Of a DNA stretch of 64,000 nt, positions 1-64,000 are shown piece by piece (within the stretch, counting starts at the first letter, position 1; each line of letters starts with the position of its first letter). The notes beneath the pieces were generated by a model, which made no database searches, was not told where the DNA came from, and saw nothing but the letters and a program-made list of their open reading frames with translations. Source of the stretch: a virus; the IMG/VR virus record IMGVR_UViG_3300042308_001616, positions 58,861 through 122,860 of that record, one strand, 5' to 3'. The translations under genes and the position numbers were made by a program.

Positions 1-1089
1 GTGAATGAATCGTCTTTCCACCAATCGATGTCCAGATAATCATGTCCACATATAAAACCACCACTACGAACTTTTTTATACCAGTAATTTATATCACTTT
101 TCACACTTTCATATGAATGATTTGCATCGATATAAACGAAATCTAATGAAGAGTCGCCGAATATATCGGCGGCATTTTCTGAATTGGCTCTTATCATTAT
201 TGCTCTGTCTTCGTACCCAATAATACTATTCATTGCTTCTTCGTAAACATCACCGTGAATATTATTTGTACTATCTTGATACCCACTATAATCTAACGAA
301 CGCCAAACATCAACCATATAAAGTGTTCCTTCCCAAGATTCTAAAATTTGTTTTGATAAGTGTCCTTTATAAACACCTACTTCAACACCTTTTCCTTTAG
401 TGAATTCTTGCCCTATATTTTTAATATATTGTACTCTATCTATACCACTCTTTTTTGCACTGAATTCTAATTTTTTATTTTTTATATAGAATGCATCTCC
501 CCAACAAGAATCAGTATACCAGGTCTGTGCCCTTTCAAAACCTAAAGGTGATAATATTTGATCGAGATCTTCTAATGTAGGACAACCCTCATACATCTCA
601 ACTGTGTTGAATTCTGTGAAAAGGTAGTCTATAGACTTTAGTGTTTGTGATGCACCTTTCAATACATTCAATTCATTACCCTGTACGTCTAATACAAGCA
701 TATTTGAATCTTTTATATTGAAGTCATCGAGTTTGGCTACTTCAATTTCTAGTGATTGATTGAAATTTATATGTCCAAAAATTTCTTTGTGTTTGGCAGG
801 TTTTAGTATAGATGAACTTTGTCCTCCATTTTCGGTATCTATGTAGATAGTACTTCTACCAGCACTTTCACCTAAAGCCAAATTGTATGTTTTGGCATAA
901 TTATCATTACTTAAGTTTTCAACCAGAATATCATACATTTGTGGAAGTGGTTCAAACCAATGTGTTAACACCGATTCTCCGAATGTATTTTTATAATCTG
1001 AGTGCTCTTGACCAATGTGTGCACCAACGTGTATTATTCCACTTACGTTAAAATCGTAATTACTTTTATAATTTTCAAAACCTATTATC
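1..1089 (-). CDS. Partial (3' end off-window) fused methyltransferase: N-terminal FkbM-family domain plus C-terminal TylF/MycF-like class I SAM methyltransferase domain
   Basis: Reverse-strand reading frame is open from ATG at 1089 to the window edge. Translation contains IHVGAHIGQE...FEP...NLALGE (FkbM/Methyltransf_21 pattern), then GVEVGVYKGH...LYMVDVW...FVYIDANHSYESVKSD..GGFICGHDY (TylF-like Methyltransf_24 pattern). Not in the ORF track because no stop lies inside the window. Confidence 0.6.
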
Positions 1090-1204
1090 ATATTAGTTAT
1101 ATGATTTATTTTGAAAATGTTATACTATTTTTAGTAAGTCGTCTATATTTAAGTCTCTTATCACATTCCCGAGTTCGGAGTGTATACTTCTATTCTCTTC
1201 ATAG

Positions 1205-1558
1205 TCAGTTACATTTCTTCTTTACCCATTTTACTAATATGTCTCCGTGACAAGACTTTCCACCACCGCCTTCGTTTTTACACCAGCAACCCAATACTTT
1301 ATCCTTCAGTTCACAAAGAGAGTTCATAAGTTCTTCATTTGATAAAAGATATTCCTCATACGCTGCGACAATTTTCTTTCTCGGCGTTCCCTCTGGAAAA
1401 CTTTCTCTCAACAATTTAGGGTAAGCCCATTTGTTGTATTGGCCACCAGGTAACCTACCGATGTATATGTCATATGGTTCCTTTTTAAAATGCACGACTC
1501 GTATTTTGTGGTCGTGTTTTTTCTCAGGACTTTTGAAACTATCGAAAAAATCATCCAT
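1205..1558 (-). CDS. DUF4326-family protein
   Basis: C-terminal LGCWCKNEGGGGKSCHGDIL matches the DUF4326 signature (L.G..L.CWC....CHGDVL). Confidence 0.6.
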   Translation of the reverse strand: MDDFFDSFKSPEKKHDHKIRVVHFKKEPYDIYIGRLPGGQYNKWAYPKLLRESFPEGTPRKKIVAAYEEYLLSNEELMNSLCELKDKVLGCWCKNEGGGGKSCHGDILVKWVKKKCN

Positions 1559-1559
1559 A

Positions 1560-2033
1560 TCAATCCTCTTTTTCTGTCATCATAACCGCTCTCTTATAGT
1601 TCACGTAAGCGTAGACACCGTTCATTACATTCACTATAGTACTCAGAAACCTTATGTCGAATGTCAGACCGATGCCTACCAACACAGCGACGATAGAGAA
1701 GTGAACTATGCTAACCTTCACAAAGTCCTTCACCAAAAGGAGTCTTATTTTGTTAATAAACCTGTTCTTAATATTACCAGTGAGTGAGTCGATGTCTACA
1801 TCACGTTTACAGACCTTACAAAGACAATAATTTTCTTTTTCTTTTGGATTATAGAAATATTCTTCAATATCCTTTGTCGGTTGTTTACATAAATAACATA
1901 GGTACCCAACCTGTATACGCCACATTACACTGCTAGTATCTTTGAAACGTTTAATCATCTTATATGTGTAGTATATCAATCCTATGAACGAAATAATAGA
2001 AATTATTGTACTTATTAAAATCATGTTTATCAT
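1560..2033 (-). CDS. Hypothetical membrane protein with a CxxC...CxxC zinc-ribbon-like segment
   Basis: ORF with hydrophobic N-terminal and central segments and paired Cys motifs (CYLCK...CLCKVCK). Confidence 0.45.
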   Translation of the reverse strand: MINMILISTIISIISFIGLIYYTYKMIKRFKDTSSVMWRIQVGYLCYLCKQPTKDIEEYFYNPKEKENYCLCKVCKRDVDIDSLTGNIKNRFINKIRLLLVKDFVKVSIVHFSIVAVLVGIGLTFDIRFLSTIVNVMNGVYAYVNYKRAVMMTEKED

Positions 2034-2560
2034 TTTATTGGTAAGTATAATTTGTGTTTTTCACACATTTCAAGAACATATTCGTTGTGTTCTATAAATT
2101 TTGGATTAACAAGGCCAATTGTTATGTGTAAACTGTGAAATGGAGCACCTAAGCCAATTACATTTCGTATGTTCATTATGTCATCAGAATAAGCTTTAAT
2201 GTGCCACCACATTTTTTCACCTTTCTTATTACATCTAATTAGTGTTGGATCGTAATTAACAGTTACTTCTTTTCCGTGAAATAATTCTTTTGCTTGTAGG
2301 TATACATCATCATCTACGATCTCATTTATGGCAGTTACGTGTGTTCCTCTTACGGGATCGTTTAGTCTTCCTTTCCATTCGAAAGGACTGACATCTGGAA
2401 TCCTAAGACCAAATCTTTGTTCGAGTAGCCATTTGTAGTATCTGTAAGTCTCGTCACCATAAAAACGAACCATTGCCACCTTCTTCCAAGAAGATTGTTC
2501 TTCGTGTTTCCTGGATATATTAACCGGATCAAACTCAAGTATACCTTTTATCTCAAACAT
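2030..2560 (-). CDS. Putative 2H phosphoesterase superfamily protein (LigT / cyclic phosphodiesterase-like)
   Basis: Two H-x-T-x motifs (GTHVTAI and SLHITIG) spaced about 70 aa apart, as in 2H phosphoesterases. Confidence 0.4.
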   Translation of the reverse strand: MFEIKGILEFDPVNISRKHEEQSSWKKVAMVRFYGDETYRYYKWLLEQRFGLRIPDVSPFEWKGRLNDPVRGTHVTAINEIVDDDVYLQAKELFHGKEVTVNYDPTLIRCNKKGEKMWWHIKAYSDDIMNIRNVIGLGAPFHSLHITIGLVNPKFIEHNEYVLEMCEKHKLYLPIK

Positions 2561-2618
2561 AATTCATTTTTTACAAAGTTAGAAATTATTTGTGAATATA
2601 TAAAAGAAAAATAATTTT

Positions 2619-2804
2619 ATGGAAGATAAAAACATGAGACTTATAAAAAACGAACCAATTGGACAGGATGATATTACACTGTTGAGAGAAAAGTTTGTAA
2701 ATGAATATTCGAAAAGAAAGGGCTGGAATGCTAAGGAACTAAGTACCTCACAAATGCTTGAGATTGTTTCACAGAAAGAGTATAAAGGTCTTATATTAGG
2801 ATAA
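2619..2804 (+). CDS. Small hypothetical protein (61 aa)
   Basis: ORF preceded by a GAATATATAAAAG promoter-like motif and followed by a strong terminator. Confidence 0.4.
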   Translation: MEDKNMRLIKNEPIGQDDITLLREKFVNEYSKRKGWNAKELSTSQMLEIVSQKEYKGLILG

Positions 2805-2810
2805 TTTATA

Positions 2811-2839
2811 AAGGGTCACTTATAGTGACCCTTTTTTTT
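2811..2839. terminator. Rho-independent terminator hairpin (AAGGGTCAC-TTATA-GTGACCCTT plus T-run), bidirectional
   Basis: Perfect 9-bp GC-containing stem followed by TTTTTTTT; lies between convergent genes. Confidence 0.65.
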
Positions 2840-3422
2840 ATTCGCCTAATAGGTCATCCAATCTTCTATCTCTTATGAACGAGGCTTTCAAATCATCGGT
2901 AGTCGCTGACCAACCATCAGTCTTGCTCTTTATCAATGTATCTCTTATAGGTATCTGTATACCGTGACCTACGCCAACCACCGTCTTGTACTTACCCTCT
3001 ACTAAGTTAGAGTGTGCGGTATATTCCGACACGTTTTCATTGTTTGAAACAACGTGGTATGATTGTGTCATTATTATGAAATAAATAGCGAGGTCTTTTA
3101 CTTGCTCTACTATACGATCCAAAGACTCTGCATTCATTTCCCAAGCATCTATTACGACTATATCAGAACGAAAAAGAAGACCTTTGTCGTTGAGCATATT
3201 TGATAGTTCGGCGTTTGTACGGTATGCATGTGCTGGATGCATCTGATAATTAAGACCAATCTTATTATTATGTTCGAAGTAAAAAAGTATAGCCATATTA
3301 CCGGCAAGCTCGTGCATCTGACATATTTGTAGTACAGCCTTACTTACTACATTTTCTTCACCGGAGAAGTAGTTGAACCTTTTTAAATCTAACATATTGA
3401 TTGTAGTTCTTATACAAAACAA
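2838..3422 (-). CDS. Hypothetical protein (194 aa)
   Basis: ORF only; no recognisable motif. Confidence 0.45.
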   Translation of the reverse strand: MFCIRTTINMLDLKRFNYFSGEENVVSKAVLQICQMHELAGNMAILFYFEHNNKIGLNYQMHPAHAYRTNAELSNMLNDKGLLFRSDIVVIDAWEMNAESLDRIVEQVKDLAIYFIIMTQSYHVVSNNENVSEYTAHSNLVEGKYKTVVGVGHGIQIPIRDTLIKSKTDGWSATTDDLKASFIRDRRLDDLLGE

Positions 3423-3464
3423 AGTTAATCTTTTTTGTTATAAAAACAAAAATAAAATATCCAT

Positions 3465-4247
3465 ATGGATCAAACAATGTATCAACCAAGTGAGGGGATT
3501 AAGTTCACCTACATCATAGCATACAGACATAGCTTAGACAGATACCTTAATTTAAAAAGAGTTTTAGATTGGGTAAATGGTTTCAGTGGTTCTGAAGTTA
3601 TTGTTGTTGAGCAAGACACACACTCCAAAATATCACATCTTAATTTACCATGTAGAGTTATATTTACGAAATCTGATATACCTTTCAATAAATCAAACGC
3701 ATTCAACGTAGGTGTAAAAGCATCACGTGCTAATATAGTTGTGTTCGGTGATTCTGATTTGATAATGAAACCAGATGAATTCATCGATGCACTCAATGAT
3801 GTCCAGAATTACGAGATGGTGAATCCTTACCATTCAGTTATAGACCTTACTGCACAAGAATCTATGCAAGATCTTTCTAATATGGTAAGAATTGATCGAC
3901 CAGGACGTGGTGAAACTGATATACAGAAGGTTCCTTTGTGTGGTGGTATTTGTATATTCCGAAAAGATGCCATACTAAAAATTGGAGCATGGTGTGAAGA
4001 CTTTATCGGGTGGGGTGGAGAAGATGATTTCCAATCAGTTAAGGTAAAGAATTTCTTAAGTTGGGTTGAAAGACCAAATAGATGTTACCACCTTTTTCAT
4101 GAAAGGACTGCACCGGATATGAAATGGTATCAAAGAAACCTTCAGTTATTACAAAAATTGGGATCTCTTTCTAAAGAGGATTTACAAAGACATATAATGA
4201 CAAGTGCACCTAAGATTGGTTTAAAAAACAAATATGACAATTTCTGA
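3465..4247 (+). CDS. Glycosyltransferase (GT2/GT-A-like with galactosyltransferase-type C-terminal motif)
   Basis: DxD-like VFGDSDL and the hallmark FIGWGGEDDF motif (Glyco_transf_7C-like GWGGEDDD). Confidence 0.55.
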   Translation: MDQTMYQPSEGIKFTYIIAYRHSLDRYLNLKRVLDWVNGFSGSEVIVVEQDTHSKISHLNLPCRVIFTKSDIPFNKSNAFNVGVKASRANIVVFGDSDLIMKPDEFIDALNDVQNYEMVNPYHSVIDLTAQESMQDLSNMVRIDRPGRGETDIQKVPLCGGICIFRKDAILKIGAWCEDFIGWGGEDDFQSVKVKNFLSWVERPNRCYHLFHERTAPDMKWYQRNLQLLQKLGSLSKEDLQRHIMTSAPKIGLKNKYDNF

Positions 4248-4849
4248 TGGAAATTATAGAACCAAATCCAAGGCTATTAGAATATATAGCAGACGCATCA
4301 TCATTATTTACTGACTTTGATGGTGCCCGTCGTGAGTTCATTGAAAATGAAGAGTGGCATTATATACAATCCGAATTAGAACAAAACATATATCTTTTGA
4401 GTAGACTTGAAGAGAAAAAGTTACTACCTGAAAAGGTAGACGTATTCGATTGTGGAATCGGTCTGGGTACTACTATGTTTGATCTTTATCTTCAGTCTAA
4501 AGATATGTTAGGGAAGAATTTTACATTTTCAGGAGTAGAGAAACATGATAGGTATTCAGACTTTCTTGAACAGAAATTATTACATTATTGGGATGGTAAA
4601 CTAAATCTATATAGAGGCGATATAATGGATCGAGATTATACTTCGTATAATATGGTTTATACTTATTCGCCTTTTAAAACTGTTGAAAAGTTAGAAGACT
4701 TTTATAAAAAAGTGGTTAGTGAGATATCATCCGGTTCTATTATAATAGAGTCGAGGAATTGTGGAAAAGGTTTCGCTGAAACATTGTCACGTATACCTGG
4801 TCTCGAGGAGATAGAAGTAGATTGTATTTTTGTGTATAAAAAGAAATAA
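4247..4849 (+). CDS. Class I SAM-dependent methyltransferase
   Basis: Motif I VDVFDCGIGLGT (D/E-x-G-x-G-x-G). Start overlaps the stop of the upstream glycosyltransferase (ATGA). Confidence 0.5.
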   Translation: MEIIEPNPRLLEYIADASSLFTDFDGARREFIENEEWHYIQSELEQNIYLLSRLEEKKLLPEKVDVFDCGIGLGTTMFDLYLQSKDMLGKNFTFSGVEKHDRYSDFLEQKLLHYWDGKLNLYRGDIMDRDYTSYNMVYTYSPFKTVEKLEDFYKKVVSEISSGSIIIESRNCGKGFAETLSRIPGLEEIEVDCIFVYKKK

Positions 4850-4880
4850 AAAATGCCGACGTAATGTCGGCATTTTTTAT
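4850..4880. terminator. Rho-independent terminator (AATGCCGAC-GTAA-TGTCGGCATT plus T-run), bidirectional
   Basis: A-run, 9-bp stem, T-run. Confidence 0.65.
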
Positions 4881-5419
4881 TAAACCATCTCCACTCGGAG
4901 TTTTTCATATTTTGTAAGTAGTGCATACATTCTTTCCCACTCAGTATTAGGATCTTTCACAATTCGTTTACACCATTTATTGTTATTCAGATATTCTACA
5001 ATCATTCCGGGTTTGATATCAGATTTACTTTTAGGTAACCAATACCTAGTTTTCTCAACAAATGAGAACGATACCCCATTATGTAGGTATGATTTGTTCT
5101 TAGAATCCGTATTGAACATAATAATACCCATTGGTCTTTCATCACCACTATTGAATATTTTTCTCGGTTCAGTCTCACCTACGTATTTTATTATGGCACA
5201 CTCTTGTGTATGTTCATCGAGTAATCTCAATACATCAAATCGAAGTTCGTCGTTATCCACGGATTTATATGCTAAAACAGAGTCCTCGAAAATACCTTCA
5301 TAATATCCCTGTATAGGTAATATTTGGTATTCTTTTGCCCAGAGAACCGATGTCAATGCGTCCATATTCTCAGAAGAGATTATGACATATGATGTATTAG
5401 GTTGTTCCAATGCGCTCAT
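4880..5419 (-). CDS. Hypothetical protein (179 aa)
   Basis: ORF; a promoter-like motif (GGTTATATATTAATATT at 5422-5438) lies just upstream. Confidence 0.45.
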   Translation of the reverse strand: MSALEQPNTSYVIISSENMDALTSVLWAKEYQILPIQGYYEGIFEDSVLAYKSVDNDELRFDVLRLLDEHTQECAIIKYVGETEPRKIFNSGDERPMGIIMFNTDSKNKSYLHNGVSFSFVEKTRYWLPKSKSDIKPGMIVEYLNNNKWCKRIVKDPNTEWERMYALLTKYEKLRVEMV

Positions 5420-5423
5420 GCGG

Positions 5424-6653
5424 TTATATATTAATATTCTCTGACGCCTTTTTAATTATACCAAATTCTTCATATAACCTAAGATTGAATATGGCTTCTA
5501 TACTATCTCTGTGTCTAAAAGGTACTATGATACTATCATGTACGGTTGCCATTTTAACATCTGGCATTTGTTGCATCACATTCTTAACTATTCGGTTGAA
5601 CAATAATGAAGATTCTGCCTTCTGTAATTCGTAAGCAAGAACACGATAATCACCTTTTTCTTTTTTGTATAACTTTATGAAGTTGTGTATAGTTGGAAAT
5701 AGTGAAGAGAAAACTTTATCTGCCTTACAACTATGAGCATTCTTACCGAAAAGTACTCTATATGTCATCTCCTTTACTACCGATCTGTCATTATTACCGG
5801 TGGCATCCATTACATATTGGTAATAAATTCCATTTATAGTGAGATATTTGAAAAGTTCAAATTCATCCTGTTTTACCCATTTAGTACCGGAACTCTCAAT
5901 CACTTTTGTGAGAAAGAGTGGCTGACTATTTTTTATGTCTATCTCATGTGTAGGTTCTCCGTCTATGAGTAGGCACGTTTTGCGTATGAACGATTTAAGT
6001 ATTGTGAAGTTTGTGTGCATCCTACCATAATTATCAAAATGATAAAATATATGTTTGTCACCAATACACTCTACAGAATATACATTTCGGTTGTATATGT
6101 CTCCGTCAAAGTCTTTCAAATTATCTAAGTAGAATATTGCGGCAGATTGGTCTATCTCTACGTGAAATAAATCATCGACCAACTTCGCTTTAACATCTGC
6201 GTGTATAAGATCCGATCCTATATCGCCGTCTTCTACACGAGAGACACTATTCTTATATTTTCTGAGTAGTGTTTTGTCACGGTTTGAATACCTTAGTATC
6301 TTACCTTTTAGTACTTCGGAACAAATACTATATGATCGGGAGTTTCTTCCTGCTAAATAGTTTGACCTCATCTCTATCAATCGATTATCGACCAACCAGG
6401 ATATGTAGTGGTTATAAAGATGGCCGTACTTCTCTTTCAATATCGATGAATGAAGACTAAATTTGTTGTCTTTTTTGAAATAGTATTTTAGTATAAGACC
6501 GTGTATTATATCAACTAAGTAGGCCGTTTTTATTTTTTTATTGTTGTGTAGTATAGTTTTACAATCAACTAAGTATTGCATTTTGACTGGAAGGAATTGT
6601 AGTGTACGTTCCTTCAATTCTAGTTTTTCTCTTATACTAGTTACCGATTCCAT
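5424..6653 (-). CDS. Hypothetical protein (409 aa) with T7-RNAP / family-A polymerase-like motifs A, B, C (speculative)
   Basis: LLIDGEPTHEI (cf. T7 RNAP motif A FDGSCSGIQ), RSVVKEMTYRVLFGK (cf. T7 RNAP motif B RSVTKRSVMTLAYGS), ATVHDSIIV (cf. motif C ALIHDSFGT), in the correct order. Confidence 0.45.
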   Translation of the reverse strand: MESVTSIREKLELKERTLQFLPVKMQYLVDCKTILHNNKKIKTAYLVDIIHGLILKYYFKKDNKFSLHSSILKEKYGHLYNHYISWLVDNRLIEMRSNYLAGRNSRSYSICSEVLKGKILRYSNRDKTLLRKYKNSVSRVEDGDIGSDLIHADVKAKLVDDLFHVEIDQSAAIFYLDNLKDFDGDIYNRNVYSVECIGDKHIFYHFDNYGRMHTNFTILKSFIRKTCLLIDGEPTHEIDIKNSQPLFLTKVIESSGTKWVKQDEFELFKYLTINGIYYQYVMDATGNNDRSVVKEMTYRVLFGKNAHSCKADKVFSSLFPTIHNFIKLYKKEKGDYRVLAYELQKAESSLLFNRIVKNVMQQMPDVKMATVHDSIIVPFRHRDSIEAIFNLRLYEEFGIIKKASENINI

Positions 6654-6825
6654 ACAACTCCTTTATTTTACTAACTCTATTCACTGCACGAAAAACACTA
6701 GTAATTGTGTAACTTTTAAAGTCTATTTTCAGACCTTCGAAGGTCTCACGTGTACATTCTGCACGTAGCGGTTTTATTTTCGAGGTTACTTCTACCTCTG
6801 ACATATTTAGTTCTATGTTGTCCAT
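6637..6825 (-). CDS. Small hypothetical protein (62 aa)
   Basis: ORF only. Confidence 0.3.
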   Translation of the reverse strand: MDNIELNMSEVEVTSKIKPLRAECTRETFEGLKIDFKSYTITSVFRAVNRVSKIKELYGIGN

Positions 6826-6881
6826 ATTTTTTATATGTTATCGTTGTCGTTTGTTGCCAAAAAAACCCGAATGTGTCGGGT

Positions 6882-7079
6882 TTATATGTTGATGATGTTG
6901 TAATAAACATCTGGATACTTTATCTCATTTCTATCATTTGGATCGTATTTGAATCCTTTTTGATTCTTCTCGTCAAACAATCTGTTTGATTCGACAAGCT
7001 TCTCCATTGTAGGAGTTTTTGTTGGCTTTATAGACTGTAGCTCTCTGTGCCAGAAATCGTATCTCTCGTAGTCGTTCAT
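6882..7079 (-). CDS. Small hypothetical protein (65 aa)
   Basis: ORF only. Confidence 0.3.
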   Translation of the reverse strand: MNDYERYDFWHRELQSIKPTKTPTMEKLVESNRLFDEKNQKGFKYDPNDRNEIKYPDVYYNIINI

Positions 7080-7082
7080 TTT

Positions 7083-8402
7083 CTATATTGTTTTTTCACC
7101 AATTTCTGGTTTTCCACCTGGTGTTGGTTTTTTCTTTTTCTTATCTGATGCACCTGCTTCAATTTCGGAATATACGTCTGGATAGACTTCACCTGCAGCG
7201 TCTGTGTCATATTTAATATCAAAGAAGTCTCCGAAGTCAAGTAGTCCTGCTCTGGCTAATTCAACCTCACTAGCTCTTCCGAGATGTTCGTCAACCATTC
7301 CGGATAGGTCATCAACGAATCTGTTGAATAAAGAAACTGTACTATCTGTGAATACTCCTATTGGTCTTTTTTTCTTTTTGTTGAATGATCCAAGTATTAC
7401 TTTGAATATGTACTCTAATTTACTATTTTCTTCCAAATACTCTTTAGTTGTTCTATTATCAACCAACGATTTATTTATTCTGAATTTGTCTTTATCGAAA
7501 AATTCAGGTATGGTAAATTCAAAATCTAACAAATCTTCTTTGACTTCTGCCAGATAAAGGTTGTAAAGTCTACAAACTAAACTAAGGTATACCTCTTCAC
7601 GGTTGTTACCTCTAATTTTAACATCACGTATTTGTATAGATTGACAAAAGTTTAGAAAGTTTATCAATATAAGTGTGTATATCTCAACAAAGTCTGTTGA
7701 GTTTGTTTCACTAACTCTTTTATATAAAGGGTTTAGTAGTTCAAATGATGTATCACCTGAAGTGAGTCTGAATATTAGTTTTTCTACATTCCTCTGGAAA
7801 TCTCCATTCATAAGAAAAGAAGATTCTGTTGCAGGGTTTAACATTTTGTAGAAAAAGAATGTAAAGTTTTTCTCACCAAAAACATACTCGAGATCATCTT
7901 CACTGGTATTCAGAAAATACTTTATAGCCTCAATCATTCTTTCCGTCAGTCTTCCTTGAAATACTACCGGAATCATCTCAACATCAATCAGTCTGGCATA
8001 TTCTGCTAACTCCTCTATGTTGAAATCATATTTTCCACTTTTATGTATTCCTGTTATAACAAGACCATTTTTGGGAATTCTATCATATTCGATATTGGCA
8101 GGTTGATTATCTGGAAAATACTCAAAACAAAACCACCATTTTTTGTTCAATAGAGATTTAACACGTGTGTCGAGTGATTTGAAGTATTCAACCCCTGGGT
8201 TGTAATAGTTCTGCATTGCTAAGTCTACAAGGTTGATTGGTTCACTACTTAGTGATTTTGGTTTTATCGTGAATTCTGTACCATTCCAGTTTACCCATAT
8301 CTTACTACCCTGTATATCTTCGAGTACTATTAGTTCTTCATTGAATAACGAGTTCAGTAATTGTTCACTTTCCGACTCGTTCATATTTATGAGTTTGGCC
8401 AT
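7083..8402 (-). CDS. Hypothetical protein (439 aa) with a Lys-rich C-terminal tail
   Basis: Long ORF. C-terminus DKKKKKPTPGGKPEIGEK suggests nucleic-acid or surface binding. No KxDG ligase motif found. Confidence 0.5.
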   Translation of the reverse strand: MAKLINMNESESEQLLNSLFNEELIVLEDIQGSKIWVNWNGTEFTIKPKSLSSEPINLVDLAMQNYYNPGVEYFKSLDTRVKSLLNKKWWFCFEYFPDNQPANIEYDRIPKNGLVITGIHKSGKYDFNIEELAEYARLIDVEMIPVVFQGRLTERMIEAIKYFLNTSEDDLEYVFGEKNFTFFFYKMLNPATESSFLMNGDFQRNVEKLIFRLTSGDTSFELLNPLYKRVSETNSTDFVEIYTLILINFLNFCQSIQIRDVKIRGNNREEVYLSLVCRLYNLYLAEVKEDLLDFEFTIPEFFDKDKFRINKSLVDNRTTKEYLEENSKLEYIFKVILGSFNKKKKRPIGVFTDSTVSLFNRFVDDLSGMVDEHLGRASEVELARAGLLDFGDFFDIKYDTDAAGEVYPDVYSEIEAGASDKKKKKPTPGGKPEIGEKTI

Positions 8403-8430
8403 CTTTGATTTATGTTTTTTATCAGATTAG

Positions 8431-8446
8431 GTTATATATAAAAAAC
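8431..8446 (+). promoter_or_regulatory. Promoter-like motif GGTTATATATAAAAAACC upstream of the GT4/GT9 glycosyltransferase
   Basis: Member of the recurrent AATATATAA / TTATATATAA family ~20 nt before the ATG. Confidence 0.4.
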
Positions 8447-8467
8447 CATCCATCAAATGTTTATATA

Positions 8468-10588
8468 ATGTTTATGAAAAAGTTGATGATAATTGTACCA
8501 CATCTATCTACCGGTGGACTTCCACAATACGTGGCTAAACAAATAGAAATGTCGTGTGGTGAGTATGAAATATGGTGCGTTGAATGGGACAGTATAACTG
8601 GTGGTGTTCTTGTTGTACAACGGAACAAAATACAAAATCTTATTGGTACCGGACTCGTAACATTGGGAGAAGATAAAGATGAATTTTTACGATTATTAGA
8701 TGATGTTTGTCCGGACATTATACATTTCCAAGAGATTCCGGAAACTTTTATACAGAGGACAATACTTGATGATGTTTATAAAGATGATAGACATTGGCAA
8801 ATATTGGTGACGACTCACTCTTCGTATACAGAACCTTCTAATATATCTTATGGTGCAGACAGATTTGTATTAGTTTCGGACTGGAGTAGGAGACGTTTTG
8901 CATCTGTATATGGTGACGATAGGTGTTCAATTTGGGAATATCCTGTGGAAAAGAAGGTATTTGATAAAATTTCAGCGAAGAAGAAATTGGGATTTGAACT
9001 AGATAAGGTACATTTTCTACATGTTGGTTTATTCACACCTGGTAAAAATCAGAAATTGATTGTGGATGCTGCCAGATTATTACAATCGATGGATAATATA
9101 CGAGTACACTTTGTGGGTAATCAAGCTGAAAATTTTAGGGACTACTGGGAACCAATTATGGCAGACTTTCCGTTGAATTGTACTTGGCATGGCGAAAGAC
9201 ACAACGTTGATGATTTCTATAAAGCCGCGGATGTTTTTCTTTTTCCATCTCTATTCGAACTAAATCCACTTTCGTTGAAAGAGGCATCAGGATTTGGACT
9301 ACCAATAGCACTCAACAAATTAGAAACATATGATGGTGCGTGGGACAATTGCGTTGATTTACATATGGATCCGGAAGGTGCGTCACGTGTTATGTGTGAA
9401 ATGGTGGAATCGGTTAGTGGTTTTTTTGACGGAACACTATATGGTGAGTCTACTAAAATGACAGATATTGTAAGGAGATTAGATCCTTTGATAAGTATAA
9501 ACTTCATAAATGGACCTTATGTAGAAGTCAATAATGCACCTGGAGAAGAATTTGACTTAACAATAACTGATAGAAAAAGTGGATTTGTTGTTTATGGAAC
9601 AACAATTGGGAATGGATGTTGGGCACGTGCTAATTTGATGTATGTTAGAGATTGGAGAATAAGATTGGTACGTAAATCGGATGGTAAGGAATTTATAAGA
9701 GATTTCGATCCTAATGGTAAAAGAGTTTTTATATCTCTGGAATCTAGGTCAATTGGTGATACTCTAGCTTGGTTTCCACAGGTTGAAGAGTTTAGAAAGA
9801 AACATGATTGTAAAATCGTATGTTCTACTTTTTGGAATGAACAACTAAGTGGTCAATATCCTGAGATAGAGTTTGTTTCACCCGGTAGTGTTGTTGATAA
9901 CATATATGCTATGTTTAGTATTGGGTGGTTTTTTGATGGTGATTCGTATTGTCCGAGAAGACATCCACGTGACTTCAAAAATCTTCCATTGGGACAGACT
10001 GCAGCAGACATACTCAACATTGAGTATAAACAGGAGAGAGCTAGGTTGGATGTATCGAATGTTATAAAATCACGTAAGGTTGGACTTGGAATTCACTCCA
10101 CTGCACAAACCAAATATTGGAACAATCCAACCGGATGGCAGGATGTTACTAATTTTCTAACTAAGATAGGATATGAGGTTATTATACTATCCAATGAGGG
10201 TGATGGTTATATGGGTAATAACTATCCGTCGGGTGCGTCTGTATTACCATCTGGTAGTTTTGATCGACTCAAAGAAGAGATGGTTAGTTGTGAACTTTTT
10301 ATTGGTATAGGATCAGGTCTAAGTTGGTTATCATGGACTCTTGGAGTACCTACCGTACTCATATCGGGTTTCAGTCGTCCTGAATCTGAGTTTGAGGGAG
10401 ATGGTGTTCTTAGAATATTCAATGAAAGTAGTTGTAATGGATGTTACAATAGATACAAATTCAACGCAGGTGATTGGAATTGGTGTCCGGACCACGCAGG
10501 AACGGAAAGACAATTTGAGTGTACAAAGTCGATAACCGGAAGACATGTCATAGCAAGAATGATTGAAGAGGGTTTTGTTCATATATAA
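8468..10588 (+). CDS. Large bifunctional glycosyltransferase: N-terminal GT4 (GT-B, glycosyl transferase group 1-like) plus C-terminal GT9/heptosyltransferase-like domain
   Basis: N-terminus KKLMIIVPHLSTGGLPQYV and FLFPSLFELNPLSLKEASGFGLPIAL (GT4 E-x7-E region). C-terminal half has RVFISLESRSIGDTLAWFP... (GT9-like). ORF track start 8405 is a TTG; the ATG at 8468 follows a GGTTATATATAAAAAACC promoter-like motif. Confidence 0.6.
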   Translation: MFMKKLMIIVPHLSTGGLPQYVAKQIEMSCGEYEIWCVEWDSITGGVLVVQRNKIQNLIGTGLVTLGEDKDEFLRLLDDVCPDIIHFQEIPETFIQRTILDDVYKDDRHWQILVTTHSSYTEPSNISYGADRFVLVSDWSRRRFASVYGDDRCSIWEYPVEKKVFDKISAKKKLGFELDKVHFLHVGLFTPGKNQKLIVDAARLLQSMDNIRVHFVGNQAENFRDYWEPIMADFPLNCTWHGERHNVDDFYKAADVFLFPSLFELNPLSLKEASGFGLPIALNKLETYDGAWDNCVDLHMDPEGASRVMCEMVESVSGFFDGTLYGESTKMTDIVRRLDPLISINFINGPYVEVNNAPGEEFDLTITDRKSGFVVYGTTIGNGCWARANLMYVRDWRIRLVRKSDGKEFIRDFDPNGKRVFISLESRSIGDTLAWFPQVEEFRKKHDCKIVCSTFWNEQLSGQYPEIEFVSPGSVVDNIYAMFSIGWFFDGDSYCPRRHPRDFKNLPLGQTAADILNIEYKQERARLDVSNVIKSRKVGLGIHSTAQTKYWNNPTGWQDVTNFLTKIGYEVIILSNEGDGYMGNNYPSGASVLPSGSFDRLKEEMVSCELFIGIGSGLSWLSWTLGVPTVLISGFSRPESEFEGDGVLRIFNESSCNGCYNRYKFNAGDWNWCPDHAGTERQFECTKSITGRHVIARMIEEGFVHI

Positions 10589-10622
10589 AAAAATCCGAGA
10601 TAAATTATCTCGGATTTTTTAT
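10589..10622. terminator. Rho-independent terminator (AAATCCGAGAT-AAATT-ATCTCGGATTT plus T-run), bidirectional
   Basis: 11-bp stem flanked by A-run and T-run between convergent genes. Confidence 0.65.
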
Positions 10623-10635
10623 TATAAAAATTTTA

Positions 10636-11409
10636 CTATTTTCTTACCTTTACACTTACGCCTGTTTTAGAAGTATTCTTTCTCACTTTCTGGTTTTTAC
10701 CTTCGTTTATATTGACGGTTACCTTTTTAGACGCCTTCACAACGAATTTGTCTTCCCATGGTGTGAATAGTGTTCCATCCGCATTTACTTCGAGACGTAT
10801 ATTACCCTTAGCACCCTCGTTTAGTATACTCAGTTTCTTCATTGGTATTACACACTGTCCGTTTTTGATTTCACCGACAAACATAAGTGTCCACTCATCA
10901 CTCTCAACTATAAGTCTAACCTCTGTGTCAGATTGGTTCACACCCTCTACTGCGATATCACATCGGAAGTCTTCTGCTTTGTCTTTGTATAATTTATAAT
11001 ATTCATCAGTTTCGTTACTTTCGTTGTGACCGAAATCGAAGTGATTATCTTTTTCATAATCTTCTTCACTTTCACCAGTAGCAAGTCCGTTCATATACAC
11101 AGAGAACTGATTTATATACTCAGTTGTGTCCTTAGTATTATTGTATGTTTCTGATTTCTCAAAATCTTCAATGTTATTCATCACTGCATCGCCGTATGAA
11201 TCTCTCATAGAATCCGCAACTGCATCGTAATCCACACCATCAACGTTATTATTAACGATATAAGGATTCAATGAATGATCAATATGCTCGTCATCGTCTT
11301 CACTCTCTGACTCATTTATAATACCTTCTTTTATAAGGTTAGACTTCATTTTTGTCAATTTTTCAACATCTATAAAGTCTTCAAATCTGAATATGTCTTT
11401 TTCTTCCAT
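10636..11409 (-). CDS. Hypothetical acidic protein (257 aa), possible virion component
   Basis: ORF; acidic N-terminal half, beta-rich basic C-terminus. Confidence 0.45.
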   Translation of the reverse strand: MEEKDIFRFEDFIDVEKLTKMKSNLIKEGIINESESEDDDEHIDHSLNPYIVNNNVDGVDYDAVADSMRDSYGDAVMNNIEDFEKSETYNNTKDTTEYINQFSVYMNGLATGESEEDYEKDNHFDFGHNESNETDEYYKLYKDKAEDFRCDIAVEGVNQSDTEVRLIVESDEWTLMFVGEIKNGQCVIPMKKLSILNEGAKGNIRLEVNADGTLFTPWEDKFVVKASKKVTVNINEGKNQKVRKNTSKTGVSVKVRK

Positions 11410-11425
11410 AATTTATATATTTTTT

Positions 11426-11815
11426 TTAAAAATCAATTTTTACACTCACTTCATTTATGAATCGAGTGAATTCGTTTACGGTAACCTTAATTTCTTTTGT
11501 AGGTTCCTTTATTACGTCGTAGTCAACTCCTCTAACACGACAATATAACTTTATAATTTTCTTTGTATTTTCTTCACCAATGTCTTTTGACATCTGCATC
11601 CATGGATTTCCCTTTTCATATTCCCCTCTGTATGCACCACCTCCGTGTCTAATACTTTTTATTTCGAGTAATATGAAGACTTCGTCCCATGTTAGATCAA
11701 CGTTTTCCCATTTCAGGGTAACTTCTTCCCACTTTAGGTATTTTTTACCAGCAGAAACCTCGTCGTTTGTCCAATTTAGGTCTGTGTTTAGTAGGTTGGA
11801 ATGTATTAGAGGCAC
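11426..11815 (-). CDS. Hypothetical protein (129 aa)
   Basis: ORF with a promoter-like motif at 11831-11848. Confidence 0.45.
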   Translation of the reverse strand: MPLIHSNLLNTDLNWTNDEVSAGKKYLKWEEVTLKWENVDLTWDEVFILLEIKSIRHGGGAYRGEYEKGNPWMQMSKDIGEENTKKIIKLYCRVRGVDYDVIKEPTKEIKVTVNEFTRFINEVSVKIDF

Positions 11816-11882
11816 GTTTATTCTTTTTTGTCTTATATATTATTAAAACGTGGTTGGACTCATGATAGTTAATATATAAAAC

Positions 11883-14800
11883 ATGAGTTATAATCTGACA
11901 GGCGTCACGGTCTCGGGTTCCTACGGGAGATTGGTACAAGTTATACATGGTTCGCCAGACACTTACTATGATGGGTTTGGAAACCTTTTGAACCTTGGAC
12001 CGGGAACTGCATCTGTTGGACCTCAGGGACCTACAGGACCACAGGGACTTTCTGTCAATTGGATGGGACCATGGGATTCAATGATGAATTACTTTACATA
12101 TGATATGGTTTCATATGATGGTAATTCGTATATCTACATAAGTAATACACCAGGTTCTTCTATTACAACGCCTGACTCGGATCCATCTAAGTGGGATATA
12201 ATGACACAAAATATAAAAGGTGCCACTGGTTCTATTGGTGCCACTGGTTCAACCGGTTCTTCCGGTTCATCAGGAACTTCTGGTTCATCTGGTGAAAGTG
12301 GATCCTCTGGAACTTCTGGTTCATCTGGAATTAGTGGGTCATCAGGAACTTCTGGTTCATCTGGAATTAGTGGGTCGTCTGGAACTTCTGGGTCGTCCGG
12401 AATTAGTGGATCATCCGGAACTTCTGGTATAAATGGTGCGACCGGCCCAGGATTTGCAGGAATATCAGCATATATACACGTAACATCAACATATTCAATA
12501 ACTACAAATGATTATTATATAGATGCAAATGGTAGTTTTGATGTTATTTTACCTCTTGGTGTACAGGGTAGATCATATGCTATTAAAAATACAGGAACGG
12601 GTGTTATCACAGTAAAAGGCACAGCATCTCAGTTAATTGACAAACTTCCTTCTTATAATTTGGCATTCTATGATACACTAATAGTAGAATCAGACGGATC
12701 CAACTGGTTAGTTCAAAACACACAAACAAAAACATTTATTAGAGTTTATAACAACACCGGATCTATTATACCAAAAGGAACTGCTCTTAAAATACAATCA
12801 ACATATAATGGTATTCCGAGTGTTTCATTACCATTAGCAAGTTTACATTCAACAAATCAACAAGTAATAGGTTTGGCCTATATTGATATACCGAACGAGT
12901 CGGAGGGTATTGCTATATCAGGTGGTATTTTATCAGGTCTTAATTTATCATCATATTCAGTTGGAGATATTCTTTACTTATCTGATACGATAGCAGGTGG
13001 ATTTGTAAACTCAACAGACTCATTACAATTTTCATCAAGAACAAATCAAATTGGATATGTTACCAGTACAAGTTCTACAATAGGAACTATTCAGGTTGAG
13101 ATTAACAACGAAGATATAAATCTTACTTTAACAGACATTGAAAGAAATATATTGGAGGGAAATGTTATCTCAACTGGTGTTTATCATTATTTAGGAATGA
13201 CTAAAACTAGTTCGATTACTTTCACAGTTGCCAGTGCTTCTGGTTGGATTGTAAAGAATACCGGGGAATTAGCAACTAAACCTGATGTACAAAATGTTAT
13301 TTATGGTGGAACTACGAGTATTACAACACCATACCTAAATAGTGCAGATTCTACATATGTTTTATTAACAGCATCATCATCATTGATGCTACAATCAACA
13401 TTTCCATCACCACAACAGAGGCGAGAGAATATATTTTTGGGTAAAGTGGTTCACCCTGACAGACAAACAATACTAAACGTAAACAACACGGTTGATTACG
13501 ACGTATCACCGATGTCATCACTAAGAGATTTATGGACACCATTAAAACTTGTCAATCAGGGTATAATACCATCGGCACATAGTACGACATTAGAATTCAA
13601 TACATCAGCAGGAACTCTCTGGGGTAACGGAATTGGATGGACAACAAACGAACTAAATCCAAATAGTGTGTTAATTGGTGGTCAATCACCTGTCACTTTC
13701 CAATATAGGACACAGATGGGTGGATCCTTTTCCAACACAACGCTTATTGACCCCTCACACTACGATAACGCCGGCACTGTTACACTGGTTGGTGGGGGTA
13801 ACGGTTCTTCAACAAATCAGAGAATATATTTGTTCCCAACAGGACTTATAAGAGTTCAATATGGACAAACCGTATACGGAACATTATCCGAGGCAATTAC
13901 CGGAACACAGGAAGAACTTTTCACCGAATTCGTCAACAACAGAGATAATGGTATTTTGATAGGAATACTATCTATCAATAAGAATGCAACAAACTTATCC
14001 AATCCATTACAAGCAAGATTCAACTTTGTTTCTAAATTTGGAGAAATACTCGGTGGTTCTGGTGGTATTTCTACAACAACTCTACAACAAGCATATGATA
14101 ACTCATCAACACCAGAAATAGTTACTAATACCAGTCTGGGTGCAGTTTCTTTCAAAAGAGGAAGTGCGTCGGATACAGATAATGTGATTGAAGTATTGAG
14201 TGGTAACGGTTCTAATGGTGTAACGTTTAGTGTAACGGGACAAGGAAGAACGAATACAAATACTCTCACAATACACGGTATTGGTGCCACTGCCGGACTT
14301 ACCAATTATGTAGTTGTTGATAATTCGGGAAATACATACTACCAAACAGGGACGATTGGGAGTGGTAGTAATGGAAGTTCTGGTAGTAGTGGTGTGAGTG
14401 GAAGTAGTGGGACGAGTGGAAGTAGTGGAACAAGTGGTGTAAATGGTGCAGGTGGTACACTCGGATATTATGGTTCATTCTATGACACATCCAACCAGTT
14501 CAATTTGACTGCAAGTGTTCCTATGGCGATGACCATAAACTCACAATATGAGGCAAATGGTGTATCGATAGTAGATGGTTCAAAGATGACTTTCACACAT
14601 CCAGGAACTTACAACTTACAATTTTCAACAGTATTCAATAAATCAAATTCGAATTCGGGTTCAGTGGATATATGGTTTGCTAGAAATGGAGATTATATAA
14701 CAAACTCAAATACACTTTTCTATGCAGCAGGCCAGGCAACATCTATTGCGGCATGGAATTATATGACAACACTCAATGCCAATGATTATATACAACTTTA

Positions 14801-15464
14801 TTGGCAGTCAAATGACACAAGTATATCAATACAATCAACTGGCACACAATCTAATCCAGATAGACCAGCAGTTCCGTCAATAATACTAACTGCACAACAG
14901 GTTATGTACACACAATTGGGTGCAACTGGTAATTCTGGATCTTCGGGTACATCTGGTTCATCAGGAACTTCTGGTTCGTCCGGTAGTTCAGGTTCATCCG
15001 GTTCATCAGGAAGTTCAGGTTCGAGTGGTTCGTCAGGAACGTCTGGTCTTCTATTATTGAATGGGTCGACCGATAATGGAATAATAACACTAAACGGGTC
15101 AGTACCAAATGCAACTGTCGAAACAAATCTAACATTTGACGGAAACACATTACGTGCAAATGCAAATGCAACAACTGTTCCACTTATAATTGCATCCGGA
15201 TCGTCTACACAGGATCTCGTGAGGATAACACAAACAGGAACAGGAAACGCATTCGTCGTAGAAGATAGTTCGAATCCGGATTCAACACCATTCGTTATAA
15301 GTAATACCGGAAATGTTGGTATCGGGACGGCATCACCAACCGACAATTTATCAGTAGCAGGAAATGTTAAAATAACCGGAACTATGAGTGGTTCGAGTAA
15401 CAATACAATACTTACGGACACACTCATACAAGCAGGCTTATTATACCTTTCTAACAACTGTTAA
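11883..15464 (+). CDS. Collagen-like repeat fibre protein 1 (1193 aa; tail fibre / fibril)
   Basis: Three Gly-X-Y tracts (mostly GSS/GTS/GIS/GES triplets) at about 12231-12420, 14349-14440 and 14943-15070. The N-terminal motif GSYGRLVQV..G..YYDGFGNLL and the C-terminal module (ITQTGTGNAFVVEDSSNPDSTPFVISNTGNVGIGT...LLYLSNNC) are both shared with the downstream giant gene. Confidence 0.8.
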   Translation: MSYNLTGVTVSGSYGRLVQVIHGSPDTYYDGFGNLLNLGPGTASVGPQGPTGPQGLSVNWMGPWDSMMNYFTYDMVSYDGNSYIYISNTPGSSITTPDSDPSKWDIMTQNIKGATGSIGATGSTGSSGSSGTSGSSGESGSSGTSGSSGISGSSGTSGSSGISGSSGTSGSSGISGSSGTSGINGATGPGFAGISAYIHVTSTYSITTNDYYIDANGSFDVILPLGVQGRSYAIKNTGTGVITVKGTASQLIDKLPSYNLAFYDTLIVESDGSNWLVQNTQTKTFIRVYNNTGSIIPKGTALKIQSTYNGIPSVSLPLASLHSTNQQVIGLAYIDIPNESEGIAISGGILSGLNLSSYSVGDILYLSDTIAGGFVNSTDSLQFSSRTNQIGYVTSTSSTIGTIQVEINNEDINLTLTDIERNILEGNVISTGVYHYLGMTKTSSITFTVASASGWIVKNTGELATKPDVQNVIYGGTTSITTPYLNSADSTYVLLTASSSLMLQSTFPSPQQRRENIFLGKVVHPDRQTILNVNNTVDYDVSPMSSLRDLWTPLKLVNQGIIPSAHSTTLEFNTSAGTLWGNGIGWTTNELNPNSVLIGGQSPVTFQYRTQMGGSFSNTTLIDPSHYDNAGTVTLVGGGNGSSTNQRIYLFPTGLIRVQYGQTVYGTLSEAITGTQEELFTEFVNNRDNGILIGILSINKNATNLSNPLQARFNFVSKFGEILGGSGGISTTTLQQAYDNSSTPEIVTNTSLGAVSFKRGSASDTDNVIEVLSGNGSNGVTFSVTGQGRTNTNTLTIHGIGATAGLTNYVVVDNSGNTYYQTGTIGSGSNGSSGSSGVSGSSGTSGSSGTSGVNGAGGTLGYYGSFYDTSNQFNLTASVPMAMTINSQYEANGVSIVDGSKMTFTHPGTYNLQFSTVFNKSNSNSGSVDIWFARNGDYITNSNTLFYAAGQATSIAAWNYMTTLNANDYIQLYWQSNDTSISIQSTGTQSNPDRPAVPSIILTAQQVMYTQLGATGNSGSSGTSGSSGTSGSSGSSGSSGSSGSSGSSGSSGTSGLLLLNGSTDNGIITLNGSVPNATVETNLTFDGNTLRANANATTVPLIIASGSSTQDLVRITQTGTGNAFVVEDSSNPDSTPFVISNTGNVGIGTASPTDNLSVAGNVKITGTMSGSSNNTILTDTLIQAGLLYLSNNC

Positions 15465-15511
15465 GGTGTTAGTCCATTTTAATATATACCCAAAAGAAAA
15501 AGGTAAACCTT

Positions 15512-18500
15512 TTGGCTAGAAATCCTAAATACCAGATACGTAACCTCTCTACTGACGGTTATGGAAGATTAGTACAAGTTGTAAATGGAGTTTATTACGA
15601 TGGATTTGGTAATATTTTAAGTATTGGTAGTGTTGGTAGTTCAGGAATCATTGGCGGTTCGTCGGGAACATCGGGTTTAAGTGGAAACTCTGGGTCATCG
15701 GGTTCATCCGGAACATCAGGGCTAAGTGGAAACTCTGGGTCATCCGGAACATCGGGTTCTTCTGGATACTCAGGAACATCAGGTTCAAGTGGAACGAGTG
15801 GTGTTTCGGATAAGTATAAGACTACAACGGTTCACACAATGCCAGTTCCGAGTGTGGATGACATTATATTATTAGAATCTCTTGATACAGGTCTTGCATA
15901 CACAGTAGGACAATCAATAATATTGGCGGAATCTGCGTACGATTATCTGGAAGGTATTGTTCAAAGTTATAGTCCAATAACGGGTGATATGTACGTTATT
16001 GTCAAATATGTCGTTGGTTCGCCTGATGGGCCAGATTTTACGATAAATATTGATGGAACAACTGGGTCATCCGGAACATCTGGGTCATCCGGAATTAGTG
16101 GTTCATCCGGATCTTCCGGAACACGTGGTAGTTCAGGTTCGTCCGGTTCTTCTGGTATTTCCGGTTCGTCCGGAACTTCGGGGTCTTCCGGAGAAAGTGG
16201 TTCTTCTGGTATTTCCGGTTCTTCTGGTATTTCCGGTTCGTCCGGAACTTCGGGGTCTTCCGGAGAAAGTGGTTCTTCTGGTATTTCCGGTTCTTCTGGA
16301 ACTTCAGGTTCGTCAGGAGAAAGTGGTTCCTCTGGAACTTCTGGGTCTTCCGGTTCTTCTGGAGCTTCTGGAACTTCAGGTTCGTCAGGAGAAAGTGGTT
16401 CCTCTGGAACTTCTGGGTCTTCCGGTTCTTCTGGAGCTTCTGGAACTTCTGGGTCATCAGGAACGTCCGGTTCTTCTGGGTCATCAGGTTCATCAGGAAC
16501 TTCTGGGTCATCTGGTGAAAGTGGATCATCCGGAACTTCTGGTTCATCCGGAACTTCTGGTTCTTCTGGATCCAGTGGAACAGGATTTGACACAATTTCA
16601 AATCCATCTGATAACAGATTATTGACATCGGATGGAACTACCAACGCAGCGGTTGCTGAAAGTAATCTAACATTTGATGGTAGTTTGTTAACAATGATTG
16701 GTTCTTCCAATTTTGGAACATCTTCTGGAACACAAAATCTATATGGTAGTGTAATTTCCAATGATAGTTTCTCCATTGGGACACAACAATTTTTCCCACA
16801 AGGTAATAACGGATTTTCAGTCAATGAAAACTTTGACGCCAGTAATAGCACATCTCAAACGGCTTATCATTTTACATCTGGCTCAAACACAAAAAATATA
16901 GTATTTACTTTAGCAAAAACCGGAGAATATACGACAGTTTTTGGTACAGATGGTAGTTCAACTTCCAATAAATTTGTAATAGGCTCAGAAACATCGAATA
17001 CCGTTTTTCAATTCAAAAGTGGATTGGGAATACAACCAATTAACTTAGACGGCGGTTCTGTGATGTTTGAGGTGGCTACAAATTCATTATTTGCACCAAA
17101 TATACCATCCGGTACAACCGAGACGGATATATTAGTCAGAGATGGTAGTGGTTATATTACATACAGAAGTGATTTAAGTTTATCAGGAACGTCTGGGTCT
17201 TCCGGTAGTGCAGGTTCATCAGGAACATCCGGTTCTTCTGGGTCTTCCGGTTCATCTGGATCATCAGGAACATCAGGAACATCAGGAACGTCTGGGTCTT
17301 CCGGTTCATCTGGATCATCAGGTTCTTCCGGAACATCAGGAACGTCTGGGTCTTCCGGTAGTGCAGGTTCATCAGGAACATCCGGTTCATCTGGATCATC
17401 AGGTTCTTCCGGAACATCAGGAACGTCTGGGTCTTCTGGGTCTTCCGGTTCATCTGGAACATCAGGTTCATCTGGAACGTCTGGTTCTTCTGGGTCTTCC
17501 GGTTCATCAGGAACGTCCGGTTCTTCTGGGTCTTCCGGTTCTTCTGGAACATCAGGTTCATCAGGAACGTCTGGTTCTTCCGGTTCATCTGGAACGTCTG
17601 GTTCTTCTGGGTCTTCCGGTTCATCAGGAACGTCCGGTTCATCAGGAACGTCTGGGTCTTCCGGTTCTTCTGGAACATCAGGTTCTTCTGGTTCATCTGG
17701 AACTTCTGGGTCTTCCGGTAGTGCAGGTTCATCAGGAACGTCTGGGTCTTCCGGTTCATCAGGAACATCTGGTTCGTCTGGATCAACAGGTTCGTCTGGG
17801 TCATCAGGATCAGCAGGAAGTTCAGGTTCTACCGGGTCTTCGGGAACGTCAGGAAGTTCAGGTTCATCAGGAACAAGAGGTTCGTCTGGGTCATCAGGTT
17901 CTACCGGATCTTCGGGGTCTTCTGGATCAGCAGGAACATCAGGATCTTCCGGTACATCTGGTTCGTCTGGGTCAGCAGGAACATCTGGTTCGTCTGGGTC
18001 AGCAGGAACATCTGGTTCGTCTGGGTCTTCCGGTACATCAGGTTCGACAGGATCATCCGGAACAAGTGGTGCACAAGGACCACAGGGTATATCCGCAGGT
18101 CAGATATACTATTTCAATATGTCTATGACAGCTTCTGTAAATGGATATAGGTCGCTTTCAACAACACCACTTCCAAATGGTGGCACATATTCAATAGAAA
18201 CACTTACGGGGAATGAGTCAGGACATTTAGTAGAGACTTTTATGACAGATCCATTAGGATTTTCTATCATTCCTGGTGGAACACAAAGGTTTCACTTACA
18301 TTTTTTAAAGGGTGCGGTTGGTGATGATATAGAGGCTTATGTGAGTATAAGACTTAGTGATAGTGTAGGTGTTCCTATTGGACCTACGTTATCAAGCAAC
18401 AAACAATACATTGGATGGAATGACTCAACAACTAATGTAGAGGTACTAACCGATTTAACACTTCCAACGACCGGAATAGATCCAACCAACAGAATGCTTG

Positions 18501-21500
18501 TAAGCATATATTTGGATAACAAGGATTCGAATTCAAGAACGGTTCAATTTCACACAGAAGGAACGGATGATTATTCTTATGTCATAACGTCTGTTGGTGT
18601 TGTGAATGGAACTTCTGGGTCTTCCGGTTCAAGTGGTTCTACAGGAACTTCCGGATCTTCTGGCTCATCCGGAACTTCTGGAACTTCTGGAACGTCTGGT
18701 TCTTCCGGTAGTGCAGGATCATCAGGTACAAGAGGTTCATCCGGGTCATCAGGAACTTCTGGTTCATCGGGAACTTCTGGTTCGTCTGGAACATCTGGAA
18801 CTTCTGGTTCGTCTGGAACATCAGGTTCGTCTGGTAGTTCTGGTTCATCAGGAAGTTCTGGTTCGTCCGGAACATCTGGAACATCTGGATCTTCTGGTTC
18901 GTCTGGAACATCTGGATCTTCTGGTAGTTCTGGTTCATCAGGAACTTCTGGTTCGTCTGGAACTTCTGGTTCGTCTGGAACTTCCGGTACTTCGGGTTCT
19001 TCCGGTACTTCGGGTTCATCTGGAACTTCCGGTACTTCGGGTTCTTCTGGAACTTCTGGAACATCTGGTTCATCAGGTACTTCGGGCTCTTCCGGAACAT
19101 CTGGTTCATCAGGTACTTCGGGCTCTTCCGGAACATCTGGTTCTTCTGGTAGTTCCGGTACGAGAGGATCATCGGGTTCTTCCGGAACATCTGGGTCATC
19201 CGGAACATCTGGGTCATCCGGAACGTCTGGTTCTTCCGGTTCATCTGGAACTTCTGGAACATCCGGTTCTTCCGGTTCGAGTGGGTCGTCCGGGTCTTCC
19301 GGGTCTTCTGGAACATCTGGTTCTTCCGGAACGTCTGGTTCTTCCGGTAGTTCCGGTACGAGAGGATCATCCGGTTCTTCTGGATCATCGGGAACTTCCG
19401 GGGTAAATGGAATCGACTCTGCGAGTTTTGAGTACACTTATAGTACAACGACCACTGCGTCGGATCCTGGATCAGGTTTCTTCAGACTAAACAACCTAAC
19501 TATGGGTAGTGCGACCTCACTTTACATAGACAGATTTGACAGAAATGGTAATAACGACTTACAAAACTTCTTCAGTTCGCTTACAAACTACGGTTCGACA
19601 AATAGACGAGGTTTCATAAAGATAACTAAACAGAACGACCTTACATGGTTTCAGACATATGAATTTAGTGCGACAACCGATAACACAGGATGGTGGACGA
19701 TTACCATAAATAACGTAATACTCGATGCCAACTTTACAAACAACGATTTGTGTTTTATCAGTTTCAATGTTTCAGGACCAACGGGAACAAGTGGGAGTTC
19801 AGGAACATCTGGTTCTTCCGGTTCATCTGGAACTTCCGGTACTTCGGGTTCTTCTGGAACTTCTGGAACATCTGGTTCATCAGGTACTTCGGGCTCTTCC
19901 GGAACATCTGGTTCATCTGGAACTTCCGGTTCTTCCGGAACGTCTGGTTCTTCTGGTAGTTCCGGTACGAGAGGATCATCGGGTTCTTCCGGAACATCTG
20001 GGTCATCAGGAACATCTGGTTCGAGTGGGTCTTCAGGAACATCTGGTTCTTCCGGTTCATCTGGAACTTCTGGTTCGAGTGGGTCTTCAGGAACATCTGG
20101 TTCTTCCGGTTCATCTGGAACTTCTGGGCCATCCGGGTCTTCTGGGTCATCTGGAACATCTGGTTCTTCCGGGTCATCTGGAACATCTGGTTCTTCCGGG
20201 TCATCTGGAACATCTGGTTCTTCCGGGTCATCTGGAACATCTGGTTCTTCCGGGTCTTCTGGGTCATCTGGAACATCTGGTTCTTCCGGGTCTTCTGGGT
20301 CATCTGGAACATCTGGTTCTTCCGGTAGTGCAGGATCATCAGGTACAAGAGGTTCATCCGGGTCATCAGGAACATCTGGTTCTTCCGGGTCTTCAGGAAC
20401 ATCTGGTTCGAGTGGTTCTTCCGGCACTTCTGGATTACTAAGTCTAACAGGTTCAACTGATAATGGTGTTATAACTCTCAATGGTTCCATTCCAAATGCT
20501 ATAGTTGAAAGTAATCTTACATTTGATGGTAGTATACTAAATGTGACTGGTCGTATTATTGCATCCGCATCAACTTCTACGGACCTTTTAAGACTAACAC
20601 AAGTAGGAACAGGAAACGCTTTTGTTGTAGAGGATAGTACGAATCCGGACATTACCCCGTTTGTTATACAGGGTGATGGAAAAGTCGCCATAGGAACTTC
20701 TTCCACCGTTGCAAACTTAGAGGTTAGAGCCAATGGTGCAAACGGTATATTACTGGGTCAAGATCTTGCAGCGAGTGGACAATCGAGTAGACTTTTCTTC
20801 AGCAACGGAACAGACGGACAACACATAGCAATACTCAATTCAAATAACGGAGGATTCGATTTCAGAACTCTATCAACTGCGAATGTTTCCACTGGAACTC
20901 AAAGGATGACAATTGCAGCAGGTGGTGATGTCTACATAGCACAGTCCCTCGGAATAAACCAACCAACACCTACTGCAAAAATACATGTGGTACCTGGTTC
21001 AACACAATCTGGTCTTATAGTTGCAGGTAATAGTGATCAAGATATGGTCAGGATAACACAGATAGGAACAGGTAACGCAATTATTGTTGAAGATAACACG
21101 AATCCAGACTCAACACCTTTCGTCGTTGATGCATCAGGAAACATAGGTGCAGGAACCGCATCACCATCAACAAAATTACACGTATTCTCTACGACGAGTG
21201 GTGCTATAAGAATAGTCGACGGAACACAGCAGAATGGATACGTACTTACATCCGATGCAAACGGGTTGGCAACATGGCAAGTATCATCTGGTGGTGGTTC
21301 ATCACTGAGTGGTACAATCAACTACGTTCCATTCTACAAAACAACCACAACACTATCATCTACGAGTTCGATACAGGTCTCTGGTGATACAGTCGGAATA
21401 GGAGTTTCATTCTCAAACACCGGTGGACCGAGTACAGACTACAGACTGCACGTAAACTATGGATCTGGTACCTACGGTGTTCTAATTGAAGGTGGTGGTG

Positions 21501-22813
21501 GAATTTCCGAAAACATACCACTTAGATTATGGGACAGTGGAACAGGTACAAACAATATAAATATTTTAGAGTTTGGACACGCAACTGCGAGTCCTAAACT
21601 ATATGTTCCGGGTGCACGTATAAAATCTACAAATCCTGGTTCCGGTGCAACAACAGGAGCTCATTTAATATTAGAAACTTCGTCAATATCAAATCCAACA
21701 TCAACAACTTGGAATACCAATCAACTCTATTTGAGAAATGATGGAAATGTAGGTATCGGAACAAATACACCAACTTCATATTTAACAATAAACACACCAG
21801 GTGGTTCATTGTATAGTGGTGGTTCTACAGGGGAACATGCAATATTAATAGGTAGTCAGTCCACTGGTTCTGTTGCTGCATATATAGGAACCGACGAAAC
21901 ACTTTCCGCGATGTACATACAATCTGGTATAAGAGGTGGTGCCGCAACTCCTATACTACTAAACGCACAGGGTGGAAACATCGGAATCGGTGTGACATCA
22001 CCTTCTGCAAAATTACACGCAGTAACTAATGTATCATCAATTCCGTTGATAATAGCATCCGGATCTACAACGGTTGATTTGGTGAGAATAACGCAGGTCG
22101 GTACAGGAAACGCTTTTGTGGTTGAAGATGCTACAAATCCAGATACCACACCATTTGCTATAACCAACACCGGAAAGGTAAAGGTTGGAACGACCGTCGA
22201 TTCAATCTATTCATCCAATATATATTCGATATCAACGACATATGGATTAGAGGCATATGGTGATTTAGCAGGAGTATACGCACGAGGATTAACTTATGGA
22301 ATTGTAGCAGAAGCGGCTACTGATGGAATGGTAGTTGCAGGTATTATGGCATCTGCAACAAACGACCAATTTATGTATGGAGTATACTACGGTGGAATGT
22401 TCTCGGCAAACTCATCAAATGGTGTCAATTACGCGGTAAGGTTACAGGATGGATCACAAGGATTGAACAAAGTTCTGGTGGACACCATAGGTGACGGATC
22501 TGCCAACTGGAAAAGTGATCTGAGTATAACATCAATCATAGCTTCTGCATCAAGTACTTCTGATATAGTAAGAATCACCCAAACCGGAACAGGAAATGCG
22601 TTAGTCGTTGAAGATTCAACAAATCCAGATGCAACACCTTTTGTTATAACATCTACGGGAAATGTTGCAATAGGAACACAATCTACAAATAACACACTAC
22701 ACGTACAGGGTTCTATGGAACTCACCGGAACATTCTCGGGTAGTAATTCTAATTTCGTAGATGCAAACCTTATAACACAAACCGTTCTACTCTATATGTC
22801 GAACAACACTTAG
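15512..22813 (+). CDS. Giant collagen-like repeat fibre protein 2 (2433 aa)
   Basis: Five Gly-Ser-Ser / Gly-Thr-Ser collagen-like tracts (about 53, 160, 315, 240 and 200 aa) separated by globular beta-rich domains. Four copies of the ITQ.GTGNA.VVED.TNPD.TPFV module. Apparent TTG start at 15512; its N-terminal motif is paralogous to fibre 1. Confidence 0.8.
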   Translation: MARNPKYQIRNLSTDGYGRLVQVVNGVYYDGFGNILSIGSVGSSGIIGGSSGTSGLSGNSGSSGSSGTSGLSGNSGSSGTSGSSGYSGTSGSSGTSGVSDKYKTTTVHTMPVPSVDDIILLESLDTGLAYTVGQSIILAESAYDYLEGIVQSYSPITGDMYVIVKYVVGSPDGPDFTINIDGTTGSSGTSGSSGISGSSGSSGTRGSSGSSGSSGISGSSGTSGSSGESGSSGISGSSGISGSSGTSGSSGESGSSGISGSSGTSGSSGESGSSGTSGSSGSSGASGTSGSSGESGSSGTSGSSGSSGASGTSGSSGTSGSSGSSGSSGTSGSSGESGSSGTSGSSGTSGSSGSSGTGFDTISNPSDNRLLTSDGTTNAAVAESNLTFDGSLLTMIGSSNFGTSSGTQNLYGSVISNDSFSIGTQQFFPQGNNGFSVNENFDASNSTSQTAYHFTSGSNTKNIVFTLAKTGEYTTVFGTDGSSTSNKFVIGSETSNTVFQFKSGLGIQPINLDGGSVMFEVATNSLFAPNIPSGTTETDILVRDGSGYITYRSDLSLSGTSGSSGSAGSSGTSGSSGSSGSSGSSGTSGTSGTSGSSGSSGSSGSSGTSGTSGSSGSAGSSGTSGSSGSSGSSGTSGTSGSSGSSGSSGTSGSSGTSGSSGSSGSSGTSGSSGSSGSSGTSGSSGTSGSSGSSGTSGSSGSSGSSGTSGSSGTSGSSGSSGTSGSSGSSGTSGSSGSAGSSGTSGSSGSSGTSGSSGSTGSSGSSGSAGSSGSTGSSGTSGSSGSSGTRGSSGSSGSTGSSGSSGSAGTSGSSGTSGSSGSAGTSGSSGSAGTSGSSGSSGTSGSTGSSGTSGAQGPQGISAGQIYYFNMSMTASVNGYRSLSTTPLPNGGTYSIETLTGNESGHLVETFMTDPLGFSIIPGGTQRFHLHFLKGAVGDDIEAYVSIRLSDSVGVPIGPTLSSNKQYIGWNDSTTNVEVLTDLTLPTTGIDPTNRMLVSIYLDNKDSNSRTVQFHTEGTDDYSYVITSVGVVNGTSGSSGSSGSTGTSGSSGSSGTSGTSGTSGSSGSAGSSGTRGSSGSSGTSGSSGTSGSSGTSGTSGSSGTSGSSGSSGSSGSSGSSGTSGTSGSSGSSGTSGSSGSSGSSGTSGSSGTSGSSGTSGTSGSSGTSGSSGTSGTSGSSGTSGTSGSSGTSGSSGTSGSSGTSGSSGTSGSSGSSGTRGSSGSSGTSGSSGTSGSSGTSGSSGSSGTSGTSGSSGSSGSSGSSGSSGTSGSSGTSGSSGSSGTRGSSGSSGSSGTSGVNGIDSASFEYTYSTTTTASDPGSGFFRLNNLTMGSATSLYIDRFDRNGNNDLQNFFSSLTNYGSTNRRGFIKITKQNDLTWFQTYEFSATTDNTGWWTITINNVILDANFTNNDLCFISFNVSGPTGTSGSSGTSGSSGSSGTSGTSGSSGTSGTSGSSGTSGSSGTSGSSGTSGSSGTSGSSGSSGTRGSSGSSGTSGSSGTSGSSGSSGTSGSSGSSGTSGSSGSSGTSGSSGSSGTSGPSGSSGSSGTSGSSGSSGTSGSSGSSGTSGSSGSSGTSGSSGSSGSSGTSGSSGSSGSSGTSGSSGSAGSSGTRGSSGSSGTSGSSGSSGTSGSSGSSGTSGLLSLTGSTDNGVITLNGSIPNAIVESNLTFDGSILNVTGRIIASASTSTDLLRLTQVGTGNAFVVEDSTNPDITPFVIQGDGKVAIGTSSTVANLEVRANGANGILLGQDLAASGQSSRLFFSNGTDGQHIAILNSNNGGFDFRTLSTANVSTGTQRMTIAAGGDVYIAQSLGINQPTPTAKIHVVPGSTQSGLIVAGNSDQDMVRITQIGTGNAIIVEDNTNPDSTPFVVDASGNIGAGTASPSTKLHVFSTTSGAIRIVDGTQQNGYVLTSDANGLATWQVSSGGGSSLSGTINYVPFYKTTTTLSSTSSIQVSGDTVGIGVSFSNTGGPSTDYRLHVNYGSGTYGVLIEGGGGISENIPLRLWDSGTGTNNINILEFGHATASPKLYVPGARIKSTNPGSGATTGAHLILETSSISNPTSTTWNTNQLYLRNDGNVGIGTNTPTSYLTINTPGGSLYSGGSTGEHAILIGSQSTGSVAAYIGTDETLSAMYIQSGIRGGAATPILLNAQGGNIGIGVTSPSAKLHAVTNVSSIPLIIASGSTTVDLVRITQVGTGNAFVVEDATNPDTTPFAITNTGKVKVGTTVDSIYSSNIYSISTTYGLEAYGDLAGVYARGLTYGIVAEAATDGMVVAGIMASATNDQFMYGVYYGGMFSANSSNGVNYAVRLQDGSQGLNKVLVDTIGDGSANWKSDLSITSIIASASSTSDIVRITQTGTGNALVVEDSTNPDATPFVITSTGNVAIGTQSTNNTLHVQGSMELTGTFSGSNSNFVDANLITQTVLLYMSNNT

Positions 22814-22832
22814 TGAAGGAAGACCATCATCG

Positions 22833-22845
22833 TAATATATAAAAG
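22833..22845 (+). promoter_or_regulatory. Promoter-like motif TAATATATAAAAG upstream of the first 140-aa paralog gene
   Basis: Motif family member 12 nt upstream of the ATG. Confidence 0.4.
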
Positions 22846-22856
22846 AAAAAACGAAG

Positions 22857-23291
22857 ATGGCAAACAACCTAACGTTCACAAGTGCTCCCTTCCTTCAAGG
22901 ATTAACCGCATCATCTGCGAACTCTTCCACAAACACCAGGTACACTATACTGACGGCAGATGCTACCTACGACCGTAGAATATACGGAATATCAATTGTT
23001 AATACATCCGCGGCTTCTGCACAAACAGTAACAATATGGTTAAACGATGGAACCGTTTCGTATCAAGTATTCGTACTAAACGTGCCACTAAGCTCGGGTA
23101 ACTCTACCACGGTTGCGGCAGTGGATATAATGGGCTCTGTCTACGGTGCATCAGTACTTCAAAAACAGAGAGATGCTAACGGAGTACCTTATTTCAACCT
23201 ACCTAAGACCTGGTCTGTACAATACCAGTATAACACCGCACTTTCTACGTCTGCATTGTATCTACTCGTCTTCGGAGAAACTTACGCATAA
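22857..23291 (+). CDS. Paralogous ~140-aa domain protein, copy 1 (putative virion/fibre-associated)
   Basis: Shares motifs LTFTS, DRRIYGISI, NDGT, ANSGN/SSGN and YFNLPK.WS with the next two genes. Confidence 0.55.
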   Translation: MANNLTFTSAPFLQGLTASSANSSTNTRYTILTADATYDRRIYGISIVNTSAASAQTVTIWLNDGTVSYQVFVLNVPLSSGNSTTVAAVDIMGSVYGASVLQKQRDANGVPYFNLPKTWSVQYQYNTALSTSALYLLVFGETYA

Positions 23292-23293
23292 AA

Positions 23294-23725
23294 ATGGCAG
23301 GAGCACTGACTTTTACATCCGGTGCATTTATGCAATGCACGGTTGCCACCTCATCAACAACAGGTGGTACTATATACGACATACTAACCGCAACTTCTTC
23401 TGTGGACAGGAGAGTTTATGGTTTGTCAATAGTTAGTGTCGATAATGGTGCAAACCCCGTGAAAATATATCTAAACAACGGAACAGACAATATACAGGTT
23501 TGTAACGTAAATATCGTGGCAAACTCAGGGAACGCAATAGCAACTGCACTTACTGACGTATTCTCTAATACTATGGGAGAAGCAGTACTGGCTAAAACCA
23601 GGGATGCTAACGGGGTAACCTATTTCAACCTACCAAAAAACTGGTCGATAAGAATGTCTTTTTTGACTACACACGGACTAAGTACCGAGAAGATATACAC
23701 ATTTGTGTTTGGAGAAAACTACTGA
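23294..23725 (+). CDS. Paralogous ~140-aa domain protein, copy 2
   Basis: MAGALTFTS...DRRVYGLSI...NNGT...ANSGN...YFNLPKNWS; 3-nt spacing from copy 1. Confidence 0.55.
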   Translation: MAGALTFTSGAFMQCTVATSSTTGGTIYDILTATSSVDRRVYGLSIVSVDNGANPVKIYLNNGTDNIQVCNVNIVANSGNAIATALTDVFSNTMGEAVLAKTRDANGVTYFNLPKNWSIRMSFLTTHGLSTEKIYTFVFGENY

Positions 23726-23731
23726 TAAGAA

Positions 23732-24592
23732 ATGGCTGACCAACTAACACTAACTAACACACCTCACTTATATTGTATATCACTGACATCATCAAGTTCG
23801 GCGAATACGGCATACACAATAGTACCCGCCGATTCTACCTATGATAGGAGAATATATGGACTAAGTATAACAAATACATCTGCAGTTAACCACCTAGCAT
23901 GTACACTTTGGTTGAGTAATGGTACAACAGACTTTCAGATGGGACTCGTACAGATAAACGCCAACTCAGGAAATAACATCTCAACTGGCGCAACCGACGT
24001 TTTCACAAACTCTGTTTTCTCGGGTCTTTTGACGTATGCAATGGCAGATAATATGGGTGTTTGGTATTTCAATCTACCAAAAACATGGTCATTGAAGTTC
24101 ACATACACCAACACACTATCCGTAGGAAACGCAATGACCTTTACTACATTCGGTGAAAAATATGACGGAGTTACACACCGTTTCACTTCGAAACCATTTC
24201 AACAGACTGCAACATTTTCTAATGCTACTGGAACAACCAGGAAGGATATAGTTAGTAGTGTTGCATACGACAGGAGGATTTACGGAATAGAGGCAACGAG
24301 TACCGACACAACTGCAAGAACACTGAGTATAAACTTAAATAATGGTACTACAAACTATCTAATTTACACAATATCAGTATTGGCAAACTCTGGTAACTCA
24401 ACATCGGTTTCTGCACAGGATTTATTCTATGACGCTTTCATACAAGGTTTATTTGTAAGAACCGCAGACGCAGAGGGTATATCTTACTACTTCAACCTAC
24501 CCGCAGGATGGAGCATAAATGGTTCATTCACGGTGGCAGTAACTGCAGGTTTGCAAATAAACATAAAAACAATCGGCGATACTTATGAGTAG
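23732..24592 (+). CDS. Paralogous domain protein, copies 3 and 4 fused in tandem (286 aa)
   Basis: The motif set occurs twice (DRRIYGLSI...YFNLPKTWS and DRRIYGIEA...YFNLPAGWS). Confidence 0.55.
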   Translation: MADQLTLTNTPHLYCISLTSSSSANTAYTIVPADSTYDRRIYGLSITNTSAVNHLACTLWLSNGTTDFQMGLVQINANSGNNISTGATDVFTNSVFSGLLTYAMADNMGVWYFNLPKTWSLKFTYTNTLSVGNAMTFTTFGEKYDGVTHRFTSKPFQQTATFSNATGTTRKDIVSSVAYDRRIYGIEATSTDTTARTLSINLNNGTTNYLIYTISVLANSGNSTSVSAQDLFYDAFIQGLFVRTADAEGISYYFNLPAGWSINGSFTVAVTAGLQINIKTIGDTYE

Positions 24593-25484
24593 GAATGGTA
24601 TAAACGATGGACTTAAACAGGGTTGGTTACAGGGTGTGAAGTCTGGTTTCGGACATTCGAGAATGGAGAATGGTCTAAAGAAAGGTTTAGTAAGTGAATC
24701 AGGAATACACACCAAAGTTCAGGATCCGACACTTCTACAAGGAAACAAACAACCGTCATCATTCTTTATTGCAGATTTTAACACTACAAAAACTGCAGGT
24801 ACAACGGTTGCAGGACTTACTCAATTGTCACCGGGTAAAACTACTTATGTTATTGGTTCTTCACCTGCTTATCAACCTCCTTATTCAGGAAATGGTGGTG
24901 TATATAATAATAGAGCATACATTGATTTCAACTCCGGTGCCGACTCAGTGTCTACAACTAATACACTAATGGGTTTGGGTAAGAATGAACTCACTGTAAT
25001 GATGGTATTTCGTATATCTAGTGTTACTGACGGAAGAATACTATTTTATAGTGTCGATTCAACAATTTCAAGTACAATTGGTGATATACAGATAACAACA
25101 CAAGGTGGTAACAGAGTTAGAGTATCTTTTATAGGTAACCCAACGACAACCAGTGCAGTATATGACACATACAATCCACTCGTTGAAGGTTTACATCATT
25201 GGCACATACTAACGGTGAAGTTTAGACTTTACCAACCGAATGGTCAGGGTTCAGAAGTTGAGATGTATCTTAATGGAAATCTAAATATGAGACCAGTAAC
25301 TACTACGTTCGGTGCATCAACGGGAAACTTCGTAGGTAACACATTTTATTTCGGTAATAACTCATCAGCAACTTCTGGTGGATCTCAAATTGCCAGTGCG
25401 ATAACTTTTGATTATTGGTTAAACTCATCCGAGCAAATAAGAATGGAAAATTTTTACAAATGGTATTATGGTAGGAGATTTTAG
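24585..25484 (+). CDS. Putative LamG/concanavalin A-like lectin-fold protein (candidate receptor-binding or structural)
   Basis: Beta-rich, G/S/T-rich 299-aa ORF with a jelly-roll-like pattern (YIDFNSG...LTVMMVFR...ILFYS...HHWHIL...EMYLNGNL). Overlaps the preceding paralog by 8 nt. Confidence 0.35.
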   Translation: MSRNGINDGLKQGWLQGVKSGFGHSRMENGLKKGLVSESGIHTKVQDPTLLQGNKQPSSFFIADFNTTKTAGTTVAGLTQLSPGKTTYVIGSSPAYQPPYSGNGGVYNNRAYIDFNSGADSVSTTNTLMGLGKNELTVMMVFRISSVTDGRILFYSVDSTISSTIGDIQITTQGGNRVRVSFIGNPTTTSAVYDTYNPLVEGLHHWHILTVKFRLYQPNGQGSEVEMYLNGNLNMRPVTTTFGASTGNFVGNTFYFGNNSSATSGGSQIASAITFDYWLNSSEQIRMENFYKWYYGRRF

Positions 25485-25674
25485 AAACAAACCAGATTTC
25501 AACCCTGAGACTCATATTTTGACACTAAAACCAGAATATGTTGGTGTTGGTGATATAATCAGAGTATCTGGTCAGATTCAGGTTATGTTCAACTCGGAAA
25601 CTGTGACATCTGAGTATTATCCATATTATTTCTACAACGGATTAGACGATATTTTTGATGTCATATCCATATAA
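25468..25674 (+). CDS. Small hypothetical protein (68 aa)
   Basis: ORF only. Confidence 0.3.
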   Translation: MVGDFRNKPDFNPETHILTLKPEYVGVGDIIRVSGQIQVMFNSETVTSEYYPYYFYNGLDDIFDVISI

Positions 25675-25701
25675 CGGTTTCCGGTTTTTATATATAGTCC
25701 T

Positions 25702-26490
25702 ATGAGACTTAAGAAATACCTAGAGTTTGTACAGGACGATTTTGAGCCAATAAAATCTTTCCATCTGAAAGATGAGCTTTGCCCAGATATATGGGAAGGT
25801 GAAGAATTGGACGATCATGTAAGGAAGACACTAATGAGAATAGGACAGGACTTCTATAAAGAAACCGAGATAAAAGCCGGTCTTGTTGATGTCGTACTTT
25901 GTGGTTCGTTATGTAACTACAACTGGTCGGAAAAATATTCAGACTACGACCTACACATAATAGTTCATCTAAATGAAGTAGATGAAAATCCAGAAATTGC
26001 AGAAAAAATTTGCGACCTGAGTAAGAAAATTTGGAACCTAAAACATGACATAAAGGTTGCAGGATACGAGGTCGAAGTTGCTATACAGGACGAGGAAGAT
26101 TTGAAGTCTAGTATACTTGCAGGAAGAATGGGTGGAGTTTTTTCACTAACACAGGGACAATGGATTAAAAAACCGGAAAGAAAAGAGTTCGTTCCTGATG
26201 AAAAACTAATCAGATCCAAAGCTGAAACTGTGATGGCTATGATAGATGAGTTAGAGGATAGTATTGATAGTGAACCATATGATATATTCATAACTAGGCT
26301 CGATAAGGCATGGAAAAAGATTAAAGAATTAAGACAATCTGGATTAGATAGTGAAGGTGGTGAGTTTTCTATAGGAAACCTAGTATTCAAACTTCTTAGA
26401 AGAAATGGATATAGCGGTAAAGTGATGAGACTCAGAAGAGAGGCGTATGACAGACAGTTTGAGAAAAAAACATACCGATATGAAAATTAG
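25702..26490 (+). CDS. Putative nucleotidyltransferase-fold protein (minimal NTase / pol-beta superfamily)
   Basis: VLCGSLCNYNWSEKYSDYDLHII fits the hG[GS]-x(9-13)-Dh[DE]h NTase signature, with further acidic residues downstream (EVEVAIQDEED). The TTTTTATATATAGTCC motif lies immediately upstream. Confidence 0.4.
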   Translation: MRLKKYLEFVQDDFEPIKSFHLKDELCPDIWEGEELDDHVRKTLMRIGQDFYKETEIKAGLVDVVLCGSLCNYNWSEKYSDYDLHIIVHLNEVDENPEIAEKICDLSKKIWNLKHDIKVAGYEVEVAIQDEEDLKSSILAGRMGGVFSLTQGQWIKKPERKEFVPDEKLIRSKAETVMAMIDELEDSIDSEPYDIFITRLDKAWKKIKELRQSGLDSEGGEFSIGNLVFKLLRRNGYSGKVMRLRREAYDRQFEKKTYRYEN

Positions 26491-27181
26491 TATTTCTGAG
26501 ATAGAGGAGGTATTCAAAGATGTCTTCCAGGAAGAGGAAGGATTGGTTAAATCGATAGAAACTATATACGAGAAACCACAAAAGGAAAATGCAGAATTCC
26601 TGAAACTCGTAATATCAATACATGGACTATCAACGACAGACACCAATATCATACACACTAAATTTCTCTTCAAAACTGACTTAGAAAAAAGAGATATTGT
26701 AGAGAAAGAGTTTATCTACCTTTACGACATAAACTGTGTATATCACAAAGTGCAGTTTGATAATACTATCGACCTAAAAGAGAAGATAGAAGGAATTATA
26801 GAATCCAATAACTTCGGTGAGGACATAATAATACTCTCCGACTTCATTGAGGCACCTGCGATGTTTTTGAACTACTATATGAAAAGAGCGAAAATAGAAG
26901 ACTATTCAATATTTGATGTAGAGTATGAGCCTAAGTTCAAAACAACTCCATGTGATAAGACTACATTCGACTTCAAAATAAACATAAACAATAACTACAA
27001 CATAGATATGTCTATCTACAAAGTAGACAGAGAAAATGATGAAGATGTAGACCACTACAAATTCCAGTTCAGATTTATGGATGATATCGAGACTTACGAA
27101 ACTGAAGACCTCAAAAATATACACTATTTCATAGGATCCAAAATTGCCAAAACATTAGATAAAAAACTTAAGAACAAATGA
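26447..27181 (+). CDS. Hypothetical protein (244 aa)
   Basis: ORF; its start overlaps the upstream gene. Confidence 0.45.
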   Translation: MTDSLRKKHTDMKISISEIEEVFKDVFQEEEGLVKSIETIYEKPQKENAEFLKLVISIHGLSTTDTNIIHTKFLFKTDLEKRDIVEKEFIYLYDINCVYHKVQFDNTIDLKEKIEGIIESNNFGEDIIILSDFIEAPAMFLNYYMKRAKIEDYSIFDVEYEPKFKTTPCDKTTFDFKININNNYNIDMSIYKVDRENDEDVDHYKFQFRFMDDIETYETEDLKNIHYFIGSKIAKTLDKKLKNK

Positions 27182-27660
27182 GAATAATTAAATTGTTCGA
27201 AGAGTTTACCTATAATGATGTTGGTGCTGCGATAGTTTACCACGGTACACCAGACGAACACGATTTTAACAAAAGAGGATATTTAGCAAACGGAACTTTC
27301 TTCTCTACAAGTTCTAACGAAGCTAGTTCGTATGGAAAACATATCTATAAGATTGAACTCAAAAAAGATTTGAATATACTCGATACAAACAAAATTGAAG
27401 ATTGTCAGAAGATAATTGACGAATTTGGACCATTAGAAGATCCTTATTACAATACAGACGAACCCGAATACTTAGTTAACACGGCAGAGGAACTTTGGCA
27501 CCATAGTGATAGTTGGTCACCAATTGAAGCAGATGAACAACTTATGTCTTGGCTAAATGGAAATTATGATGGTGTTTGGGTCTACGAAGGTGGTACCAGA
27601 AATTTACTAATATTCAAACCAGTAGAAGAAAAGATTGATAAAACCTTTAAAGTGAAATAA
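27178..27660 (+). CDS. Hypothetical protein (160 aa); possible mini ADP-ribosyltransferase-like fold (speculative)
   Basis: AIVYHGT (H-G-[ST]), GTFFSTSSNEA (aromatic pair / STS-like), then IYKIEL or YEGG acidic candidates. Order resembles H-Y-E ARTs (PARP/DarT/Tpt1) but spacing is compact. Confidence 0.4.
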   Translation: MRIIKLFEEFTYNDVGAAIVYHGTPDEHDFNKRGYLANGTFFSTSSNEASSYGKHIYKIELKKDLNILDTNKIEDCQKIIDEFGPLEDPYYNTDEPEYLVNTAEELWHHSDSWSPIEADEQLMSWLNGNYDGVWVYEGGTRNLLIFKPVEEKIDKTFKVK

Positions 27661-27673
27661 TAATATATACGAG

Positions 27674-28372
27674 ATGAAACTTCATAAATTCTACGAATTC
27701 ATAAAAGAGGCTGCAGAGTGGGACCAATCCGCAATAGACGAGATGCTTCTACCAATCAAGGACCTCGGCTTTGAAGTACAGATATCAGAACCAAATCCAG
27801 TAACGGATCAGTCGTCACATCTCTACAAAAAGATGGTTCGCGAAATAACAATATGGATCAAAAACCAGTACGAGGATAAACTAAATTCCGACGTAAATAC
27901 TTTCATATTCAAAGACAATGGACAATGGGATAGAATCTACACAAACGACACCAAAGTGTTTGATTTGATGATTGAGTTTGGAAACCTCGGCCACAGATTG
28001 AGTGAGGACGGTACAGCGATGAATATAGTATGGCATGACTCCGCAATGAAACTAAAACTATTACACGTGGTAGACGACACAACGTCCACAGACAAAGAGA
28101 TTGAACTGAAAAACGTATTCGTCGAACTAAGGAACAAATTCATAAGAACCAACACGGACTTTGTAAGAGGTATGCTATGGGAACCTCGTGCAGTAGAGGA
28201 TGTTACAGATAGTTTCTCTATAAGATGTAGTGGTACTTTAGGTGCTTTCACAAATAGAAAATGGTCTGCTTTCGTAAAAGGTATCGACCTATCGAACTTC
28301 AAAGTAACGTTCGAGAAGGACGAGGAGGACGAAGATGTGGTGACCGTGCATATATCATTACAGAAAGACTAA
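27674..28372 (+). CDS. Hypothetical protein (232 aa)
   Basis: ORF only. Confidence 0.45.
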   Translation: MKLHKFYEFIKEAAEWDQSAIDEMLLPIKDLGFEVQISEPNPVTDQSSHLYKKMVREITIWIKNQYEDKLNSDVNTFIFKDNGQWDRIYTNDTKVFDLMIEFGNLGHRLSEDGTAMNIVWHDSAMKLKLLHVVDDTTSTDKEIELKNVFVELRNKFIRTNTDFVRGMLWEPRAVEDVTDSFSIRCSGTLGAFTNRKWSAFVKGIDLSNFKVTFEKDEEDEDVVTVHISLQKD

Positions 28373-28388
28373 TAAAATAAAAACAGAT

Positions 28389-28874
28389 ATGAACAGGGAT
28401 AACCAACCAGTATTCAACGTTAACAGAAAAGTCGCTAACTACAAAGATTTCAGTGCCGATGTTGAGAAAGAGAAACTCGGAAAGGTGAGAAGAAGTTTCC
28501 AGCCTAACTCTGACAGACAGAATTTTCCATCCAACGATAGAAATGAATTCGATCCAATCACAAGAAAGATTACACAAGTTACACTACCAGAAGTAGAAGA
28601 TAAACTCGACACAATCGAACAAGATGAAAAGAACGAAAATAAATTATTTGAAGATAATTTAATTATACCTGTACCATTGAGATTAGCGTATCAAAAATGG
28701 ATTAAGTCGGAACAACCAGATTATTTTGGTGGAGATAGAGATCAAATGAAATCTTTTATGAAAGAACTTAATGGATATCGTTCAGCCGAGACAAGAAGTA
28801 AATTTATTAAAGCATTAGATTCACAATATGGTAAAATACCTCTAAGATTTAGATCACATTTTAAACTGGACTAA
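28389..28874 (+). CDS. Hypothetical protein (161 aa)
   Basis: ORF only. Confidence 0.45.
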   Translation: MNRDNQPVFNVNRKVANYKDFSADVEKEKLGKVRRSFQPNSDRQNFPSNDRNEFDPITRKITQVTLPEVEDKLDTIEQDEKNENKLFEDNLIIPVPLRLAYQKWIKSEQPDYFGGDRDQMKSFMKELNGYRSAETRSKFIKALDSQYGKIPLRFRSHFKLD

Positions 28875-28899
28875 AATATCAAAAAAAGAGAGTATAAAC

Positions 28900-28930
28900 A
28901 AAAAAGACCGCGTTCATAGCGGTCTTTCTT
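28900..28930. terminator. Rho-independent terminator (AAAGACCGC-GTTCATA-GCGGTCTTT), bidirectional
   Basis: A-run, 9-bp GC-rich stem, T-rich tail; lies between convergent gene blocks. Confidence 0.6.
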
Positions 28931-29213
28931 ACAAAATTTTGTCGATACCCATGTTCCGACGGACTCGTTTGGTTATGTCGCCTATGAACTCCCACGAAAC
29001 GTGATCAGGAAGTCTACTAGAACTTTCGTACCAATCGTCGAATATATCCAGGCACTCTTCAACCATCTTTGTATAAGGAACTCCTATGTCCTCATAGTTA
29101 CACGTGAGAACCTTCTCATCGCTTCTCGTATCGTGGATTCCAAACCAGTCCATCCACTGAATCTGTACCTCGAAACCTATTTTGTGTAACTCATTAAACC
29201 GTTCCTCGAACAT
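28929..29213 (-). CDS. Small hypothetical protein (94 aa)
   Basis: ORF; abuts the MTase gene. Confidence 0.4.
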   Translation of the reverse strand: MFEERFNELHKIGFEVQIQWMDWFGIHDTRSDEKVLTCNYEDIGVPYTKMVEECLDIFDDWYESSSRLPDHVSWEFIGDITKRVRRNMGIDKIL

Positions 29214-29215
29214 AA

Positions 29216-30148
29216 CTAAACTCTTTTTCCAGTTTCTGGATCGTAGTTCATAATAAGAAGTTCAATACCCTTCTCCTTCTCTACACCCTCTGTCTTAATA
29301 ACTGCCGATGGTCTGTGAAACTCCTTCGATGTCCAGATGTATTTATCTTTCGGTAGAATTTCTTCAAGTAACGGGAAGTAGTAATAAGATAAAGACCATC
29401 TCGATTTAGTTGTCTTCAATAGTTCTAATAACCTTCTATGTGAAGCAACTCCAAACGTGTTCTCGTCATCACATCCGTACCAAAACAAACGTCTACCATC
29501 ATCATCATTCTTAACGTCATTGAATCGAGCGTAAGGCGGATCCAGGTAAATATAAGTGTCTTCTGAATCGTATTTACGAATAACCTCCTCAAAGTCCATA
29601 TTATGGAAGTCAGTTATATTCTTCAAACGCTCAGTGTATTTATTCTTCTCTAATTTGTTAATCAAAATACTAAGGTTCAGTTTATCCTTCTTCTTTTTAT
29701 AACCAGTGAATCCACCACCACGAGGATACACACTAGAAAATGATGATGTGATTAAGAACGCATACATAGCCGCTTTATCTAAATCACCAATCTCGAAGTC
29801 CATATCGTCTAAGAAGTCGTTTTGAACGTATTCCCTATAAATTGCCTTATAGAAGTCCCATTTGTCGTCCACAGACGTCGCAGTGCAGTGTAACTTACCA
29901 CCCGGTGCCATCAATGCTTTCAATACTGGAAGGAAGTTTTCTGGATCGGAACAACACTTCATCAGATTGGCCTGATGTCTGTTACGATCATTGAAAACAA
30001 CAGTGTTGAACTCCATCTTAGAGTCTAAATAAATTGCAAAAGAACCAGAGAATGGCTCAATATACGTGGTACACTCCTCGAACGGTATGTTCGGAGTTAT
30101 AAAGGATTGGAAGGCGGCCTTTCCGCCAAAATAAGAGACTATCGACAT
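29216..30148 (-). CDS. dam: DNA N6-adenine methyltransferase (Dam-like, D12 class)
   Basis: N-terminal VSYFGGKAAF and catalytic IYLDPPYA (DPPY) motifs. Confidence 0.8.
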   Translation of the reverse strand: MSIVSYFGGKAAFQSFITPNIPFEECTTYIEPFSGSFAIYLDSKMEFNTVVFNDRNRHQANLMKCCSDPENFLPVLKALMAPGGKLHCTATSVDDKWDFYKAIYREYVQNDFLDDMDFEIGDLDKAAMYAFLITSSFSSVYPRGGGFTGYKKKKDKLNLSILINKLEKNKYTERLKNITDFHNMDFEEVIRKYDSEDTYIYLDPPYARFNDVKNDDDGRRLFWYGCDDENTFGVASHRRLLELLKTTKSRWSLSYYYFPLLEEILPKDKYIWTSKEFHRPSAVIKTEGVEKEKGIELLIMNYDPETGKRV

Positions 30149-30243
30149 TTTTGCTTGATTTTATTAGGTTTTTTTTACTTTTTTCTATATCTGATCTTTG
30201 TCTTACTTATACTTATTGTGATGTCAAAAGTTTCCGTTTTCGA

Positions 30244-30750
30244 TTAAATACCTAATATTGCATCAAGACCAACTCTGTGAACACCACGTAGTTCATCTCT
30301 TACTTTCATAAGTATTTTACCAAGATGGTTCTGTCCTCTACCATTACAGACGCCCCAGAAGGTGTCGTTCCAGGTATTGCCTTCGACCAATTCTTCGTCA
30401 CCGGTTTCGACCAACATCTCTGCTAAAATTTCAATTTTGAATTTCTCTCGTATTGCCCAGTTCATAAAATCGAGTTTCTTCTCGTTCCAGTCTTTTCTTA
30501 TAGACATCTTCTGACCGATTTTCTTTACCATTCCGGGATATGCAATTCGTGCAATCATCTCGCGAAAATCTACGGGTGTATATTGATTTCCGTTAATTAA
30601 TTGTGGACCATTACATTTCATCGCTACATAATAGTGTTCAACGGATGGATAAACTATACCCTGGTGTTCTATCTCACAGGGGTAGAAGTTTGACAGGAAA
30701 CCGTACCTACCTTCGAATTTTTGTATCATAATATTTACCAATATAACCAA
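30244..30750 (-). CDS. NADAR (YbiA-like, DUF1768) domain protein: putative ADP-ribosyl hydrolase
   Basis: GFLSNFYPCEIEHQGIVYPSVEHYYVAMK matches the NADAR core (F.LSNF..........Y.S.EH.YQA.K). Confidence 0.7.
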   Translation of the reverse strand: MVILVNIMIQKFEGRYGFLSNFYPCEIEHQGIVYPSVEHYYVAMKCNGPQLINGNQYTPVDFREMIARIAYPGMVKKIGQKMSIRKDWNEKKLDFMNWAIREKFKIEILAEMLVETGDEELVEGNTWNDTFWGVCNGRGQNHLGKILMKVRDELRGVHRVGLDAILGI

Positions 30751-31022
30751 GCAGCGTCTTTATAATTATCGTCAAACTCAGCATTATAACCTTTTAGTAT
30801 TTTATGAAGTGTTTGTTTTTGTTTTGCACGTCTTACACGGTTTAACATCTTTCTGAAATATTTAGGTGCAGAGTTGTAGTAGGCGTTCCACTCATAAAAG
30901 TTATTATCAAGATATGAAGATACCCAAGCATCTCTGGATTCAGATACGTCACGACCAAGAAACTCCATACGGAGTGCCCTGAACAACTTCTCTCTTTCCC
31001 AGTGTTTGTTACCGTGCTTCAT
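30735..31022 (-). CDS. Hypothetical protein (95 aa)
   Basis: ORF; overlaps the NADAR gene start by 16 nt. Confidence 0.4.
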   Translation of the reverse strand: MKHGNKHWEREKLFRALRMEFLGRDVSESRDAWVSSYLDNNFYEWNAYYNSAPKYFRKMLNRVRRAKQKQTLHKILKGYNAEFDDNYKDAAWLYW

Positions 31023-31048
31023 AATGGCGAAGATACGAATTAAATGTG

Positions 31049-31079
31049 AAAGCCCTCTTATGAGGGCTTTCTTTTTTTG
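31049..31079 (+). terminator. Terminator-like hairpin (AAAGCCCTC-TTATGA-GGGCTTT plus TCTTTTTTTG)
   Basis: Strong hairpin with T-run on the + strand at the edge of a long noncoding region. No obvious + strand gene precedes it, so it may be part of an RNA element. Confidence 0.35.
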
Positions 31080-31488
31080 TGGAGATGATCGGGAACTGAC
31101 CCCGATGTACTAATCAGACACCAATAGGTGCTCTTTCACAGGCTTAGTGAATTTTTCTAAACTCACAAAATAGTTAGTTGAATTAACCCGTCACTCTAAC
31201 AATACTGGTTCCGCATTTGGACTGCACGGTACAGTTTGGAGAATTTTTTTTCGTCGGTATATTTCTACGCCAACTCGAGCTCGTTAGAGCCGATTTTTCT
31301 TAGGGCCGCTACTAAATCTTCACGGTTTCCTACTTCATTTGTTTTGCCATTTACGACAGTTTATCGCCTAATTTATAAATCGGACATTCGACAACCCGAT
31401 ACCTGCACAACTACCTGTAATCCGCTAGGCGAATCCATGACATCCCCTTGTTGTGTTTGTTATATATTATATTCAAAGAACATAAAAA
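31080..31488. other. ~410-nt noncoding region, GC-richer than flanks; candidate structured RNA or regulatory region
   Basis: No credible ORF. Local GC visibly higher (~45%) than the ~33% around it. Several hairpins (e.g. GATCGGGAACTGACCCCGATG at 31087-31107). No canonical tRNA cloverleaf could be confirmed by eye. Confidence 0.25.
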
Positions 31489-31521
31489 AGTTGATTCGGA
31501 CAGTACAAACTGCCCGAATCA
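31489..31521. terminator. Terminator hairpin (TTGATTCGG-14 nt-CCGAATCAA) downstream of the SPFH gene
   Basis: 9-bp stem; T-rich on both sides (TTTTTTATG on the minus strand after the hairpin). Confidence 0.45.
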
Positions 31522-31526
31522 ATTTG

Positions 31527-32471
31527 TTATTTTACATTTACCAATGTGTTGCTGCCGTTACCAAGCACGGTCTCAGAGTTGTGACCATCCCATTTCTCAA
31601 TCTTTTTGTATTCTACAAACAATGGAGTAAGTTTTTGTTGTGTAAGTTCCATCGCCTTAGCTTTTGCAGATGCGTTGATTACCGTTTCTGCGGAGTCGGC
31701 TCTTGCAACAGCAACTTTTCTCTCACCATCTGCGACTGCAGCGATTGCTTGTTGTTTAGAAGCCTCTGCTTGTTGCACAGATTTAGTTTTAGCGATGATT
31801 GCTTCTTGAAGTGCCTCTGGTGGAATGATGTTTGATCTCATCTGTGATACTATGAACCACTTAGATAATCTTAAGTTACATTCTGCAACAATTGCAATTT
31901 CAAATGCTTGACGGTGTCCGAAGATTGAATCAACCTCCCAGGTATTAGCAACGTCATTTACTGCACCAACAATCGCGTTCTTTAGCCAACCTTGCTCTAC
32001 TTCTTTGATAGGCAAACGTAGGTTCACAAACATATCTCCAACTGCGGTAGGTTTCAAAGAGTAGTTGAACGAAGGTTTGATGTCGGCCGGGAAACCACCT
32101 TTGGTAATTACTTGTTGTTGGTCGAACTCTATGTGCTGCTGGAACGTAGGAAACTCATATAAGTTCTCTGTCCAGGTGTTGTAAACAACCCAACCTGTTT
32201 TGTACTGATACTTAGAAACACCTCTATTGTCCCCAGTAAGGTTCACTTTAATTCCGACGTGACCCGCATCTACTCTTTCGATAGCGAACGGCTGGATGAA
32301 TGCGAAGATAAGTAACCCGACACCGGCAACGATACCGATTGTGACCGACTTCCGACCCTCGGCCTTCTGTGTAGTGTTGTTGTAACCTGCATCTTGTATC
32401 GTCCTGATACCTGTGATGATTTTGTAGGCAGCGAAACCTAAGGCCACTAGTGCCAAAATTGTAGTTATCAT
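31527..32471 (-). CDS. SPFH / band-7 (stomatin-prohibitin-flotillin-HflK/C) domain membrane protein
   Basis: N-terminal TM helix, ERVDAGHVGIKV core and a C-terminal Ala/Gln/Glu-rich coiled coil (QQAEASKQQAIAAVADGERKVAVARADSAE), typical of HflK/HflC-like proteins. Confidence 0.7.
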   Translation of the reverse strand: MITTILALVALGFAAYKIITGIRTIQDAGYNNTTQKAEGRKSVTIGIVAGVGLLIFAFIQPFAIERVDAGHVGIKVNLTGDNRGVSKYQYKTGWVVYNTWTENLYEFPTFQQHIEFDQQQVITKGGFPADIKPSFNYSLKPTAVGDMFVNLRLPIKEVEQGWLKNAIVGAVNDVANTWEVDSIFGHRQAFEIAIVAECNLRLSKWFIVSQMRSNIIPPEALQEAIIAKTKSVQQAEASKQQAIAAVADGERKVAVARADSAETVINASAKAKAMELTQQKLTPLFVEYKKIEKWDGHNSETVLGNGSNTLVNVK

Positions 32472-32666
32472 TTATTTGTTTTTATTGGTTATACGAGTGT
32501 AAATATAGTAAATAAAACCGAATGTATATAAAAATATGAAAATAATTATTACATTTTGTAAAATTGAGTTTACAGGACGACTTATGAAAGTGTCAAGTAG
32601 ATAACCGGTTAGAGATAACCACAAAAAAATTCCTAATAAAGGAGTAAGTATTCTAAATAATTTCAT
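32472..32666 (-). CDS. Small membrane protein (64 aa, two predicted TM helices), contiguous with the SPFH gene
   Basis: Hydrophobic ORF whose stop abuts the SPFH start codon (operon-like). Confidence 0.45.
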   Translation of the reverse strand: MKLFRILTPLLGIFLWLSLTGYLLDTFISRPVNSILQNVIIIFIFLYTFGFIYYIYTRITNKNK

Positions 32667-32687
32667 TTGGGTGTTTTTAGAAAAAAA

Positions 32688-32927
32688 CTAATTCGTTGTT
32701 TCAAACTCGAAGACAAAATCTCTTCCTTCGGACCACCAAATACAGTCACCTACGTTGGCAATTGCCTCAAAGAAATTTATTAGGTCGTCTATTAAAATAT
32801 TACCTGGTGTGAAGAAAAGTCTTTCTACTTTTCCTACTTTGTCTATTCTACACTCAAACTCTGCGGCAATTGACTCGAGTGTTTGATTTTCATTACTTTC
32901 ATAGAACGTTTTGTATTTCTTTATCAT
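32688..32927 (-). CDS. Hypothetical protein (79 aa)
   Basis: ORF only. Confidence 0.4.
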   Translation of the reverse strand: MIKKYKTFYESNENQTLESIAAEFECRIDKVGKVERLFFTPGNILIDDLINFFEAIANVGDCIWWSEGRDFVFEFETTN

Positions 32928-33940
32928 AATCCAACAATAATATATCCGTTTTCAACATTAACCGTGTCGATGTCGGTGAGTATATCTTTAAGTTTGTTGA
33001 TTTCCCTTATTGTATCAGGAATAGGCCATCCCTCCACATCAAAATATACATCGAAAGTATTATTCAACTGGTAGCCTGCATAAGAACGTAATCTCTTCAT
33101 TCGGTCGAGTACTTTTTTATGTTTTGCGGCCACTACTTCTTCTACATCTTCATCTTTAGATATAATTCGTGATGTAGGTAAAGACTCCCAATCAACATTT
33201 GTACTAGCACGGCAAAGTCTATCGAGATAAGATATGTTTTGTCTTTCCTTTCCTGTGTGTTCGTCGAAATAACCTACAGATACATTAGTACATTCTGGTA
33301 TATCATTCATAAGCATTGCAGAGTCAGTAAATATACCTGTGGAATCTGGAGACATTTTAAGTCCGTTTTTACCGAACTCCGCACAAAGTGTCTTCGCAAA
33401 TTCACTACTACAACAATTTCTACCTAATTGGTGTGTTATAATTGAGTGGTAATTTCTACGGTCAAAAGAAACACATCTTTTTATTCCTATAAGTTGTTCT
33501 TCGTTTGCGAAATCCATCGCAAGTGCTTTGGAACCAATTCCACCTCTTTCTTCACCGATAAAGAAGTAATATAATCCAGGAACATTGTTGGCCATCATAT
33601 AAAGCATAACGGTAACACCTGCTTTATCGTCTGCGCCTAATATTGTCTTTCCATCGGTACATATAAACTCATCTTCACCCTCTGTATAAGTAAACCTAAC
33701 GGTATCATTCTGTCTGTGATCAACGGTATCGAGGTGTGATGTAAACATAGTTGATGATCCACCACCTACTACTTTATAATAGTTGCCGTGAGCATCTTGG
33801 TCTAATTCTGGTAGATATTTAAGTACCTCTTCTTCGTTTCCGTGTGGGTATGTTTTTGATGTGAGTGAAAGAAATGTGTTTTTTGGGTCTTTCGGGTCCA
33901 TCTTACCCTCTTTGAAGTCTATTTTTTTCTTATCCATCAT
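32924..33940 (-). CDS. Putative Zn-dependent metallopeptidase (M20/M28/M42 aminopeptidase-like)
   Basis: SHLDTV ... GADDKAGV, a metal-ligand motif pair typical of the M20/M28/M42 peptidase clan; GEERGGIGS further downstream. Confidence 0.5.
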   Translation of the reverse strand: MMDKKKIDFKEGKMDPKDPKNTFLSLTSKTYPHGNEEEVLKYLPELDQDAHGNYYKVVGGGSSTMFTSHLDTVDHRQNDTVRFTYTEGEDEFICTDGKTILGADDKAGVTVMLYMMANNVPGLYYFFIGEERGGIGSKALAMDFANEEQLIGIKRCVSFDRRNYHSIITHQLGRNCCSSEFAKTLCAEFGKNGLKMSPDSTGIFTDSAMLMNDIPECTNVSVGYFDEHTGKERQNISYLDRLCRASTNVDWESLPTSRIISKDEDVEEVVAAKHKKVLDRMKRLRSYAGYQLNNTFDVYFDVEGWPIPDTIREINKLKDILTDIDTVNVENGYIIVGL

Positions 33941-34461
33941 ACTATTCTTACGTTACCTACTGTGAAAATAACATATTTTCTGTTTATATCGTCAATTATT
34001 ATTTTATTTTCTCTGACTTTACTAAATTCTTTATTACAATAGACCATTTTAGTGGTCTCTTCGTTCTTACAAAATTTAAGCTTTAGTAGTTTGGCGGCTT
34101 GTATAACAACTTCATCCGGTATTATATTATCACCATTTGTCTTTATTATTAGACTTCTTTCCTCACCACCTTCCAATGTTTTCTCTGTACAAATTAGAAT
34201 ATCATTTACACTTGGTGCGTATCCTCCGAGGTCTAACGCGAACTTTCCGGAGTATAGTTTTGTCATCTTTATACAGGTTTCTGGATCTTCGGACCACCAT
34301 ATATTATAATTTTGTCCGGTGTTGTCGTATATAAGACGGTGTTTCAGGCTACCATCAAACCGCTTTATATCACTTTTCATTGTGCTTTTCGTTGTGGCTT
34401 CTGATAAGAAATCTAAAAAACTATTTATTCTCATAGTGTATATATTGTATATGAAAAACAA
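33937..34461 (-). CDS. Hypothetical protein (174 aa)
   Basis: ORF only. Confidence 0.45.
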   Translation of the reverse strand: MFFIYNIYTMRINSFLDFLSEATTKSTMKSDIKRFDGSLKHRLIYDNTGQNYNIWWSEDPETCIKMTKLYSGKFALDLGGYAPSVNDILICTEKTLEGGEERSLIIKTNGDNIIPDEVVIQAAKLLKLKFCKNEETTKMVYCNKEFSKVRENKIIIDDINRKYVIFTVGNVRIV

Positions 34462-34491
34462 ATATTTGAAAACACACTCAAATATAATTTA

Positions 34492-36642
34492 TTATATTAA
34501 CTTTTCAAATTTAATCTTTCCACAATCATAAACTCTAAAAAGTTTATTTATTTGTGCATATTCTGACTCTGTCAAATATGTTTTCGTTTTAGATTTTTTA
34601 TATCTGGATTTATGAACCCTATTACCATCAACTATATACTTATAGTCTGGTAGACTTTCACTCACCTTTTCAAATCCTAATTGATAATAAAGATTACCAA
34701 CAGACCAATCACGATCCGCATAACTGATAACCCTTTTAGGTTTAAAGTTTCTAATAAAATAACTAAATAGTTTTGATGCACCACCAATTACCGTAGTATT
34801 TATAGAATTACAAAATCTATTGATGTTCCAATCAGATTCTGACATTTTTTTACGACCTTCGAAATGATCAAATGTCATCAAGCTAACTAATTGATTATTA
34901 AAAATCAAACCTAATTTCAAACAACTATTAACCTTACCCTGAATATGATTTTTTTCTAAAAAAGTCATAGCTGTTTTTGCATCAACTTCTATTATAGAAC
35001 ATTTTCTAGCATAAATAGTATTACTAATTTTATTCAACATATTTGAAATTTGTGACTCAATTATACTCCTTCTCATAACCCAATCATCCTCCCAAATATG
35101 AATAATACGTATATCTTTATTCCTAAAAAAATTAGTTTTATTTATGTGGTAATTTTTATTCTTATATTCACTACTGTGCCAATAAAGACCATTAAACTCA
35201 AATCCAATACCCAGATCAGGAAGATAAATATCTATCTCTAAATCATCTCTATAACCAGATATTACCTCACCATCATATATCCCAGTTATATAATTAAGTA
35301 ATTCTTTTTCCATTATAGACTTATTATCCCCAATAGGATAACAAATGGTACAAATAGGATTGCCTGAATTGGTTCTTTTTATATAATTGTCAACACCTAT
35401 TATAAATTTATGGTCTTTACCACAGTCACATATAAATAAACTATTCGAGTCAGAAATGTATTGAATATAATTTAAGTCATTTGCAACAATATATTTATTC
35501 TTTCTAAATTCTTCAGATTTTTGAATATTATCAATTCCAAATTGATTAATATTTGTCAATTTTGTTTTTTCTTTAGACTCATTTGTTTTAGAATAATTAT
35601 CAACACCATACTTTTCCAGACTCGTATTAACAACTTTATATTTAAACAAAGATGACTTAGAATGGTGTTCTACACCATATCTTTCTAAATTGGTATCTTT
35701 AGACTTCTTCTTAAAACTATCACTCTGATAATACCAATCAACACCATATTTTAGTTTATTAGTTATTTTAGTACGATTATTATACTCATCAGTCTGTGCA
35801 TAATATTTTACACCATATCTCTCTAAATTAGTCTTTGATGATTTATTTCTGAAGTCATCACTCTGATAATAGAATTCTGAACCATATTTTTCTTTATTTG
35901 TTTTAGTAACACGATTAAGAAATTCATCCGTCTTTGAATAATGATTTACACCATATTTCTCTAAATTAGTATTTAATGTCTTTTCTTTATACTCATCTGT
36001 TTGTGTATAATACTCTACACCATATTTCTCTAAATTTGTATTTATAGTCTTTTCTTTATACTCATCCGTTTGTGTATAATGTTCTACACCATATTTTTCG
36101 AGATTTGTATTTACTCTTTTGTCCTTTACCGAATCTAATTGTGATATGTGAGAAACTCCATATTTACTATTTATATTGTCGGACCATTTTTTCCTTACCT
36201 CCTCATTTTGAAAACTAGACTTATGGCCATATCTTTCTAAATTAGTATCCTCAATTTTTTTCTTTACTAAATCACTTTTTGCAACATTAGTAACTCCGTA
36301 TTTCTCTAAATTTGTTTTAATCCTCTTCTCTTTGGTTGATTTGTCAGATTGTGCACATTTAGGAGAACAATAATTTCTATAACCATCTAACCAGTTTTTA
36401 TTGAATGTAGTAGGATTACCACAACAACATAAAAATTTATTATCTATATCATTTACCCAATACCATAACTTTTCTTTAAAAGAAATATCTTCTATATTGG
36501 AACAAAAATCGTTTATTGTAGTAACAAGTTCTTCATAATTTTTCTCAAAAAAAGATTCACGTAATCTTGATGATGAACCATCAAGTATATCTAATATTAT
36601 TTTTTTCCTTTCTTCTATCATAAAGTATATATAAAGTAACAT
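34492..36642 (-). CDS. Putative free-standing homing endonuclease: Zn-ribbon N-terminus, ~12 tandem 22-aa repeats, Vsr-like PD-(D/E)xK nuclease domain
   Basis: N-terminus CCCGNPTTF...YCSPKC. Repeats of consensus TNLEKYGVxxYxQTDEYKEKT. Nuclease motif EIDIYLPDLGIGFEFNGLYWHS (E..G..WH as in Vsr/Tlr8p-PBCV-like HEs). Sits beside the major capsid gene. Confidence 0.55.
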   Translation of the reverse strand: MLLYIYFMIEERKKIILDILDGSSSRLRESFFEKNYEELVTTINDFCSNIEDISFKEKLWYWVNDIDNKFLCCCGNPTTFNKNWLDGYRNYCSPKCAQSDKSTKEKRIKTNLEKYGVTNVAKSDLVKKKIEDTNLERYGHKSSFQNEEVRKKWSDNINSKYGVSHISQLDSVKDKRVNTNLEKYGVEHYTQTDEYKEKTINTNLEKYGVEYYTQTDEYKEKTLNTNLEKYGVNHYSKTDEFLNRVTKTNKEKYGSEFYYQSDDFRNKSSKTNLERYGVKYYAQTDEYNNRTKITNKLKYGVDWYYQSDSFKKKSKDTNLERYGVEHHSKSSLFKYKVVNTSLEKYGVDNYSKTNESKEKTKLTNINQFGIDNIQKSEEFRKNKYIVANDLNYIQYISDSNSLFICDCGKDHKFIIGVDNYIKRTNSGNPICTICYPIGDNKSIMEKELLNYITGIYDGEVISGYRDDLEIDIYLPDLGIGFEFNGLYWHSSEYKNKNYHINKTNFFRNKDIRIIHIWEDDWVMRRSIIESQISNMLNKISNTIYARKCSIIEVDAKTAMTFLEKNHIQGKVNSCLKLGLIFNNQLVSLMTFDHFEGRKKMSESDWNINRFCNSINTTVIGGASKLFSYFIRNFKPKRVISYADRDWSVGNLYYQLGFEKVSESLPDYKYIVDGNRVHKSRYKKSKTKTYLTESEYAQINKLFRVYDCGKIKFEKLI
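35500..36340 (-). repeat. Tandem ~66-bp coding repeats (22-aa KYG repeat units) inside the homing endonuclease gene
   Basis: Visible periodicity in DNA and protein (TNLEKYGV.. x ~12). Confidence 0.6.
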
Positions 36643-36784
36643 TTACTCCTTTACTCTTATAAATATATATAATTTTTGTTTTTAGTATATCAATTTTTTG
36701 TTCAGAAAACCTGACAGTGTGAAAATTTTATTAACAAAAAAAGCTATCACAATGGATAGCTTTTTTGTTATTTTATAATTACTA

Positions 36785-38497
36785 TTAGTTAAGGAATTGA
36801 TTCTCATCAGTAACGTTAATAGTCATAAATTGTTTGTGTGGGAACCATCCAACCTCGGCAACTGCATACCTAGATCTTAGTAACATTCTTGGTGCAAAAG
36901 TTGCTTCAGAAATAACTGAGATAGATTGAGCCATTAAGTAAGGAACGAAGATGATACCTGGTTGATCAGGGTTATTCTTTCTACCTAAAACGATTCTGTT
37001 GTCATTATATCTCATGTATGGATCAACATAGATAGCGATATCTCCGATTGAACCTACAGGGTATAATTGACCTTGTCCGTTTAATTTAGACTTCAATGGG
37101 TTAATTGTATAACCAGCGATGTCTTGAAGAGCTGCAGCAAGACCCCCGTTTGTGATAAGGTATTGAGCAGGACCTACACGACCCTCAGTTGCGATGAAGT
37201 TAGATGCGTGAGCAATCTTAGTAATCAATTTTCTTTGAACTGCGTGAGTAGTTTCACCACCAATATTAGCAGAAGCAGCATAAGTAGTATCTAAATCGAA
37301 GATTGTCATACCAGCTGTGTATCCAGCAACGTTAGTGTTAGCAGCAGGAGCAGAAGCTCTGTTTAATTGTCCCATTTCGAAAATCTTAGCAACGATTTGC
37401 TTAGAAATTGTTTGTGACAATTCGTTAACAAGGATAGATTCCATTTTTTGAACGATATCCATACCTGTGTTAGCTTTGATATCTTCAATCTCAGTTCTTC
37501 TAAGTGCAGAAGATACTTCGATAGTACCAACTTGGATAGTCTTAGATGAAATCTTAGGTCCGATAACACCAGCATAAGAATCATCATCGATATCCCTGTT
37601 CATTGGATAATCACCAGACTGAACGTTAGCTGTCCAGTTTGCAGAGAAACCTGGGATGTGATCTTCTAATGTAGATACTAACTCGATAGTAGGTGTAGCA
37701 GTAACAGCTTGAGTACCAATGTTCTTGATTTGCGAAGCCATAGACTGAGTAGGGTTGAAAGAGTTTCTAGTTGCGTCGAAAGACCATGCAGTCAAAGCAG
37801 AACCAACTGCAGTGTGAGCAGTGTTTGCTTGTCTCCAAGCTCTGAACATTGGGTAACCATCTACTCTTGAGAATCCTAAGAATTCAAGAACTCCTACTTT
37901 ACTAGCAGATTCTGCTGGAGCTGTAGTTACGAGTGGGTTAGAAGAACCGAAACCATTTACGAATAATCTACCACCTTGAAGACCACCTGTAGTATTTGTT
38001 GTTCCTGCGGCAAAACCAGCTTCTAATGCAGTTTTGATATCAGCTTGGTTAGCTGGAGTTGTAGCCTTAAGTTTGAAAACTTGTGGTCTCTCATCACCAG
38101 AACCTAATCTTGTGTCATCATATTGGAAATCGATGTAAAGTAAATCGATTTTCGGACCTGGAGTTGGTTTAACAGCAACAAGGTCAAGACCAATAGTTTG
38201 AGCAGCAATTTTCATAGCTACTGGTAAAAGGTTTTGTCCTACGTCTCCAGAACCTGCTACGTTACCAAGTGCATTTGAGTAGTTACCTGGGTTACCCGCA
38301 AATGAACCAACTGTAGCATTTGAAACTGGACCCATACCTGCTACGTTAGAAGCATTTACGTATGCGTTTTCGTTGATTGAGTGAAACTCAGCGTATTCCG
38401 CCATCCATTCTACTCTATCACCAATGACACCCATATTCTCGAGAACTGGTGCCCATTTTTTAGTGGCTTTCGCCTTGTCTATCCTAATGTGTGACAT
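36785..38497 (-). CDS. Major capsid protein, T4 gp23-like
   Basis: 570 aa. Segment LLPVAMKIAAQTIGLDLVAVKPTPGPKIDLLYIDF resembles T4 gp23 LIAFDICGVQPMNSPTGQVFALRAVY. Gly/Ala/Thr-rich and GC-richer than surroundings (highly expressed). A TATAAATATATAG late-promoter-like motif lies ~40 nt upstream. Confidence 0.85.
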   Translation of the reverse strand: MSHIRIDKAKATKKWAPVLENMGVIGDRVEWMAEYAEFHSINENAYVNASNVAGMGPVSNATVGSFAGNPGNYSNALGNVAGSGDVGQNLLPVAMKIAAQTIGLDLVAVKPTPGPKIDLLYIDFQYDDTRLGSGDERPQVFKLKATTPANQADIKTALEAGFAAGTTNTTGGLQGGRLFVNGFGSSNPLVTTAPAESASKVGVLEFLGFSRVDGYPMFRAWRQANTAHTAVGSALTAWSFDATRNSFNPTQSMASQIKNIGTQAVTATPTIELVSTLEDHIPGFSANWTANVQSGDYPMNRDIDDDSYAGVIGPKISSKTIQVGTIEVSSALRRTEIEDIKANTGMDIVQKMESILVNELSQTISKQIVAKIFEMGQLNRASAPAANTNVAGYTAGMTIFDLDTTYAASANIGGETTHAVQRKLITKIAHASNFIATEGRVGPAQYLITNGGLAAALQDIAGYTINPLKSKLNGQGQLYPVGSIGDIAIYVDPYMRYNDNRIVLGRKNNPDQPGIIFVPYLMAQSISVISEATFAPRMLLRSRYAVAEVGWFPHKQFMTINVTDENQFLN

Positions 38498-38531
38498 TTT
38501 TTAATTTTTATTTTTTTTTGTGAATAATAAT

Positions 38532-38547
38532 CTATATATTTATACAA
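38532..38547 (-). promoter_or_regulatory. Late-promoter-like motif TTGTATAAATATATAG upstream of the capsid gene (contains the T4 late consensus TATAAATA)
   Basis: Read on the minus strand; ~40 nt before the start codon. Confidence 0.45.
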
Positions 38548-38583
38548 TATGCTATTTTTTGAAGCGCCTGGATTTTTTATAGA

Positions 38584-40683
38584 TTAGATGTTTTTGAACC
38601 TTTCCATTATTGCAGACATTTCATCGTCAGACAACTTATCCTCTTGGATGAGTGCTTCGTGAGATACAAGCTTTTTAGTAGTGGATTCGTTCGTTTTGAG
38701 GTTTCTGGTTGACCAGAAATGCTCGATTTGAGACTCAGTCTTCAACATATCAGCTGGATAAAGTCTTGCTTGTGATAGCAAAGATTTTTTACCTGATTCG
38801 TTTAATTGACTCCAGATTGACTTAGTGTTTTCTGGCATAAGTCTTACTATTCTCTCTTCGAGTGTCTCAGTTGTAGTAGAAAGTGCCTCTGAAATGAGTG
38901 CAAGAACTTCTTTCTGTGTGAAATAACTTCTTTCGTTTATGTGAAGTTTCACAGCTTCTTGCTCCTCGTTAGTGAGTGCGTAGAAACTATCTACTTGTGA
39001 TTTGGACATAAACTTAAGAAAGTTCAAGTCACTTGTCTCGGAAACTTTACGTTTTTTAGCTTCTTCGATTAATTTATCAATAGATTCTGATAATTCAGAA
39101 TCTGAATTTCCTGTAATATTTTCATATAAGTCATCGTGAGATTCTTCCTCGTGAGATTCTTCCTCGTGTGCGTTTACTTCTTCAGGTGAAGTTTCAGCAA
39201 CACCGTTAGGTCCACACTCTTCTTCTTCCACTTCTTCTTCTTCTTCTTCTTCTTTTTCGTTATCTAATGAAGCAAAGTGATCAGTAAGAACTGGGAAACC
39301 ATCCTCTGCAGATTCGAAAACTTTTCCACCATTCAATTTCTCTGTAATTAAACCAGCGTAAGAAATAGTTTTGTCTAAGTTCTCAGCGATGTATTCAGAA
39401 TAAGCGATGTTATCATCAAGGTGCTCAGCGATGTACTCAGAGTAAGCGATGTTACCTTCTACGTGCTCAGCTAAGTATTCAGAATAAGCGATTGAATTAT
39501 CAACGTGCTCAGCGATGTACTCAGAATAAGCGATATTTTTATCTAAGTTCTCAGCAATGTACTCAGAATAAGCGATATTTTTATCTAAATTCTCAGCAAT
39601 GTACTCAGAGTAAGCGATATTTTTATCTAAGTTCTCAGCAAGGTACTCAGAATAAGAAATGTTTTTATCTAAATTCTCAGCGATATACTCAGAATAAGAA
39701 ATGTTTTTATCTAAATTCTCAGCAACATACTCAGAATAAGCGATATTTTTGTCTAAGTTCTCAGCAAGGTACTCAGAATAGTTAACTGCCTTCTCAAGGT
39801 TCTCAGCTAAATAATCATTATGCTTGATAAGTTTTTCGGTAGTCTCTTTTAAAGACTTGTTCTCGTTTACCATAATCTGAACTTTTTCAGCTAAGTAGTC
39901 AAGATATTGGACAACTTTAGAGTTATCATTGTTGAGTTGCTCGTAATACTCAATAAGTTGCTCCAACTTCTTAGGGTCCATATTGCCTTTAGAGATGGCG
40001 TTTTTGACTTGCTTCTTAGTGGTAGCGAGCTCTTTGACCAAGTACTGCGAGTAGTCAGTCAACTGTTGTTTGGTAACGTACTCGTTCCTGTTCATGTTGA
40101 ATAAATCATTTATTTTTGACTCATCGGACATCTCATATATCCTAAAGTTAGATTTCGGGTTATCGAGGCCAAGAGATTCATTTAGAACTTTCACATTCAT
40201 TTTGGCAGAGGCGAACCCCGGATCAGCCACAATGTCGTATGTGAAAAGCTTCTTCAATGAGACCGTGCCATCAGATTCAGTGATACCTGCTGCGCGTGAA
40301 GAAACGAAAAGAGGACATCCGTCATCGACGAGTGCCTTAGCTTCTTTACCCCAATAGGTGCTCAATAGTCTGATTTCGCCCGATACCAGGTTAGATTCCT
40401 TAACATACTCAGCTTTAGTGATTATGTGGGAAGCCCTGGAAAGTGAGGTGTCGAAAACATCCGGGTGGTCGAACTCTCCATAGACTACACCGAGGTTATT
40501 CATTCTCTCGTTCATCTCTTGAAGTGCCGGAAGGAATCTGTTAGCAGTATAAACCCTCTCATTTCTGTTCTTAATATCGAACTCGGTGAAGGTTCCACCT
40601 AAAACATAATCCTTGTTACCAGACCCGTTGCTCTCTCTCACAAGAGAGTTTGTAGAGTTTTCTACAATCAATACTGGTTTCAT
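38584..40683 (-). CDS. Prohead core protease (T4 gp21-like) fused to a repeat-rich scaffolding region (gp22-like coiled coil)
   Basis: N-terminus GEFDHP...SGEIRLLSTYWGKEAKALVDDGCPLFVSSRAAG resembles T4 gp21 (GELGHP). Middle has ~14 tandem copies of AENLDKNIAYSEYI. C-terminus is acidic and helical (EEEEEEEVEEEE). Confidence 0.7.
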   Translation of the reverse strand: MKPVLIVENSTNSLVRESNGSGNKDYVLGGTFTEFDIKNRNERVYTANRFLPALQEMNERMNNLGVVYGEFDHPDVFDTSLSRASHIITKAEYVKESNLVSGEIRLLSTYWGKEAKALVDDGCPLFVSSRAAGITESDGTVSLKKLFTYDIVADPGFASAKMNVKVLNESLGLDNPKSNFRIYEMSDESKINDLFNMNRNEYVTKQQLTDYSQYLVKELATTKKQVKNAISKGNMDPKKLEQLIEYYEQLNNDNSKVVQYLDYLAEKVQIMVNENKSLKETTEKLIKHNDYLAENLEKAVNYSEYLAENLDKNIAYSEYVAENLDKNISYSEYIAENLDKNISYSEYLAENLDKNIAYSEYIAENLDKNIAYSEYIAENLDKNIAYSEYIAEHVDNSIAYSEYLAEHVEGNIAYSEYIAEHLDDNIAYSEYIAENLDKTISYAGLITEKLNGGKVFESAEDGFPVLTDHFASLDNEKEEEEEEEVEEEECGPNGVAETSPEEVNAHEEESHEEESHDDLYENITGNSDSELSESIDKLIEEAKKRKVSETSDLNFLKFMSKSQVDSFYALTNEEQEAVKLHINERSYFTQKEVLALISEALSTTTETLEERIVRLMPENTKSIWSQLNESGKKSLLSQARLYPADMLKTESQIEHFWSTRNLKTNESTTKKLVSHEALIQEDKLSDDEMSAIMERFKNI
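39290..39815 (-). repeat. Tandem 42-bp repeats (14-aa unit YSEYIAENLDKNIA, ~12-14 copies) within the protease-scaffold gene
   Basis: Near-identical 42-nt units, e.g. CTCAGCGATGTACTCAGAATAAGCGATATTTTTATCTAAGTT repeated. Confidence 0.7.
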
Positions 40684-40816
40684 GCAATTGCTTATTTTTT
40701 GTGCGTTAGAGTATATATAACCGGTTTATCGTCCCCTTTTGATATACACGGATTTTTTATGGTGAATATTTTTGAACATGTGTAAACCAATTTGATTTAA
40801 TGAATAAAATAGGCGA

Positions 40817-41221
40817 GTGGATTTTTTACATATGATAATCACAAGAGAAATTTCGATAAGAATAACAGAGTCGAACTACCAGTATTACGACGACTTAGGG
40901 TATGACACCTCAATTGGTGAGGTAATCGTTATACCGGTGGAATTATTACCACGTGGATCACATCAAAAGATAAAGTGTGGTTGTGATGGCTGTGGAATAG
41001 AAAAAGAGGTTATATTTAAGAACTATTTGAAATATGATAACGACTGGGGACAATACTATTGTAGGAAGTGTTCAGAAATCAAAAGAAAAGAAACCCTCAG
41101 GAAGAACCATGGAGTTGACTACCCTATACAGAATAAAAAAATACTCCAAAAGATGAAACAAACGCTGGTTAAGAGATATGGCGTGGATAACATCGCAAAA
41201 CGAAAAGAAAAAGATGATTAA
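40817..41221 (+). CDS. Small Zn-ribbon protein with two KYG-type repeats; truncated paralog of the 34492-36642 endonuclease N-terminus
   Basis: CGCDGCG...CRKC plus RKNHGVDYPIQNKKILQKMKQTLVKRYGVDN. Its stop overlaps the RNase R start (ATGATTAA). Confidence 0.45.
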   Translation: MDFLHMIITREISIRITESNYQYYDDLGYDTSIGEVIVIPVELLPRGSHQKIKCGCDGCGIEKEVIFKNYLKYDNDWGQYYCRKCSEIKRKETLRKNHGVDYPIQNKKILQKMKQTLVKRYGVDNIAKRKEKDD

Positions 41222-43112
41222 TTACAAAGAGGGTGACGAGATAGTCGCACAAATTGAGTTCGGACATTCAGGGAATGCACAAATAAAAATAGAAGATAGA
41301 GAGTTCTTTATCCATAAGAGTAAAACTTTAAACTCACTACATTTGGACACAGTGAGAGTAATACTATTCAAAGGTCAGAAAAAAATAGAGGCTAAGGTAA
41401 TAGAAGTAGTTTCGAGATTCAAACAAAACTTTGTAGGAACTGCACAGGTAAAAAAAGACACAACATTTGTTGTTCCTGATAATCCGAAAGTACATGTAGA
41501 TTTCTATGTTAGAGGAAAACATGAAGCAGAAGATGGACAAAAGGTTCTTGTGGAAATGACCGATTGGAAAGAAGATTCAAGATCACCCGCCGGAAGGATA
41601 GTCAAAATACTTGGTAGAAAAGGAGAGAATGAAACTGAGATGAACTCTATAATGTATGAGTACAACCTACCAATCGACTTTCCTCAAGAAGTTATCAATG
41701 AGGCAGTATTAATCTCAGAAGTTATACCAGAATCCGAAATAAAGAAAAGAAGAGACATCAGGTCTTGGACGACAATCGGAATAGATCCACACGACTCAAA
41801 AGACGCAGATGATACAATCGGTCTACACTTCGAAAATGGTAAAAGACTAATCTCTATAAACATAGCGGATGTCTCACACTACGTAAAACCAGGTAGTGAG
41901 CTCGACAAAGAAGCATATAGAAGATCCAGTTCGGTATATTTAGTAGACAGATGTGTTCCAATGATACCACACAACCTATCAAATGGTATATGTTCGTTGA
42001 AATCTGGAAGTGATAAACTTTGTTATTCTGTTATTGTTGAACTAAATAATGATGGAAGGATAGAGGATAGTTGGTTCGGAAGAACTATAGTAAGAGTTGA
42101 TAAAGATTTCTCTTATGAAATGGCACAAGAGGTAATCGATAGAGGAACTACCGAAGTAGAAACTGAAAAAGTAATACTCGAATTAGATAGACTCGCCAGG
42201 AAGATGAGGAAAAGAAGATTGGCGGGTGGTTCACTCGAAATTGGTGGAGTTGAAGTAAAATTCAAATTGGACGGAGATGGTAAGAAACCGATAGGTGTAT
42301 ATCTTAAGGAACAAAAAGAGGCAAACCATCTTATTGAGGAATATATGTTACTTGCCAACCGAGAGGTAGCAAGGTTCATAAAGTCAAGAAAGTTACCTTG
42401 TGTTAATAGAATACACGAAGAACCGTCAGAAGAGAAATTAGAACACGTGAAGACTTTCATATCTGGTCTCGGATATATGATAAACTACGGATCAACACCA
42501 GAGAAGACAAAATTGGCGATAAATCAACTTATGAAAGATGCAAAAGGAACTCCCGAGGAGAACATCATAACCACTTTAGTAATAAGAGCACAACAGAAAG
42601 CAAAATATTCGACAAGGGATTTAGGTCACTATGGATTAGGTTTCCAACACTATTCACATTTCACAAGTCCAATTAGAAGATATAGTGACATACTAGCACA
42701 CAGACTTCTTTCGAGAGCACTAAACTCAGAAGGCTATAATAAGGATGTAAACTTCGGTGAACTAGACAAACAATGTGAATGGATTTCTAAACAAGAGATG
42801 GCAGCGTCGAAGGCACAGAGAGATTCGGTGAAGTACAAACAAGCAGAATACCTACAAGATAGGATAGGACAAGTTTTCGAGGGTATTGTCTCTGGAGTTC
42901 TCGAAAGAGGAATATACGTAGAACTCAACGAAAGTAAGTGTGAGGGAATGATTAGAATCTCAGAGATGGGTGGAAAGTGGACAGCATACCCGGACAAATA
43001 TGCAGTTATGAACGAGTTTGGTGAGACGATTCGATTGGGAGATACAATCAAAATCGTTATAAAGGCAGTAGATCTTGAAAAGAAACAAATTGATTTTATA
43101 AAATTCAACTAA
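41214..43112 (+). CDS. RNase II/R family 3'-5' exoribonuclease (OB/CSD domains, RNB catalytic domain, C-terminal S1)
   Basis: RNB motifs YLVDRCVPMIPHNLSNGICSL and HYGLGFQHYSHFTSPIRRYSDILAHRLL; C-terminal S1-like GIVSGVLERGIYVEL. An alternative upstream ATG at 41178 is possible. Confidence 0.8.
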   Translation: MINYKEGDEIVAQIEFGHSGNAQIKIEDREFFIHKSKTLNSLHLDTVRVILFKGQKKIEAKVIEVVSRFKQNFVGTAQVKKDTTFVVPDNPKVHVDFYVRGKHEAEDGQKVLVEMTDWKEDSRSPAGRIVKILGRKGENETEMNSIMYEYNLPIDFPQEVINEAVLISEVIPESEIKKRRDIRSWTTIGIDPHDSKDADDTIGLHFENGKRLISINIADVSHYVKPGSELDKEAYRRSSSVYLVDRCVPMIPHNLSNGICSLKSGSDKLCYSVIVELNNDGRIEDSWFGRTIVRVDKDFSYEMAQEVIDRGTTEVETEKVILELDRLARKMRKRRLAGGSLEIGGVEVKFKLDGDGKKPIGVYLKEQKEANHLIEEYMLLANREVARFIKSRKLPCVNRIHEEPSEEKLEHVKTFISGLGYMINYGSTPEKTKLAINQLMKDAKGTPEENIITTLVIRAQQKAKYSTRDLGHYGLGFQHYSHFTSPIRRYSDILAHRLLSRALNSEGYNKDVNFGELDKQCEWISKQEMAASKAQRDSVKYKQAEYLQDRIGQVFEGIVSGVLERGIYVELNESKCEGMIRISEMGGKWTAYPDKYAVMNEFGETIRLGDTIKIVIKAVDLEKKQIDFIKFN

Positions 43113-43113
43113 A

Positions 43114-43560
43114 ATGGGAAGGTTAAAGTCGAAAGAAATGGTCGTACACACCTTAGAAGTAGAATTGAATGATGATGAATCACTCGACTACTACGAGAGT
43201 CTACTCACCAGGTACAACCAATGGAAGGTATTCAAAAGAGAGGTCAGACTCACTGGTCTACTGAATTCTGGTAAGAAGATACAATTCGACATAGAAGACG
43301 CGAACCTACTAATATACACAGATATGGATGCCATACAATACATACACAAAGCAGTCTTCCGTGCAGACAACATAAAATTTATATTGAAAGACGAAGAAAT
43401 AGTCAGTATGTCATTGTCCGGTGAGATAATTCCAACATCGATGGGAACTTGTATAAAAGGAATATTGGACGAAGGAATACCACTAAAGATAAAGAAGTAC
43501 AACGACAAACAAGGTAGAATAATTTTCTACATAGACATAGAAGACGACAAAGCAGCATAA
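43114..43560 (+). CDS. Hypothetical protein (148 aa), immediately downstream of RNase R
   Basis: ORF; start 1 nt after the RNase R stop. Confidence 0.45.
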   Translation: MGRLKSKEMVVHTLEVELNDDESLDYYESLLTRYNQWKVFKREVRLTGLLNSGKKIQFDIEDANLLIYTDMDAIQYIHKAVFRADNIKFILKDEEIVSMSLSGEIIPTSMGTCIKGILDEGIPLKIKKYNDKQGRIIFYIDIEDDKAA

Positions 43561-43574
43561 AGCAGCATAAAAAA

Positions 43575-43602
43575 AAACCTCTCAATGAGAGGTTTTGTTT
43601 TT
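43575..43602. terminator. Rho-independent terminator (AAACCTCTC-AATG-AGAGGTTT plus T-run), bidirectional
   Basis: A8 run, 9-bp stem, T-run; lies between convergent genes. Confidence 0.65.
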
Positions 43603-43612
43603 ATAATAAGTT

Positions 43613-45346
43613 TTAGAATTCGAATTCGGCACCACCTTGAGCACCACCCTGTGCTGGAGGAGCTTGAGCACCACCCTGTGCCGGAGGAGCCTGAGCACCA
43701 CCTTGTGCCGGAGGAGTTTGAGCACCACCTTGAGCACCACCCATATCACCACCTTGAGCACCACCCATATCACCACCGCCACCACCTTGAGCACCACCTT
43801 CACCCGGGACTCCGGAACCGATAGTTGTTGCATCTTTGGTCCAATATCTTGCATTCTCTGCTTTCTCTTCTGGTGTAAGTTTGAATATGTGGTCCATTAT
43901 ATACTCTATGTGGAAATATGGTTTCTCACCATTCATAACACCAAGCATTGTTCCTACAATACCTGCTTTCTTCTCTAGGTTACCCAACTTTTTCCACTCT
44001 TCAAAGACCTGATTAGAGTAAAAGACTATGTCCATTTGGTTCATAAACCTATCATCTTCAATCAATTCTGGAAATTCGATGAGCATCTGCATCTTTAGTG
44101 GTTTAACAATTATCTCTTTGAAGTTAGATCTAAGTCTACCTATGAAGTTGTGAAACTTAATCTCATCTCTCGTCATCTCAGAAGCCTCGGTTACTAAGTT
44201 ACCACCACCACTTTCACCTTCGAAACGGTTTAGTGGAATCTTACTTGCACGTTTCAATGCCTGGTGAAACCATTTTAGCATTCCGTCTTCGTTTAGGTCG
44301 TGTCCCTGTGGTGACTTCAACTCCATTGAAGGAGAACCCGCATCACCTTCTGGAAACCAAATCTGTTTGTTGAAAGGAAGATGTTTAGAGCCATTGATTG
44401 TGAGTGTACCTAAAGTGTCATCCCACTCAACTTCCTCAGAGTAATCGTGTATCAGTTGACCTATCTGTTCTTCGGCTCTCTGTCTGGAAAGACCTTTAAT
44501 AGGAATTTTAAACTCCTGATAAAGTGTTGCATTGATAATGTTGAACATTATCTTAGTCTGTTCAAGAATTTTGAGCTGGTTGTATGGTCTTATGAGTCCT
44601 TCTACGTATGATGTCTCAGAATAGTCATTCTGTGTAGAGAATGATATAAAAACAATCTGTGAGTCTAGGAATATTCTTCTAAGTTGTGGATCTTCCGGAT
44701 ATTGTATCCAGAGGTGTCCTACGTTTGGTTCGTATGCAGGAAGTATCGTCTCTGGACGTAATCTATTGAATGCTACTATGTTTTTCTTTTTGTCGTCATA
44801 TACAAGCTCTATGGCTACATATCCATCTACGAGGAAATCCTTCATCATATTAAAGGCGGTTATACTATCTGAAAATCCATATTTGTTGTATATTGATTCG
44901 AAGTATTCTTGATACTTATCATGTATTTCTTTGTTATAATCCGAACTTAGTGGTCTTGGTGAACAGAAATCACGATCATCGTTATAAACAATACATTCAT
45001 CTGCAACTTGACTCACAAAGTCTCTTATCTCATCTTTTATAGAGTATTCTCTTAGAATTCTTCGTTTATCTGGATAAGACCTATCGAGATATGGTACAGA
45101 CTTCCTGTTCAAAACCGATGCCACTGCCCTGGATGAGAAAAAATCATACATCGAATTTCCTTTAGAAGCATATGGATCCTCATTGATTCCTATACCAACC
45201 TGGTTACGTATGATCATATCATCATAGTTCATTCCATGGTTAGAAAGGTTTCTAAGTATCCTATTAAAGAAGCCCTTATTTTCTCCTGAGTTTTGTATAG
45301 AACCCAGATTCTGTTCATTGTTGTTAAAATAATTATAAGAGGCCAT
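43613..45346 (-). CDS. Portal vertex protein, T4 gp20-like, with low-complexity GGAQ/PPAQ repeat C-terminal tail
   Basis: VSQVADECIVYNDDRDF (cf. T4 gp20 VSEIVSDAIVYEDDTEV) and LKWFHQALKRASKIPLNRF (cf. IRWFRQALYMALRVPLSRI). C-terminal ~70 aa are GGAQGG / AQAPPAQGG repeats. Confidence 0.85.
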   Translation of the reverse strand: MASYNYFNNNEQNLGSIQNSGENKGFFNRILRNLSNHGMNYDDMIIRNQVGIGINEDPYASKGNSMYDFFSSRAVASVLNRKSVPYLDRSYPDKRRILREYSIKDEIRDFVSQVADECIVYNDDRDFCSPRPLSSDYNKEIHDKYQEYFESIYNKYGFSDSITAFNMMKDFLVDGYVAIELVYDDKKKNIVAFNRLRPETILPAYEPNVGHLWIQYPEDPQLRRIFLDSQIVFISFSTQNDYSETSYVEGLIRPYNQLKILEQTKIMFNIINATLYQEFKIPIKGLSRQRAEEQIGQLIHDYSEEVEWDDTLGTLTINGSKHLPFNKQIWFPEGDAGSPSMELKSPQGHDLNEDGMLKWFHQALKRASKIPLNRFEGESGGGNLVTEASEMTRDEIKFHNFIGRLRSNFKEIIVKPLKMQMLIEFPELIEDDRFMNQMDIVFYSNQVFEEWKKLGNLEKKAGIVGTMLGVMNGEKPYFHIEYIMDHIFKLTPEEKAENARYWTKDATTIGSGVPGEGGAQGGGGGDMGGAQGGDMGGAQGGAQTPPAQGGAQAPPAQGGAQAPPAQGGAQGGAEFEF

Positions 45347-45480
45347 GTACCAATTTTATTTTCTTTATATCACTGTTTATATCCGGCGTCTCGGATTTGA
45401 AATATCCACTATAGTAGAACATATTATATATTAATTTCGATATGTCGGTAATCACACTGAACATCTTATCTTTAGTGGTC

Positions 45481-45630
45481 TTCATCCGTCTTCAAACATT
45501 TTTTGTCTATATCTTGATATATGTATCTTCCGGTTGGTGTCTTTTCAGTACGAATAAAACCACGTTTTACCCAGTTATGTAAAGTTCTACGAGTGATACC
45601 GTATTTTTCCATTACTTCTTTAGCCTTCAT
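45481..45630 (-). CDS. Small helix-turn-helix DNA-binding protein (49 aa; excisionase/MerR-like HTH)
   Basis: Not in the ORF track (<60 aa). Translation MKAKEVMEKYGITRRTLHNWVKRGFIRTEK... shows a classic HTH. A promoter-like motif lies upstream. Confidence 0.4.
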
Positions 45631-45741
45631 ATTTTATATATTGGAACCAATAGAGTACCTTTCTACATTTTTCTATAAAAATTTGATACAATTAAACTTA
45701 TTTATGTAAATTCCATATTATTATTACTATAATAAAATTAT

Positions 45742-46035
45742 ATGAACAAAGTTTTTCTACAGGTTTGGGTTGAGTCCGTACCTGGTAAAATAGAGAGAGA
45801 TGGATGCTCTATACACCTAGATCAAAGTGATAGATTAGAATATCTTAGAAAAGAATATTCTGGTAGGAATTCATCAAATATACCTGAATGTTATGAGATG
45901 GCATTGGGTGAAGCGATTGAAGCTTTCATTGGGGATGATCTTTTCAAAATTGTTTCCATTGATAAAAGTATAAGAATAGAGGAGACTTCACTTAGGAACC
46001 TTTTAACATTAGACGAGATAACTATAAAATTATGA
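45742..46035 (+). CDS. Hypothetical protein (97 aa)
   Basis: ORF only. Confidence 0.4.
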   Translation: MNKVFLQVWVESVPGKIERDGCSIHLDQSDRLEYLRKEYSGRNSSNIPECYEMALGEAIEAFIGDDLFKIVSIDKSIRIEETSLRNLLTLDEITIKL

Positions 46036-46376
46036 TAAACATTTTACACTTTGTGTTGTTATTATTTATGTTGAATGAAATATTCTTCATATTCAATCGA
46101 AAACGATTAGACATCAATTTCGAAAACAAAGATATTCTTTCGGTTAAGACAATAGATCTTTTACATTATATAACACGTGTAATGTCTTTTATCTGGACAA
46201 TACTTCTATTCATCACCGGTTACAAATTAGTGGCATCTATTTTTGTCATATTGGTGTTGCTCAAATTTTTGTTATATCACCTGAATGAAAAGATATACAG
46301 AGTATATGTAATTATTTTACCAATAATATACGTTATATTCTATTTTTCAGTTTTCTATATGCATCTCATACGTTAA
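46032..46376 (+). CDS. Hypothetical membrane protein (114 aa, ~3 TM helices)
   Basis: Strongly hydrophobic ORF. Confidence 0.4.
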   Translation: MINILHFVLLLFMLNEIFFIFNRKRLDINFENKDILSVKTIDLLHYITRVMSFIWTILLFITGYKLVASIFVILVLLKFLLYHLNEKIYRVYVIILPIIYVIFYFSVFYMHLIR

Positions 46377-46893
46377 ACCTTTTTAGGTTCTCTTCGGTTA
46401 TTATTATAAATTCGTAGCCTTTTTTATTACACCACTCTATCATGGTTTCCCATTTACTTTTGTTTTTGTAGGCCATTTTCAAATCATATTCAAATCCTTT
46501 TAGTTTTTTAGTTCCTTTCTCAGGAACCTGAAGTTTACCTTCACTAAGTGCAACAACCATGTTGTATTCTTTCTGTGGTTTTACTTCAACAACAACCTCA
46601 CGAAGTACACCATCTTTACCTCTCATACGGTAAAAGAAGTCGGGATAATACCTATGTGATTTAACTTTAGCATCACCATTATCAAAGTGTGTCATTTGAT
46701 AAGGTATTTCTAAACATTCTGCGCCCCATTGGAAAATTTCATCTTTCATATCGAGCCAGACCATTATTTTCTTCTCCCATGAGCTACGAAAGTAGACTCC
46801 ACCTTGTGTGTTAAGTTTGAGTACTTTGTCTTTGTTTTTTGGTATGTAATTTCCGGAGTTGTAGCTGGAGTTGGATGGCTTTGAGTTTATCAT
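46366..46893 (-). CDS. PD-(D/E)xK nuclease-fold protein (possibly T4 gp4-type head completion protein)
   Basis: YYPDFFY...GVLREVVVEVKP gives a D ... E-x-K arrangement typical of PD-(D/E)xK. Confidence 0.35.
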   Translation of the reverse strand: MINSKPSNSSYNSGNYIPKNKDKVLKLNTQGGVYFRSSWEKKIMVWLDMKDEIFQWGAECLEIPYQMTHFDNGDAKVKSHRYYPDFFYRMRGKDGVLREVVVEVKPQKEYNMVVALSEGKLQVPEKGTKKLKGFEYDLKMAYKNKSKWETMIEWCNKKGYEFIIITEENLKRFNV

Positions 46894-46935
46894 AGTCCCG
46901 CTTTTTTGATTTTATATATAAAATAAAATTCTTCT

Positions 46936-47634
46936 ATGGGACATCTGACAGAACTTACTAAGTTAAACCTACTCGTTTATGGTGAAGATGAGGCAGATTT
47001 CTACAAAAAGAATACTGTTTACTTTCTCGAAAAATATATGAAGTCTGACAATGATGTGAAGGCGGTTCGTCTCGGAGACATAAAACCGGGAAGATTTTAT
47101 TTCCTTCATTATATGGATGACTCTAATTGGATGAAATATTCACCGGTATTTGTAATAGAGCACAAAAAGTTTGATAATATGATAATTCTTAGTTGTGTGA
47201 ATATGAACTTCCTACCTTTAATATACCGGGTTGCACTATTCGATCCATTTATGAAGGAAGAAGACTTAGCCAACAAAAACTTCGTACTAAAAGCAAAATT
47301 TGAAAATGTTTTCAAAGAGTTGAAAAGATACGGTTTTCAATGGGCAATAATGGAGTTCAACCTGGCACAAGTACAATTGGCACACCTAATCGACTTAGAG
47401 CTACTTCCACGTTTTTTATATTCAGGTCACCCAAAAGCAAAATATGATCCAGGTAAGTTAGCACAGATATGGAAAAAGAAAATTGTCGAACAGGACAAAC
47501 GTGATCAAGAAATAGCTTCTGCAAATATAAAAGACTTCTTTGACATAACAAAAGAGATTGGTGGTAAGTATGACGCATTGAAAGGACACATCAGTCGTCT
47601 TCAAAAATCTGTAAAAAAGTATGGTGGTCGTTGA
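46936..47634 (+). CDS. Hypothetical protein (232 aa)
   Basis: ORF preceded by a TTTTATATATAAAATAAA motif. Confidence 0.45.
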   Translation: MGHLTELTKLNLLVYGEDEADFYKKNTVYFLEKYMKSDNDVKAVRLGDIKPGRFYFLHYMDDSNWMKYSPVFVIEHKKFDNMIILSCVNMNFLPLIYRVALFDPFMKEEDLANKNFVLKAKFENVFKELKRYGFQWAIMEFNLAQVQLAHLIDLELLPRFLYSGHPKAKYDPGKLAQIWKKKIVEQDKRDQEIASANIKDFFDITKEIGGKYDALKGHISRLQKSVKKYGGR

Positions 47635-47664
47635 TTTTTCATTATATTTGTAAAAACAACAGAG

Positions 47665-48111
47665 ATGAAATACACAACTTATATTTCCGCCGCAGAAAAA
47701 CTTTCGGCACTTGGTCAAAAAGAAATTTCGAAAAAGTTTTTGACACACGCAAACGAAATTGTCAACAAAAGATTGACAGAGTTCGACTTTGACATATTAG
47801 TTGGTCAAGTGAAACACTTCGATGGTGCCAAATTCGCAGAGACACGGGTATTGAGGGAAAAGGAGGCAAGTACAATTATGTTCATCTTCAAATCCGGTAC
47901 TAACACACATCGTATCAATACTACATTGAGACATAATGGTGAGATTGTTTGGCATGATGGGAATCACTTTTGTAATAGAAAGTCGGTAAAATCATTTGAA
48001 AAACTGATAAATATCATTGTAGAATACAATAAGGATATACACAAACTACTCAACGAGATGCAGTTGAAATCGGATGCACTTAAGCTCATACAAAGAACAT
48101 TCTATCTATAG
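47665..48111 (+). CDS. Hypothetical protein (148 aa)
   Basis: ORF followed by a terminator. Confidence 0.45.
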   Translation: MKYTTYISAAEKLSALGQKEISKKFLTHANEIVNKRLTEFDFDILVGQVKHFDGAKFAETRVLREKEASTIMFIFKSGTNTHRINTTLRHNGEIVWHDGNHFCNRKSVKSFEKLINIIVEYNKDIHKLLNEMQLKSDALKLIQRTFYL

Positions 48112-48114
48112 ATA

Positions 48115-48142
48115 TAAAGACCCGAAAGGGTCTTTCTTTATA
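48115..48142. terminator. Rho-independent terminator (AAAGACCC-GAAA-GGGTCTTT plus TCTTTA)
   Basis: 8-bp stem with GNRA-like loop. Confidence 0.6.
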
Positions 48143-48144
48143 AA

Positions 48145-48360
48145 TTAGTTCTCGAATCCCCATAGCTCACGCAACTTATCGACTCTTCTCTCACGCCACC
48201 AGAACCTGGAAATAGCAGCACGAACATCGATACCTGGATTCGATACAATGTCGTAAGTAGTGAAATCAAAGAGAGTGGAGTCCCATTCCGTCGTTGCTTC
48301 CCTCGATTGAGATGAGTCTGATTTGGTGTTCATTGTCTCCTTTCTTTTTATAGAGATCAT
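48145..48360 (-). pseudogene. Overlapping alternate-frame ORF carrying the gp55 C-terminal clamp-binding-like motif (DSTLFDFTTYD, cf. T4 DSPSLDFLYEANE); probable frameshifted C-terminal part of the gp55-like gene
   Basis: Overlaps the 48266-48631 ORF by 95 nt in a different frame. A poly-A/G tract (AAAAAGAAAGGAG) sits in the overlap. Confidence 0.35.
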
Positions 48361-48631
48361 TATATCCTTTGGCTATTCCGCGTTTGAATATCTCTGTGAA
48401 GTAAGCGAATGCATTAACTGACTTCTCTTCATTGAAGTTGTACCAGTTTTGGAAGATATAGAGTAATCCACTTTGGTAGCAATCTAATCGGTCGTCGTTT
48501 GACCAATATCTCATCTTTTTTATTGTCTTCTTTGCGAGAAGTTCTAACATCTTTTGTGCAGGTCTGGTTAGTCTACCCTGTGCCTTACTCACTACGAGTT
48601 CGACATACAATTCCCTATTATTTAAATACAT
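48266..48631 (-). CDS. Late-transcription sigma factor, T4 gp55-like (N-terminal ~110 residues; gene appears frameshifted)
   Basis: NNRELYVELV (cf. T4 gp55 NNKELLQAII) and NFNEEKSVNAFAYFTEIFKRGIAKGYNDLYKKKG (cf. [31 protein letters not shown]). Confidence 0.6.
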   Translation of the reverse strand: MYLNNRELYVELVVSKAQGRLTRPAQKMLELLAKKTIKKMRYWSNDDRLDCYQSGLLYIFQNWYNFNEEKSVNAFAYFTEIFKRGIAKGYNDLYKKKGDNEHQIRLISIEGSNDGMGLHSL

Positions 48632-48724
48632 TAATAATCGCTATTTTTTTTCGGGCCTTTGCCCTACGAGCGATTCATGAAAGTTTATATATTGTTGATT
48701 TGCAAAAGTTTACAAACAAAAAAA

Positions 48725-48760
48725 TCCACCTTAAGGTGGATTTTATTTTTATTGTAAATT
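48725..48760. terminator. Rho-independent terminator (AAAATCCACC-TTAA-GGTGGATTTT plus T-run), bidirectional
   Basis: 10-bp stem with flanking A-run and T-run. Confidence 0.65.
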
Positions 48761-48761
48761 A

Positions 48762-50045
48762 TTATAATTTGACTCTTTCGTTATACATAAGTTCTTTAAC
48801 TCCGTGTAACTCTGCATCAAGAACATTTTTTCTTTTTTCTAAATTACTGAGTGCCGTTGTTAGAACTTCAGATTCACCAATCATATTGATAGATCCTTTA
48901 AGTTTATCGATGTTGAAACTTACATCCTCTAATTTTAGAGTTATTTCTCTTTCTTTATCTTCTAACTTTCTCTTAACAACCAATTCTTTTCCTAATTTGT
49001 TTTCAAAAAAGTAAGTCAAATCATAGTTAAGTTCATTTCTTACCTCATTTACTAATTCTAATGCAGATTCGTACTTGAAGAATGAATTTCCATATCTCTC
49101 ATCACATCTATAAAGGAATGTAGTGTTTTTGTAGTTGAATGCGAAACACTCAAGGTATGGATTGATAAGGTTGTTTATTTTCTTAACAACATCAAGTTCC
49201 ACAAATTTATCAAGGTTTTTAGAAACCTCAACTAAAATAGGATAAAAGTTCTTATTCACAATTGGAATGATTGGTGAATTGAAAAGACTCTCAAGAGTTG
49301 TTTCGTTATTCATCTCATCATCATTGATGTATAGACCATCCTTTTTATCTACAGAAAGACCGATTGTCAAATATTCTGAAACTCTGAAATTGATTCTATC
49401 ATCTACGATGTTAGCATATTTCATAGCAGTCTCAAGAGTTCTTAATGACCTTAAATCTTCTTCATCTTTTACGTGATTCTCAAGTAAAGTTTTTTCAATT
49501 ACATTCTCACTTAGAAGGAACCAAGAATCCTTAACTAATGCGATGTGACCATCTTCTACTTGTTCAACAATAGTGAATACAGATTCACCTTTACCACCAC
49601 TAAGTAAGTTAGATCTTTTCTCTGGTGACTTAGTTAAGTTATGTACGAAAAGTTTAATTTCAGGAACCCAGTCATAAATGGCGAGTTCGTTAAGTACTTT
49701 GGACATTCTGTCCTGATCACCCTCGAGATTGATTGTTTGAAGTAAAACATTGATTGGTTGTCTATAGATTTCACCACCGTTCTTTGTATTCAATACGTTA
49801 TAGAGGTTCTTAAGCTCGTATAGAAGCTCATTACTCTTCATATCGTCATTGAGTGACTCTAAAAGTGATTTTACTTCTTTATCATATGTGTACGGCTTGA
49901 GCCTTTCATTCAGTGAAAGTATCACTGATTTCTCGGAGTTTTCACCGCATGCGTTAAGATGACTCTCAACGATGCTGGATATTTCTTCTTGTTCAAGAGA
50001 AAGATTTTTCTTAAAGTTGAAGAGTTCGAGTTTAAGATTCTTCAT
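48762..50045 (-). CDS. Hypothetical coiled-coil-rich protein (~427 aa from ATG at 50045)
   Basis: Long ORF. The track's longer version (to 50258) overlaps the upstream gene by ~150 nt; the internal Met at MKNLKLELFNF is the more plausible start. Confidence 0.45.
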   Translation of the reverse strand: MKNLKLELFNFKKNLSLEQEEISSIVESHLNACGENSEKSVILSLNERLKPYTYDKEVKSLLESLNDDMKSNELLYELKNLYNVLNTKNGGEIYRQPINVLLQTINLEGDQDRMSKVLNELAIYDWVPEIKLFVHNLTKSPEKRSNLLSGGKGESVFTIVEQVEDGHIALVKDSWFLLSENVIEKTLLENHVKDEEDLRSLRTLETAMKYANIVDDRINFRVSEYLTIGLSVDKKDGLYINDDEMNNETTLESLFNSPIIPIVNKNFYPILVEVSKNLDKFVELDVVKKINNLINPYLECFAFNYKNTTFLYRCDERYGNSFFKYESALELVNEVRNELNYDLTYFFENKLGKELVVKRKLEDKEREITLKLEDVSFNIDKLKGSINMIGESEVLTTALSNLEKRKNVLDAELHGVKELMYNERVKL

Positions 50046-50109
50046 GTGTTTCGAAATTTTTTTTGTTTTCTTTGGGTATATATTATTCGCAAAAAGCCAT
50101 TTTTTTCCA

Positions 50110-51078
50110 TTATCTACGGTTGAGCTCTCTCGAACGTAGTATTTGGTCAAACCATCTGGACTTCTTTGGTATAACCATATCTCTTCCAGACCTAACATCA
50201 GATGTTTTAGTTCCTGGTGTAACTGTTCCAGTATCAACGAAACTACCAGTCGCACCATAAACTGCCCTATCGTCCCACGGACCTTCCAACCAAGTTTTAT
50301 TCGTATCCATCATCTTTCCACCATCAGCACCATTAGTAGTTTTTCCAGGTTCTACACCATTATCACTACCCTTCCTGGAGAACTCACCAGTCAAAGTATC
50401 ACGCATACCCGAACCATCCTCGTTCATATAACCGGGACCTGACATTCTATCAGTTCGGAAAGCTGGATAATATGTCTCGACGTTGAATGTTACCTTTAAC
50501 TTTATGTTATTGTCTGATGTCAAATTTTTTTCTCTCGACATCTCTACCTGGTTTGTATCAGGCATAACAATTACCGCGTCTATGTTCATAAAATTGAACT
50601 CAAAGTACATAAATCTATATAACCAAAGTGTATTCATTATAGACTGACTACATTTGAAACTGTCAATCTCACTAGAAAGAAGTATTGTGAGATCGTAAGT
50701 CACGGAAATAGGAACTGCTCTCACCTTAGTTAAAACTTTACGTATTTCCTTCTCATTCTCAACAACCATCCTAAGCCAAACATTTGGATTGGCAAATTCG
50801 TCAGATTTTATATTGAAACCGGTCATAGTAAGGTGTCCTCTAGGTATTATGTCGGTATTGAGTTCAACATACCGAGAATCGGAAACTATATCATCAGAGA
50901 AACTATCTAATAGAAAACGTTCATCACCAGTCATCGAATAATAAATTGGCACTTCGACAAATTTATCACCTGAGGTGAAACGATTGGTCCACTTTATCTG
51001 ACTCTCAAACGTATCCAGTACACAAACCGTAAGGTCGCGAAAGAATACGTCTTCATAATTAAACTTTTCACCTATCAT
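50110..51078 (-). CDS. Putative structural protein (weak resemblance to T4 gp54/gp48 baseplate tail-tube initiator family)
   Basis: FMYFEFNFMNIDAVIVMPDT vaguely resembles gp54 YLIDFFNMAYNSSGLMIYSVKMPE; Gly/Thr-rich C-terminus. Confidence 0.3.
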   Translation of the reverse strand: MIGEKFNYEDVFFRDLTVCVLDTFESQIKWTNRFTSGDKFVEVPIYYSMTGDERFLLDSFSDDIVSDSRYVELNTDIIPRGHLTMTGFNIKSDEFANPNVWLRMVVENEKEIRKVLTKVRAVPISVTYDLTILLSSEIDSFKCSQSIMNTLWLYRFMYFEFNFMNIDAVIVMPDTNQVEMSREKNLTSDNNIKLKVTFNVETYYPAFRTDRMSGPGYMNEDGSGMRDTLTGEFSRKGSDNGVEPGKTTNGADGGKMMDTNKTWLEGPWDDRAVYGATGSFVDTGTVTPGTKTSDVRSGRDMVIPKKSRWFDQILRSRELNRR

Positions 51079-51119
51079 AATTTATATATCAAAAGCATTC
51101 ACCTTTCTAAAAAAAACCG

Positions 51120-52082
51120 ATGAGCACAAAAAACCTAATTCTGTGGGAGAAATGGCGACCTAAAAAAATAGAGGACGTGATATTATTACCTAGGATAAAA
51201 AATAGATTCAATGATGGGGTAACCCAACACTACATATTCCATGGTCACTTTGGTACCGGAAAAACAAGCTTGGCTAGAATACTCATAGGTGAATATTCAA
51301 AAGACACCGCTTTTATGGATGTGAATTGTTCAGAAGAAACGAGTATTGATTATCTAAGAGATGAGATATCTAAATTCTGTAAGACAATTCCTATGTTCGA
51401 AACCAAATCTGATCAAAAGTACGTTTTGTTGGATGAATTTGAGAGGATATCACCACAATATCAGGACGCACTAAAGGCATTCATCGAAAAGTATAACAAC
51501 AAAGGTGTTAAGTTCATAATGTCAACAAATCACATTGACAAAGTGAGAGGAGGAATGAAGTCACGAATAAAGATGATAGACTTCGATTGTCAGAATATCG
51601 AAGAGGAGAGATATATGAAACAGGAGATATACAAACGAATAAAGAATGTTATATTGCCTGCAGAAGGAAAGGATATGTCTAAAGAACAACTCGTTCCAAT
51701 TATAAACAGATGGTTTCCAGACTTCCGAAAAATACTTGTAGAAGTCGATGACTTCCTAATATCCGGTGGTGATAGTTCAGAAGGTGGAAACGTATCAGTA
51801 AAGGACAAAAATGAACTCTACTCAATATTGCACGGGAATTCTGATTATGACACAATATACCACTTCATAATGAACACTTTCGGTCCTGACAAAGTATCAG
51901 AAATGTTGAAACTTATGGGTAGACCTTTTGTGGATTGGTGTGTAGAGAACGACAGATTCGTAGATAAACTATTCGAATGTAATCACATAATCACAGAATA
52001 TGTTCCATTGTTAGACTCCAACACAGATCCTGTTATATTAGGTATGTCAGCGATAGGTAAGTTTAGAGAAATACTTTCATAA
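51120..52082 (+). CDS. Sliding-clamp loader AAA+ ATPase subunit (T4 gp44 / RFC-like)
   Basis: LILWEKWRPKKIEDV (RFC box II, cf. PWVEKYRP), Walker A HGHFGTGKTS, Walker B VLLDEFERIS. Confidence 0.8.
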   Translation: MSTKNLILWEKWRPKKIEDVILLPRIKNRFNDGVTQHYIFHGHFGTGKTSLARILIGEYSKDTAFMDVNCSEETSIDYLRDEISKFCKTIPMFETKSDQKYVLLDEFERISPQYQDALKAFIEKYNNKGVKFIMSTNHIDKVRGGMKSRIKMIDFDCQNIEEERYMKQEIYKRIKNVILPAEGKDMSKEQLVPIINRWFPDFRKILVEVDDFLISGGDSSEGGNVSVKDKNELYSILHGNSDYDTIYHFIMNTFGPDKVSEMLKLMGRPFVDWCVENDRFVDKLFECNHIITEYVPLLDSNTDPVILGMSAIGKFREILS

Positions 52083-52113
52083 CCGAGAGGTAGCGTACAC
52101 TAATATATAGTGT

Positions 52114-52488
52114 ATGGCTTTCAACTTCAAAGACTTCAGTATATCCTATAAAGGTCATCCTCGATACAATGATTTCGATTTGATTGAGGACGACCCTGTA
52201 AGAGTAATACTACAGAAATATGAGATGGTACTTTTCACCAACAAAGGTGATGTATTTGGTGATTTAGATTTTGGATGTGATTTAGAGTACTTACTACACG
52301 AAACAAAAGTCGATTCTACTTATGTAGAAACAATAATATTGACACAAATTGATAAATACATAGAAGAGATGAAGAACACAAACTATTCTCTAAATGTAAA
52401 ATTCTACGATGATCCAGAAAGGTTTCAAGATTGGATGGAAATAAACTTCCAAATCAATGATTATGAGGTTTATGTGGCAGTAGGCTAA
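52114..52488 (+). CDS. Baseplate wedge protein, T4 gp25-like (GPW/lysozyme-like fold)
   Basis: GDLDFGCDLEYLLHE matches T4 gp25 RPFDPEFGCDLSDQLFE; size 124 aa (T4 gp25 is 132 aa). Confidence 0.6.
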   Translation: MAFNFKDFSISYKGHPRYNDFDLIEDDPVRVILQKYEMVLFTNKGDVFGDLDFGCDLEYLLHETKVDSTYVETIILTQIDKYIEEMKNTNYSLNVKFYDDPERFQDWMEINFQINDYEVYVAVG

Positions 52489-52685
52489 CCTAAACGTTTT
52501 ACAAATTCGAAAAACCTATCAATTTTAGATTCTCTAACAGATGTAGGTAAATCATTATACTTTAGTCCTGAAGTCCAATCACTATCAAATACCCATTTCA
52601 TATTCTTCGGTGCCTTCTTCTTAGATTTATACTTTCTGCGCATTGCCCAGATATATTTGAATTGACTCTTAGATTTTGCCGGCAT
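52485..52685 (-). CDS. Small basic hypothetical protein (66 aa)
   Basis: ORF only. Confidence 0.3.
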   Translation of the reverse strand: MPAKSKSQFKYIWAMRRKYKSKKKAPKNMKWVFDSDWTSGLKYNDLPTSVRESKIDRFFEFVKRLG

Positions 52686-52692
52686 AATAAAC

Positions 52693-53340
52693 TTATTTTA
52701 TTGGACAATGTGTCGCAGAGTATATGAACTTATCATTTCTATTTAGACGAACACCCATAACCTTTGCAGCCACCTCAACATCATCGAGACACTCACGATC
52801 TGCACCACCAACGAGTATAACCTCATTTATCGACATACTCTCATTCGTCGATTGTGCCTGATTTATCTCATCAAATAAATCATATAACTTTTTAGGCAAA
52901 TGGTACCAAATATGATTATTACCAATATAAATTATCAATGTTCCTTCTTTAGTTGGAAAACTATCTCCCTTTACAAGAGAACCTTCTTCTTCTTTAGACT
53001 TTATTTCATCATATACTGAGTTGTCAAGTATCTTACGATAAAAATCTACATCTACATCATAATTATATCTCTTCTCTATTAGGTCATTTTGATTTGGAAA
53101 ATGGTAGAGATCATCATTCGTAGGCATATCGGGATCCTCATCATATAGATAGTCTTTATCCACATTCTTACCATCGACATGATTGTCCCATATTTGGTAT
53201 ACACTACCAAAATTTCTACAATAATCCTTCAATTGACTTACATAATTTTCTGTAAAGAATTTCGAAAATGACTTTTGTACGTCTACTATTATAAGAACGT
53301 CTTTTGAAAAGTGTGATTCGAATGTCTTAAGATACCTCAT
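52693..53340 (-). CDS. Hypothetical protein (215 aa) starting MRYLKTFES; paralog of the next gene
   Basis: Shares its N-terminal nonapeptide with the adjacent gene. Confidence 0.45.
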   Translation of the reverse strand: MRYLKTFESHFSKDVLIIVDVQKSFSKFFTENYVSQLKDYCRNFGSVYQIWDNHVDGKNVDKDYLYDEDPDMPTNDDLYHFPNQNDLIEKRYNYDVDVDFYRKILDNSVYDEIKSKEEEGSLVKGDSFPTKEGTLIIYIGNNHIWYHLPKKLYDLFDEINQAQSTNESMSINEVILVGGADRECLDDVEVAAKVMGVRLNRNDKFIYSATHCPIK

Positions 53341-53343
53341 AGT

Positions 53344-54354
53344 TTATTTCTTTTTTCTAAGTAATGGGTTTATATTCTTTACATATCCCTTTCTCGCAGA
53401 AGGCAAGAAACCTATCATAGTAAGAAAGGTGCCTTCCCTCAGAATGTCGATTATCTCCTTTGGACGCCATTCACTACCCCATAACCCAAGTCTCTCATCA
53501 AACTCCTTACAGATGGATTTTATATAGTCTGAATTATCTTTATTCCTATCAATCGGAAGTGAAAGTGATATACAAAACTCAACATCATCCGGTACGTCTT
53601 TGATAAGATTCACATAAACGTCCGGCGCATAGAAGGTATCAACATTCCAGACAAGTTTACCCAAACCTACTTGTGTATAACTACGTGATTTTAACATTTG
53701 TGCGTTAAACTTAATTACGTGGTGTCTATTATTTTTGTAGATTATAGAGAACTCAATCTCAAAGTCATGTTCATCGAAACCCTCGAGTGTCGCAGTCACG
53801 ATGTCTCTGAACTCATAAGGATCGATGTTCCATTTATCCATCACAAACGTGGCAGGGTCAGGAAGTGAAGACTCATTCATTCCGTATTTTTTTCGGTAAT
53901 AATTTTGATAAATCTCAGTATCACCACTATATCTCAACGAGAAGAAAATATTTTCTGATAGTTCTATCACACCGGAGGAATGATAAGGAATACCAGAGTC
54001 AGATATGAAATTATTTAAATCTTTTACGAAACCATCGTAGTCATTTGGCATTTCGACCCAGAACTCGATGTTCGGCTCTATACTACTATGTCCACTTTCA
54101 CCATTCTCAATCAATGCCGACAAATTGTGCCAATACGGACCTTCTTTGAATTTTACACCGTTATATTCAAATACCCTACAAGTTTCACCATTCTGCCTAA
54201 TATAGAATACTATCTCGAACTCATGCGAGTCGTATGTCAGTGCTAGTGAGTCAATCATATCCTTCAATAAGTTGAAGTCTACCTCCCAGTATTGTTCTAT
54301 AATATCCGTCGGATTGAAACCAGTGACCGACTCAAAAGTCTTTAAATACCTCAT
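53344..54354 (-). CDS. Hypothetical protein (336 aa from MRYLKTFESV start); paralog of 52693-53340
   Basis: The track start at 54411 would run through a promoter-like motif and a terminator hairpin. The internal ATG at 54354 directly follows the CGTTATATATTAAAAC motif. Confidence 0.45.
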   Translation of the reverse strand: MRYLKTFESVTGFNPTDIIEQYWEVDFNLLKDMIDSLALTYDSHEFEIVFYIRQNGETCRVFEYNGVKFKEGPYWHNLSALIENGESGHSSIEPNIEFWVEMPNDYDGFVKDLNNFISDSGIPYHSSGVIELSENIFFSLRYSGDTEIYQNYYRKKYGMNESSLPDPATFVMDKWNIDPYEFRDIVTATLEGFDEHDFEIEFSIIYKNNRHHVIKFNAQMLKSRSYTQVGLGKLVWNVDTFYAPDVYVNLIKDVPDDVEFCISLSLPIDRNKDNSDYIKSICKEFDERLGLWGSEWRPKEIIDILREGTFLTMIGFLPSARKGYVKNINPLLRKKK

Positions 54355-54372
54355 ATCGTTATATATTAAAAC
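54355..54372 (-). promoter_or_regulatory. Promoter-like motif (minus strand reads GTTTTAATATATAACGAT) upstream of 53344-54354
   Basis: Lies directly between a terminator hairpin and the ATG. Confidence 0.4.
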
Positions 54373-54410
54373 AAAAAACCCGTCTTTGAGACGGGTTTTT
54401 AAATTTTTCA
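54372..54410. terminator. Rho-independent terminator (AAAACCCGTC-TTTGAG-ACGGGTTTT plus T-run)
   Basis: Nearly the same hairpin sequence recurs at 61999-62023. Confidence 0.6.
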
Positions 54411-54414
54411 AATA

Positions 54415-55050
54415 TTATAAAGGTAATTCTTCTTCACCTTCTTCGTTTTCTTCTTCGTTTTCTTCTTCGTTTTCTTCTTCACCCTCTTGTGCTTGACCTT
54501 GTGGTTGAACTTGAGTTTGAACTTGAGTTTGGGCTGGTTGTGCTTGTGCAGGTTGTCCTTGTGCATTAGGCTCTTCAAACTCTCCACCTTCAGGTACTTG
54601 TGCTTGACCTTCTGGTTGAACTTGAGTTTGAACCGGTTCTTGTGCTTGTGTAGGTTGTGCCTTAACCTGTGCTTGGCCTTCAGATCCTTCTTCAGTAGAT
54701 GCAGGAGTTTGTGCTTGTGCAGGTTGTCCCTGTGCCTGTGCTTGACCCATTAATGCACCACCTGGTATTTTATCTAAATCCAGACCTGTTGTAGTGATGT
54801 ATTGTAAAAGTTGCTCAGCAATCTCTACATCTCCAAAAAACTGGCGAAGATTCTTACCGGTTGTGTCCTTTACTTTCTTAACGTAAGAGTTTATCAATGA
54901 TTGTGGAATGTCCACCATAGACCTTACCTTATAAACGTCACCTACCTGCAAAACGGATTCTTTAATCGCCTCATCGAAAGCAGAAGGATCAACTGAAGAA
55001 AACTTACTCTTAATGTTTCTGTAAGAGTCATACGTTCTGATGTGTTTCAT
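54415..55050 (-). CDS. Hypothetical protein with long Q/A/E/P-rich low-complexity C-terminus (AQGQPAQAQ repeats, EENEEENEEENEE tail)
   Basis: Globular N-terminal ~100 aa, then degenerate repeats. A GGEFEE motif resembles the portal C-terminus GGAEFEF. Confidence 0.45.
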   Translation of the reverse strand: MKHIRTYDSYRNIKSKFSSVDPSAFDEAIKESVLQVGDVYKVRSMVDIPQSLINSYVKKVKDTTGKNLRQFFGDVEIAEQLLQYITTTGLDLDKIPGGALMGQAQAQGQPAQAQTPASTEEGSEGQAQVKAQPTQAQEPVQTQVQPEGQAQVPEGGEFEEPNAQGQPAQAQPAQTQVQTQVQPQGQAQEGEEENEEENEEENEEGEEELPL

Positions 55051-55112
55051 TTGTTTAATATTTTTTTATAGGTTATATATTATTCCGGAAAACCGCCTTT
55101 TATCCTTTTCTT

Positions 55113-55595
55113 TTAAATGGCGAATAATACGAGACATACACCTGCGGCAAATCCAGATAATCCGAACCACCACTTTTTATGTTTCTCTTTTTCCAAATTA
55201 TTAGACAATTTTGAGTTATCAACAACAACTCGTCTTATCTTATCTTCCTGGTAAACATCAACCTTTTTATATGTATCAATCTGTGCCTCCCTTATAGAAA
55301 CCATTTCGTCCTTAGTGTTTATTATCTCTTCCTGTTTCTTTATTATACTATCACATATAGACAATTTTCTTTCGAAATCCAGATTTTTCTTCTCGAGAGA
55401 TAATACTAACGTATCACACTCGGATTTCCTCATCTCATAAAGTTCATTTATTTGAAGTGTTTTGTAAAAATATTCCATATGTTTCCTATTCAAAAAGAAT
55501 CCTTTCTGACCATTGTCTGTAATTGGTCTTGGAGATTCCTGTGATTGACAAAAAAACGTAATTAGAATAGAAAGCAATAGTATAAACTTCTTCAT
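55113..55595 (-). CDS. Membrane-associated coiled-coil protein (signal peptide/TM at N-terminus, TM at C-terminus); possible lysis/spanin-like component
   Basis: MKKFILLLSILITFFCQS N-terminus; C-terminal WWFGLSGFAAGVCLVLFAI. Confidence 0.35.
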   Translation of the reverse strand: MKKFILLLSILITFFCQSQESPRPITDNGQKGFFLNRKHMEYFYKTLQINELYEMRKSECDTLVLSLEKKNLDFERKLSICDSIIKKQEEIINTKDEMVSIREAQIDTYKKVDVYQEDKIRRVVVDNSKLSNNLEKEKHKKWWFGLSGFAAGVCLVLFAI

Positions 55596-55596
55596 A

Positions 55597-56001
55597 TCAT
55601 TTTGGTAATTTTAATCTGACTGCATCAGACAAATCTTCGTCAGACATATCTACTTTAGATTTCTTCAATTTGGCAATCATACGATCATTTTCAGCAAGCC
55701 TAAGCTTTGATTTCCTTATAATCTCATCCTTTTTCCTCATCTCTTCGGTCATACGTGATAACTCAGAATTCAACGATAAAACTTCTTCCGATAATTTGTC
55801 AGAATGTACAGAAATAGAGTCAAACCGTGCATTCATATTACCACATACAATCATCAAAGAGTCTATCTTCTTATGTGTATCATCATAAATAACCTTTGGT
55901 GGAGTGTTACAACTCTTTATATTTAGTAAAACCGATATAACGAAAGCGACCAAAATCAAAAAATAGATATAAGATTTGTCTATTTTCATAAAACTGTTCA
56001 A
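55597..56001 (-). CDS. Membrane-anchored coiled-coil protein (N-terminal TM); possible spanin-like partner
   Basis: YIYFLILVAFVISVLLNIKSC followed by a heptad-rich region; adjacent to the previous gene. Confidence 0.35.
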   Translation of the reverse strand: MNSFMKIDKSYIYFLILVAFVISVLLNIKSCNTPPKVIYDDTHKKIDSLMIVCGNMNARFDSISVHSDKLSEEVLSLNSELSRMTEEMRKKDEIIRKSKLRLAENDRMIAKLKKSKVDMSDEDLSDAVRLKLPK

Positions 56002-56052
56002 TTTTTAGTTATATATAATTCGTATATTTGTACATATAAAATAAAAGCAATA

Positions 56053-56589
56053 ATGACAAAAAAATTAGTCTGCTTCGACTTCGACGACACGTTGTTCCAT
56101 ACACCTAGTCCAGAAGAAGGAAAAAATATTTGGCAAGAAGCCACAGGTAAGGAATGGCCATACATAGGATGGTGGGGTAAACACGAAACACTCGACACCG
56201 ACATATTCGAAATACCAATGAACGAATGGGTAAAGGAAAAGTATTTCGAACACGTAGAGGATCCAGAAACAAAAGTAATTGTGGCAACCGGAAGGTTGAA
56301 TAAAGTAAAGGGTATGAGAGAGAATATTGACAAAATATTCGAAAAGAATGATTTAACATTCCACGAAGTTCACCTAAACTGGGGAGGAGATACACTTGAC
56401 TTCAAAAAGAAACTTTTTGGACAGAAATTAGACGAACAAAAATACGATGAATTCATAATGTTTGATGATCGACAGGAACACCTACCTCATTTTGAAGAGT
56501 GGGCAGAGATAGAAGCAATCAACAGAAATATGAATATAACCGTCGTGGACGTAGTTAACAAAACATTAAAAACATTCAATCCATATTAG
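56053..56589 (+). CDS. HAD-superfamily phosphatase
   Basis: Motif I LVCFDFDDTLF (DxDxT) at the N-terminus; FDDRQEH later (motif IV-like acidic pair). Confidence 0.6.
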   Translation: MTKKLVCFDFDDTLFHTPSPEEGKNIWQEATGKEWPYIGWWGKHETLDTDIFEIPMNEWVKEKYFEHVEDPETKVIVATGRLNKVKGMRENIDKIFEKNDLTFHEVHLNWGGDTLDFKKKLFGQKLDEQKYDEFIMFDDRQEHLPHFEEWAEIEAINRNMNITVVDVVNKTLKTFNPY

Positions 56590-56618
56590 AGTTGATGACA
56601 TAAGGGAGTTTGACTTAG

Positions 56619-56637
56619 TTTATATATAAAATAAATC
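56619..56637 (+). promoter_or_regulatory. Promoter-like motif GTTTATATATAAAATAAAT upstream of the second homing endonuclease
   Basis: Almost identical to the motif at 46911-46925 (TTTTATATATAAAATAAA). Confidence 0.4.
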
Positions 56638-56651
56638 AATTAAACAAACTT

Positions 56652-57548
56652 ATGTCAAAAAGAAAAACTTTAAAAGAGTGGCAAGAAGAAAGTAATATAA
56701 TACACAAAAACGAGTTCGTTATATTAGAAGAACCAAAAAGTGGCTCACATAATGTACCCATACTACACAAAAAATGTGGCAACATAATAAGTATGAAGTT
56801 GAACAATCACACAAAAAGATATTGTACCTTTTGTTCAGGTAAAAACAAAAAAAGTTTGGAGCAATACCAAGAAAAAAGTAACTTTATACACAATGGTGAA
56901 TATCGTATTTTAGAAAATCCGATAAACGTTAAGAATAAAGTCAAAATATTACACAACAAATGTGGTGGTATATTTGAAATAACTATGAATAACCATATCA
57001 ACCATAAACAAAAATGTAGACTATGCGGAACTAACTCCCGTAAGTCTAATGATTATTGGTTAGAGAGAAGTAGAGAAATATGGGGAACCGATTACACAAT
57101 ATTGGATTATATAGAAACTGTTCACCATAAAGTAGAAATACTTCACAATATATGTGGAAGGAAACATAAAAAAAATATGAATTCATTCATACACGGTGAA
57201 AGAGGATGTCCATTTTGCACAAAGGATTTAAAATATTCGGAAAAGTATATAACAGATTACTTAACTAACAAATCAATAAGATTTGAAACCGAAAAAACCT
57301 TTGACGACTTAATTAATCCAAAGACTGGTAGAAAACTTAGATATGATTTTTATCTACCAGATTTAAATATAATTATAGAAACACACGGTGTACAACATTA
57401 CAAACCAATAGAACATTGGCACGGTGAGAAAGGATACGAAGAACAGGTATATCGAGATAGAATAAAAGAAGAATATCTCAAAGAAAAAGAAATAAAATAC
57501 ATAGTACTAAACAACAAAGAGTTAACTAAAATAAAGGAAATAGTATGA
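56652..57548 (+). CDS. Putative homing endonuclease: three Cys/His zinc-finger-like modules plus Vsr-like PD-(D/E)xK nuclease domain
   Basis: Three repeats of ILHxKCG.I......NHxxxxxxCxxC. C-terminal RYDFYLPDLNIIIETHGVQHY resembles the IDIYLPDLGIGFEFNGLYWH nuclease motif of the 34492-36642 endonuclease. Confidence 0.5.
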   Translation: MSKRKTLKEWQEESNIIHKNEFVILEEPKSGSHNVPILHKKCGNIISMKLNNHTKRYCTFCSGKNKKSLEQYQEKSNFIHNGEYRILENPINVKNKVKILHNKCGGIFEITMNNHINHKQKCRLCGTNSRKSNDYWLERSREIWGTDYTILDYIETVHHKVEILHNICGRKHKKNMNSFIHGERGCPFCTKDLKYSEKYITDYLTNKSIRFETEKTFDDLINPKTGRKLRYDFYLPDLNIIIETHGVQHYKPIEHWHGEKGYEEQVYRDRIKEEYLKEKEIKYIVLNNKELTKIKEIV

Positions 57549-57826
57549 GTACAAAAATTAAAGAACAAGTAGAGTCTAAGGTAGAAGAGATTTTATCAAA
57601 ACCTTATGTGTTGATTTTAGAAAATGATGATTATAATAGTTTCGATTGGGTAATCACATGTCTAATGAAGGTTTGTAAACATGAGTACGAACAAGCCAAC
57701 CAATGTGCACACATAGTACATTTCAAAGGTAGATGTGATGTAAAATACGGAGACTATGATTTAATTTCAGAAATGAAAGATAAACTAAAAGGTGCTGGTC
57801 TTTCCGTAACTATGGAGGCAAACTAA
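57545..57826 (+). CDS. clpS: ClpS-like ATP-dependent Clp protease adaptor protein
   Basis: PYVLILENDDYNSFDWVITCLMKVCKHEYEQANQCAHIVHFKGRC matches the ClpS core (Y.V.L.NDD.T.M.FV..VL...F......A....L.VH..G). Size 93 aa. Confidence 0.75.
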   Translation: MSTKIKEQVESKVEEILSKPYVLILENDDYNSFDWVITCLMKVCKHEYEQANQCAHIVHFKGRCDVKYGDYDLISEMKDKLKGAGLSVTMEAN

Positions 57827-57829
57827 TGT

Positions 57830-58060
57830 GTATATAGAAAAGGGATAACGACTATGTCGACTACGAAGTAATCGGTGCCGGAAACCTACGTATAAGTAAT
57901 TCATGCACCTGGCAGTGTGGTGGAAAAAAAGGGTTCAGTATCGGAGCAGAATGGGCAAACACGGTTACGCAGGAGGTGTAATTTCGAACGAGGACGCAAT
58001 CAAACTAGCGAGACATATACTTAGGACTGTAAATTTAGGTGAACTGATACCGGACGAAGA
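57830..58060. other. ~230-nt GC-richer noncoding region between clpS-like and terminase genes; candidate small RNA or regulatory region
   Basis: No ORF. Contains several hairpins, including GGACGAAGA-TTAG-TTCTTCGTCC overlapping the terminase stop. Confidence 0.2.
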
Positions 58061-60205
58061 TTAGTTCTTCGTCCCAAACCAGTTTATATTACTATCGTTA
58101 TTCCAAATATTTCCTTTGGATTTTTTCATCTTTCGTGCACGTAAAACCTGACCATAATCAAGTCCTTCAACAAAGTCAACCTTTTTTAATTCGCGTTCAA
58201 CATAGTCCATAAAGTCTTTTGGTGAATTGTTTCGTCCCCAATCCTCAACCATTTCTCGGAACTCGTGTTTTTTGAAAATAGTACTAGAGTTAACCAAAGT
58301 CATAACCGTATCATCATGACCAACATCTGCGGCATATCTTACGTTACCGGCCACCGTTGTGTGTTTAACGAAAGTCGTTATCTCTCTTATATTGTCTTCG
58401 TTTGTAATAAGGAATGACTTTGAGTACATCAAATCTTGATAGTCTTTAACCATCATATTTTTATTTTCTCCAACTTTCAAACCTATCCTTTCTTCGGTTG
58501 CATCTGCACGATGTTTATAACGGATAAAAACGGATGATCCATAGTTGTTATTACCATCGAATACGTGTGGCATCTCTGCAAGTAAAGCATTACCATAGTT
58601 ATTCAACTCAAGAACTATCTTGACGTTTTCGGGATTGAAGTATTCAAAAGTCAATAAGTAAAGAAGTTCCGAAAGTTGTTTAACGGAAACTAAGTTACTA
58701 CGGAATATTGCTATCTGTTCGAGTCTGAAGAAATCCACAACTGAAGTATATTTGTGTTTTTGGTCCTCTATTAGAGACACCGGTTTCTCAGAAATACGGA
58801 ATATATTAATTACAGAATAATCCTGTCCGAGTCCCTCCGAAATATCGACAGACATAACTATCCTGTAATCTTTTCGTTTTATTGGAATGAATCTTTCATC
58901 ATCATCAGTCCATTTTAGTCCCTCGTAAGAAAACTTTAGTCGTGTAAGTTCATCAAGTTCTTGATATTCAAAATTCTTCTTACCCTTTAACAAATCTTCA
59001 ATTATCGATTCATTTAACAAAGACTTACTAGAGTTGATAAACCTTAGACCATATTCCTGGTTGAATGCATCTTCACCACCAATATCCTTCACCGCCTCAT
59101 CTTTCCAAGTTGTCACCTCCGCAACCGAAAGTATAGAAACCTCGTTACCCTTAACATCGATAAATGTAAGTGACTTAACCATCTCATCAGAACACTTATC
59201 GTTGTTGAAAACGTGTATAACGTCTTTCTGTTGGTCCATATTGAACTCCATTTTGAGTTTTGTTAATTCTCCAAATGCAGAAACACAACTATTATAAATA
59301 TCGTCTTTTGTAACTCCGTGATGGAAAAGACGACCATTGTTCAACCTTATATAAGTAACGAACCTACCCGGAACCTGATACCAATAGACCCTCATAGGTT
59401 TGTAGTTGTTTTTGAGTGGATCACCGTCAGGTCTTTCTGCATCAATTAACAACTTATGAAAAAGGTTCATACCATTCGGTGTAGATGTTATAATTATCTT
59501 TGAATTCTGAACCGCAGAAACGGTCGGGAATGCGGCAGTATAGTATGGCTCTATAATATTCGACGGAATGTGTGCAAACTCATCAAGATAAAGAACGTCA
59601 ATGGTAAAACCAATTGCAGGTGTTTTTGACCTAGCAGACGTTTTTATTCTACAACCATTATCGAAGGTGAGTGACTTCTGATTCCAAGTCTTTATACCTG
59701 GTTTTAGAAAGAATGGTAGAAGTGAATAAATTGACTTCACTTTATCAACTATCTCAATCGCAGTGTCTCCCTTATTCGCCACTATCATACAGTTCTTATC
59801 GTTGTTGAAAAGTATTGTATGTAATATGAATATTGCAGAAGATACCGTTTTTCCAACCTGCCGCGACGCCATTAATATATTGAACCGGTTGTTCATAAAG
59901 TTATCGAGAATCTCACTCTGGTAGTCCCTAAGAAGTATAGAACCTACGGATCCATCCTCTCTTTTAGTCTTACAATACTTTTCGGTGAAATAATGTATAT
60001 CAACCGCACAACGTATGTATTCCTGTTGTTCTTCCGGAGAAAGTCGGAAAACTACACCAGACCTCTTCAAACCAACCTCACTCTTTAACCAAGGATTCTG
60101 GAACTTCTTAACTTGTATACCGTCGTTTATTTGATTTGTAGCTTCTTCCACCAATCGGGTGGTAAAAACCATCTGTCTAACATCTTCTTTCTTTTTCTCC
60201 GCCAT
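58061..60205 (-). CDS. Terminase large subunit, T4 gp17-like
   Basis: Walker A ILMASRQVGKT (T4 gp17 SRQLGKT), Walker B LYLDEFAHI, C-terminal nuclease region. 714 aa. Confidence 0.9.
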   Translation of the reverse strand: MAEKKKEDVRQMVFTTRLVEEATNQINDGIQVKKFQNPWLKSEVGLKRSGVVFRLSPEEQQEYIRCAVDIHYFTEKYCKTKREDGSVGSILLRDYQSEILDNFMNNRFNILMASRQVGKTVSSAIFILHTILFNNDKNCMIVANKGDTAIEIVDKVKSIYSLLPFFLKPGIKTWNQKSLTFDNGCRIKTSARSKTPAIGFTIDVLYLDEFAHIPSNIIEPYYTAAFPTVSAVQNSKIIITSTPNGMNLFHKLLIDAERPDGDPLKNNYKPMRVYWYQVPGRFVTYIRLNNGRLFHHGVTKDDIYNSCVSAFGELTKLKMEFNMDQQKDVIHVFNNDKCSDEMVKSLTFIDVKGNEVSILSVAEVTTWKDEAVKDIGGEDAFNQEYGLRFINSSKSLLNESIIEDLLKGKKNFEYQELDELTRLKFSYEGLKWTDDDERFIPIKRKDYRIVMSVDISEGLGQDYSVINIFRISEKPVSLIEDQKHKYTSVVDFFRLEQIAIFRSNLVSVKQLSELLYLLTFEYFNPENVKIVLELNNYGNALLAEMPHVFDGNNNYGSSVFIRYKHRADATEERIGLKVGENKNMMVKDYQDLMYSKSFLITNEDNIREITTFVKHTTVAGNVRYAADVGHDDTVMTLVNSSTIFKKHEFREMVEDWGRNNSPKDFMDYVERELKKVDFVEGLDYGQVLRARKMKKSKGNIWNNDSNINWFGTKN

Positions 60206-60221
60206 ATTGGGAAGCCAATTT

Positions 60222-60235
60222 CCTTATATATAAGG
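60222..60235. promoter_or_regulatory. Palindromic promoter-like motif CCTTATATATAAGG in the divergent region between terminase (-) and 60253 (+)
   Basis: Member of the AATATATAA motif family, placed ~15-20 nt from both start codons. Confidence 0.4.
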
Positions 60236-60252
60236 AAAAACAACTCCTACTA

Positions 60253-60882
60253 ATGTCGAAGCAAGATAAAGAAAGGAATAGAATACAGGACGAATTCGAC
60301 CAGATACAATCGGAGGGCGGTGAATATGACTTCTCAATGCACCTAGCAAGACCCGAGGATCTTCCCGATTTGGGAGAGATTGAAATTTATGACTATGATT
60401 CTGATCTCACGGTATCATCACAACAATCAATGCAGGTACTAGAATCACTGGTAGATTTATACTTAGGTGATGTGCCTAAACTCAAAGAACATCCGTACAT
60501 ACAGAACAAAATGAAAGAAGATGCTATGGTTTATGCCGAAGCAATATTTCTCACCAAAATGACAAGAAAAAACTTTCTTACACAAATGAGACAGGTTGAT
60601 AATGGTGATAGTTCTGCCAGGATGCATGAAGTTGTAAACCAGACAATTGGTCAGATAAGGGAAAATGCAAAATTTCTTTCAGGACAAAAGACTAAATTGG
60701 AAGAATTTTGGAAGAACCTGAGAAGGGATATGGGTTATGACGAGATGGCAACAAATACACCAATGATACAGGAAGATAAAGAAGATTCTAATGATGGTCA
60801 AATTATGAATAGTCGTGATATGAACGAATGGATAAAGGCAGCCATGATGAAAAAAGAAGAAGACAGAGGTAAAAAAGAGTAA
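60253..60882 (+). CDS. Hypothetical protein (209 aa)
   Basis: ORF only. Confidence 0.45.
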   Translation: MSKQDKERNRIQDEFDQIQSEGGEYDFSMHLARPEDLPDLGEIEIYDYDSDLTVSSQQSMQVLESLVDLYLGDVPKLKEHPYIQNKMKEDAMVYAEAIFLTKMTRKNFLTQMRQVDNGDSSARMHEVVNQTIGQIRENAKFLSGQKTKLEEFWKNLRRDMGYDEMATNTPMIQEDKEDSNDGQIMNSRDMNEWIKAAMMKKEEDRGKKE

Positions 60883-60883
60883 T

Positions 60884-61738
60884 CTATTTACGAATCCTTC
60901 CATAAGACTCAAACGACTTAACTAAATTAGCATATTCGAGTTTCACCTTCTTTGTTGAAAAAAGTTTCATTTTATTAGGAGTAACTATATTTATAATCAA
61001 CTCCGGCATCGAAGACTTTATTGTTTCTCGTATTGTGTCCTTTTGTGAGCTCTGACTATTTGCCAACATTGTTTGAAGAGCTTTACCTATAGAATCTACC
61101 ATAGCAACTGATCTTTGGTCTTCATCATAGAAGTGAATCTGTTCATATCTAGTTATCTCTTGTGTGTCAAAAACATCACCATCTGCCTTTACACCAACTA
61201 GATGTTGTAGTAAAAGTCTGCATTTGTCCCATGCCACGTCGTCATCATTACTCTCATAGAAACTTTCTGAAACGTAGTAGTAATTTTTTATACGAATACC
61301 AATCTCTTCTAACTTATCCTCAACCTTTTCTATCATTCTTTCGTAGTTAGATTTGGTATTTTTCGAACATATAAAGTATACATCATCTGGCGAATTTTTA
61401 AGATGTCTAAGAACATCTTCATTTATTCTGTGATTTGATGCTCTGATAAGGTCCTCGTCCATAAACTCTCTAAGTGAGAATGCTAAGTTTGATGAGTTGG
61501 CACGATTCCTTTTACAACCAACGTTAACTTCTGACATTAGTTTATCCGAAAGCCAATAATCACTACCGGCAAACGGTACTCTGTTACCATGTGATTTAAA
61601 AACACCGGATCTAACAAGGTTGAAATCGGATTGACTTATTCTATGAACTGGAAGTGATGGACGTGATTTATCGATTATCCAAACTTTGGCATCACTAATT
61701 ATCACAGTGTCCAAATCAAAAAAGTGTGCTGCACCCAT
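60884..61738 (-). CDS. Hypothetical protein (284 aa)
   Basis: ORF. N-terminal FFDLDTVII gives a weak HAD-like hint only. Confidence 0.45.
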   Translation of the reverse strand: MGAAHFFDLDTVIISDAKVWIIDKSRPSLPVHRISQSDFNLVRSGVFKSHGNRVPFAGSDYWLSDKLMSEVNVGCKRNRANSSNLAFSLREFMDEDLIRASNHRINEDVLRHLKNSPDDVYFICSKNTKSNYERMIEKVEDKLEEIGIRIKNYYYVSESFYESNDDDVAWDKCRLLLQHLVGVKADGDVFDTQEITRYEQIHFYDEDQRSVAMVDSIGKALQTMLANSQSSQKDTIRETIKSSMPELIINIVTPNKMKLFSTKKVKLEYANLVKSFESYGRIRK

Positions 61739-61965
61739 TAATAGTATTTGTTTATTTTATATCTGAACTCATGTGGCGTTCCGTCCCACCTTTCACCTTC
61801 ATATGTTTTTTCCTCCCAGTTAACACTACCTTCTTGCATTCTACAACCAGGACAAAAGTTTGGCCAAACCTCAACATCATCAACAATTTTTATATCAGCT
61901 TTATTCACGACAAAGGTTGCCTTACAATATGGCTTACCACAAACTGAATTTCCTAAGTTCTCCAT
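61738..61965 (-). CDS. Small zinc-ribbon protein (CxxC...CxxC, 75 aa)
   Basis: VCGKPYC ... FCPGC. Confidence 0.4.
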   Translation of the reverse strand: MENLGNSVCGKPYCKATFVVNKADIKIVDDVEVWPNFCPGCRMQEGSVNWEEKTYEGERWDGTPHEFRYKINKYY

Positions 61966-61997
61966 ATTCTAAATTCCATTTGTGTTATATATTAAAC

Positions 61998-62033
61998 ACA
62001 AAACCCGTCTTTCGACGGGTTTGTTTTTTTTTA
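61998..62033. terminator. Rho-independent terminator (AAAACCCGTC-TTTCG-ACGGGTTTG plus T9)
   Basis: Same hairpin family as the one at 54375. Confidence 0.6.
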
Positions 62034-62040
62034 TCATTTA

Positions 62041-62487
62041 TCACTTTATGAAGTCTTTACTAAGTGCAAACTCGTAGAGTGTCGGTAGTGAGAGGTGTTG
62101 AACAAATCCATCTCTTATATCACGAAGAGTTTTATTACGTGATACAATGTTGAAAATTAGTTCACCAAACTCCTGTTGGAATTCTAAATAACAATCACAC
62201 CATGGTCTGTTGTAGTTCTCTAAAGTTCTCCACTCGGTATATCCACCAGTGAGCCAGAATAATGCTCTATCAGGTTCTATCTCATTGGCATAATATCTTA
62301 TGTCCCATACCGGATCATTCCAATCCACTTTTCTCATCATTAATGCAACTGCCTCTGCAACATCTTTGGTCATGTCATTACCAATCTCGAAAAAATAAAT
62401 GTTCTCTTCTTTGCTAACTCTCATAATCCCACCGACGTAGAGGTCGCAATTACCTCTGGCCTGCAGGGCCACCTTCTTTCTCTTCAT
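62041..62487 (-). CDS. Hypothetical protein (148 aa)
   Basis: ORF only. Confidence 0.45.
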   Translation of the reverse strand: MKRKKVALQARGNCDLYVGGIMRVSKEENIYFFEIGNDMTKDVAEAVALMMRKVDWNDPVWDIRYYANEIEPDRALFWLTGGYTEWRTLENYNRPWCDCYLEFQQEFGELIFNIVSRNKTLRDIRDGFVQHLSLPTLYEFALSKDFIK

Positions 62488-62505
62488 AATATAAAGATTA
62501 TTTTT

Positions 62506-62802
62506 TTAGGGTACGAGGTTTATCCCGCCATTCCATGCGGTTCCTTCGACAATATTGCCACTCTCGAAAATCCCTCCTTGCCATTTTCCATGGAAGCTAC
62601 CGGATTTGAAAATTCCCCACTTCCAAACTCCAAAAAGAAAATCACCAGAATGCCATATAAGTGTATTCTTTCTTATCTCCAATTTGGCATTTTCGATTTC
62701 ACAATCGATGAGCCAGGTGAATCCTTCAGATTTTAACTTTTTAGAAATTTCTTTTTGGTCGGTGTATGTTTTACCATCCACACTTAGTTCTGAGTATTTC
62801 AT
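62506..62802 (-). CDS. Hypothetical protein (98 aa)
   Basis: ORF with a CTTATATATTAACAC motif upstream. Confidence 0.4.
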   Translation of the reverse strand: MKYSELSVDGKTYTDQKEISKKLKSEGFTWLIDCEIENAKLEIRKNTLIWHSGDFLFGVWKWGIFKSGSFHGKWQGGIFESGNIVEGTAWNGGINLVP

Positions 62803-62922
62803 ATCACTGTGTGTAATTTATGTCTTATATATTAACACACTTTACAGACATTTACACACATCGCGGAAAACAAGTGGTTTTATAAAGTGGAAGGCATCAC
62901 TTTTTTTGTGATGCCTTCCTTC

Positions 62923-63498
62923 TTATGCCATTGATTTTATTTTATCTCTTATTATTGCTGCAGTTTCGTAGTCTTCAATCGAAACAGCATGCATCATTTT
63001 TTCGGTAAGTGATTCTATACTCTCTTTTCTCTCTTTTCTCTTAGGTGCATCACCAGAGAGGAATCGATCATAGAAGTCGTTAGATAAATCGTAACCTTTG
63101 GATTTGAAGTGTGCATATGCGTAAACCGATTCTATACCTTTTGGTTGTTTCGGTGTCTTTATTTGTGACATACGGTGGAATTCATCCAATTTGTCGGTAG
63201 TTATTGCAAGACTATCGTCTGTCTCCAATCTTTTAGAATATACATATTTAGTGGTATCACCTCTTTTTACAAAATCACCAAATAGATTTATATACTCTAT
63301 AGCTATTATTTTTGAGAATCTAAGGTCAATCCATATTTTACCAGTGAAATCCTGTGGTCCGTTACCAACATATTTTTTATAACTAACCAACTTCTCAAAA
63401 TCGAGACAATATTTCTCACTTATGAAGAAAAGTTGTATAGGTGTATGTGACGCCACGTTTATACATATTGTGTTTATCGGATCAAATTCTATCATCAC
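62923..63498 (-). CDS. Hypothetical protein (191 aa) with C-terminal UVR-like motif (IEDYETAAIIRDKI)
   Basis: ORF; the motif resembles the UvrB/UvrC UVR domain (FE.AA.LRD.I). Confidence 0.4.
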   Translation of the reverse strand: MMIEFDPINTICINVASHTPIQLFFISEKYCLDFEKLVSYKKYVGNGPQDFTGKIWIDLRFSKIIAIEYINLFGDFVKRGDTTKYVYSKRLETDDSLAITTDKLDEFHRMSQIKTPKQPKGIESVYAYAHFKSKGYDLSNDFYDRFLSGDAPKRKERKESIESLTEKMMHAVSIEDYETAAIIRDKIKSMA

Positions 63499-63572
63499 TT
63501 TCTTTTTTTACGAAAATAAGGAAAAATCCGAGAACGAACAATTTATATATATGCAAAACGCAATAAAATTTC

Positions 63573-64000
63573 ATGAAATATCTGGCGAAAAGAGAAGACT
63601 TCCTAAGAAGTGCGAAAAAGCTAAGTCAAAAATCTGACTTTATAAAGGAAAGCAAAGGTGATTGGAGACTCATAACAGAAGAAGCTCCATTCGAAAATGA
63701 TATACCGTGGGCAGAATCACTTATCGGAAGGTTTATCTACCATCAGATAATACAGAGGATTGAAGATGGAACCAGACTACTTAGAATCTTACCTTTGACA
63801 AGAAGACTAAGATCCGAGTTTGACAACCTGGTATCGGAAGGTTACTTACTAAACGTAGATGATGATAAGAAAGCATTGATGGGTAAGCTAACACTACATG
63901 CGGTTTTTGAAGCTCTCATAATACATGTTGATAAAGGTGCAAAAGTAGAAGTACTTAAAAACCTAACAGATGAGGCACAAGAAACGGTGAAGAAAATGCC
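63573..64000 (+). CDS. Partial hypothetical protein (continues beyond the window)
   Basis: Frame open from ATG at 63573 to the window end (MKYLAKREDFLRSAKKLSQKSDFIKESKGDW...). Promoter-like AATTTATATATATGC lies upstream. Confidence 0.4.
   Translation, partial: MKYLAKREDFLRSAKKLSQKSDFIKESKGDWRLITEEAPFENDIPWAESLIGRFIYHQIIQRIEDGTRLLRILPLTRRLRSEFDNLVSEGYLLNVDDDKKALMGKLTLHAVFEALIIHVDKGAKVEVLKNLTDEAQETVKKM

Follow-up and report, generated by a model that had tools for sequence, protein, structure and literature searches.

An RNase R-type gene lies among the head genes of the virus DNA described here, on the strand opposite to theirs and beside endonuclease-like sequence. The locus raises the question of whether this gene is a recent arrival in the structural module or an old constituent of the phage, and of which RNA its product would degrade.

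Gene structure and enzyme class

The gene occupies positions 41214..43112 (+) of the 64-kb window (the whole stretch of DNA that was analysed, 64,000 nucleotides) and encodes a protein of 632 aa with the domain order CSD1-CSD2-RNB-S1. The longest ORF at this place is 41178..43112 (+), 644 aa; the 41178 start was rejected because the homologues support ATG 41214, P0002-P0010 being 632 aa each with 81-89% identity. Assignment as an RNase R-type 3'-5' exoribonuclease draws on Pfam, PHROG (phrog_13933, 6e-131), TIGR02063 and the structure 8cdu. The first OB fold, CSD1 (aa ~1-84, 41214-41465, +), lies upstream of CSD2 and is the weaker of the two, with an OB_RNB score of 21.2 bits (2.4e-4) that falls below the Pfam cut-off of 24. 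The CSD2 OB-fold (aa 85-157, 41466..41684, +) matched Pfam CSD2 at 1.3e-24 and OB_Dis3 at 3.4e-11. The RNB catalytic domain (aa 179-504, 41748..42725, +) matched Pfam RNB (PF00773) at 1.4e-98, with 330.6 bits against a cut-off of 29.3 and profile positions 1-325 of 326 covered. Within this domain, the counterpart of the tri-helix 'wedge' (aa 402-462, 42417-42599, +) was mapped onto residues 487-545 of E. coli RNase R; its 61 residues show no deletion, and 13 of the 61 positions match the E. coli enzyme. The S1 RNA-binding domain (aa 549-628, 42858..43097, +) was recognized by Pfam (4.7e-9) and by alignment with E. coli RNase R, and both place the C-terminus 4 aa past S1, with no Lys/Arg-rich tail.

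The catalytic Asp cluster D191, D197, D199 and D200 is found in GIDPHDSKDADD (41784..41813, +). When the phage protein is aligned with the E. coli enzymes RNase II and RNase R, these residues match D201, D207, D209 and D210 of RNase II; the alignment also reveals Y242, Y301, E375 and R488 in the phage protein, Y242 and R488 corresponding to the substrate-clamping Tyr Y253 and the motif IV Arg R500 of RNase II. All tested catalytic residues are unchanged in 123 of 123 phage homologues, in which 150 positions are invariant in total. The original prediction had described a full-length RNB enzyme and proposed a check of its catalytic aspartates; the Pfam and PHROG matches together with the complete set of catalytic residues bear out the description, and the cluster proved intact, all four Asp being invariant in the 123 homologues.

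Within the RNB family, the NCBIfam RNase_R model TIGR02063 gave 600.6 bits against an equivalog cut-off of 597.85, a narrow pass, and the match spans profile positions 61-707 of 711, the first 60 being absent. The RNase II equivalogs TIGR02062 and NF003455 remained below their cut-offs (162.6 vs 641.9 and 194.7 vs 542 bits, respectively). E. coli RNase II (rnb) has the same four-domain architecture and catalytic residues as the phage enzyme, and both are devoid of an HTH and a basic tail, but the two are only 21% identical and the tree puts the phage enzyme with RNase R. An RNase II-type identity was rejected on the equivalog scores and this grouping. Of the solved structures, that of B. subtilis RNase R (8cdu) matches best (3.6e-107, residues 41-628). 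Comparison with the gene of relative L001 gave a pN of 0.12 and a pS of 0.73, that is, a dN/dS of about 0.05, indicating purifying selection; this ratio was computable for that one pair only, the others, including those with L003 and L004 (pN 0.22-0.28), being saturated at synonymous sites. Judged from profiles, alignments and tree, the gene encodes a hydrolytic 3'-5' exoribonuclease of the RNase R class with a complete active site, and the phage copy is apparently active.

The absent N-terminal region and the ancestry of the enzyme

The phage RNase R has no N-terminal HTH. It starts within CSD1, its residue 13 corresponding to residue 87 of the E. coli enzyme, and neither of its ends has a K/R-rich stretch. 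A search of 185,579 species genomes placed the closest cellular genes mostly in Bacteroidota, with a few Chlorobiota labels, at 41-48% identity. Twenty of the 21 cellular relatives inspected have an ORF of 710-741 aa with an N-terminal KKKxR patch and an HTH, and the same 20 end level with the phage protein or within about 30 aa of it. The RNase R of Bacteroidota (e.g., JAHEXY010000002.1 and JAKIVD010000002.1; ORFs of 711-718 aa) is 41-47% identical to the phage enzyme over residues ~10-629, has the CSD1-CSD2-RNB-S1 order in common with it, mostly ends within 2-8 aa of the phage C-terminus and is its sister in the tree. Unlike the phage protein, it carries ~87 extra N-terminal residues with the KKKxR patch and an HTH or winged-helix domain, and this N-terminal basic patch and HTH are the only parts that the phage enzyme lacks by comparison.

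A laboratory truncation of E. coli RNase R, the dHTH-K fragment (87-725, PDB 5XGU), has boundaries that equal phage residues 13-628, whereas the phage enzyme is a natural product. E. coli RNase R and the phage enzyme have the same catalytic residues and a full-length tri-helix region, but are only about 27% identical. The dHTH-K study gives a Kd of 8.6 nM for the binding of ssRNA by this construct, and, according to a figure legend, both dHTH-K and full-length E. coli RNase R degrade single-stranded RNA (PMC5714204). B. subtilis RNase R, known in complex with 30S degradation intermediates (PDB 8CDU), is a protein of 779 aa with an HTH anchor (PMC12320835), in contrast to the HTH-less phage enzyme.

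In a simple neighbor-joining tree with few outgroups, the phage RNase R sequences form one clade in 100/100 bootstraps and group with Bacteroidota in 88/100. The phage copies are, in this tree, a single clade sister to the Bacteroidota RNase R, which points to one ancient acquisition from the host phylum and to vertical descent since then. Among deposited genomes, LR745206 and LR756502 come nearest; these "Mahaphage" genomes of 634-642 kb have predicted hosts among the Bacteroidetes (PMC7162821). The phage of the window, huge and uncultured, probably infects Bacteroidota as well.

Operon layout and possible functions

RNase R is the second gene of a three-gene operon that runs against the head genes and leads from a Zn-ribbon/DUF7487 protein through RNase R and a 148-aa protein to a bidirectional terminator. 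The first gene (40832..41221, +) encodes 129 aa that comprise a Zn ribbon and one DUF7487 unit (Pfam DUF7487, 4e-7; PHROG homing-endonuclease N-termini). It most likely starts at ATG 40832 and not at GTG 40817, to judge from its homologues, which open with MI(I/L)TREI and in most relatives measure 127-131 aa. Its stop overlaps the RNase R start in ATGATTAA at 41214-41221; the overlap named in the original prediction is real, and RNase R is translationally coupled to its neighbours. The stop of RNase R is at 43110-43112 and the next ORF, of 148 aa with a prohead-protease-like predicted fold (43114..43560, +), begins at 43114. The flanking genes are on the minus strand, as had been predicted: a prohead protease-scaffold fusion (38584..40683, -; phrog_207, 1.3e-30) on one side, with the gene of a gp23-like major capsid protein beyond it (36785..38497, -), and a T4-type portal (43613..45346, -; Portal_T4, 1.9e-57) on the other.

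The divergent intergenic spacer between the protease-scaffold gene (-) and the cassette (+) covers 40684..40831. It contains the palindromic TATATATA at 40712-40719 and two copies of GGATTTTTTA, at 40750-40759 and 40819-40828. Both copies and a GTATATAT block are kept in the homologous spacers of six relatives, and the 10-mer occurs 4 times in the 64-kb window against 0.53 expected. A sigma-70 promoter scan showed no enrichment (19 matches vs 22.4 expected), and searches for the T4-late TATAAATA and the Bacteroides-type TTTG...TAnnTTTG motifs did not place the cassette in a temporal class. An intrinsic terminator (43574..43596) with a 10-bp stem, AAAACCTCTC/GAGAGGTTTT, and T-runs on both strands separates the cassette from the convergent portal gene; a terminator scan returned 5 candidates vs 3.8 expected, of which this was the single convincing one. 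Being antisense to the head genes and having its own terminator, the operon is, by its layout, transcribed separately from them.

The conserved catalytic Ser or His of the prohead protease (T4 gp21 / assemblin) is absent from the family of the 148-aa protein: the protease 'VSS' position reads 'IKK' in the alignment, and His78 is not kept across the wider family. A profile of this family gave no meaningful match to PDB sequences.

The explanation that we consider fairly probable overall is an old, syntenic phage RNase R which is without its N-terminal control region and would degrade bulk RNA. An RNA would enter the RNB channel by its 3' end, passing the CSD and S1 domains on the way; in the channel the four Asp would hold Mg2+ ions, R488 and Y242 would position the substrate, and 5'-NMPs would be released processively. 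With the wedge region retained, the enzyme should be able to work through folded RNA. E. coli RNase R needs its HTH for the recruitment of Lon or HslUV, and its levels are regulated by the HTH together with the K/R-rich region (PMC12320835). The HTH-less phage copy would probably escape host control and be constitutively stable, by analogy with a role of the HTH that is known from E. coli and not from Bacteroidota.

Host RNA turnover and the processing of phage transcripts, both offered in the original prediction, are plausible tasks for such an enzyme. We tentatively propose, at slightly less than even confidence, that during infection the enzyme would break down the mRNA and rRNA of the host in bulk; host expression would cease, and the nucleotides regained would serve to replicate a genome of about 0.6 Mb. 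In B. subtilis, the HTH is the anchor by which RNase R stays on the 30S body during subunit degradation (PMC12320835), so the HTH-less phage enzyme may be poor at destroying rRNA or the 30S subunit. The broader proposal, that phages of ~0.6 Mb use a naturally deregulated RNase R to liquidate host rRNA and mRNA in favour of nucleotides and phage-modified ribosomes, is doubtful and quite improbable as it stands. In that reading, the fixed operon position of RNase R beside a Zn-ribbon protein and a putative, catalytically inactive paralogue of the prohead protease might mean that the three proteins are functionally connected.

An action mainly on phage-side RNA is rather unlikely, but has several observations in its favour. 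The enzyme might turn over early and middle phage transcripts and sharpen temporal switches, or it might serve RNA quality control for a phage-augmented translation system, by maturation of tmRNA or tRNA 3' ends or by non-stop mRNA decay. Cellular RNase R has parts in trans-translation and in the metabolism of rRNA and tmRNA (PMC12320835), and comparable huge phages encode tRNAs, tmRNA, SmpB, S1, S21 and translation factors (PMC7162821). The cassette, antisense to the late head genes and with its own terminator, may also differ from them in temporal class. However, no tRNA, tmRNA or Rfam family was detected anywhere in the 64-kb window, which offers no local tie to RNA substrates, and the RNase gene has no physical tie to translation genes. 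The K/R-rich region of the E. coli enzyme brings RNase R to tmRNA-rescued ribosomes. This region is also tied to the tmRNA-dependent control of RNase R levels (PMC12320835), and the phage enzyme is without it.

A function in anti-defence, in which the exonuclease would clear crRNAs, retron or toxin-antitoxin RNAs or abortive-infection transcripts, is very unlikely. A review cites a part of RNase R in the processing of type III CRISPR crRNA and its binding by a phage anti-CRISPR (PMC12320835), and a deregulated exonuclease could disturb RNA-dependent pathways of this kind; but the RNB family has no known sequence specificity, and neither the cassette nor the window provides a defence or anti-defence context.

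Conservation of position, rarity and significance

Even relatives with no more than 48-57% identity to the RNase R of the window have kept the gene sequence protease, small ORF, RNase R, ~145-aa ORF and portal. Synteny was found in 7 of 8 loci checked by hand, and among 80 IMG/VR loci, which were picked through the small ORF and not through the RNase, RNase R is at exactly the same position in 74, down to 48% RNase identity. Seven loci, including the complete genome LR756502, have no RNase R at this site, and the small ORF remains in place there. These loci are nested among carriers in at least two separate places in the protease and portal trees. On these head-protein trees, the head-module position is ancestral and at least two losses or relocations took place later. 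RNase R is not indispensable at the head-module site, because about 8% of the sampled relatives lack it there. In LR756502, the RNase R gene is found 155 kb from the head module, among unrelated small ORFs.

These results bear on the acquisition by mobile-element activity that the original prediction had read from HEG-like flanks. That RNase R is recent cargo of a homing endonuclease or other mobile element, with the Zn-ribbon ORF as its remnant, is highly improbable. It would fit the Zn ribbon and DUF7487 unit that the small ORF has in common with homing-endonuclease N-termini, the 716-aa HEG-like gene about 4.5 kb off, the distant RNase gene of LR756502, and a protease-portal gap that varies among relatives, L003 having an extra 425-aa ORF and an M28 peptidase there as well as a DNA methylase where the 148-aa ORF would be. 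Yet the position is kept in 74 of the 80 loci, the phage copies are monophyletic in all 100 bootstraps, their synonymous sites are saturated, and the GC content of 0.36-0.38 is like that of the flanks. No nuclease domain lies beside the RNase gene, and the small ORF is strongly constrained and persists without the RNase. The 716-aa HEG-like gene is a variable element after the capsid gene, present in the window, L001 and L003 and missing from L004, L005 and L007, and the capsid and protease genes separate it from RNase R. As a recent event, the cargo reading is already contradicted: the position conserved in 74/80 loci and the RNase-less loci nested among carriers leave a recent HEG-driven acquisition unsupported.

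The description of the Zn-ribbon ORF as a truncated paralog of a homing endonuclease did not hold either, since what it has in common with such enzymes is a domain type, the Zn ribbon plus DUF7487 repeat. It is 35% identical to the 716-aa HEG-like neighbour over 63 aa (pairwise E 2e-6). A search of the small ORF for HNH, GIY-YIG, LAGLIDADG and PD-(D/E)xK nuclease domains found none, and its PHROG match covers positions 1-129 of a 313-position profile. The small ORF has 747 homologues, the best 120 of which are 74-99% identical, and C49, C51, C54, C77 and C80 are invariant in an alignment of 27 sequences. A pseudogenised or decaying homing endonuclease was rejected on these homologues, the five invariant Cys and the persistence of the ORF where RNase R is absent. 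Its AlphaFold model was too poor for a fold search (pLDDT 52).

A structural or packaged role of RNase R in the virion or procapsid is hardly credible: the gene sits in the head module and its downstream neighbour has a prohead-protease-like predicted fold, but it runs counter to the head genes and has a terminator of its own, its product begins directly in CSD1 with no space for a capsid-targeting propeptide, the entire nuclease active site is invariant, and the LR756502 copy lies far from head genes among unrelated small ORFs.

The original prediction had also called phage-encoded RNase R uncommon, and this agrees with the deposited genomes. RNB matches were found in 42 of 50,697 phage records, and many of these 42 are host DNA. 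Most RNase R hits of this collection were therefore discounted as proof of enzymes encoded by phages. The RNase R of 'Staphylococcus phage ISU935' was rejected as a phage gene, being part of a host secG-est-rnr-smpB block, and a 240-kb contig named 'Acinetobacter phage MD-2021a' and Salmonella WGS contigs were set aside as host DNA or unverified. A genuine RNB gene of a cultured phage is orf16 of Lactococcus phage Q54, a 'putative ribonuclease' (DQ490056). It differs from the gene of the window in its length (528 aa), in matching only from window residue 147 onwards, with no counterpart of the N-terminal CSD region, in its low identity (about 30%), in its place within a replication module, in a genome of 26.5 kb, and in grouping with the RNase R of Firmicutes. 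A megablast of 40700-43600 against the 50,697 phage records gave no match, and protein-level searches alone were informative.

The RNase R gene family of huge phages is already known by annotation. 'Ribonuclease R' appears in the huge-phage GenBank supplements of Al-Shayeb et al. (2020), where the CDS complement(195382..197286) is the LR745206 homologue and complement(71411..73351) the LR756502 homologue. These are automatic product names only, and the main text is silent on the gene, the truncation, the head-module position and the conservation (PMC7162821). The searchable literature yielded no study of RNase R in huge phages or of a phage-encoded RNB-family exoribonuclease, and a jumbo-phage comparative review does not mention RNB enzymes. 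Phages that reshape host RNA are mostly known to do so by redirecting RNases of the host, RNase E among them.

A gene on the 'wrong' strand of a structural module, beside endonuclease-like sequence, is tempting to misread as a newcomer; this one is old, syntenic and not recently mobile. Strong purifying selection maintains an RNase R with an intact active site in a large environmental clade that belongs to the biggest phages known, and the phage truncation is exactly the one that removes a proteolytic-control handle in E. coli. Provided that it is active and stable in Bacteroidota, such an enzyme would give huge phages a simple mechanism of host shut-off and nucleotide salvage, and biochemical work with a compact natural RNase R.

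The RNase R-like enzyme and its active site

The longest form of the RNase R gene in the ORF table lies at 41178..43112 on the plus strand (644 aa). Conservation favours the ATG at 41214 (632 aa) as the start, since the nearest homologues (P0002-P0010, 81–89% identity) are all 632 aa long. The original prediction of a full-length RNB enzyme was borne out by Pfam, which detected a complete RNB domain (1.4e-98, aa 179-504), CSD2 (1.3e-24) and an S1 domain (4.7e-9), with the first OB fold a weaker, sub-threshold match. PHROGs assigned the protein to phrog_13933 ('nuclease', 6e-131), and its best solved relative was B. subtilis RNase R (8cdu, 3.6e-107). The protein scored 600.6 bits against TIGR02063, the NCBIfam RNase R equivalog (cut-off 597.85), and was far below the cut-off of the RNase II equivalogs. 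By score and tree, the phage gene is classified as an RNase R-like member of the RNB superfamily. Unlike canonical RNase R, the phage protein lacks two distinguishing accessory features, the HTH and the basic region.

The E. coli rnb and rnr genes were fetched and aligned with the window protein for residue correspondences. D191, D197, D199, and D200 correspond to D201, D207, D209, and D210 of E. coli RNase II, and Y242, Y301, E375, and R488 to its Y253, Y313, E390, and R500. All eight positions were invariant in a family alignment of 123 sequences (the window, LR745206, LR756502, and 120 database clusters) that contained 150 invariant positions in total and lengths of 624–650 aa. Comparison with the related locus L001 gave a nonsynonymous divergence of 0.12 with nearly saturated synonymous sites (dN/dS about 0.05), and synonymous sites were saturated against L003 and L004. 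The catalytic aspartates, whose loss had been proposed as the mark of an inactive scaffold, are intact; because the catalytic positions are invariant and the divergence is of the purifying type, that objection fails, and no sign of an inactive scaffold was found in the RNase R sequence. The gene encodes an RNase R-class active site with RNA-binding domains, and has been under long-term purifying selection.

Partner genes and spacers of the cassette

The gene is the second of a cassette of three plus-strand genes antisense to the head genes. The first is a small Zn-ribbon/DUF7487 ORF (40832..41221), which most likely starts at ATG 40832 and encodes 129 aa. Its predicted coupling to RNase R is present as the overlap ATGATTAA at 41214-41221. 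The third, a 148-aa ORF (43114..43560), begins one base past the RNase R stop, and the cassette ends at a bidirectional terminator (43574-43596).

The small ORF has 747 database homologues; among the 120 listed, identity was 74–99%, and in most of these it is better conserved than RNase R. Residues C49, C51, C54, C77, and C80 are invariant. The ORF had been taken for a truncated paralog of a homing endonuclease N-terminus, a claim that does not hold, as the part in common with a 716-aa homing-endonuclease-like (HEG-like) protein is only the Zn ribbon and one DUF7487 unit (35% over 63 aa). No nuclease domain was found in it with Pfam or PHROGs, and a structure model of the protein was too poor for use. 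The likeness of the small ORF to homing endonucleases is confined to their N-terminal module. It is a stand-alone gene under selection.

The spacer upstream of the cassette contains two conserved copies of GGATTTTTTA and a conserved GTATATAT block; promoter-motif scans gave no class assignment for it. The 10-mer GGATTTTTTA occurs four times in the window on the plus strand (10612, 38570, 40750, and 40819) against 0.53 expected, and may serve the phage as a promoter or in regulation. The spacers on either side of the protease gene together contain three of the copies, and two are also conserved among relatives. In minus-strand orientation the 10-mer reads TAAAAAATCC and precedes TATAAATA or TATATATA boxes ahead of the capsid and protease genes. 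On sequence grounds, the cassette would be transcribed separately from the head genes.

Age and surroundings of the head-module position

A nucleotide search with 40700-43600 gave no match among 50,697 deposited phage records. The window capsid protein shares 72–73% identity with its counterparts in LR756502 (642 kb) and LR745206 (635 kb), 53% with those in genomes of 636 and 735 kb, and 29% with Lak phage capsid proteins. Al-Shayeb et al. (2020; PMC7162821) have assigned relatives of this phage to the 'Mahaphage' clade. Homologues of the cassette genes were found on contigs of up to 630–816 kb.

Pfam and PHROGs identified the flanking minus-strand genes as a gp23-like capsid protein, a prohead protease-scaffold fusion, and a T4-type portal, which confirms that the RNase gene sits between portal and protease-scaffold on the opposite strand. 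The window is a morphogenesis region, and also encodes a T4-type large terminase, a glycosyltransferase, and a Dam-type methylase. A 1193-aa collagen-repeat protein (11883-15464, +) precedes a 2324-aa ORF (15839-22813, +) with raised GC (0.44–0.50 vs. about 0.35 elsewhere), and both are probably fibre or tail components. Beyond the portal gene, a 175-aa ORF (46366-46893, −) carries a TnsA-like endonuclease N-terminal domain and is found at the same site, with 66–91% identity, in all relatives examined. The scaffold part of the fusion contains, at 39365-39780 (−), about 10 tandem 42-nt (14-aa) units, YSEYIAENLDKNIA, an array shared by LR756502. The portal C-terminus (43636-43800, −) is a Gly/Ala/Gln/Pro-rich tandem repeat with 27-nt and 12-nt periods; a similar low-complexity tail is seen in the LR756502 portal.

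The order capsid, protease, then on the opposite strand small ORF, RNase R, and a ~145-aa ORF, then portal, is conserved with RNase R homologues at 81%, 69%, and 55–58% identity (the last in four loci, one on a 629,742-bp contig) and in LR745206 at 53%. Among the loci looked up, LR756502 was the exception. Its small ORF (L007 6263..6646) is coupled straight to the 148-aa homologue (5841..6263) in the head module with one base shared, and its RNase R (L006 7989-9929, 48% identical) is found some 155 kb from there, surrounded by small ORFs unrelated to it. IMG/VR was scanned with the small-ORF alignment to avoid selecting on the RNase, and the best 80 of 152 confirmed loci were scored. RNase R directly followed the small ORF in 74 of the 80; protease and portal were also present in 72 of these, and a 148-aa-like ORF came next in 66. 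Four loci had the 148-aa homologue directly after the small ORF without RNase R, and two had neither. The seven loci lacking RNase R in the cassette (L007, L105-L107, L109, L112, and L137) are nested among carriers at two distinct points of the protease and portal trees, and the deepest branches all carry RNase R; the head-module position is therefore ancestral for the clade, and at least two losses or relocations followed. The GC of the gene (0.36–0.38) is the same as that of its flanks, which speaks against recent endonuclease-mediated acquisition. Together, the ancestral position, the conservation in 74/80 loci and the GC contradict the suggestion that mobile-element activity recently brought the gene in.

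Despite this ancestral position, the protease-portal interval is a plastic spot. In L003 it holds an extra 425-aa ORF, a DNA methylase replacing the 148-aa ORF, and an M28 peptidase, and L052 and L053 have one additional ~145-aa ORF. Over window positions 36785-43560, synonymous divergence (pS) from L001 was lowest in the 148-aa ORF (0.22), followed by the capsid gene (0.35), RNase R (0.73), and the small ORF (0.88). The 148-aa ORF exists as two allele types, about 33% identical. The unequal pS of adjacent genes and the two allele types suggest recombinational mosaicism within the head module, or allele shuffling among related phages. Directly downstream of the capsid gene is the 716-aa HEG-like gene (34492-36642, −). 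It contains about twelve DUF7487 repeats and lies where the GC of the window is lowest (0.26–0.30). The window, L001, and L003 carry this gene, and L004, L005, and L007 lack it; L004 and L052-L054 have an NFACT-R-domain gene in its place.

Origin, role and precedents

A scan of 185,579 species (one genome each) yielded 42 cellular loci at 41–48% identity, labelled mostly Bacteroidota with a few Chlorobiota. In 20 of the 21 loci read, the ORF was 710–741 aa with an N-terminal KKKxR patch and HTH domain, about 87 residues more at the N-terminus than the phage protein, and C-terminal ends coincided with or were close to its own. An NJ tree built from 71 sequences and 623 columns recovered the phage sequences as one clade in 100/100 bootstraps and grouped them with Bacteroidota in 88/100; RNase R of Firmicutes and Proteobacteria, Lactococcus phage Q54 orf16, and RNase II fell outside. 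These data point to descent from the rnr of the host phylum minus its N-terminal region. The simplest reading is a single old capture of a Bacteroidota-type rnr, in line with the prediction that phages with the largest genomes have Bacteroidetes hosts (PMC7162821). LR756504 (636 kb) encodes a 601-aa RNB protein (L055 5953-7758; 30% identical to the window enzyme) outside the phage-plus-Bacteroidota clade and far from its capsid gene, which may be an independent acquisition.

Window residues 13-628 align with E. coli RNase R residues 87-725, the limits of the dHTH-K construct. According to PMC5714204, dHTH-K was crystallised and has a Kd of 8.6 nM for single-stranded RNA, and a figure legend there states that, like the full-length enzyme, it degrades single-stranded RNA and one more substrate. 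The tri-helix wedge (E. coli 487-545) has a full-length, weakly conserved counterpart at phage aa 402-462. By analogy with the family, RNA 3' ends would enter the RNB channel via the CSD/S1 entrance and be hydrolysed processively to 5'-NMPs, and the wedge would allow passage through RNA structure. In E. coli, Lon or HslUV is brought in by the HTH domain, which acts with the basic region to set RNase R levels (PMC12320835); as both are missing, the phage copy should escape control of this kind. The role ranked most likely, if tentatively, is bulk decay of host mRNA and rRNA, which would shut off the host and recycle nucleotides. B. subtilis RNase R anchors itself through its HTH domain during 30S subunit degradation (PMC12320835), so efficient ribosome destruction by the phage enzyme is not assured. 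The main rival, turnover or quality control of phage RNAs, is considered rather unlikely.

The presence of RNase R in huge phages is not new. The LR745206 and LR756502 genes already carry the label 'Ribonuclease R' in the supplementary GenBank files of Al-Shayeb et al. (2020), whose main text does not discuss RNase R genes (PMC7162821), and a PHROG family covers such phage RNB proteins. Among cultured phages, Lactococcus phage Q54 orf16 is a precedent, but it is shorter and without the CSD region. Phage-collection records with 'RNase R' such as PV200784.1, CAKLQH020000003.1, and AFYI01000007.1 appear to be host chromosomal DNA; 'Staphylococcus phage ISU935' has a secG-est-rnr-smpB block, and another record is a 240-kb contig with rnr beside a tRNA cluster and prlC. 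Such host-DNA records inflate the apparent count of phage RNase R genes. The literature searched contained no analysis of huge-phage RNase R genes. What is new is the fixed, ancestral head-module position of RNase R, its natural dHTH architecture relative to Bacteroidota RNase R, the clade-wide invariance of its active site, and the nature of both partner genes.

What the first reader, a model, noticed from the sequence alone, without database searches (positions are those of the whole stretch)
57545..57826. Phage-encoded ClpS-like adaptor, translationally coupled to a homing endonuclease gene
The 93-aa ORF matches the ClpS fold signature (Y.V.L.NDD.....V). ClpS delivers N-degron substrates to ClpAP and inhibits ClpA degradation of other substrates. 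A phage ClpS could protect phage proteins from ClpAP or retarget host proteins. Its start (ATGA) overlaps the stop of the upstream HEG, suggesting the HEG inserted next to it.
Basis: established knowledge. Interest (0 to 1): 0.6.

Follow-up and report, generated by a model that had tools for sequence, protein, structure and literature searches.

The report
Megaphage ClpS gene beside homing endonuclease
A giant phage that probably infects Bacteroidota carries a well-conserved copy of the bacterial ClpS adaptor, which marks proteins for Clp-protease destruction by their first amino acid, and a mobile endonuclease gene has recently inserted just upstream; phage ClpS genes are already known, so this is a solid but fairly ordinary find.

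Summary
ORF 57545-57826 (+, 93 aa) is a ClpS-family protein: Pfam PF02617 scores 63 bits against a cutoff of 23, and an AlphaFold model matches solved ClpS structures at about 1 Å rmsd. The N-degron-binding residues are present (N27, D28, D29, H59 correspond to E. coli N34, D35, D36, H66). The gene is under purifying selection (dN/dS 0.06-0.18).

Its start overlaps the stop of a 298-aa upstream gene (ATGA). That gene encodes three zinc-finger modules and a Vsr-like nuclease, not an HNH nuclease. It is absent from relatives whose clpS DNA is otherwise identical, yet sits at the same site in diverged relatives. It is therefore a site-specific mobile endonuclease gene.

The window comes from a roughly 0.6-Mb "Mahaphage"-type megaphage. 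The nearest cellular ClpS proteins are all from Bacteroidota, and 36 of those 80 loci form clpS-aat N-degron operons.

The closest complete relative genome also encodes two ClpP proteins and a ClpC that lacks the N-domain ClpS normally docks on. The likely partner is therefore the host ClpC, but this is inferred.

Phage ClpS is already annotated in several jumbo phages and was discussed in a 2021 review. This is a new member of a known kind, of moderate interest.

The parts
57545..57826 (+). clpS: 93-aa ClpS-family N-degron adaptor. It has a roughly 18-residue N-terminal extension and then the alpha/beta core (residues 21-92).
   Evidence: Pfam PF02617 63.2 bits. AF2 model plus Foldseek against ClpS structures. 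N27/D28/D29/H59 are invariant. dN/dS is 0.06-0.18.
56652..57548 (+). Free-standing homing-endonuclease-type gene (298 aa): three H-x2-C...C-x2-C zinc modules and a C-terminal Vsr-like (PD-(D/E)XK) nuclease domain.
   Evidence: PHROG 559 and 9084. Invariant H/C triplets and D232, E243, H249, D269, K272. The best PDB fold matches are Vsr 1cw0/1vsr. Presence/absence polymorphism is shown.
57545..57548 (+). ATGA overlap: the clpS start codon overlaps the endonuclease gene's stop codon.
   Evidence: Read directly. The same 4-nt overlap occurs in L108 and L110, and the two genes are fused into one reading frame in P0280.
56604..56629 (+). 26-nt motif GGGAGTTTGACTTAGTTTATATATAA upstream of the endonuclease gene. 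It belongs to the inserted cassette and may be its promoter or regulatory site.
   Evidence: An 18-nt core of the motif was found in five endonuclease-positive loci (L004, L108, L109, L110, L111) and in none of the other 106 fetched loci, which include the whole of LR745206. The full 26-mer occurs once in the window, with 0 expected by chance.
56053..56589 (+). HAD-family phosphatase gene (178 aa), the conserved upstream neighbour of clpS. In relatives without the endonuclease it ends 16-27 nt before the clpS start.
   Evidence: Pfam HAD_SAK_1, E 1e-7. Synteny is shown.
57826..58064 (+). Decayed copy of a 79-aa ORF that is intact in some relatives. Here it carries a TAG at codon 4 and a 1-nt deletion.
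   Evidence: Alignment A1 and translations. There is no sign of stop-codon recoding in the window.
58061..60205 (-). Large terminase subunit gene, convergent with clpS. This pairing is conserved across the main megaphage clade.
   Evidence: Pfam Terminase_6N, E 1e-20. Synteny is shown.

Best explanation
The ORF encodes a functional ClpS-type N-recognin carried by a roughly 0.6-Mb megaphage of the Mahaphage clade, whose predicted hosts are Bacteroidota. The gene was captured from a Bacteroidota lineage and has been kept next to the terminase gene under purifying selection. Shown here: the ClpS fold; the residues that grip the substrate alpha-amino group (N27, D28, D29, H59); a hydrophobic pocket of the Bacteroidota type (N31, F33, A55); and an N-terminal extension of conserved length. 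Inferred from E. coli and Caulobacter ClpS biochemistry: during infection the protein binds proteins that start with a bulky hydrophobic residue and docks on the N-domain of a ClpA/ClpC-type unfoldase. This feeds those substrates into ClpP and shuts off other N-domain-dependent traffic. The ClpC encoded by the closest complete relative genomes has no N-domain, so the docking partner is most likely the host ClpC. The phage's own N-domain-less ClpC and two ClpP proteins would then form a separate protease that adaptors cannot regulate. The upstream gene is a zinc-finger plus Vsr-like homing endonuclease gene that inserted into the 16-27-nt HAD-clpS spacer. The insertion rewrote the first four or five clpS codons and left an ATGA stop/start overlap, which probably lets ribosomes reinitiate on clpS so the insertion is not polar.
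For: ClpS family and fold. Pocket residues: alignment to the verified E. coli sequence, invariance in 65 phage sequences and in 80 Bacteroidota sequences. Purifying selection. Clade and host: and PMC7162821. Bacteroidota origin: the 80 best genome hits, at 39-58% identity, are all Bacteroidota except one MAG labelled Oscillospiraceae. Of these, 36 of 80 have aat (PF03588, E about 1e-70) immediately downstream of clpS. Relatives encode a ClpC without Clp_N and two ClpP proteins. No separate N-domain ORF was found. Known ClpC adaptors bind the N-domain (PMC12583610). Bacteroidota possess ClpC, for example PG0010 (PMC3646045). Endonuclease insertion.
Against: No binding or degradation data exist for this protein or for any phage ClpS. 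The gatekeeper residue is Phe rather than Met, and the specificity of this Bacteroidota-type pocket has never been measured. The protein falls far below every NCBIfam ClpS equivalog cutoff (34 bits against 86-159), although a genuine Flavobacterium ClpS from a clpS-aat operon does too. The helix-3 face that contacts ClpA in E. coli differs systematically from bacterial relatives (K75 to S, P76 to E, R84 to A), so the partner may not be a standard host N-domain. The ClpC and ClpP genes were seen in relatives (LR745206, LR756502), not in this 64-kb window. The host is not identified, and I could not check that it has an N-domain-bearing ClpC.
Confidence: 0.7

Rival explanations
1. Inhibitor or decoy rather than delivery adaptor. 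The phage ClpS mainly blocks the host ClpC/ClpA N-domain, or sequesters N-degron-bearing phage proteins such as cleavage products of virion maturation. This protects them from host Clp degradation without handing them over.
For: E. coli ClpS inhibits ClpAP degradation of non-N-degron substrates (established knowledge). The phage clade carries its own ClpC that ClpS cannot dock on through an N-domain. The helix-3 face differs from bacterial ClpS. clpS sits next to the packaging gene.
Against: The N-terminal extension, which E. coli needs for delivery but not for inhibition, is kept at about 17-19 residues across the clade. The pocket residues are invariant, which blocking alone would not require.
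Confidence: 0.15
2. ClpS works with the phage's own N-domain-less ClpC and ClpP pair through a non-canonical contact. For example, its N-terminal extension might be engaged directly by the pore, or it might bind the acidic 45-residue N-terminus that replaces the N-domain.
For: ClpS, N-domain-less ClpC and two ClpP proteins co-occur in LR745206 and LR756502. One ClpS cluster and one ClpC cluster have a longest contig of identical length, 382,600 bp, which hints at co-occurrence on a third genome. The ClpC keeps a VGF ClpP-docking loop.
Against: Every solved ClpS-unfoldase complex uses the N-domain (PDB 1mbu, 1lzw, 1r6q, 7uiv listed). The genes are 240 kb apart in LR745206. No sequence evidence points to a new interface.
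Confidence: 0.1
3. Inert passenger: a recently captured host gene with no role in infection.
For: No direct evidence supports this. It is worth considering only because the clpS copies of other jumbo phages look like independent pickups.
Against: 698 close homologues exist, on contigs up to 631 kb. Synteny with TerL is conserved down to 68% protein identity. dN/dS is 0.06-0.18 with saturated synonymous sites.
Confidence: 0.03

Closest known systems
Chromosomal ClpS of Bacteroidota (for example Flavobacterium sp. MAG17, locus L027; Arachidicoccus rhizosphaerae, locus L044), often in a clpS-aat operon
   Same: 39-58% identity and the same length class. The pocket signature is identical: N-D-D/E-x-N-S/T-F, V36, I37, C44, H46, Q53, H59, G62. 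Both fall under the same Pfam family.
   Different: The phage copy has no aat neighbour, and no aat was found in the window or in LR745206. The helix-3 surface carries clade-specific changes (K75S, P76E, A80K, R84A). The phage copy lies between a HAD phosphatase gene and the terminase gene.
E. coli ClpS (PDB 1mbu, 3o2b), the reference N-recognin of the Leu/N-degron pathway
   Same: Same fold (rmsd 1.3-2.3 A over about 81 residues). N34, D35, D36, H66, V43 and L99 are conserved as N27, D28, D29, H59, V36 and L86.
   Different: About 26-32% identity. T38 becomes N, gatekeeper M40 becomes F, and M62 becomes A. The N-terminal extension is about 7 residues shorter. The gene is not linked to clpA. 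K84, a ClpA-contact residue (recalled from the literature), has no clear equivalent.
ClpS genes of cultured jumbo phages (Pseudomonas PA5oct, Agrobacterium Atu_ph07 gp708, Sinorhizobium Phosso, Cronobacter GAP32, Yersinia fHe-Yen9-04)
   Same: A phage-borne ClpS in a very large genome, often alongside phage ClpP, ClpA or ClpX. It has already been interpreted as an adaptor bringing targets to ClpAP (PMC7824862; PMC6102473).
   Different: Those copies are Proteobacteria-type sequences. The window protein does not find them by tblastn and they do not find it, so they are independent acquisitions. Atu_ph07 is reported to have a ClpA, whereas this clade's ClpC lacks the N-domain.
Vsr-like (PD-(D/E)XK) free-standing homing endonucleases of large phages (PHROG 559/9084 members in SPO1-like Bacillus, Twort-like Staphylococcus and Enterococcus phages). 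The EDxHD/I-Bth0305I family is recalled from memory.
   Same: 31-33% identity over 90% of the length to genes annotated as homing or HNH endonuclease in 441 phage records, often in several copies per genome. The catalytic domain is Vsr-like.
   Different: No activity or target site is known for this subfamily. The 'HNH' label is not borne out: no HNH motif or Pfam HNH hit was found.

Membership tests
ClpS (Pfam PF02617) N-degron adaptor | Sequence match above the curated family threshold | tested here: met
   63.2 bits against a gathering score of 23, E 1.9e-17, covering profile positions 4-76 of 80.
ClpS (Pfam PF02617) N-degron adaptor | Three-helix, three-strand alpha/beta core | tested here: met
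   The AF2 model shows E21-26, H33-43, H48-61, E63-69, H71-83, E87-92, with pLDDT 85. Its top 38 PDB matches are all ClpS, with TM up to 0.93.
ClpS (Pfam PF02617) N-degron adaptor | Residues that bind the substrate alpha-amino group (E. coli N34, D35, D36, H66) | tested here: met
   N27, D28, D29 and H59 are invariant in 65 phage sequences. N27, D28 and H59 are also invariant in 80 Bacteroidota sequences, where position 29 is D in 56, E in 23 and H in 1. The alignment is to an E. coli sequence verified against 1mbu_C.
ClpS (Pfam PF02617) N-degron adaptor | Hydrophobic side-chain pocket with a Met gatekeeper (E. coli M40) | tested here: inconclusive
   The pocket positions are hydrophobic (L25, V36, V58, L86), but the gatekeeper is F33 and M62 is A55. 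All 80 Bacteroidota ClpS share this. Other ClpS types also vary the gatekeeper, for example Arg in Arabidopsis ClpS1 (PMC7966870). The effect on specificity is unknown.
ClpS (Pfam PF02617) N-degron adaptor | Flexible N-terminal extension long enough for substrate hand-over | tested here: inconclusive
   18-20 residues precede the core. Their sequence varies but their length is kept, and model confidence is low there (pLDDT 65-75). The length requirement is known only for E. coli (recalled from the literature).
ClpS (Pfam PF02617) N-degron adaptor | Docking on the N-domain of ClpA/ClpC | not testable with these tools
   No complex prediction or assay was available. Acidic residues align with E. 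coli E79 and E82 (D70, D72), but K84 has no clear counterpart.
NCBIfam ClpS equivalogs (NF000668-NF000672, NF0095xx) | Score above the equivalog cutoff | tested here: not met
   The best score is 34.2 bits against cutoffs of 86-159. A bacterial Flavobacterium ClpS from a clpS-aat operon fails in the same way, at 34.1 bits. These models therefore do not cover the Bacteroidota subfamily.
Free-standing homing endonuclease gene | Presence/absence at one precise site between otherwise near-identical genomes | tested here: met
   The gene is present in the window and L004-L006 and absent in L007-L010. The flanking HAD is 97.8% identical, and clpS has zero synonymous differences.
Free-standing homing endonuclease gene | Same insertion site occupied in diverged genomes (site specificity) | tested here: met
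   L108 (81% identical), L110 (57%) and P0280 (55%) all sit between HAD and clpS.
Free-standing homing endonuclease gene | Recognisable nuclease domain with conserved catalytic residues | tested here: met
   D232, E243, H249, D269 and K272 are invariant in 50 homologues. The model has pLDDT 89.5, and its best PDB matches are Vsr 1cw0/1vsr followed by other PD-(D/E)XK nucleases, with weak E-values of 8e-3 and above. JGI names some homologues 'very-short-patch-repair endonuclease'.
Free-standing homing endonuclease gene | Cleavage of the endonuclease-free allele followed by copying of the gene | not testable with these tools
   This needs an in vitro cleavage assay or a co-infection experiment.
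HNH endonuclease (the label of PHROG 559) | HNH/beta-beta-alpha-metal catalytic motif | tested here: not met
   No HNH Pfam hit appears even at E up to 10. The catalytic domain is Vsr-like.
Translationally coupled gene pair | Overlapping stop and start codons, conserved among relatives | tested here: met
   ATGA occurs in the window, L108 and L110. Whether coupling actually occurs was not testable. The purine-rich AAGGAA 6 nt upstream in the window is not conserved in L108 or L110.

The most novel reading that the evidence does not exclude
The largest known phages run a two-part takeover of Clp proteolysis. They bring their own ClpP pair and a ClpC stripped of its regulatory N-domain, a protease that no host adaptor can switch off. 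They also bring a ClpS whose pocket is host-like but whose docking face is remodelled. That ClpS either locks the host ClpC N-domains onto N-degron substrates or has evolved an N-domain-independent way to feed the phage ClpC. Either way it would be a new mode of adaptor use.
Probability: 0.2. Interest if true: 0.65.

Novelty: new member of a known kind. Interest (0 to 1): 0.35.

Why it matters
ClpS decides which proteins ClpA/ClpC-ClpP destroys. A phage copy is therefore a plausible tool for rewiring host protein turnover, yet no phage ClpS has been tested. This copy belongs to a large, well-sampled clade with 698 close homologues. It retains the substrate pocket, and it comes from phages that also carry ClpP and an N-domain-less ClpC. 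That makes the clade a good system for asking how a virus uses an N-degron adaptor. It also points to an uncharacterised Bacteroidota ClpS subfamily, with a Phe gatekeeper and clpS-aat operons, that curated equivalog models miss. The endonuclease polymorphism is a clean natural example of homing into an intergenic spacer without breaking the downstream gene.

Tried and rejected
- The AAA+ gene at 51120-52082, conserved about 5 kb from clpS in relatives, is a clamp loader (DNA_pol3_delta2, Gp44_lid, Rad17 hits). It is not an unfoldase partner.
- Stop-codon recoding, as in Lak phages, is not supported. Making TAG a sense codon lengthens ORFs no more than doing the same for TGA or TAA. The TAG in the small downstream ORF therefore marks a pseudogene.
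- A separate N-domain protein was sought with an ad-hoc three-sequence Clp_N HMM and phmmer against all ORFs of LR745206 and the window. Nothing significant appeared (best E 0.08), but sensitivity is limited.
- No ClpA/C gene lies next to clpS in the 80 bacterial loci.
- Rfam on the whole window gave no hits.
- The sigma-70 promoter and intrinsic terminator scan around the locus found nothing above shuffled expectation. Bacteroidota-type promoters are not covered by that scan.
- The PDB sequence search with the endonuclease returned only a spurious protease hit.
- No paralogue of the endonuclease exists in the window, and it shows no similarity to the second endonuclease gene in L008.
- I could not establish whether this window's own genome carries the ClpC and ClpP genes.

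Full report
**What is there**

The ORF is exactly as described: 57545-57826 on the + strand, 93 codons, ATG start and TAA stop. Its ATG overlaps the TGA of a 298-codon ORF at 56652-57548, giving ATGA.

The 93-aa product is a ClpS-family protein.
- Pfam PF02617 scores 63.2 bits against a gathering score of 23, E 1.9e-17.
- A sequence search of the PDB finds only ClpS chains, apart from one marginal coiled-coil (GCN4) hit.
- An AlphaFold model built on 65 homologues has mean pLDDT 85.3 and the three-strand, three-helix ClpS core.
- The model's 38 best PDB matches are all ClpS: M. smegmatis, Arabidopsis ClpS1, E. coli, Caulobacter, Agrobacterium ClpS2 and Plasmodium. TM reaches 0.93 and rmsd is 0.9-1.5 A.

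**Pocket residues**

I confirmed my E. coli ClpS sequence against PDB 1mbu_C, 106 of 106 residues, and aligned it.

| E. coli residue | Window residue | Note |
|---|---|---|
| N34, D35, D36, H66 | N27, D28, D29, H59 | bind the substrate alpha-amino group |
| V43, L99 | V36, L86 | hydrophobic pocket |
| T38 | N31 | changed |
| M40 (gatekeeper) | F33 | changed |
| M62 | A55 | changed |

The functional assignments of the E. coli residues are established knowledge from the 2006-2011 ClpS studies. The PDB entries are listed.

N27, D28, D29, N31, F33, V36, A55, H59 and L86 are invariant in 65 phage homologues down to 72% identity. N27, D28, F33, V36 and H59 are invariant, and N31 nearly so (79 of 80), in 80 Bacteroidota ClpS sequences; position 29 there is D, E or H, A55 is kept in 62 of 80, and position 86 is I or L.

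One caveat applies. One of the two search patterns used to collect the bacterial set contained NDD[YF]N[ST]F. However, 41 loci with V, I or H at position 30 cannot have matched that pattern, and they still carry N31 and F33. The altered pocket is therefore a Bacteroidota subfamily trait, not decay in the phage.

Pairwise dN/dS among phage copies is 0.06-0.18, with synonymous sites near saturation. The gene is under purifying selection.

**Where it comes from**

The window is phage DNA. A T4-type large terminase gene lies convergent to clpS.

The only similar records in the phage collection are uncultured genomes of 634, 636 and 642 kb: LR745206, LR756504 and LR756502. These belong to the set of genomes above 634 kb that Al-Shayeb et al. 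placed in the Mahaphage clade, with predicted Bacteroidetes hosts (PMC7162821).

The protein database holds 698 close homologues of 91-96 aa, on contigs up to 631 kb. JGI already names many of them ClpS. Several source samples appear to belong to the same JGI metagenome series as Lake Mendota MAGs, judging by accession numbers, which suggests a freshwater origin.

A scan of one genome per bacterial species returned 80 best relatives at 39-58% identity. All are Bacteroidota (Chitinophagia, Flavobacteriales, Saprospiraceae, Bacteroidales) except one MAG labelled Oscillospiraceae. In 36 of those 80 loci, clpS is followed on the same strand by aat, the Leu/Phe-tRNA-protein transferase of the bacterial N-degron pathway (PF03588, E about 1e-70). 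The nearest cellular relatives are therefore working N-degron components.

The phage has no aat in the window or in the complete LR745206 genome.

The ClpS of LR756504 is only 39-43% identical to the other phage copies but 54% identical to bacterial ones. It also sits in a different neighbourhood. That looks like a second, independent capture.

**The upstream gene**

In LR745206, LR756502 and the close relatives L007-L014, a HAD-family phosphatase gene ends 16-27 nt before clpS, with nothing between them. The 298-aa gene is present only in the window and its near-identical copies.

L007 lacks the gene, yet its clpS has no synonymous difference from the window. Only the first codons differ: MGKVKEQ in L007 against MSTKIKEQ in the window. 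The insertion therefore replaced the spacer and rewrote the 5' end of clpS.

Related copies that are 81%, 57% and 55% identical occupy the same junction in other lineages, again with a 4-nt overlap. In one case the gene is fused in frame with clpS.

A 26-nt motif just upstream (56604-56629) accompanies the gene. Its 18-nt core was found in five endonuclease-positive loci and in none of the other 106 loci fetched.

The protein has three invariant H-x2-C...C-x2-C modules and a C-terminal domain with invariant D232, E243, H249, D269 and K272. Its model has pLDDT 89.5, and the best matches are the Vsr endonuclease and then other PD-(D/E)XK nucleases. These matches are weak but consistent.

It matches PHROG families labelled HNH or homing endonuclease. 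It has 31-33% identical relatives in 441 phage records, often in several copies per genome. No HNH motif was found.

This is a site-specific, free-standing homing-endonuclease-type gene of the Vsr-like kind. Translational coupling is a reasonable inference from the conserved overlap but was not tested. The purine-rich stretch before the clpS start in the window is not conserved in relatives.

**How ClpS probably works here**

I fetched the whole of LR745206. Besides its one clpS, it encodes two ClpP proteins with intact Ser-His-Asp motifs (PF00574, E 7e-54 and 8e-68). These score closer to cellular ClpP models than to head-maturation protease models.

It also encodes a 701-aa ClpC-type double-ring ATPase with a UVR motif and a VGF ClpP-docking loop, but no Clp_N domain. 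Matches to ClpA models start at profile position 145. LR756502 has an 82% identical copy covering residues 2-688. All 120 best database homologues are 697-715 aa and lack Clp_N. No separate N-domain ORF was detected (limited sensitivity).

All solved ClpS-unfoldase complexes, and all characterised ClpC adaptors, use the N-domain (PDB entries; PMC12583610). The phage ClpS therefore most likely docks on the host ClpC. Bacteroidota do have ClpC, for example P. gingivalis PG0010 (PMC3646045).

There it would direct N-degron substrates to ClpP and displace other N-domain clients. The phage's own N-domain-less ClpC and ClpP pair would act separately. This step is inference.

Two points argue for caution. 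The phage clade differs from bacterial ClpS on the helix-3 face (K75S, P76E, R84A). In addition, the ClpC and ClpP genes were seen in relatives, not in this window.

**Comparison and novelty**

Phage ClpS is not new.
- It is annotated in Pseudomonas phage PA5oct, Agrobacterium phage Atu_ph07, Sinorhizobium phage Phosso, Cronobacter phage GAP32 and others.
- It was described for Atu_ph07 alongside phage ClpA, ClpB, ClpX and ClpP (PMC6102473).
- A 2021 comparative review of jumbo phages interpreted it as an adaptor bringing targets to host ClpAP (PMC7824862).

Those copies are Proteobacteria-type and are not detectably related to this one by tblastn. This is therefore an independent, Bacteroidota-derived member of a known kind.

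Two aspects appear undescribed. One is the pairing of ClpS with an N-domain-less ClpC and two ClpP proteins in the largest phages; the huge-phage paper's main text does not mention Clp. The other is the Bacteroidota ClpS subfamily itself, which falls below all NCBIfam ClpS equivalog cutoffs, as does a bacterial clpS-aat member.

**Verdict**

It is a new member of a known kind. Interest is moderate at 0.35, with a smaller chance (about 0.2) that the ClpS and N-domain-less ClpC combination hides an unusual adaptor mechanism.

Noticed in passing
window 57826-58064 (+): This is the remnant of a 79-aa ORF that starts on the clpS stop codon and is intact in L007, L008 and L108. Here it has CAG changed to TAG at codon 4 and a 1-nt deletion. 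The whole segment is absent from L009, L010, L011 and LR745206. Its function is unknown, with no meaningful Pfam hit.
   Followed up: partly
window 56604-56629 (+): The 26-nt sequence GGGAGTTTGACTTAGTTTATATATAA lies just upstream of the endonuclease gene. An 18-nt core was found in five endonuclease-positive loci, including two lineages whose endonuclease is only 57-81% identical, and in no other fetched locus. It may be the cassette's own promoter or operator.
   Followed up: partly
L103:31224-33329 (+) (LR745206 423224-425329); L096:26122-26865 (-); L097:25559-26221 (-): The closest complete relative genome encodes a ClpC-type ATPase with no N-domain, replaced by an acidic 45-residue segment, and two ClpP paralogues. 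The N-domain-less form is universal among its 120 best homologues.
   Followed up: yes
L003:5980-6264 (+) (LR756504): A second megaphage ClpS is 54% identical to bacterial Bacteroidota ClpS but at most 43% identical to the other phage copies, and it sits in an unrelated neighbourhood. This is probably an independent acquisition.
   Followed up: partly
protein P0280 (ENA contigs of 5872 and 4047 bp): In one lineage the endonuclease and ClpS are called as a single 389-aa fusion protein. Its ClpS part reads NDP instead of NDD, which may indicate a decaying copy. No DNA was available to check.
   Followed up: no
L008:6742-7797 (-): A different, unrelated DUF559-type endonuclease gene (351 aa) sits beside the terminase gene in one close relative, whose TerL is called 30 residues longer. 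The terminase neighbourhood seems to be a hot spot for mobile nuclease genes.
   Followed up: no
window 56053-60205 compared with L007: The region is mosaic. HAD is 97.8% identical and clpS is identical apart from its first codons, but the adjacent TerL is only 84.7% identical. This implies a recombination breakpoint between clpS and TerL.
   Followed up: no
L016-L094 (36 of 80 bacterial loci, for example L027:5980-6980 and L044:5833-7045): Bacteroidota commonly have clpS immediately followed by aat (Leu/Phe-tRNA-protein transferase). No Clp ATPase gene lies within 6 kb.
   Followed up: partly
window 57674-57682 (ClpS residues C44-H46): C44 and H46 are invariant in all 80 Bacteroidota ClpS sequences and all phage copies, but E. 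coli has F51 and Y53 at these positions. C54 is also mostly conserved. This could be a subfamily-specific metal or redox site, but it is unexplained.
   Followed up: no
window 51120-52082 (+): This AAA+ gene is kept about 5 kb from clpS in all three complete megaphage relatives. It is a clamp-loader-type ATPase, not a Clp partner.
   Followed up: yes
L110:4184-5092 (+): In a 412-kb relative, a 302-aa ORF of unknown function lies directly after clpS, where the window has the decayed small ORF.
   Followed up: no
window 54415-55050 (-): This 211-aa protein has a long Q/A/P/E-rich low-complexity tail. The gene is conserved in position in relatives, the repeat region is variable, and there is no family match.
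   Followed up: no
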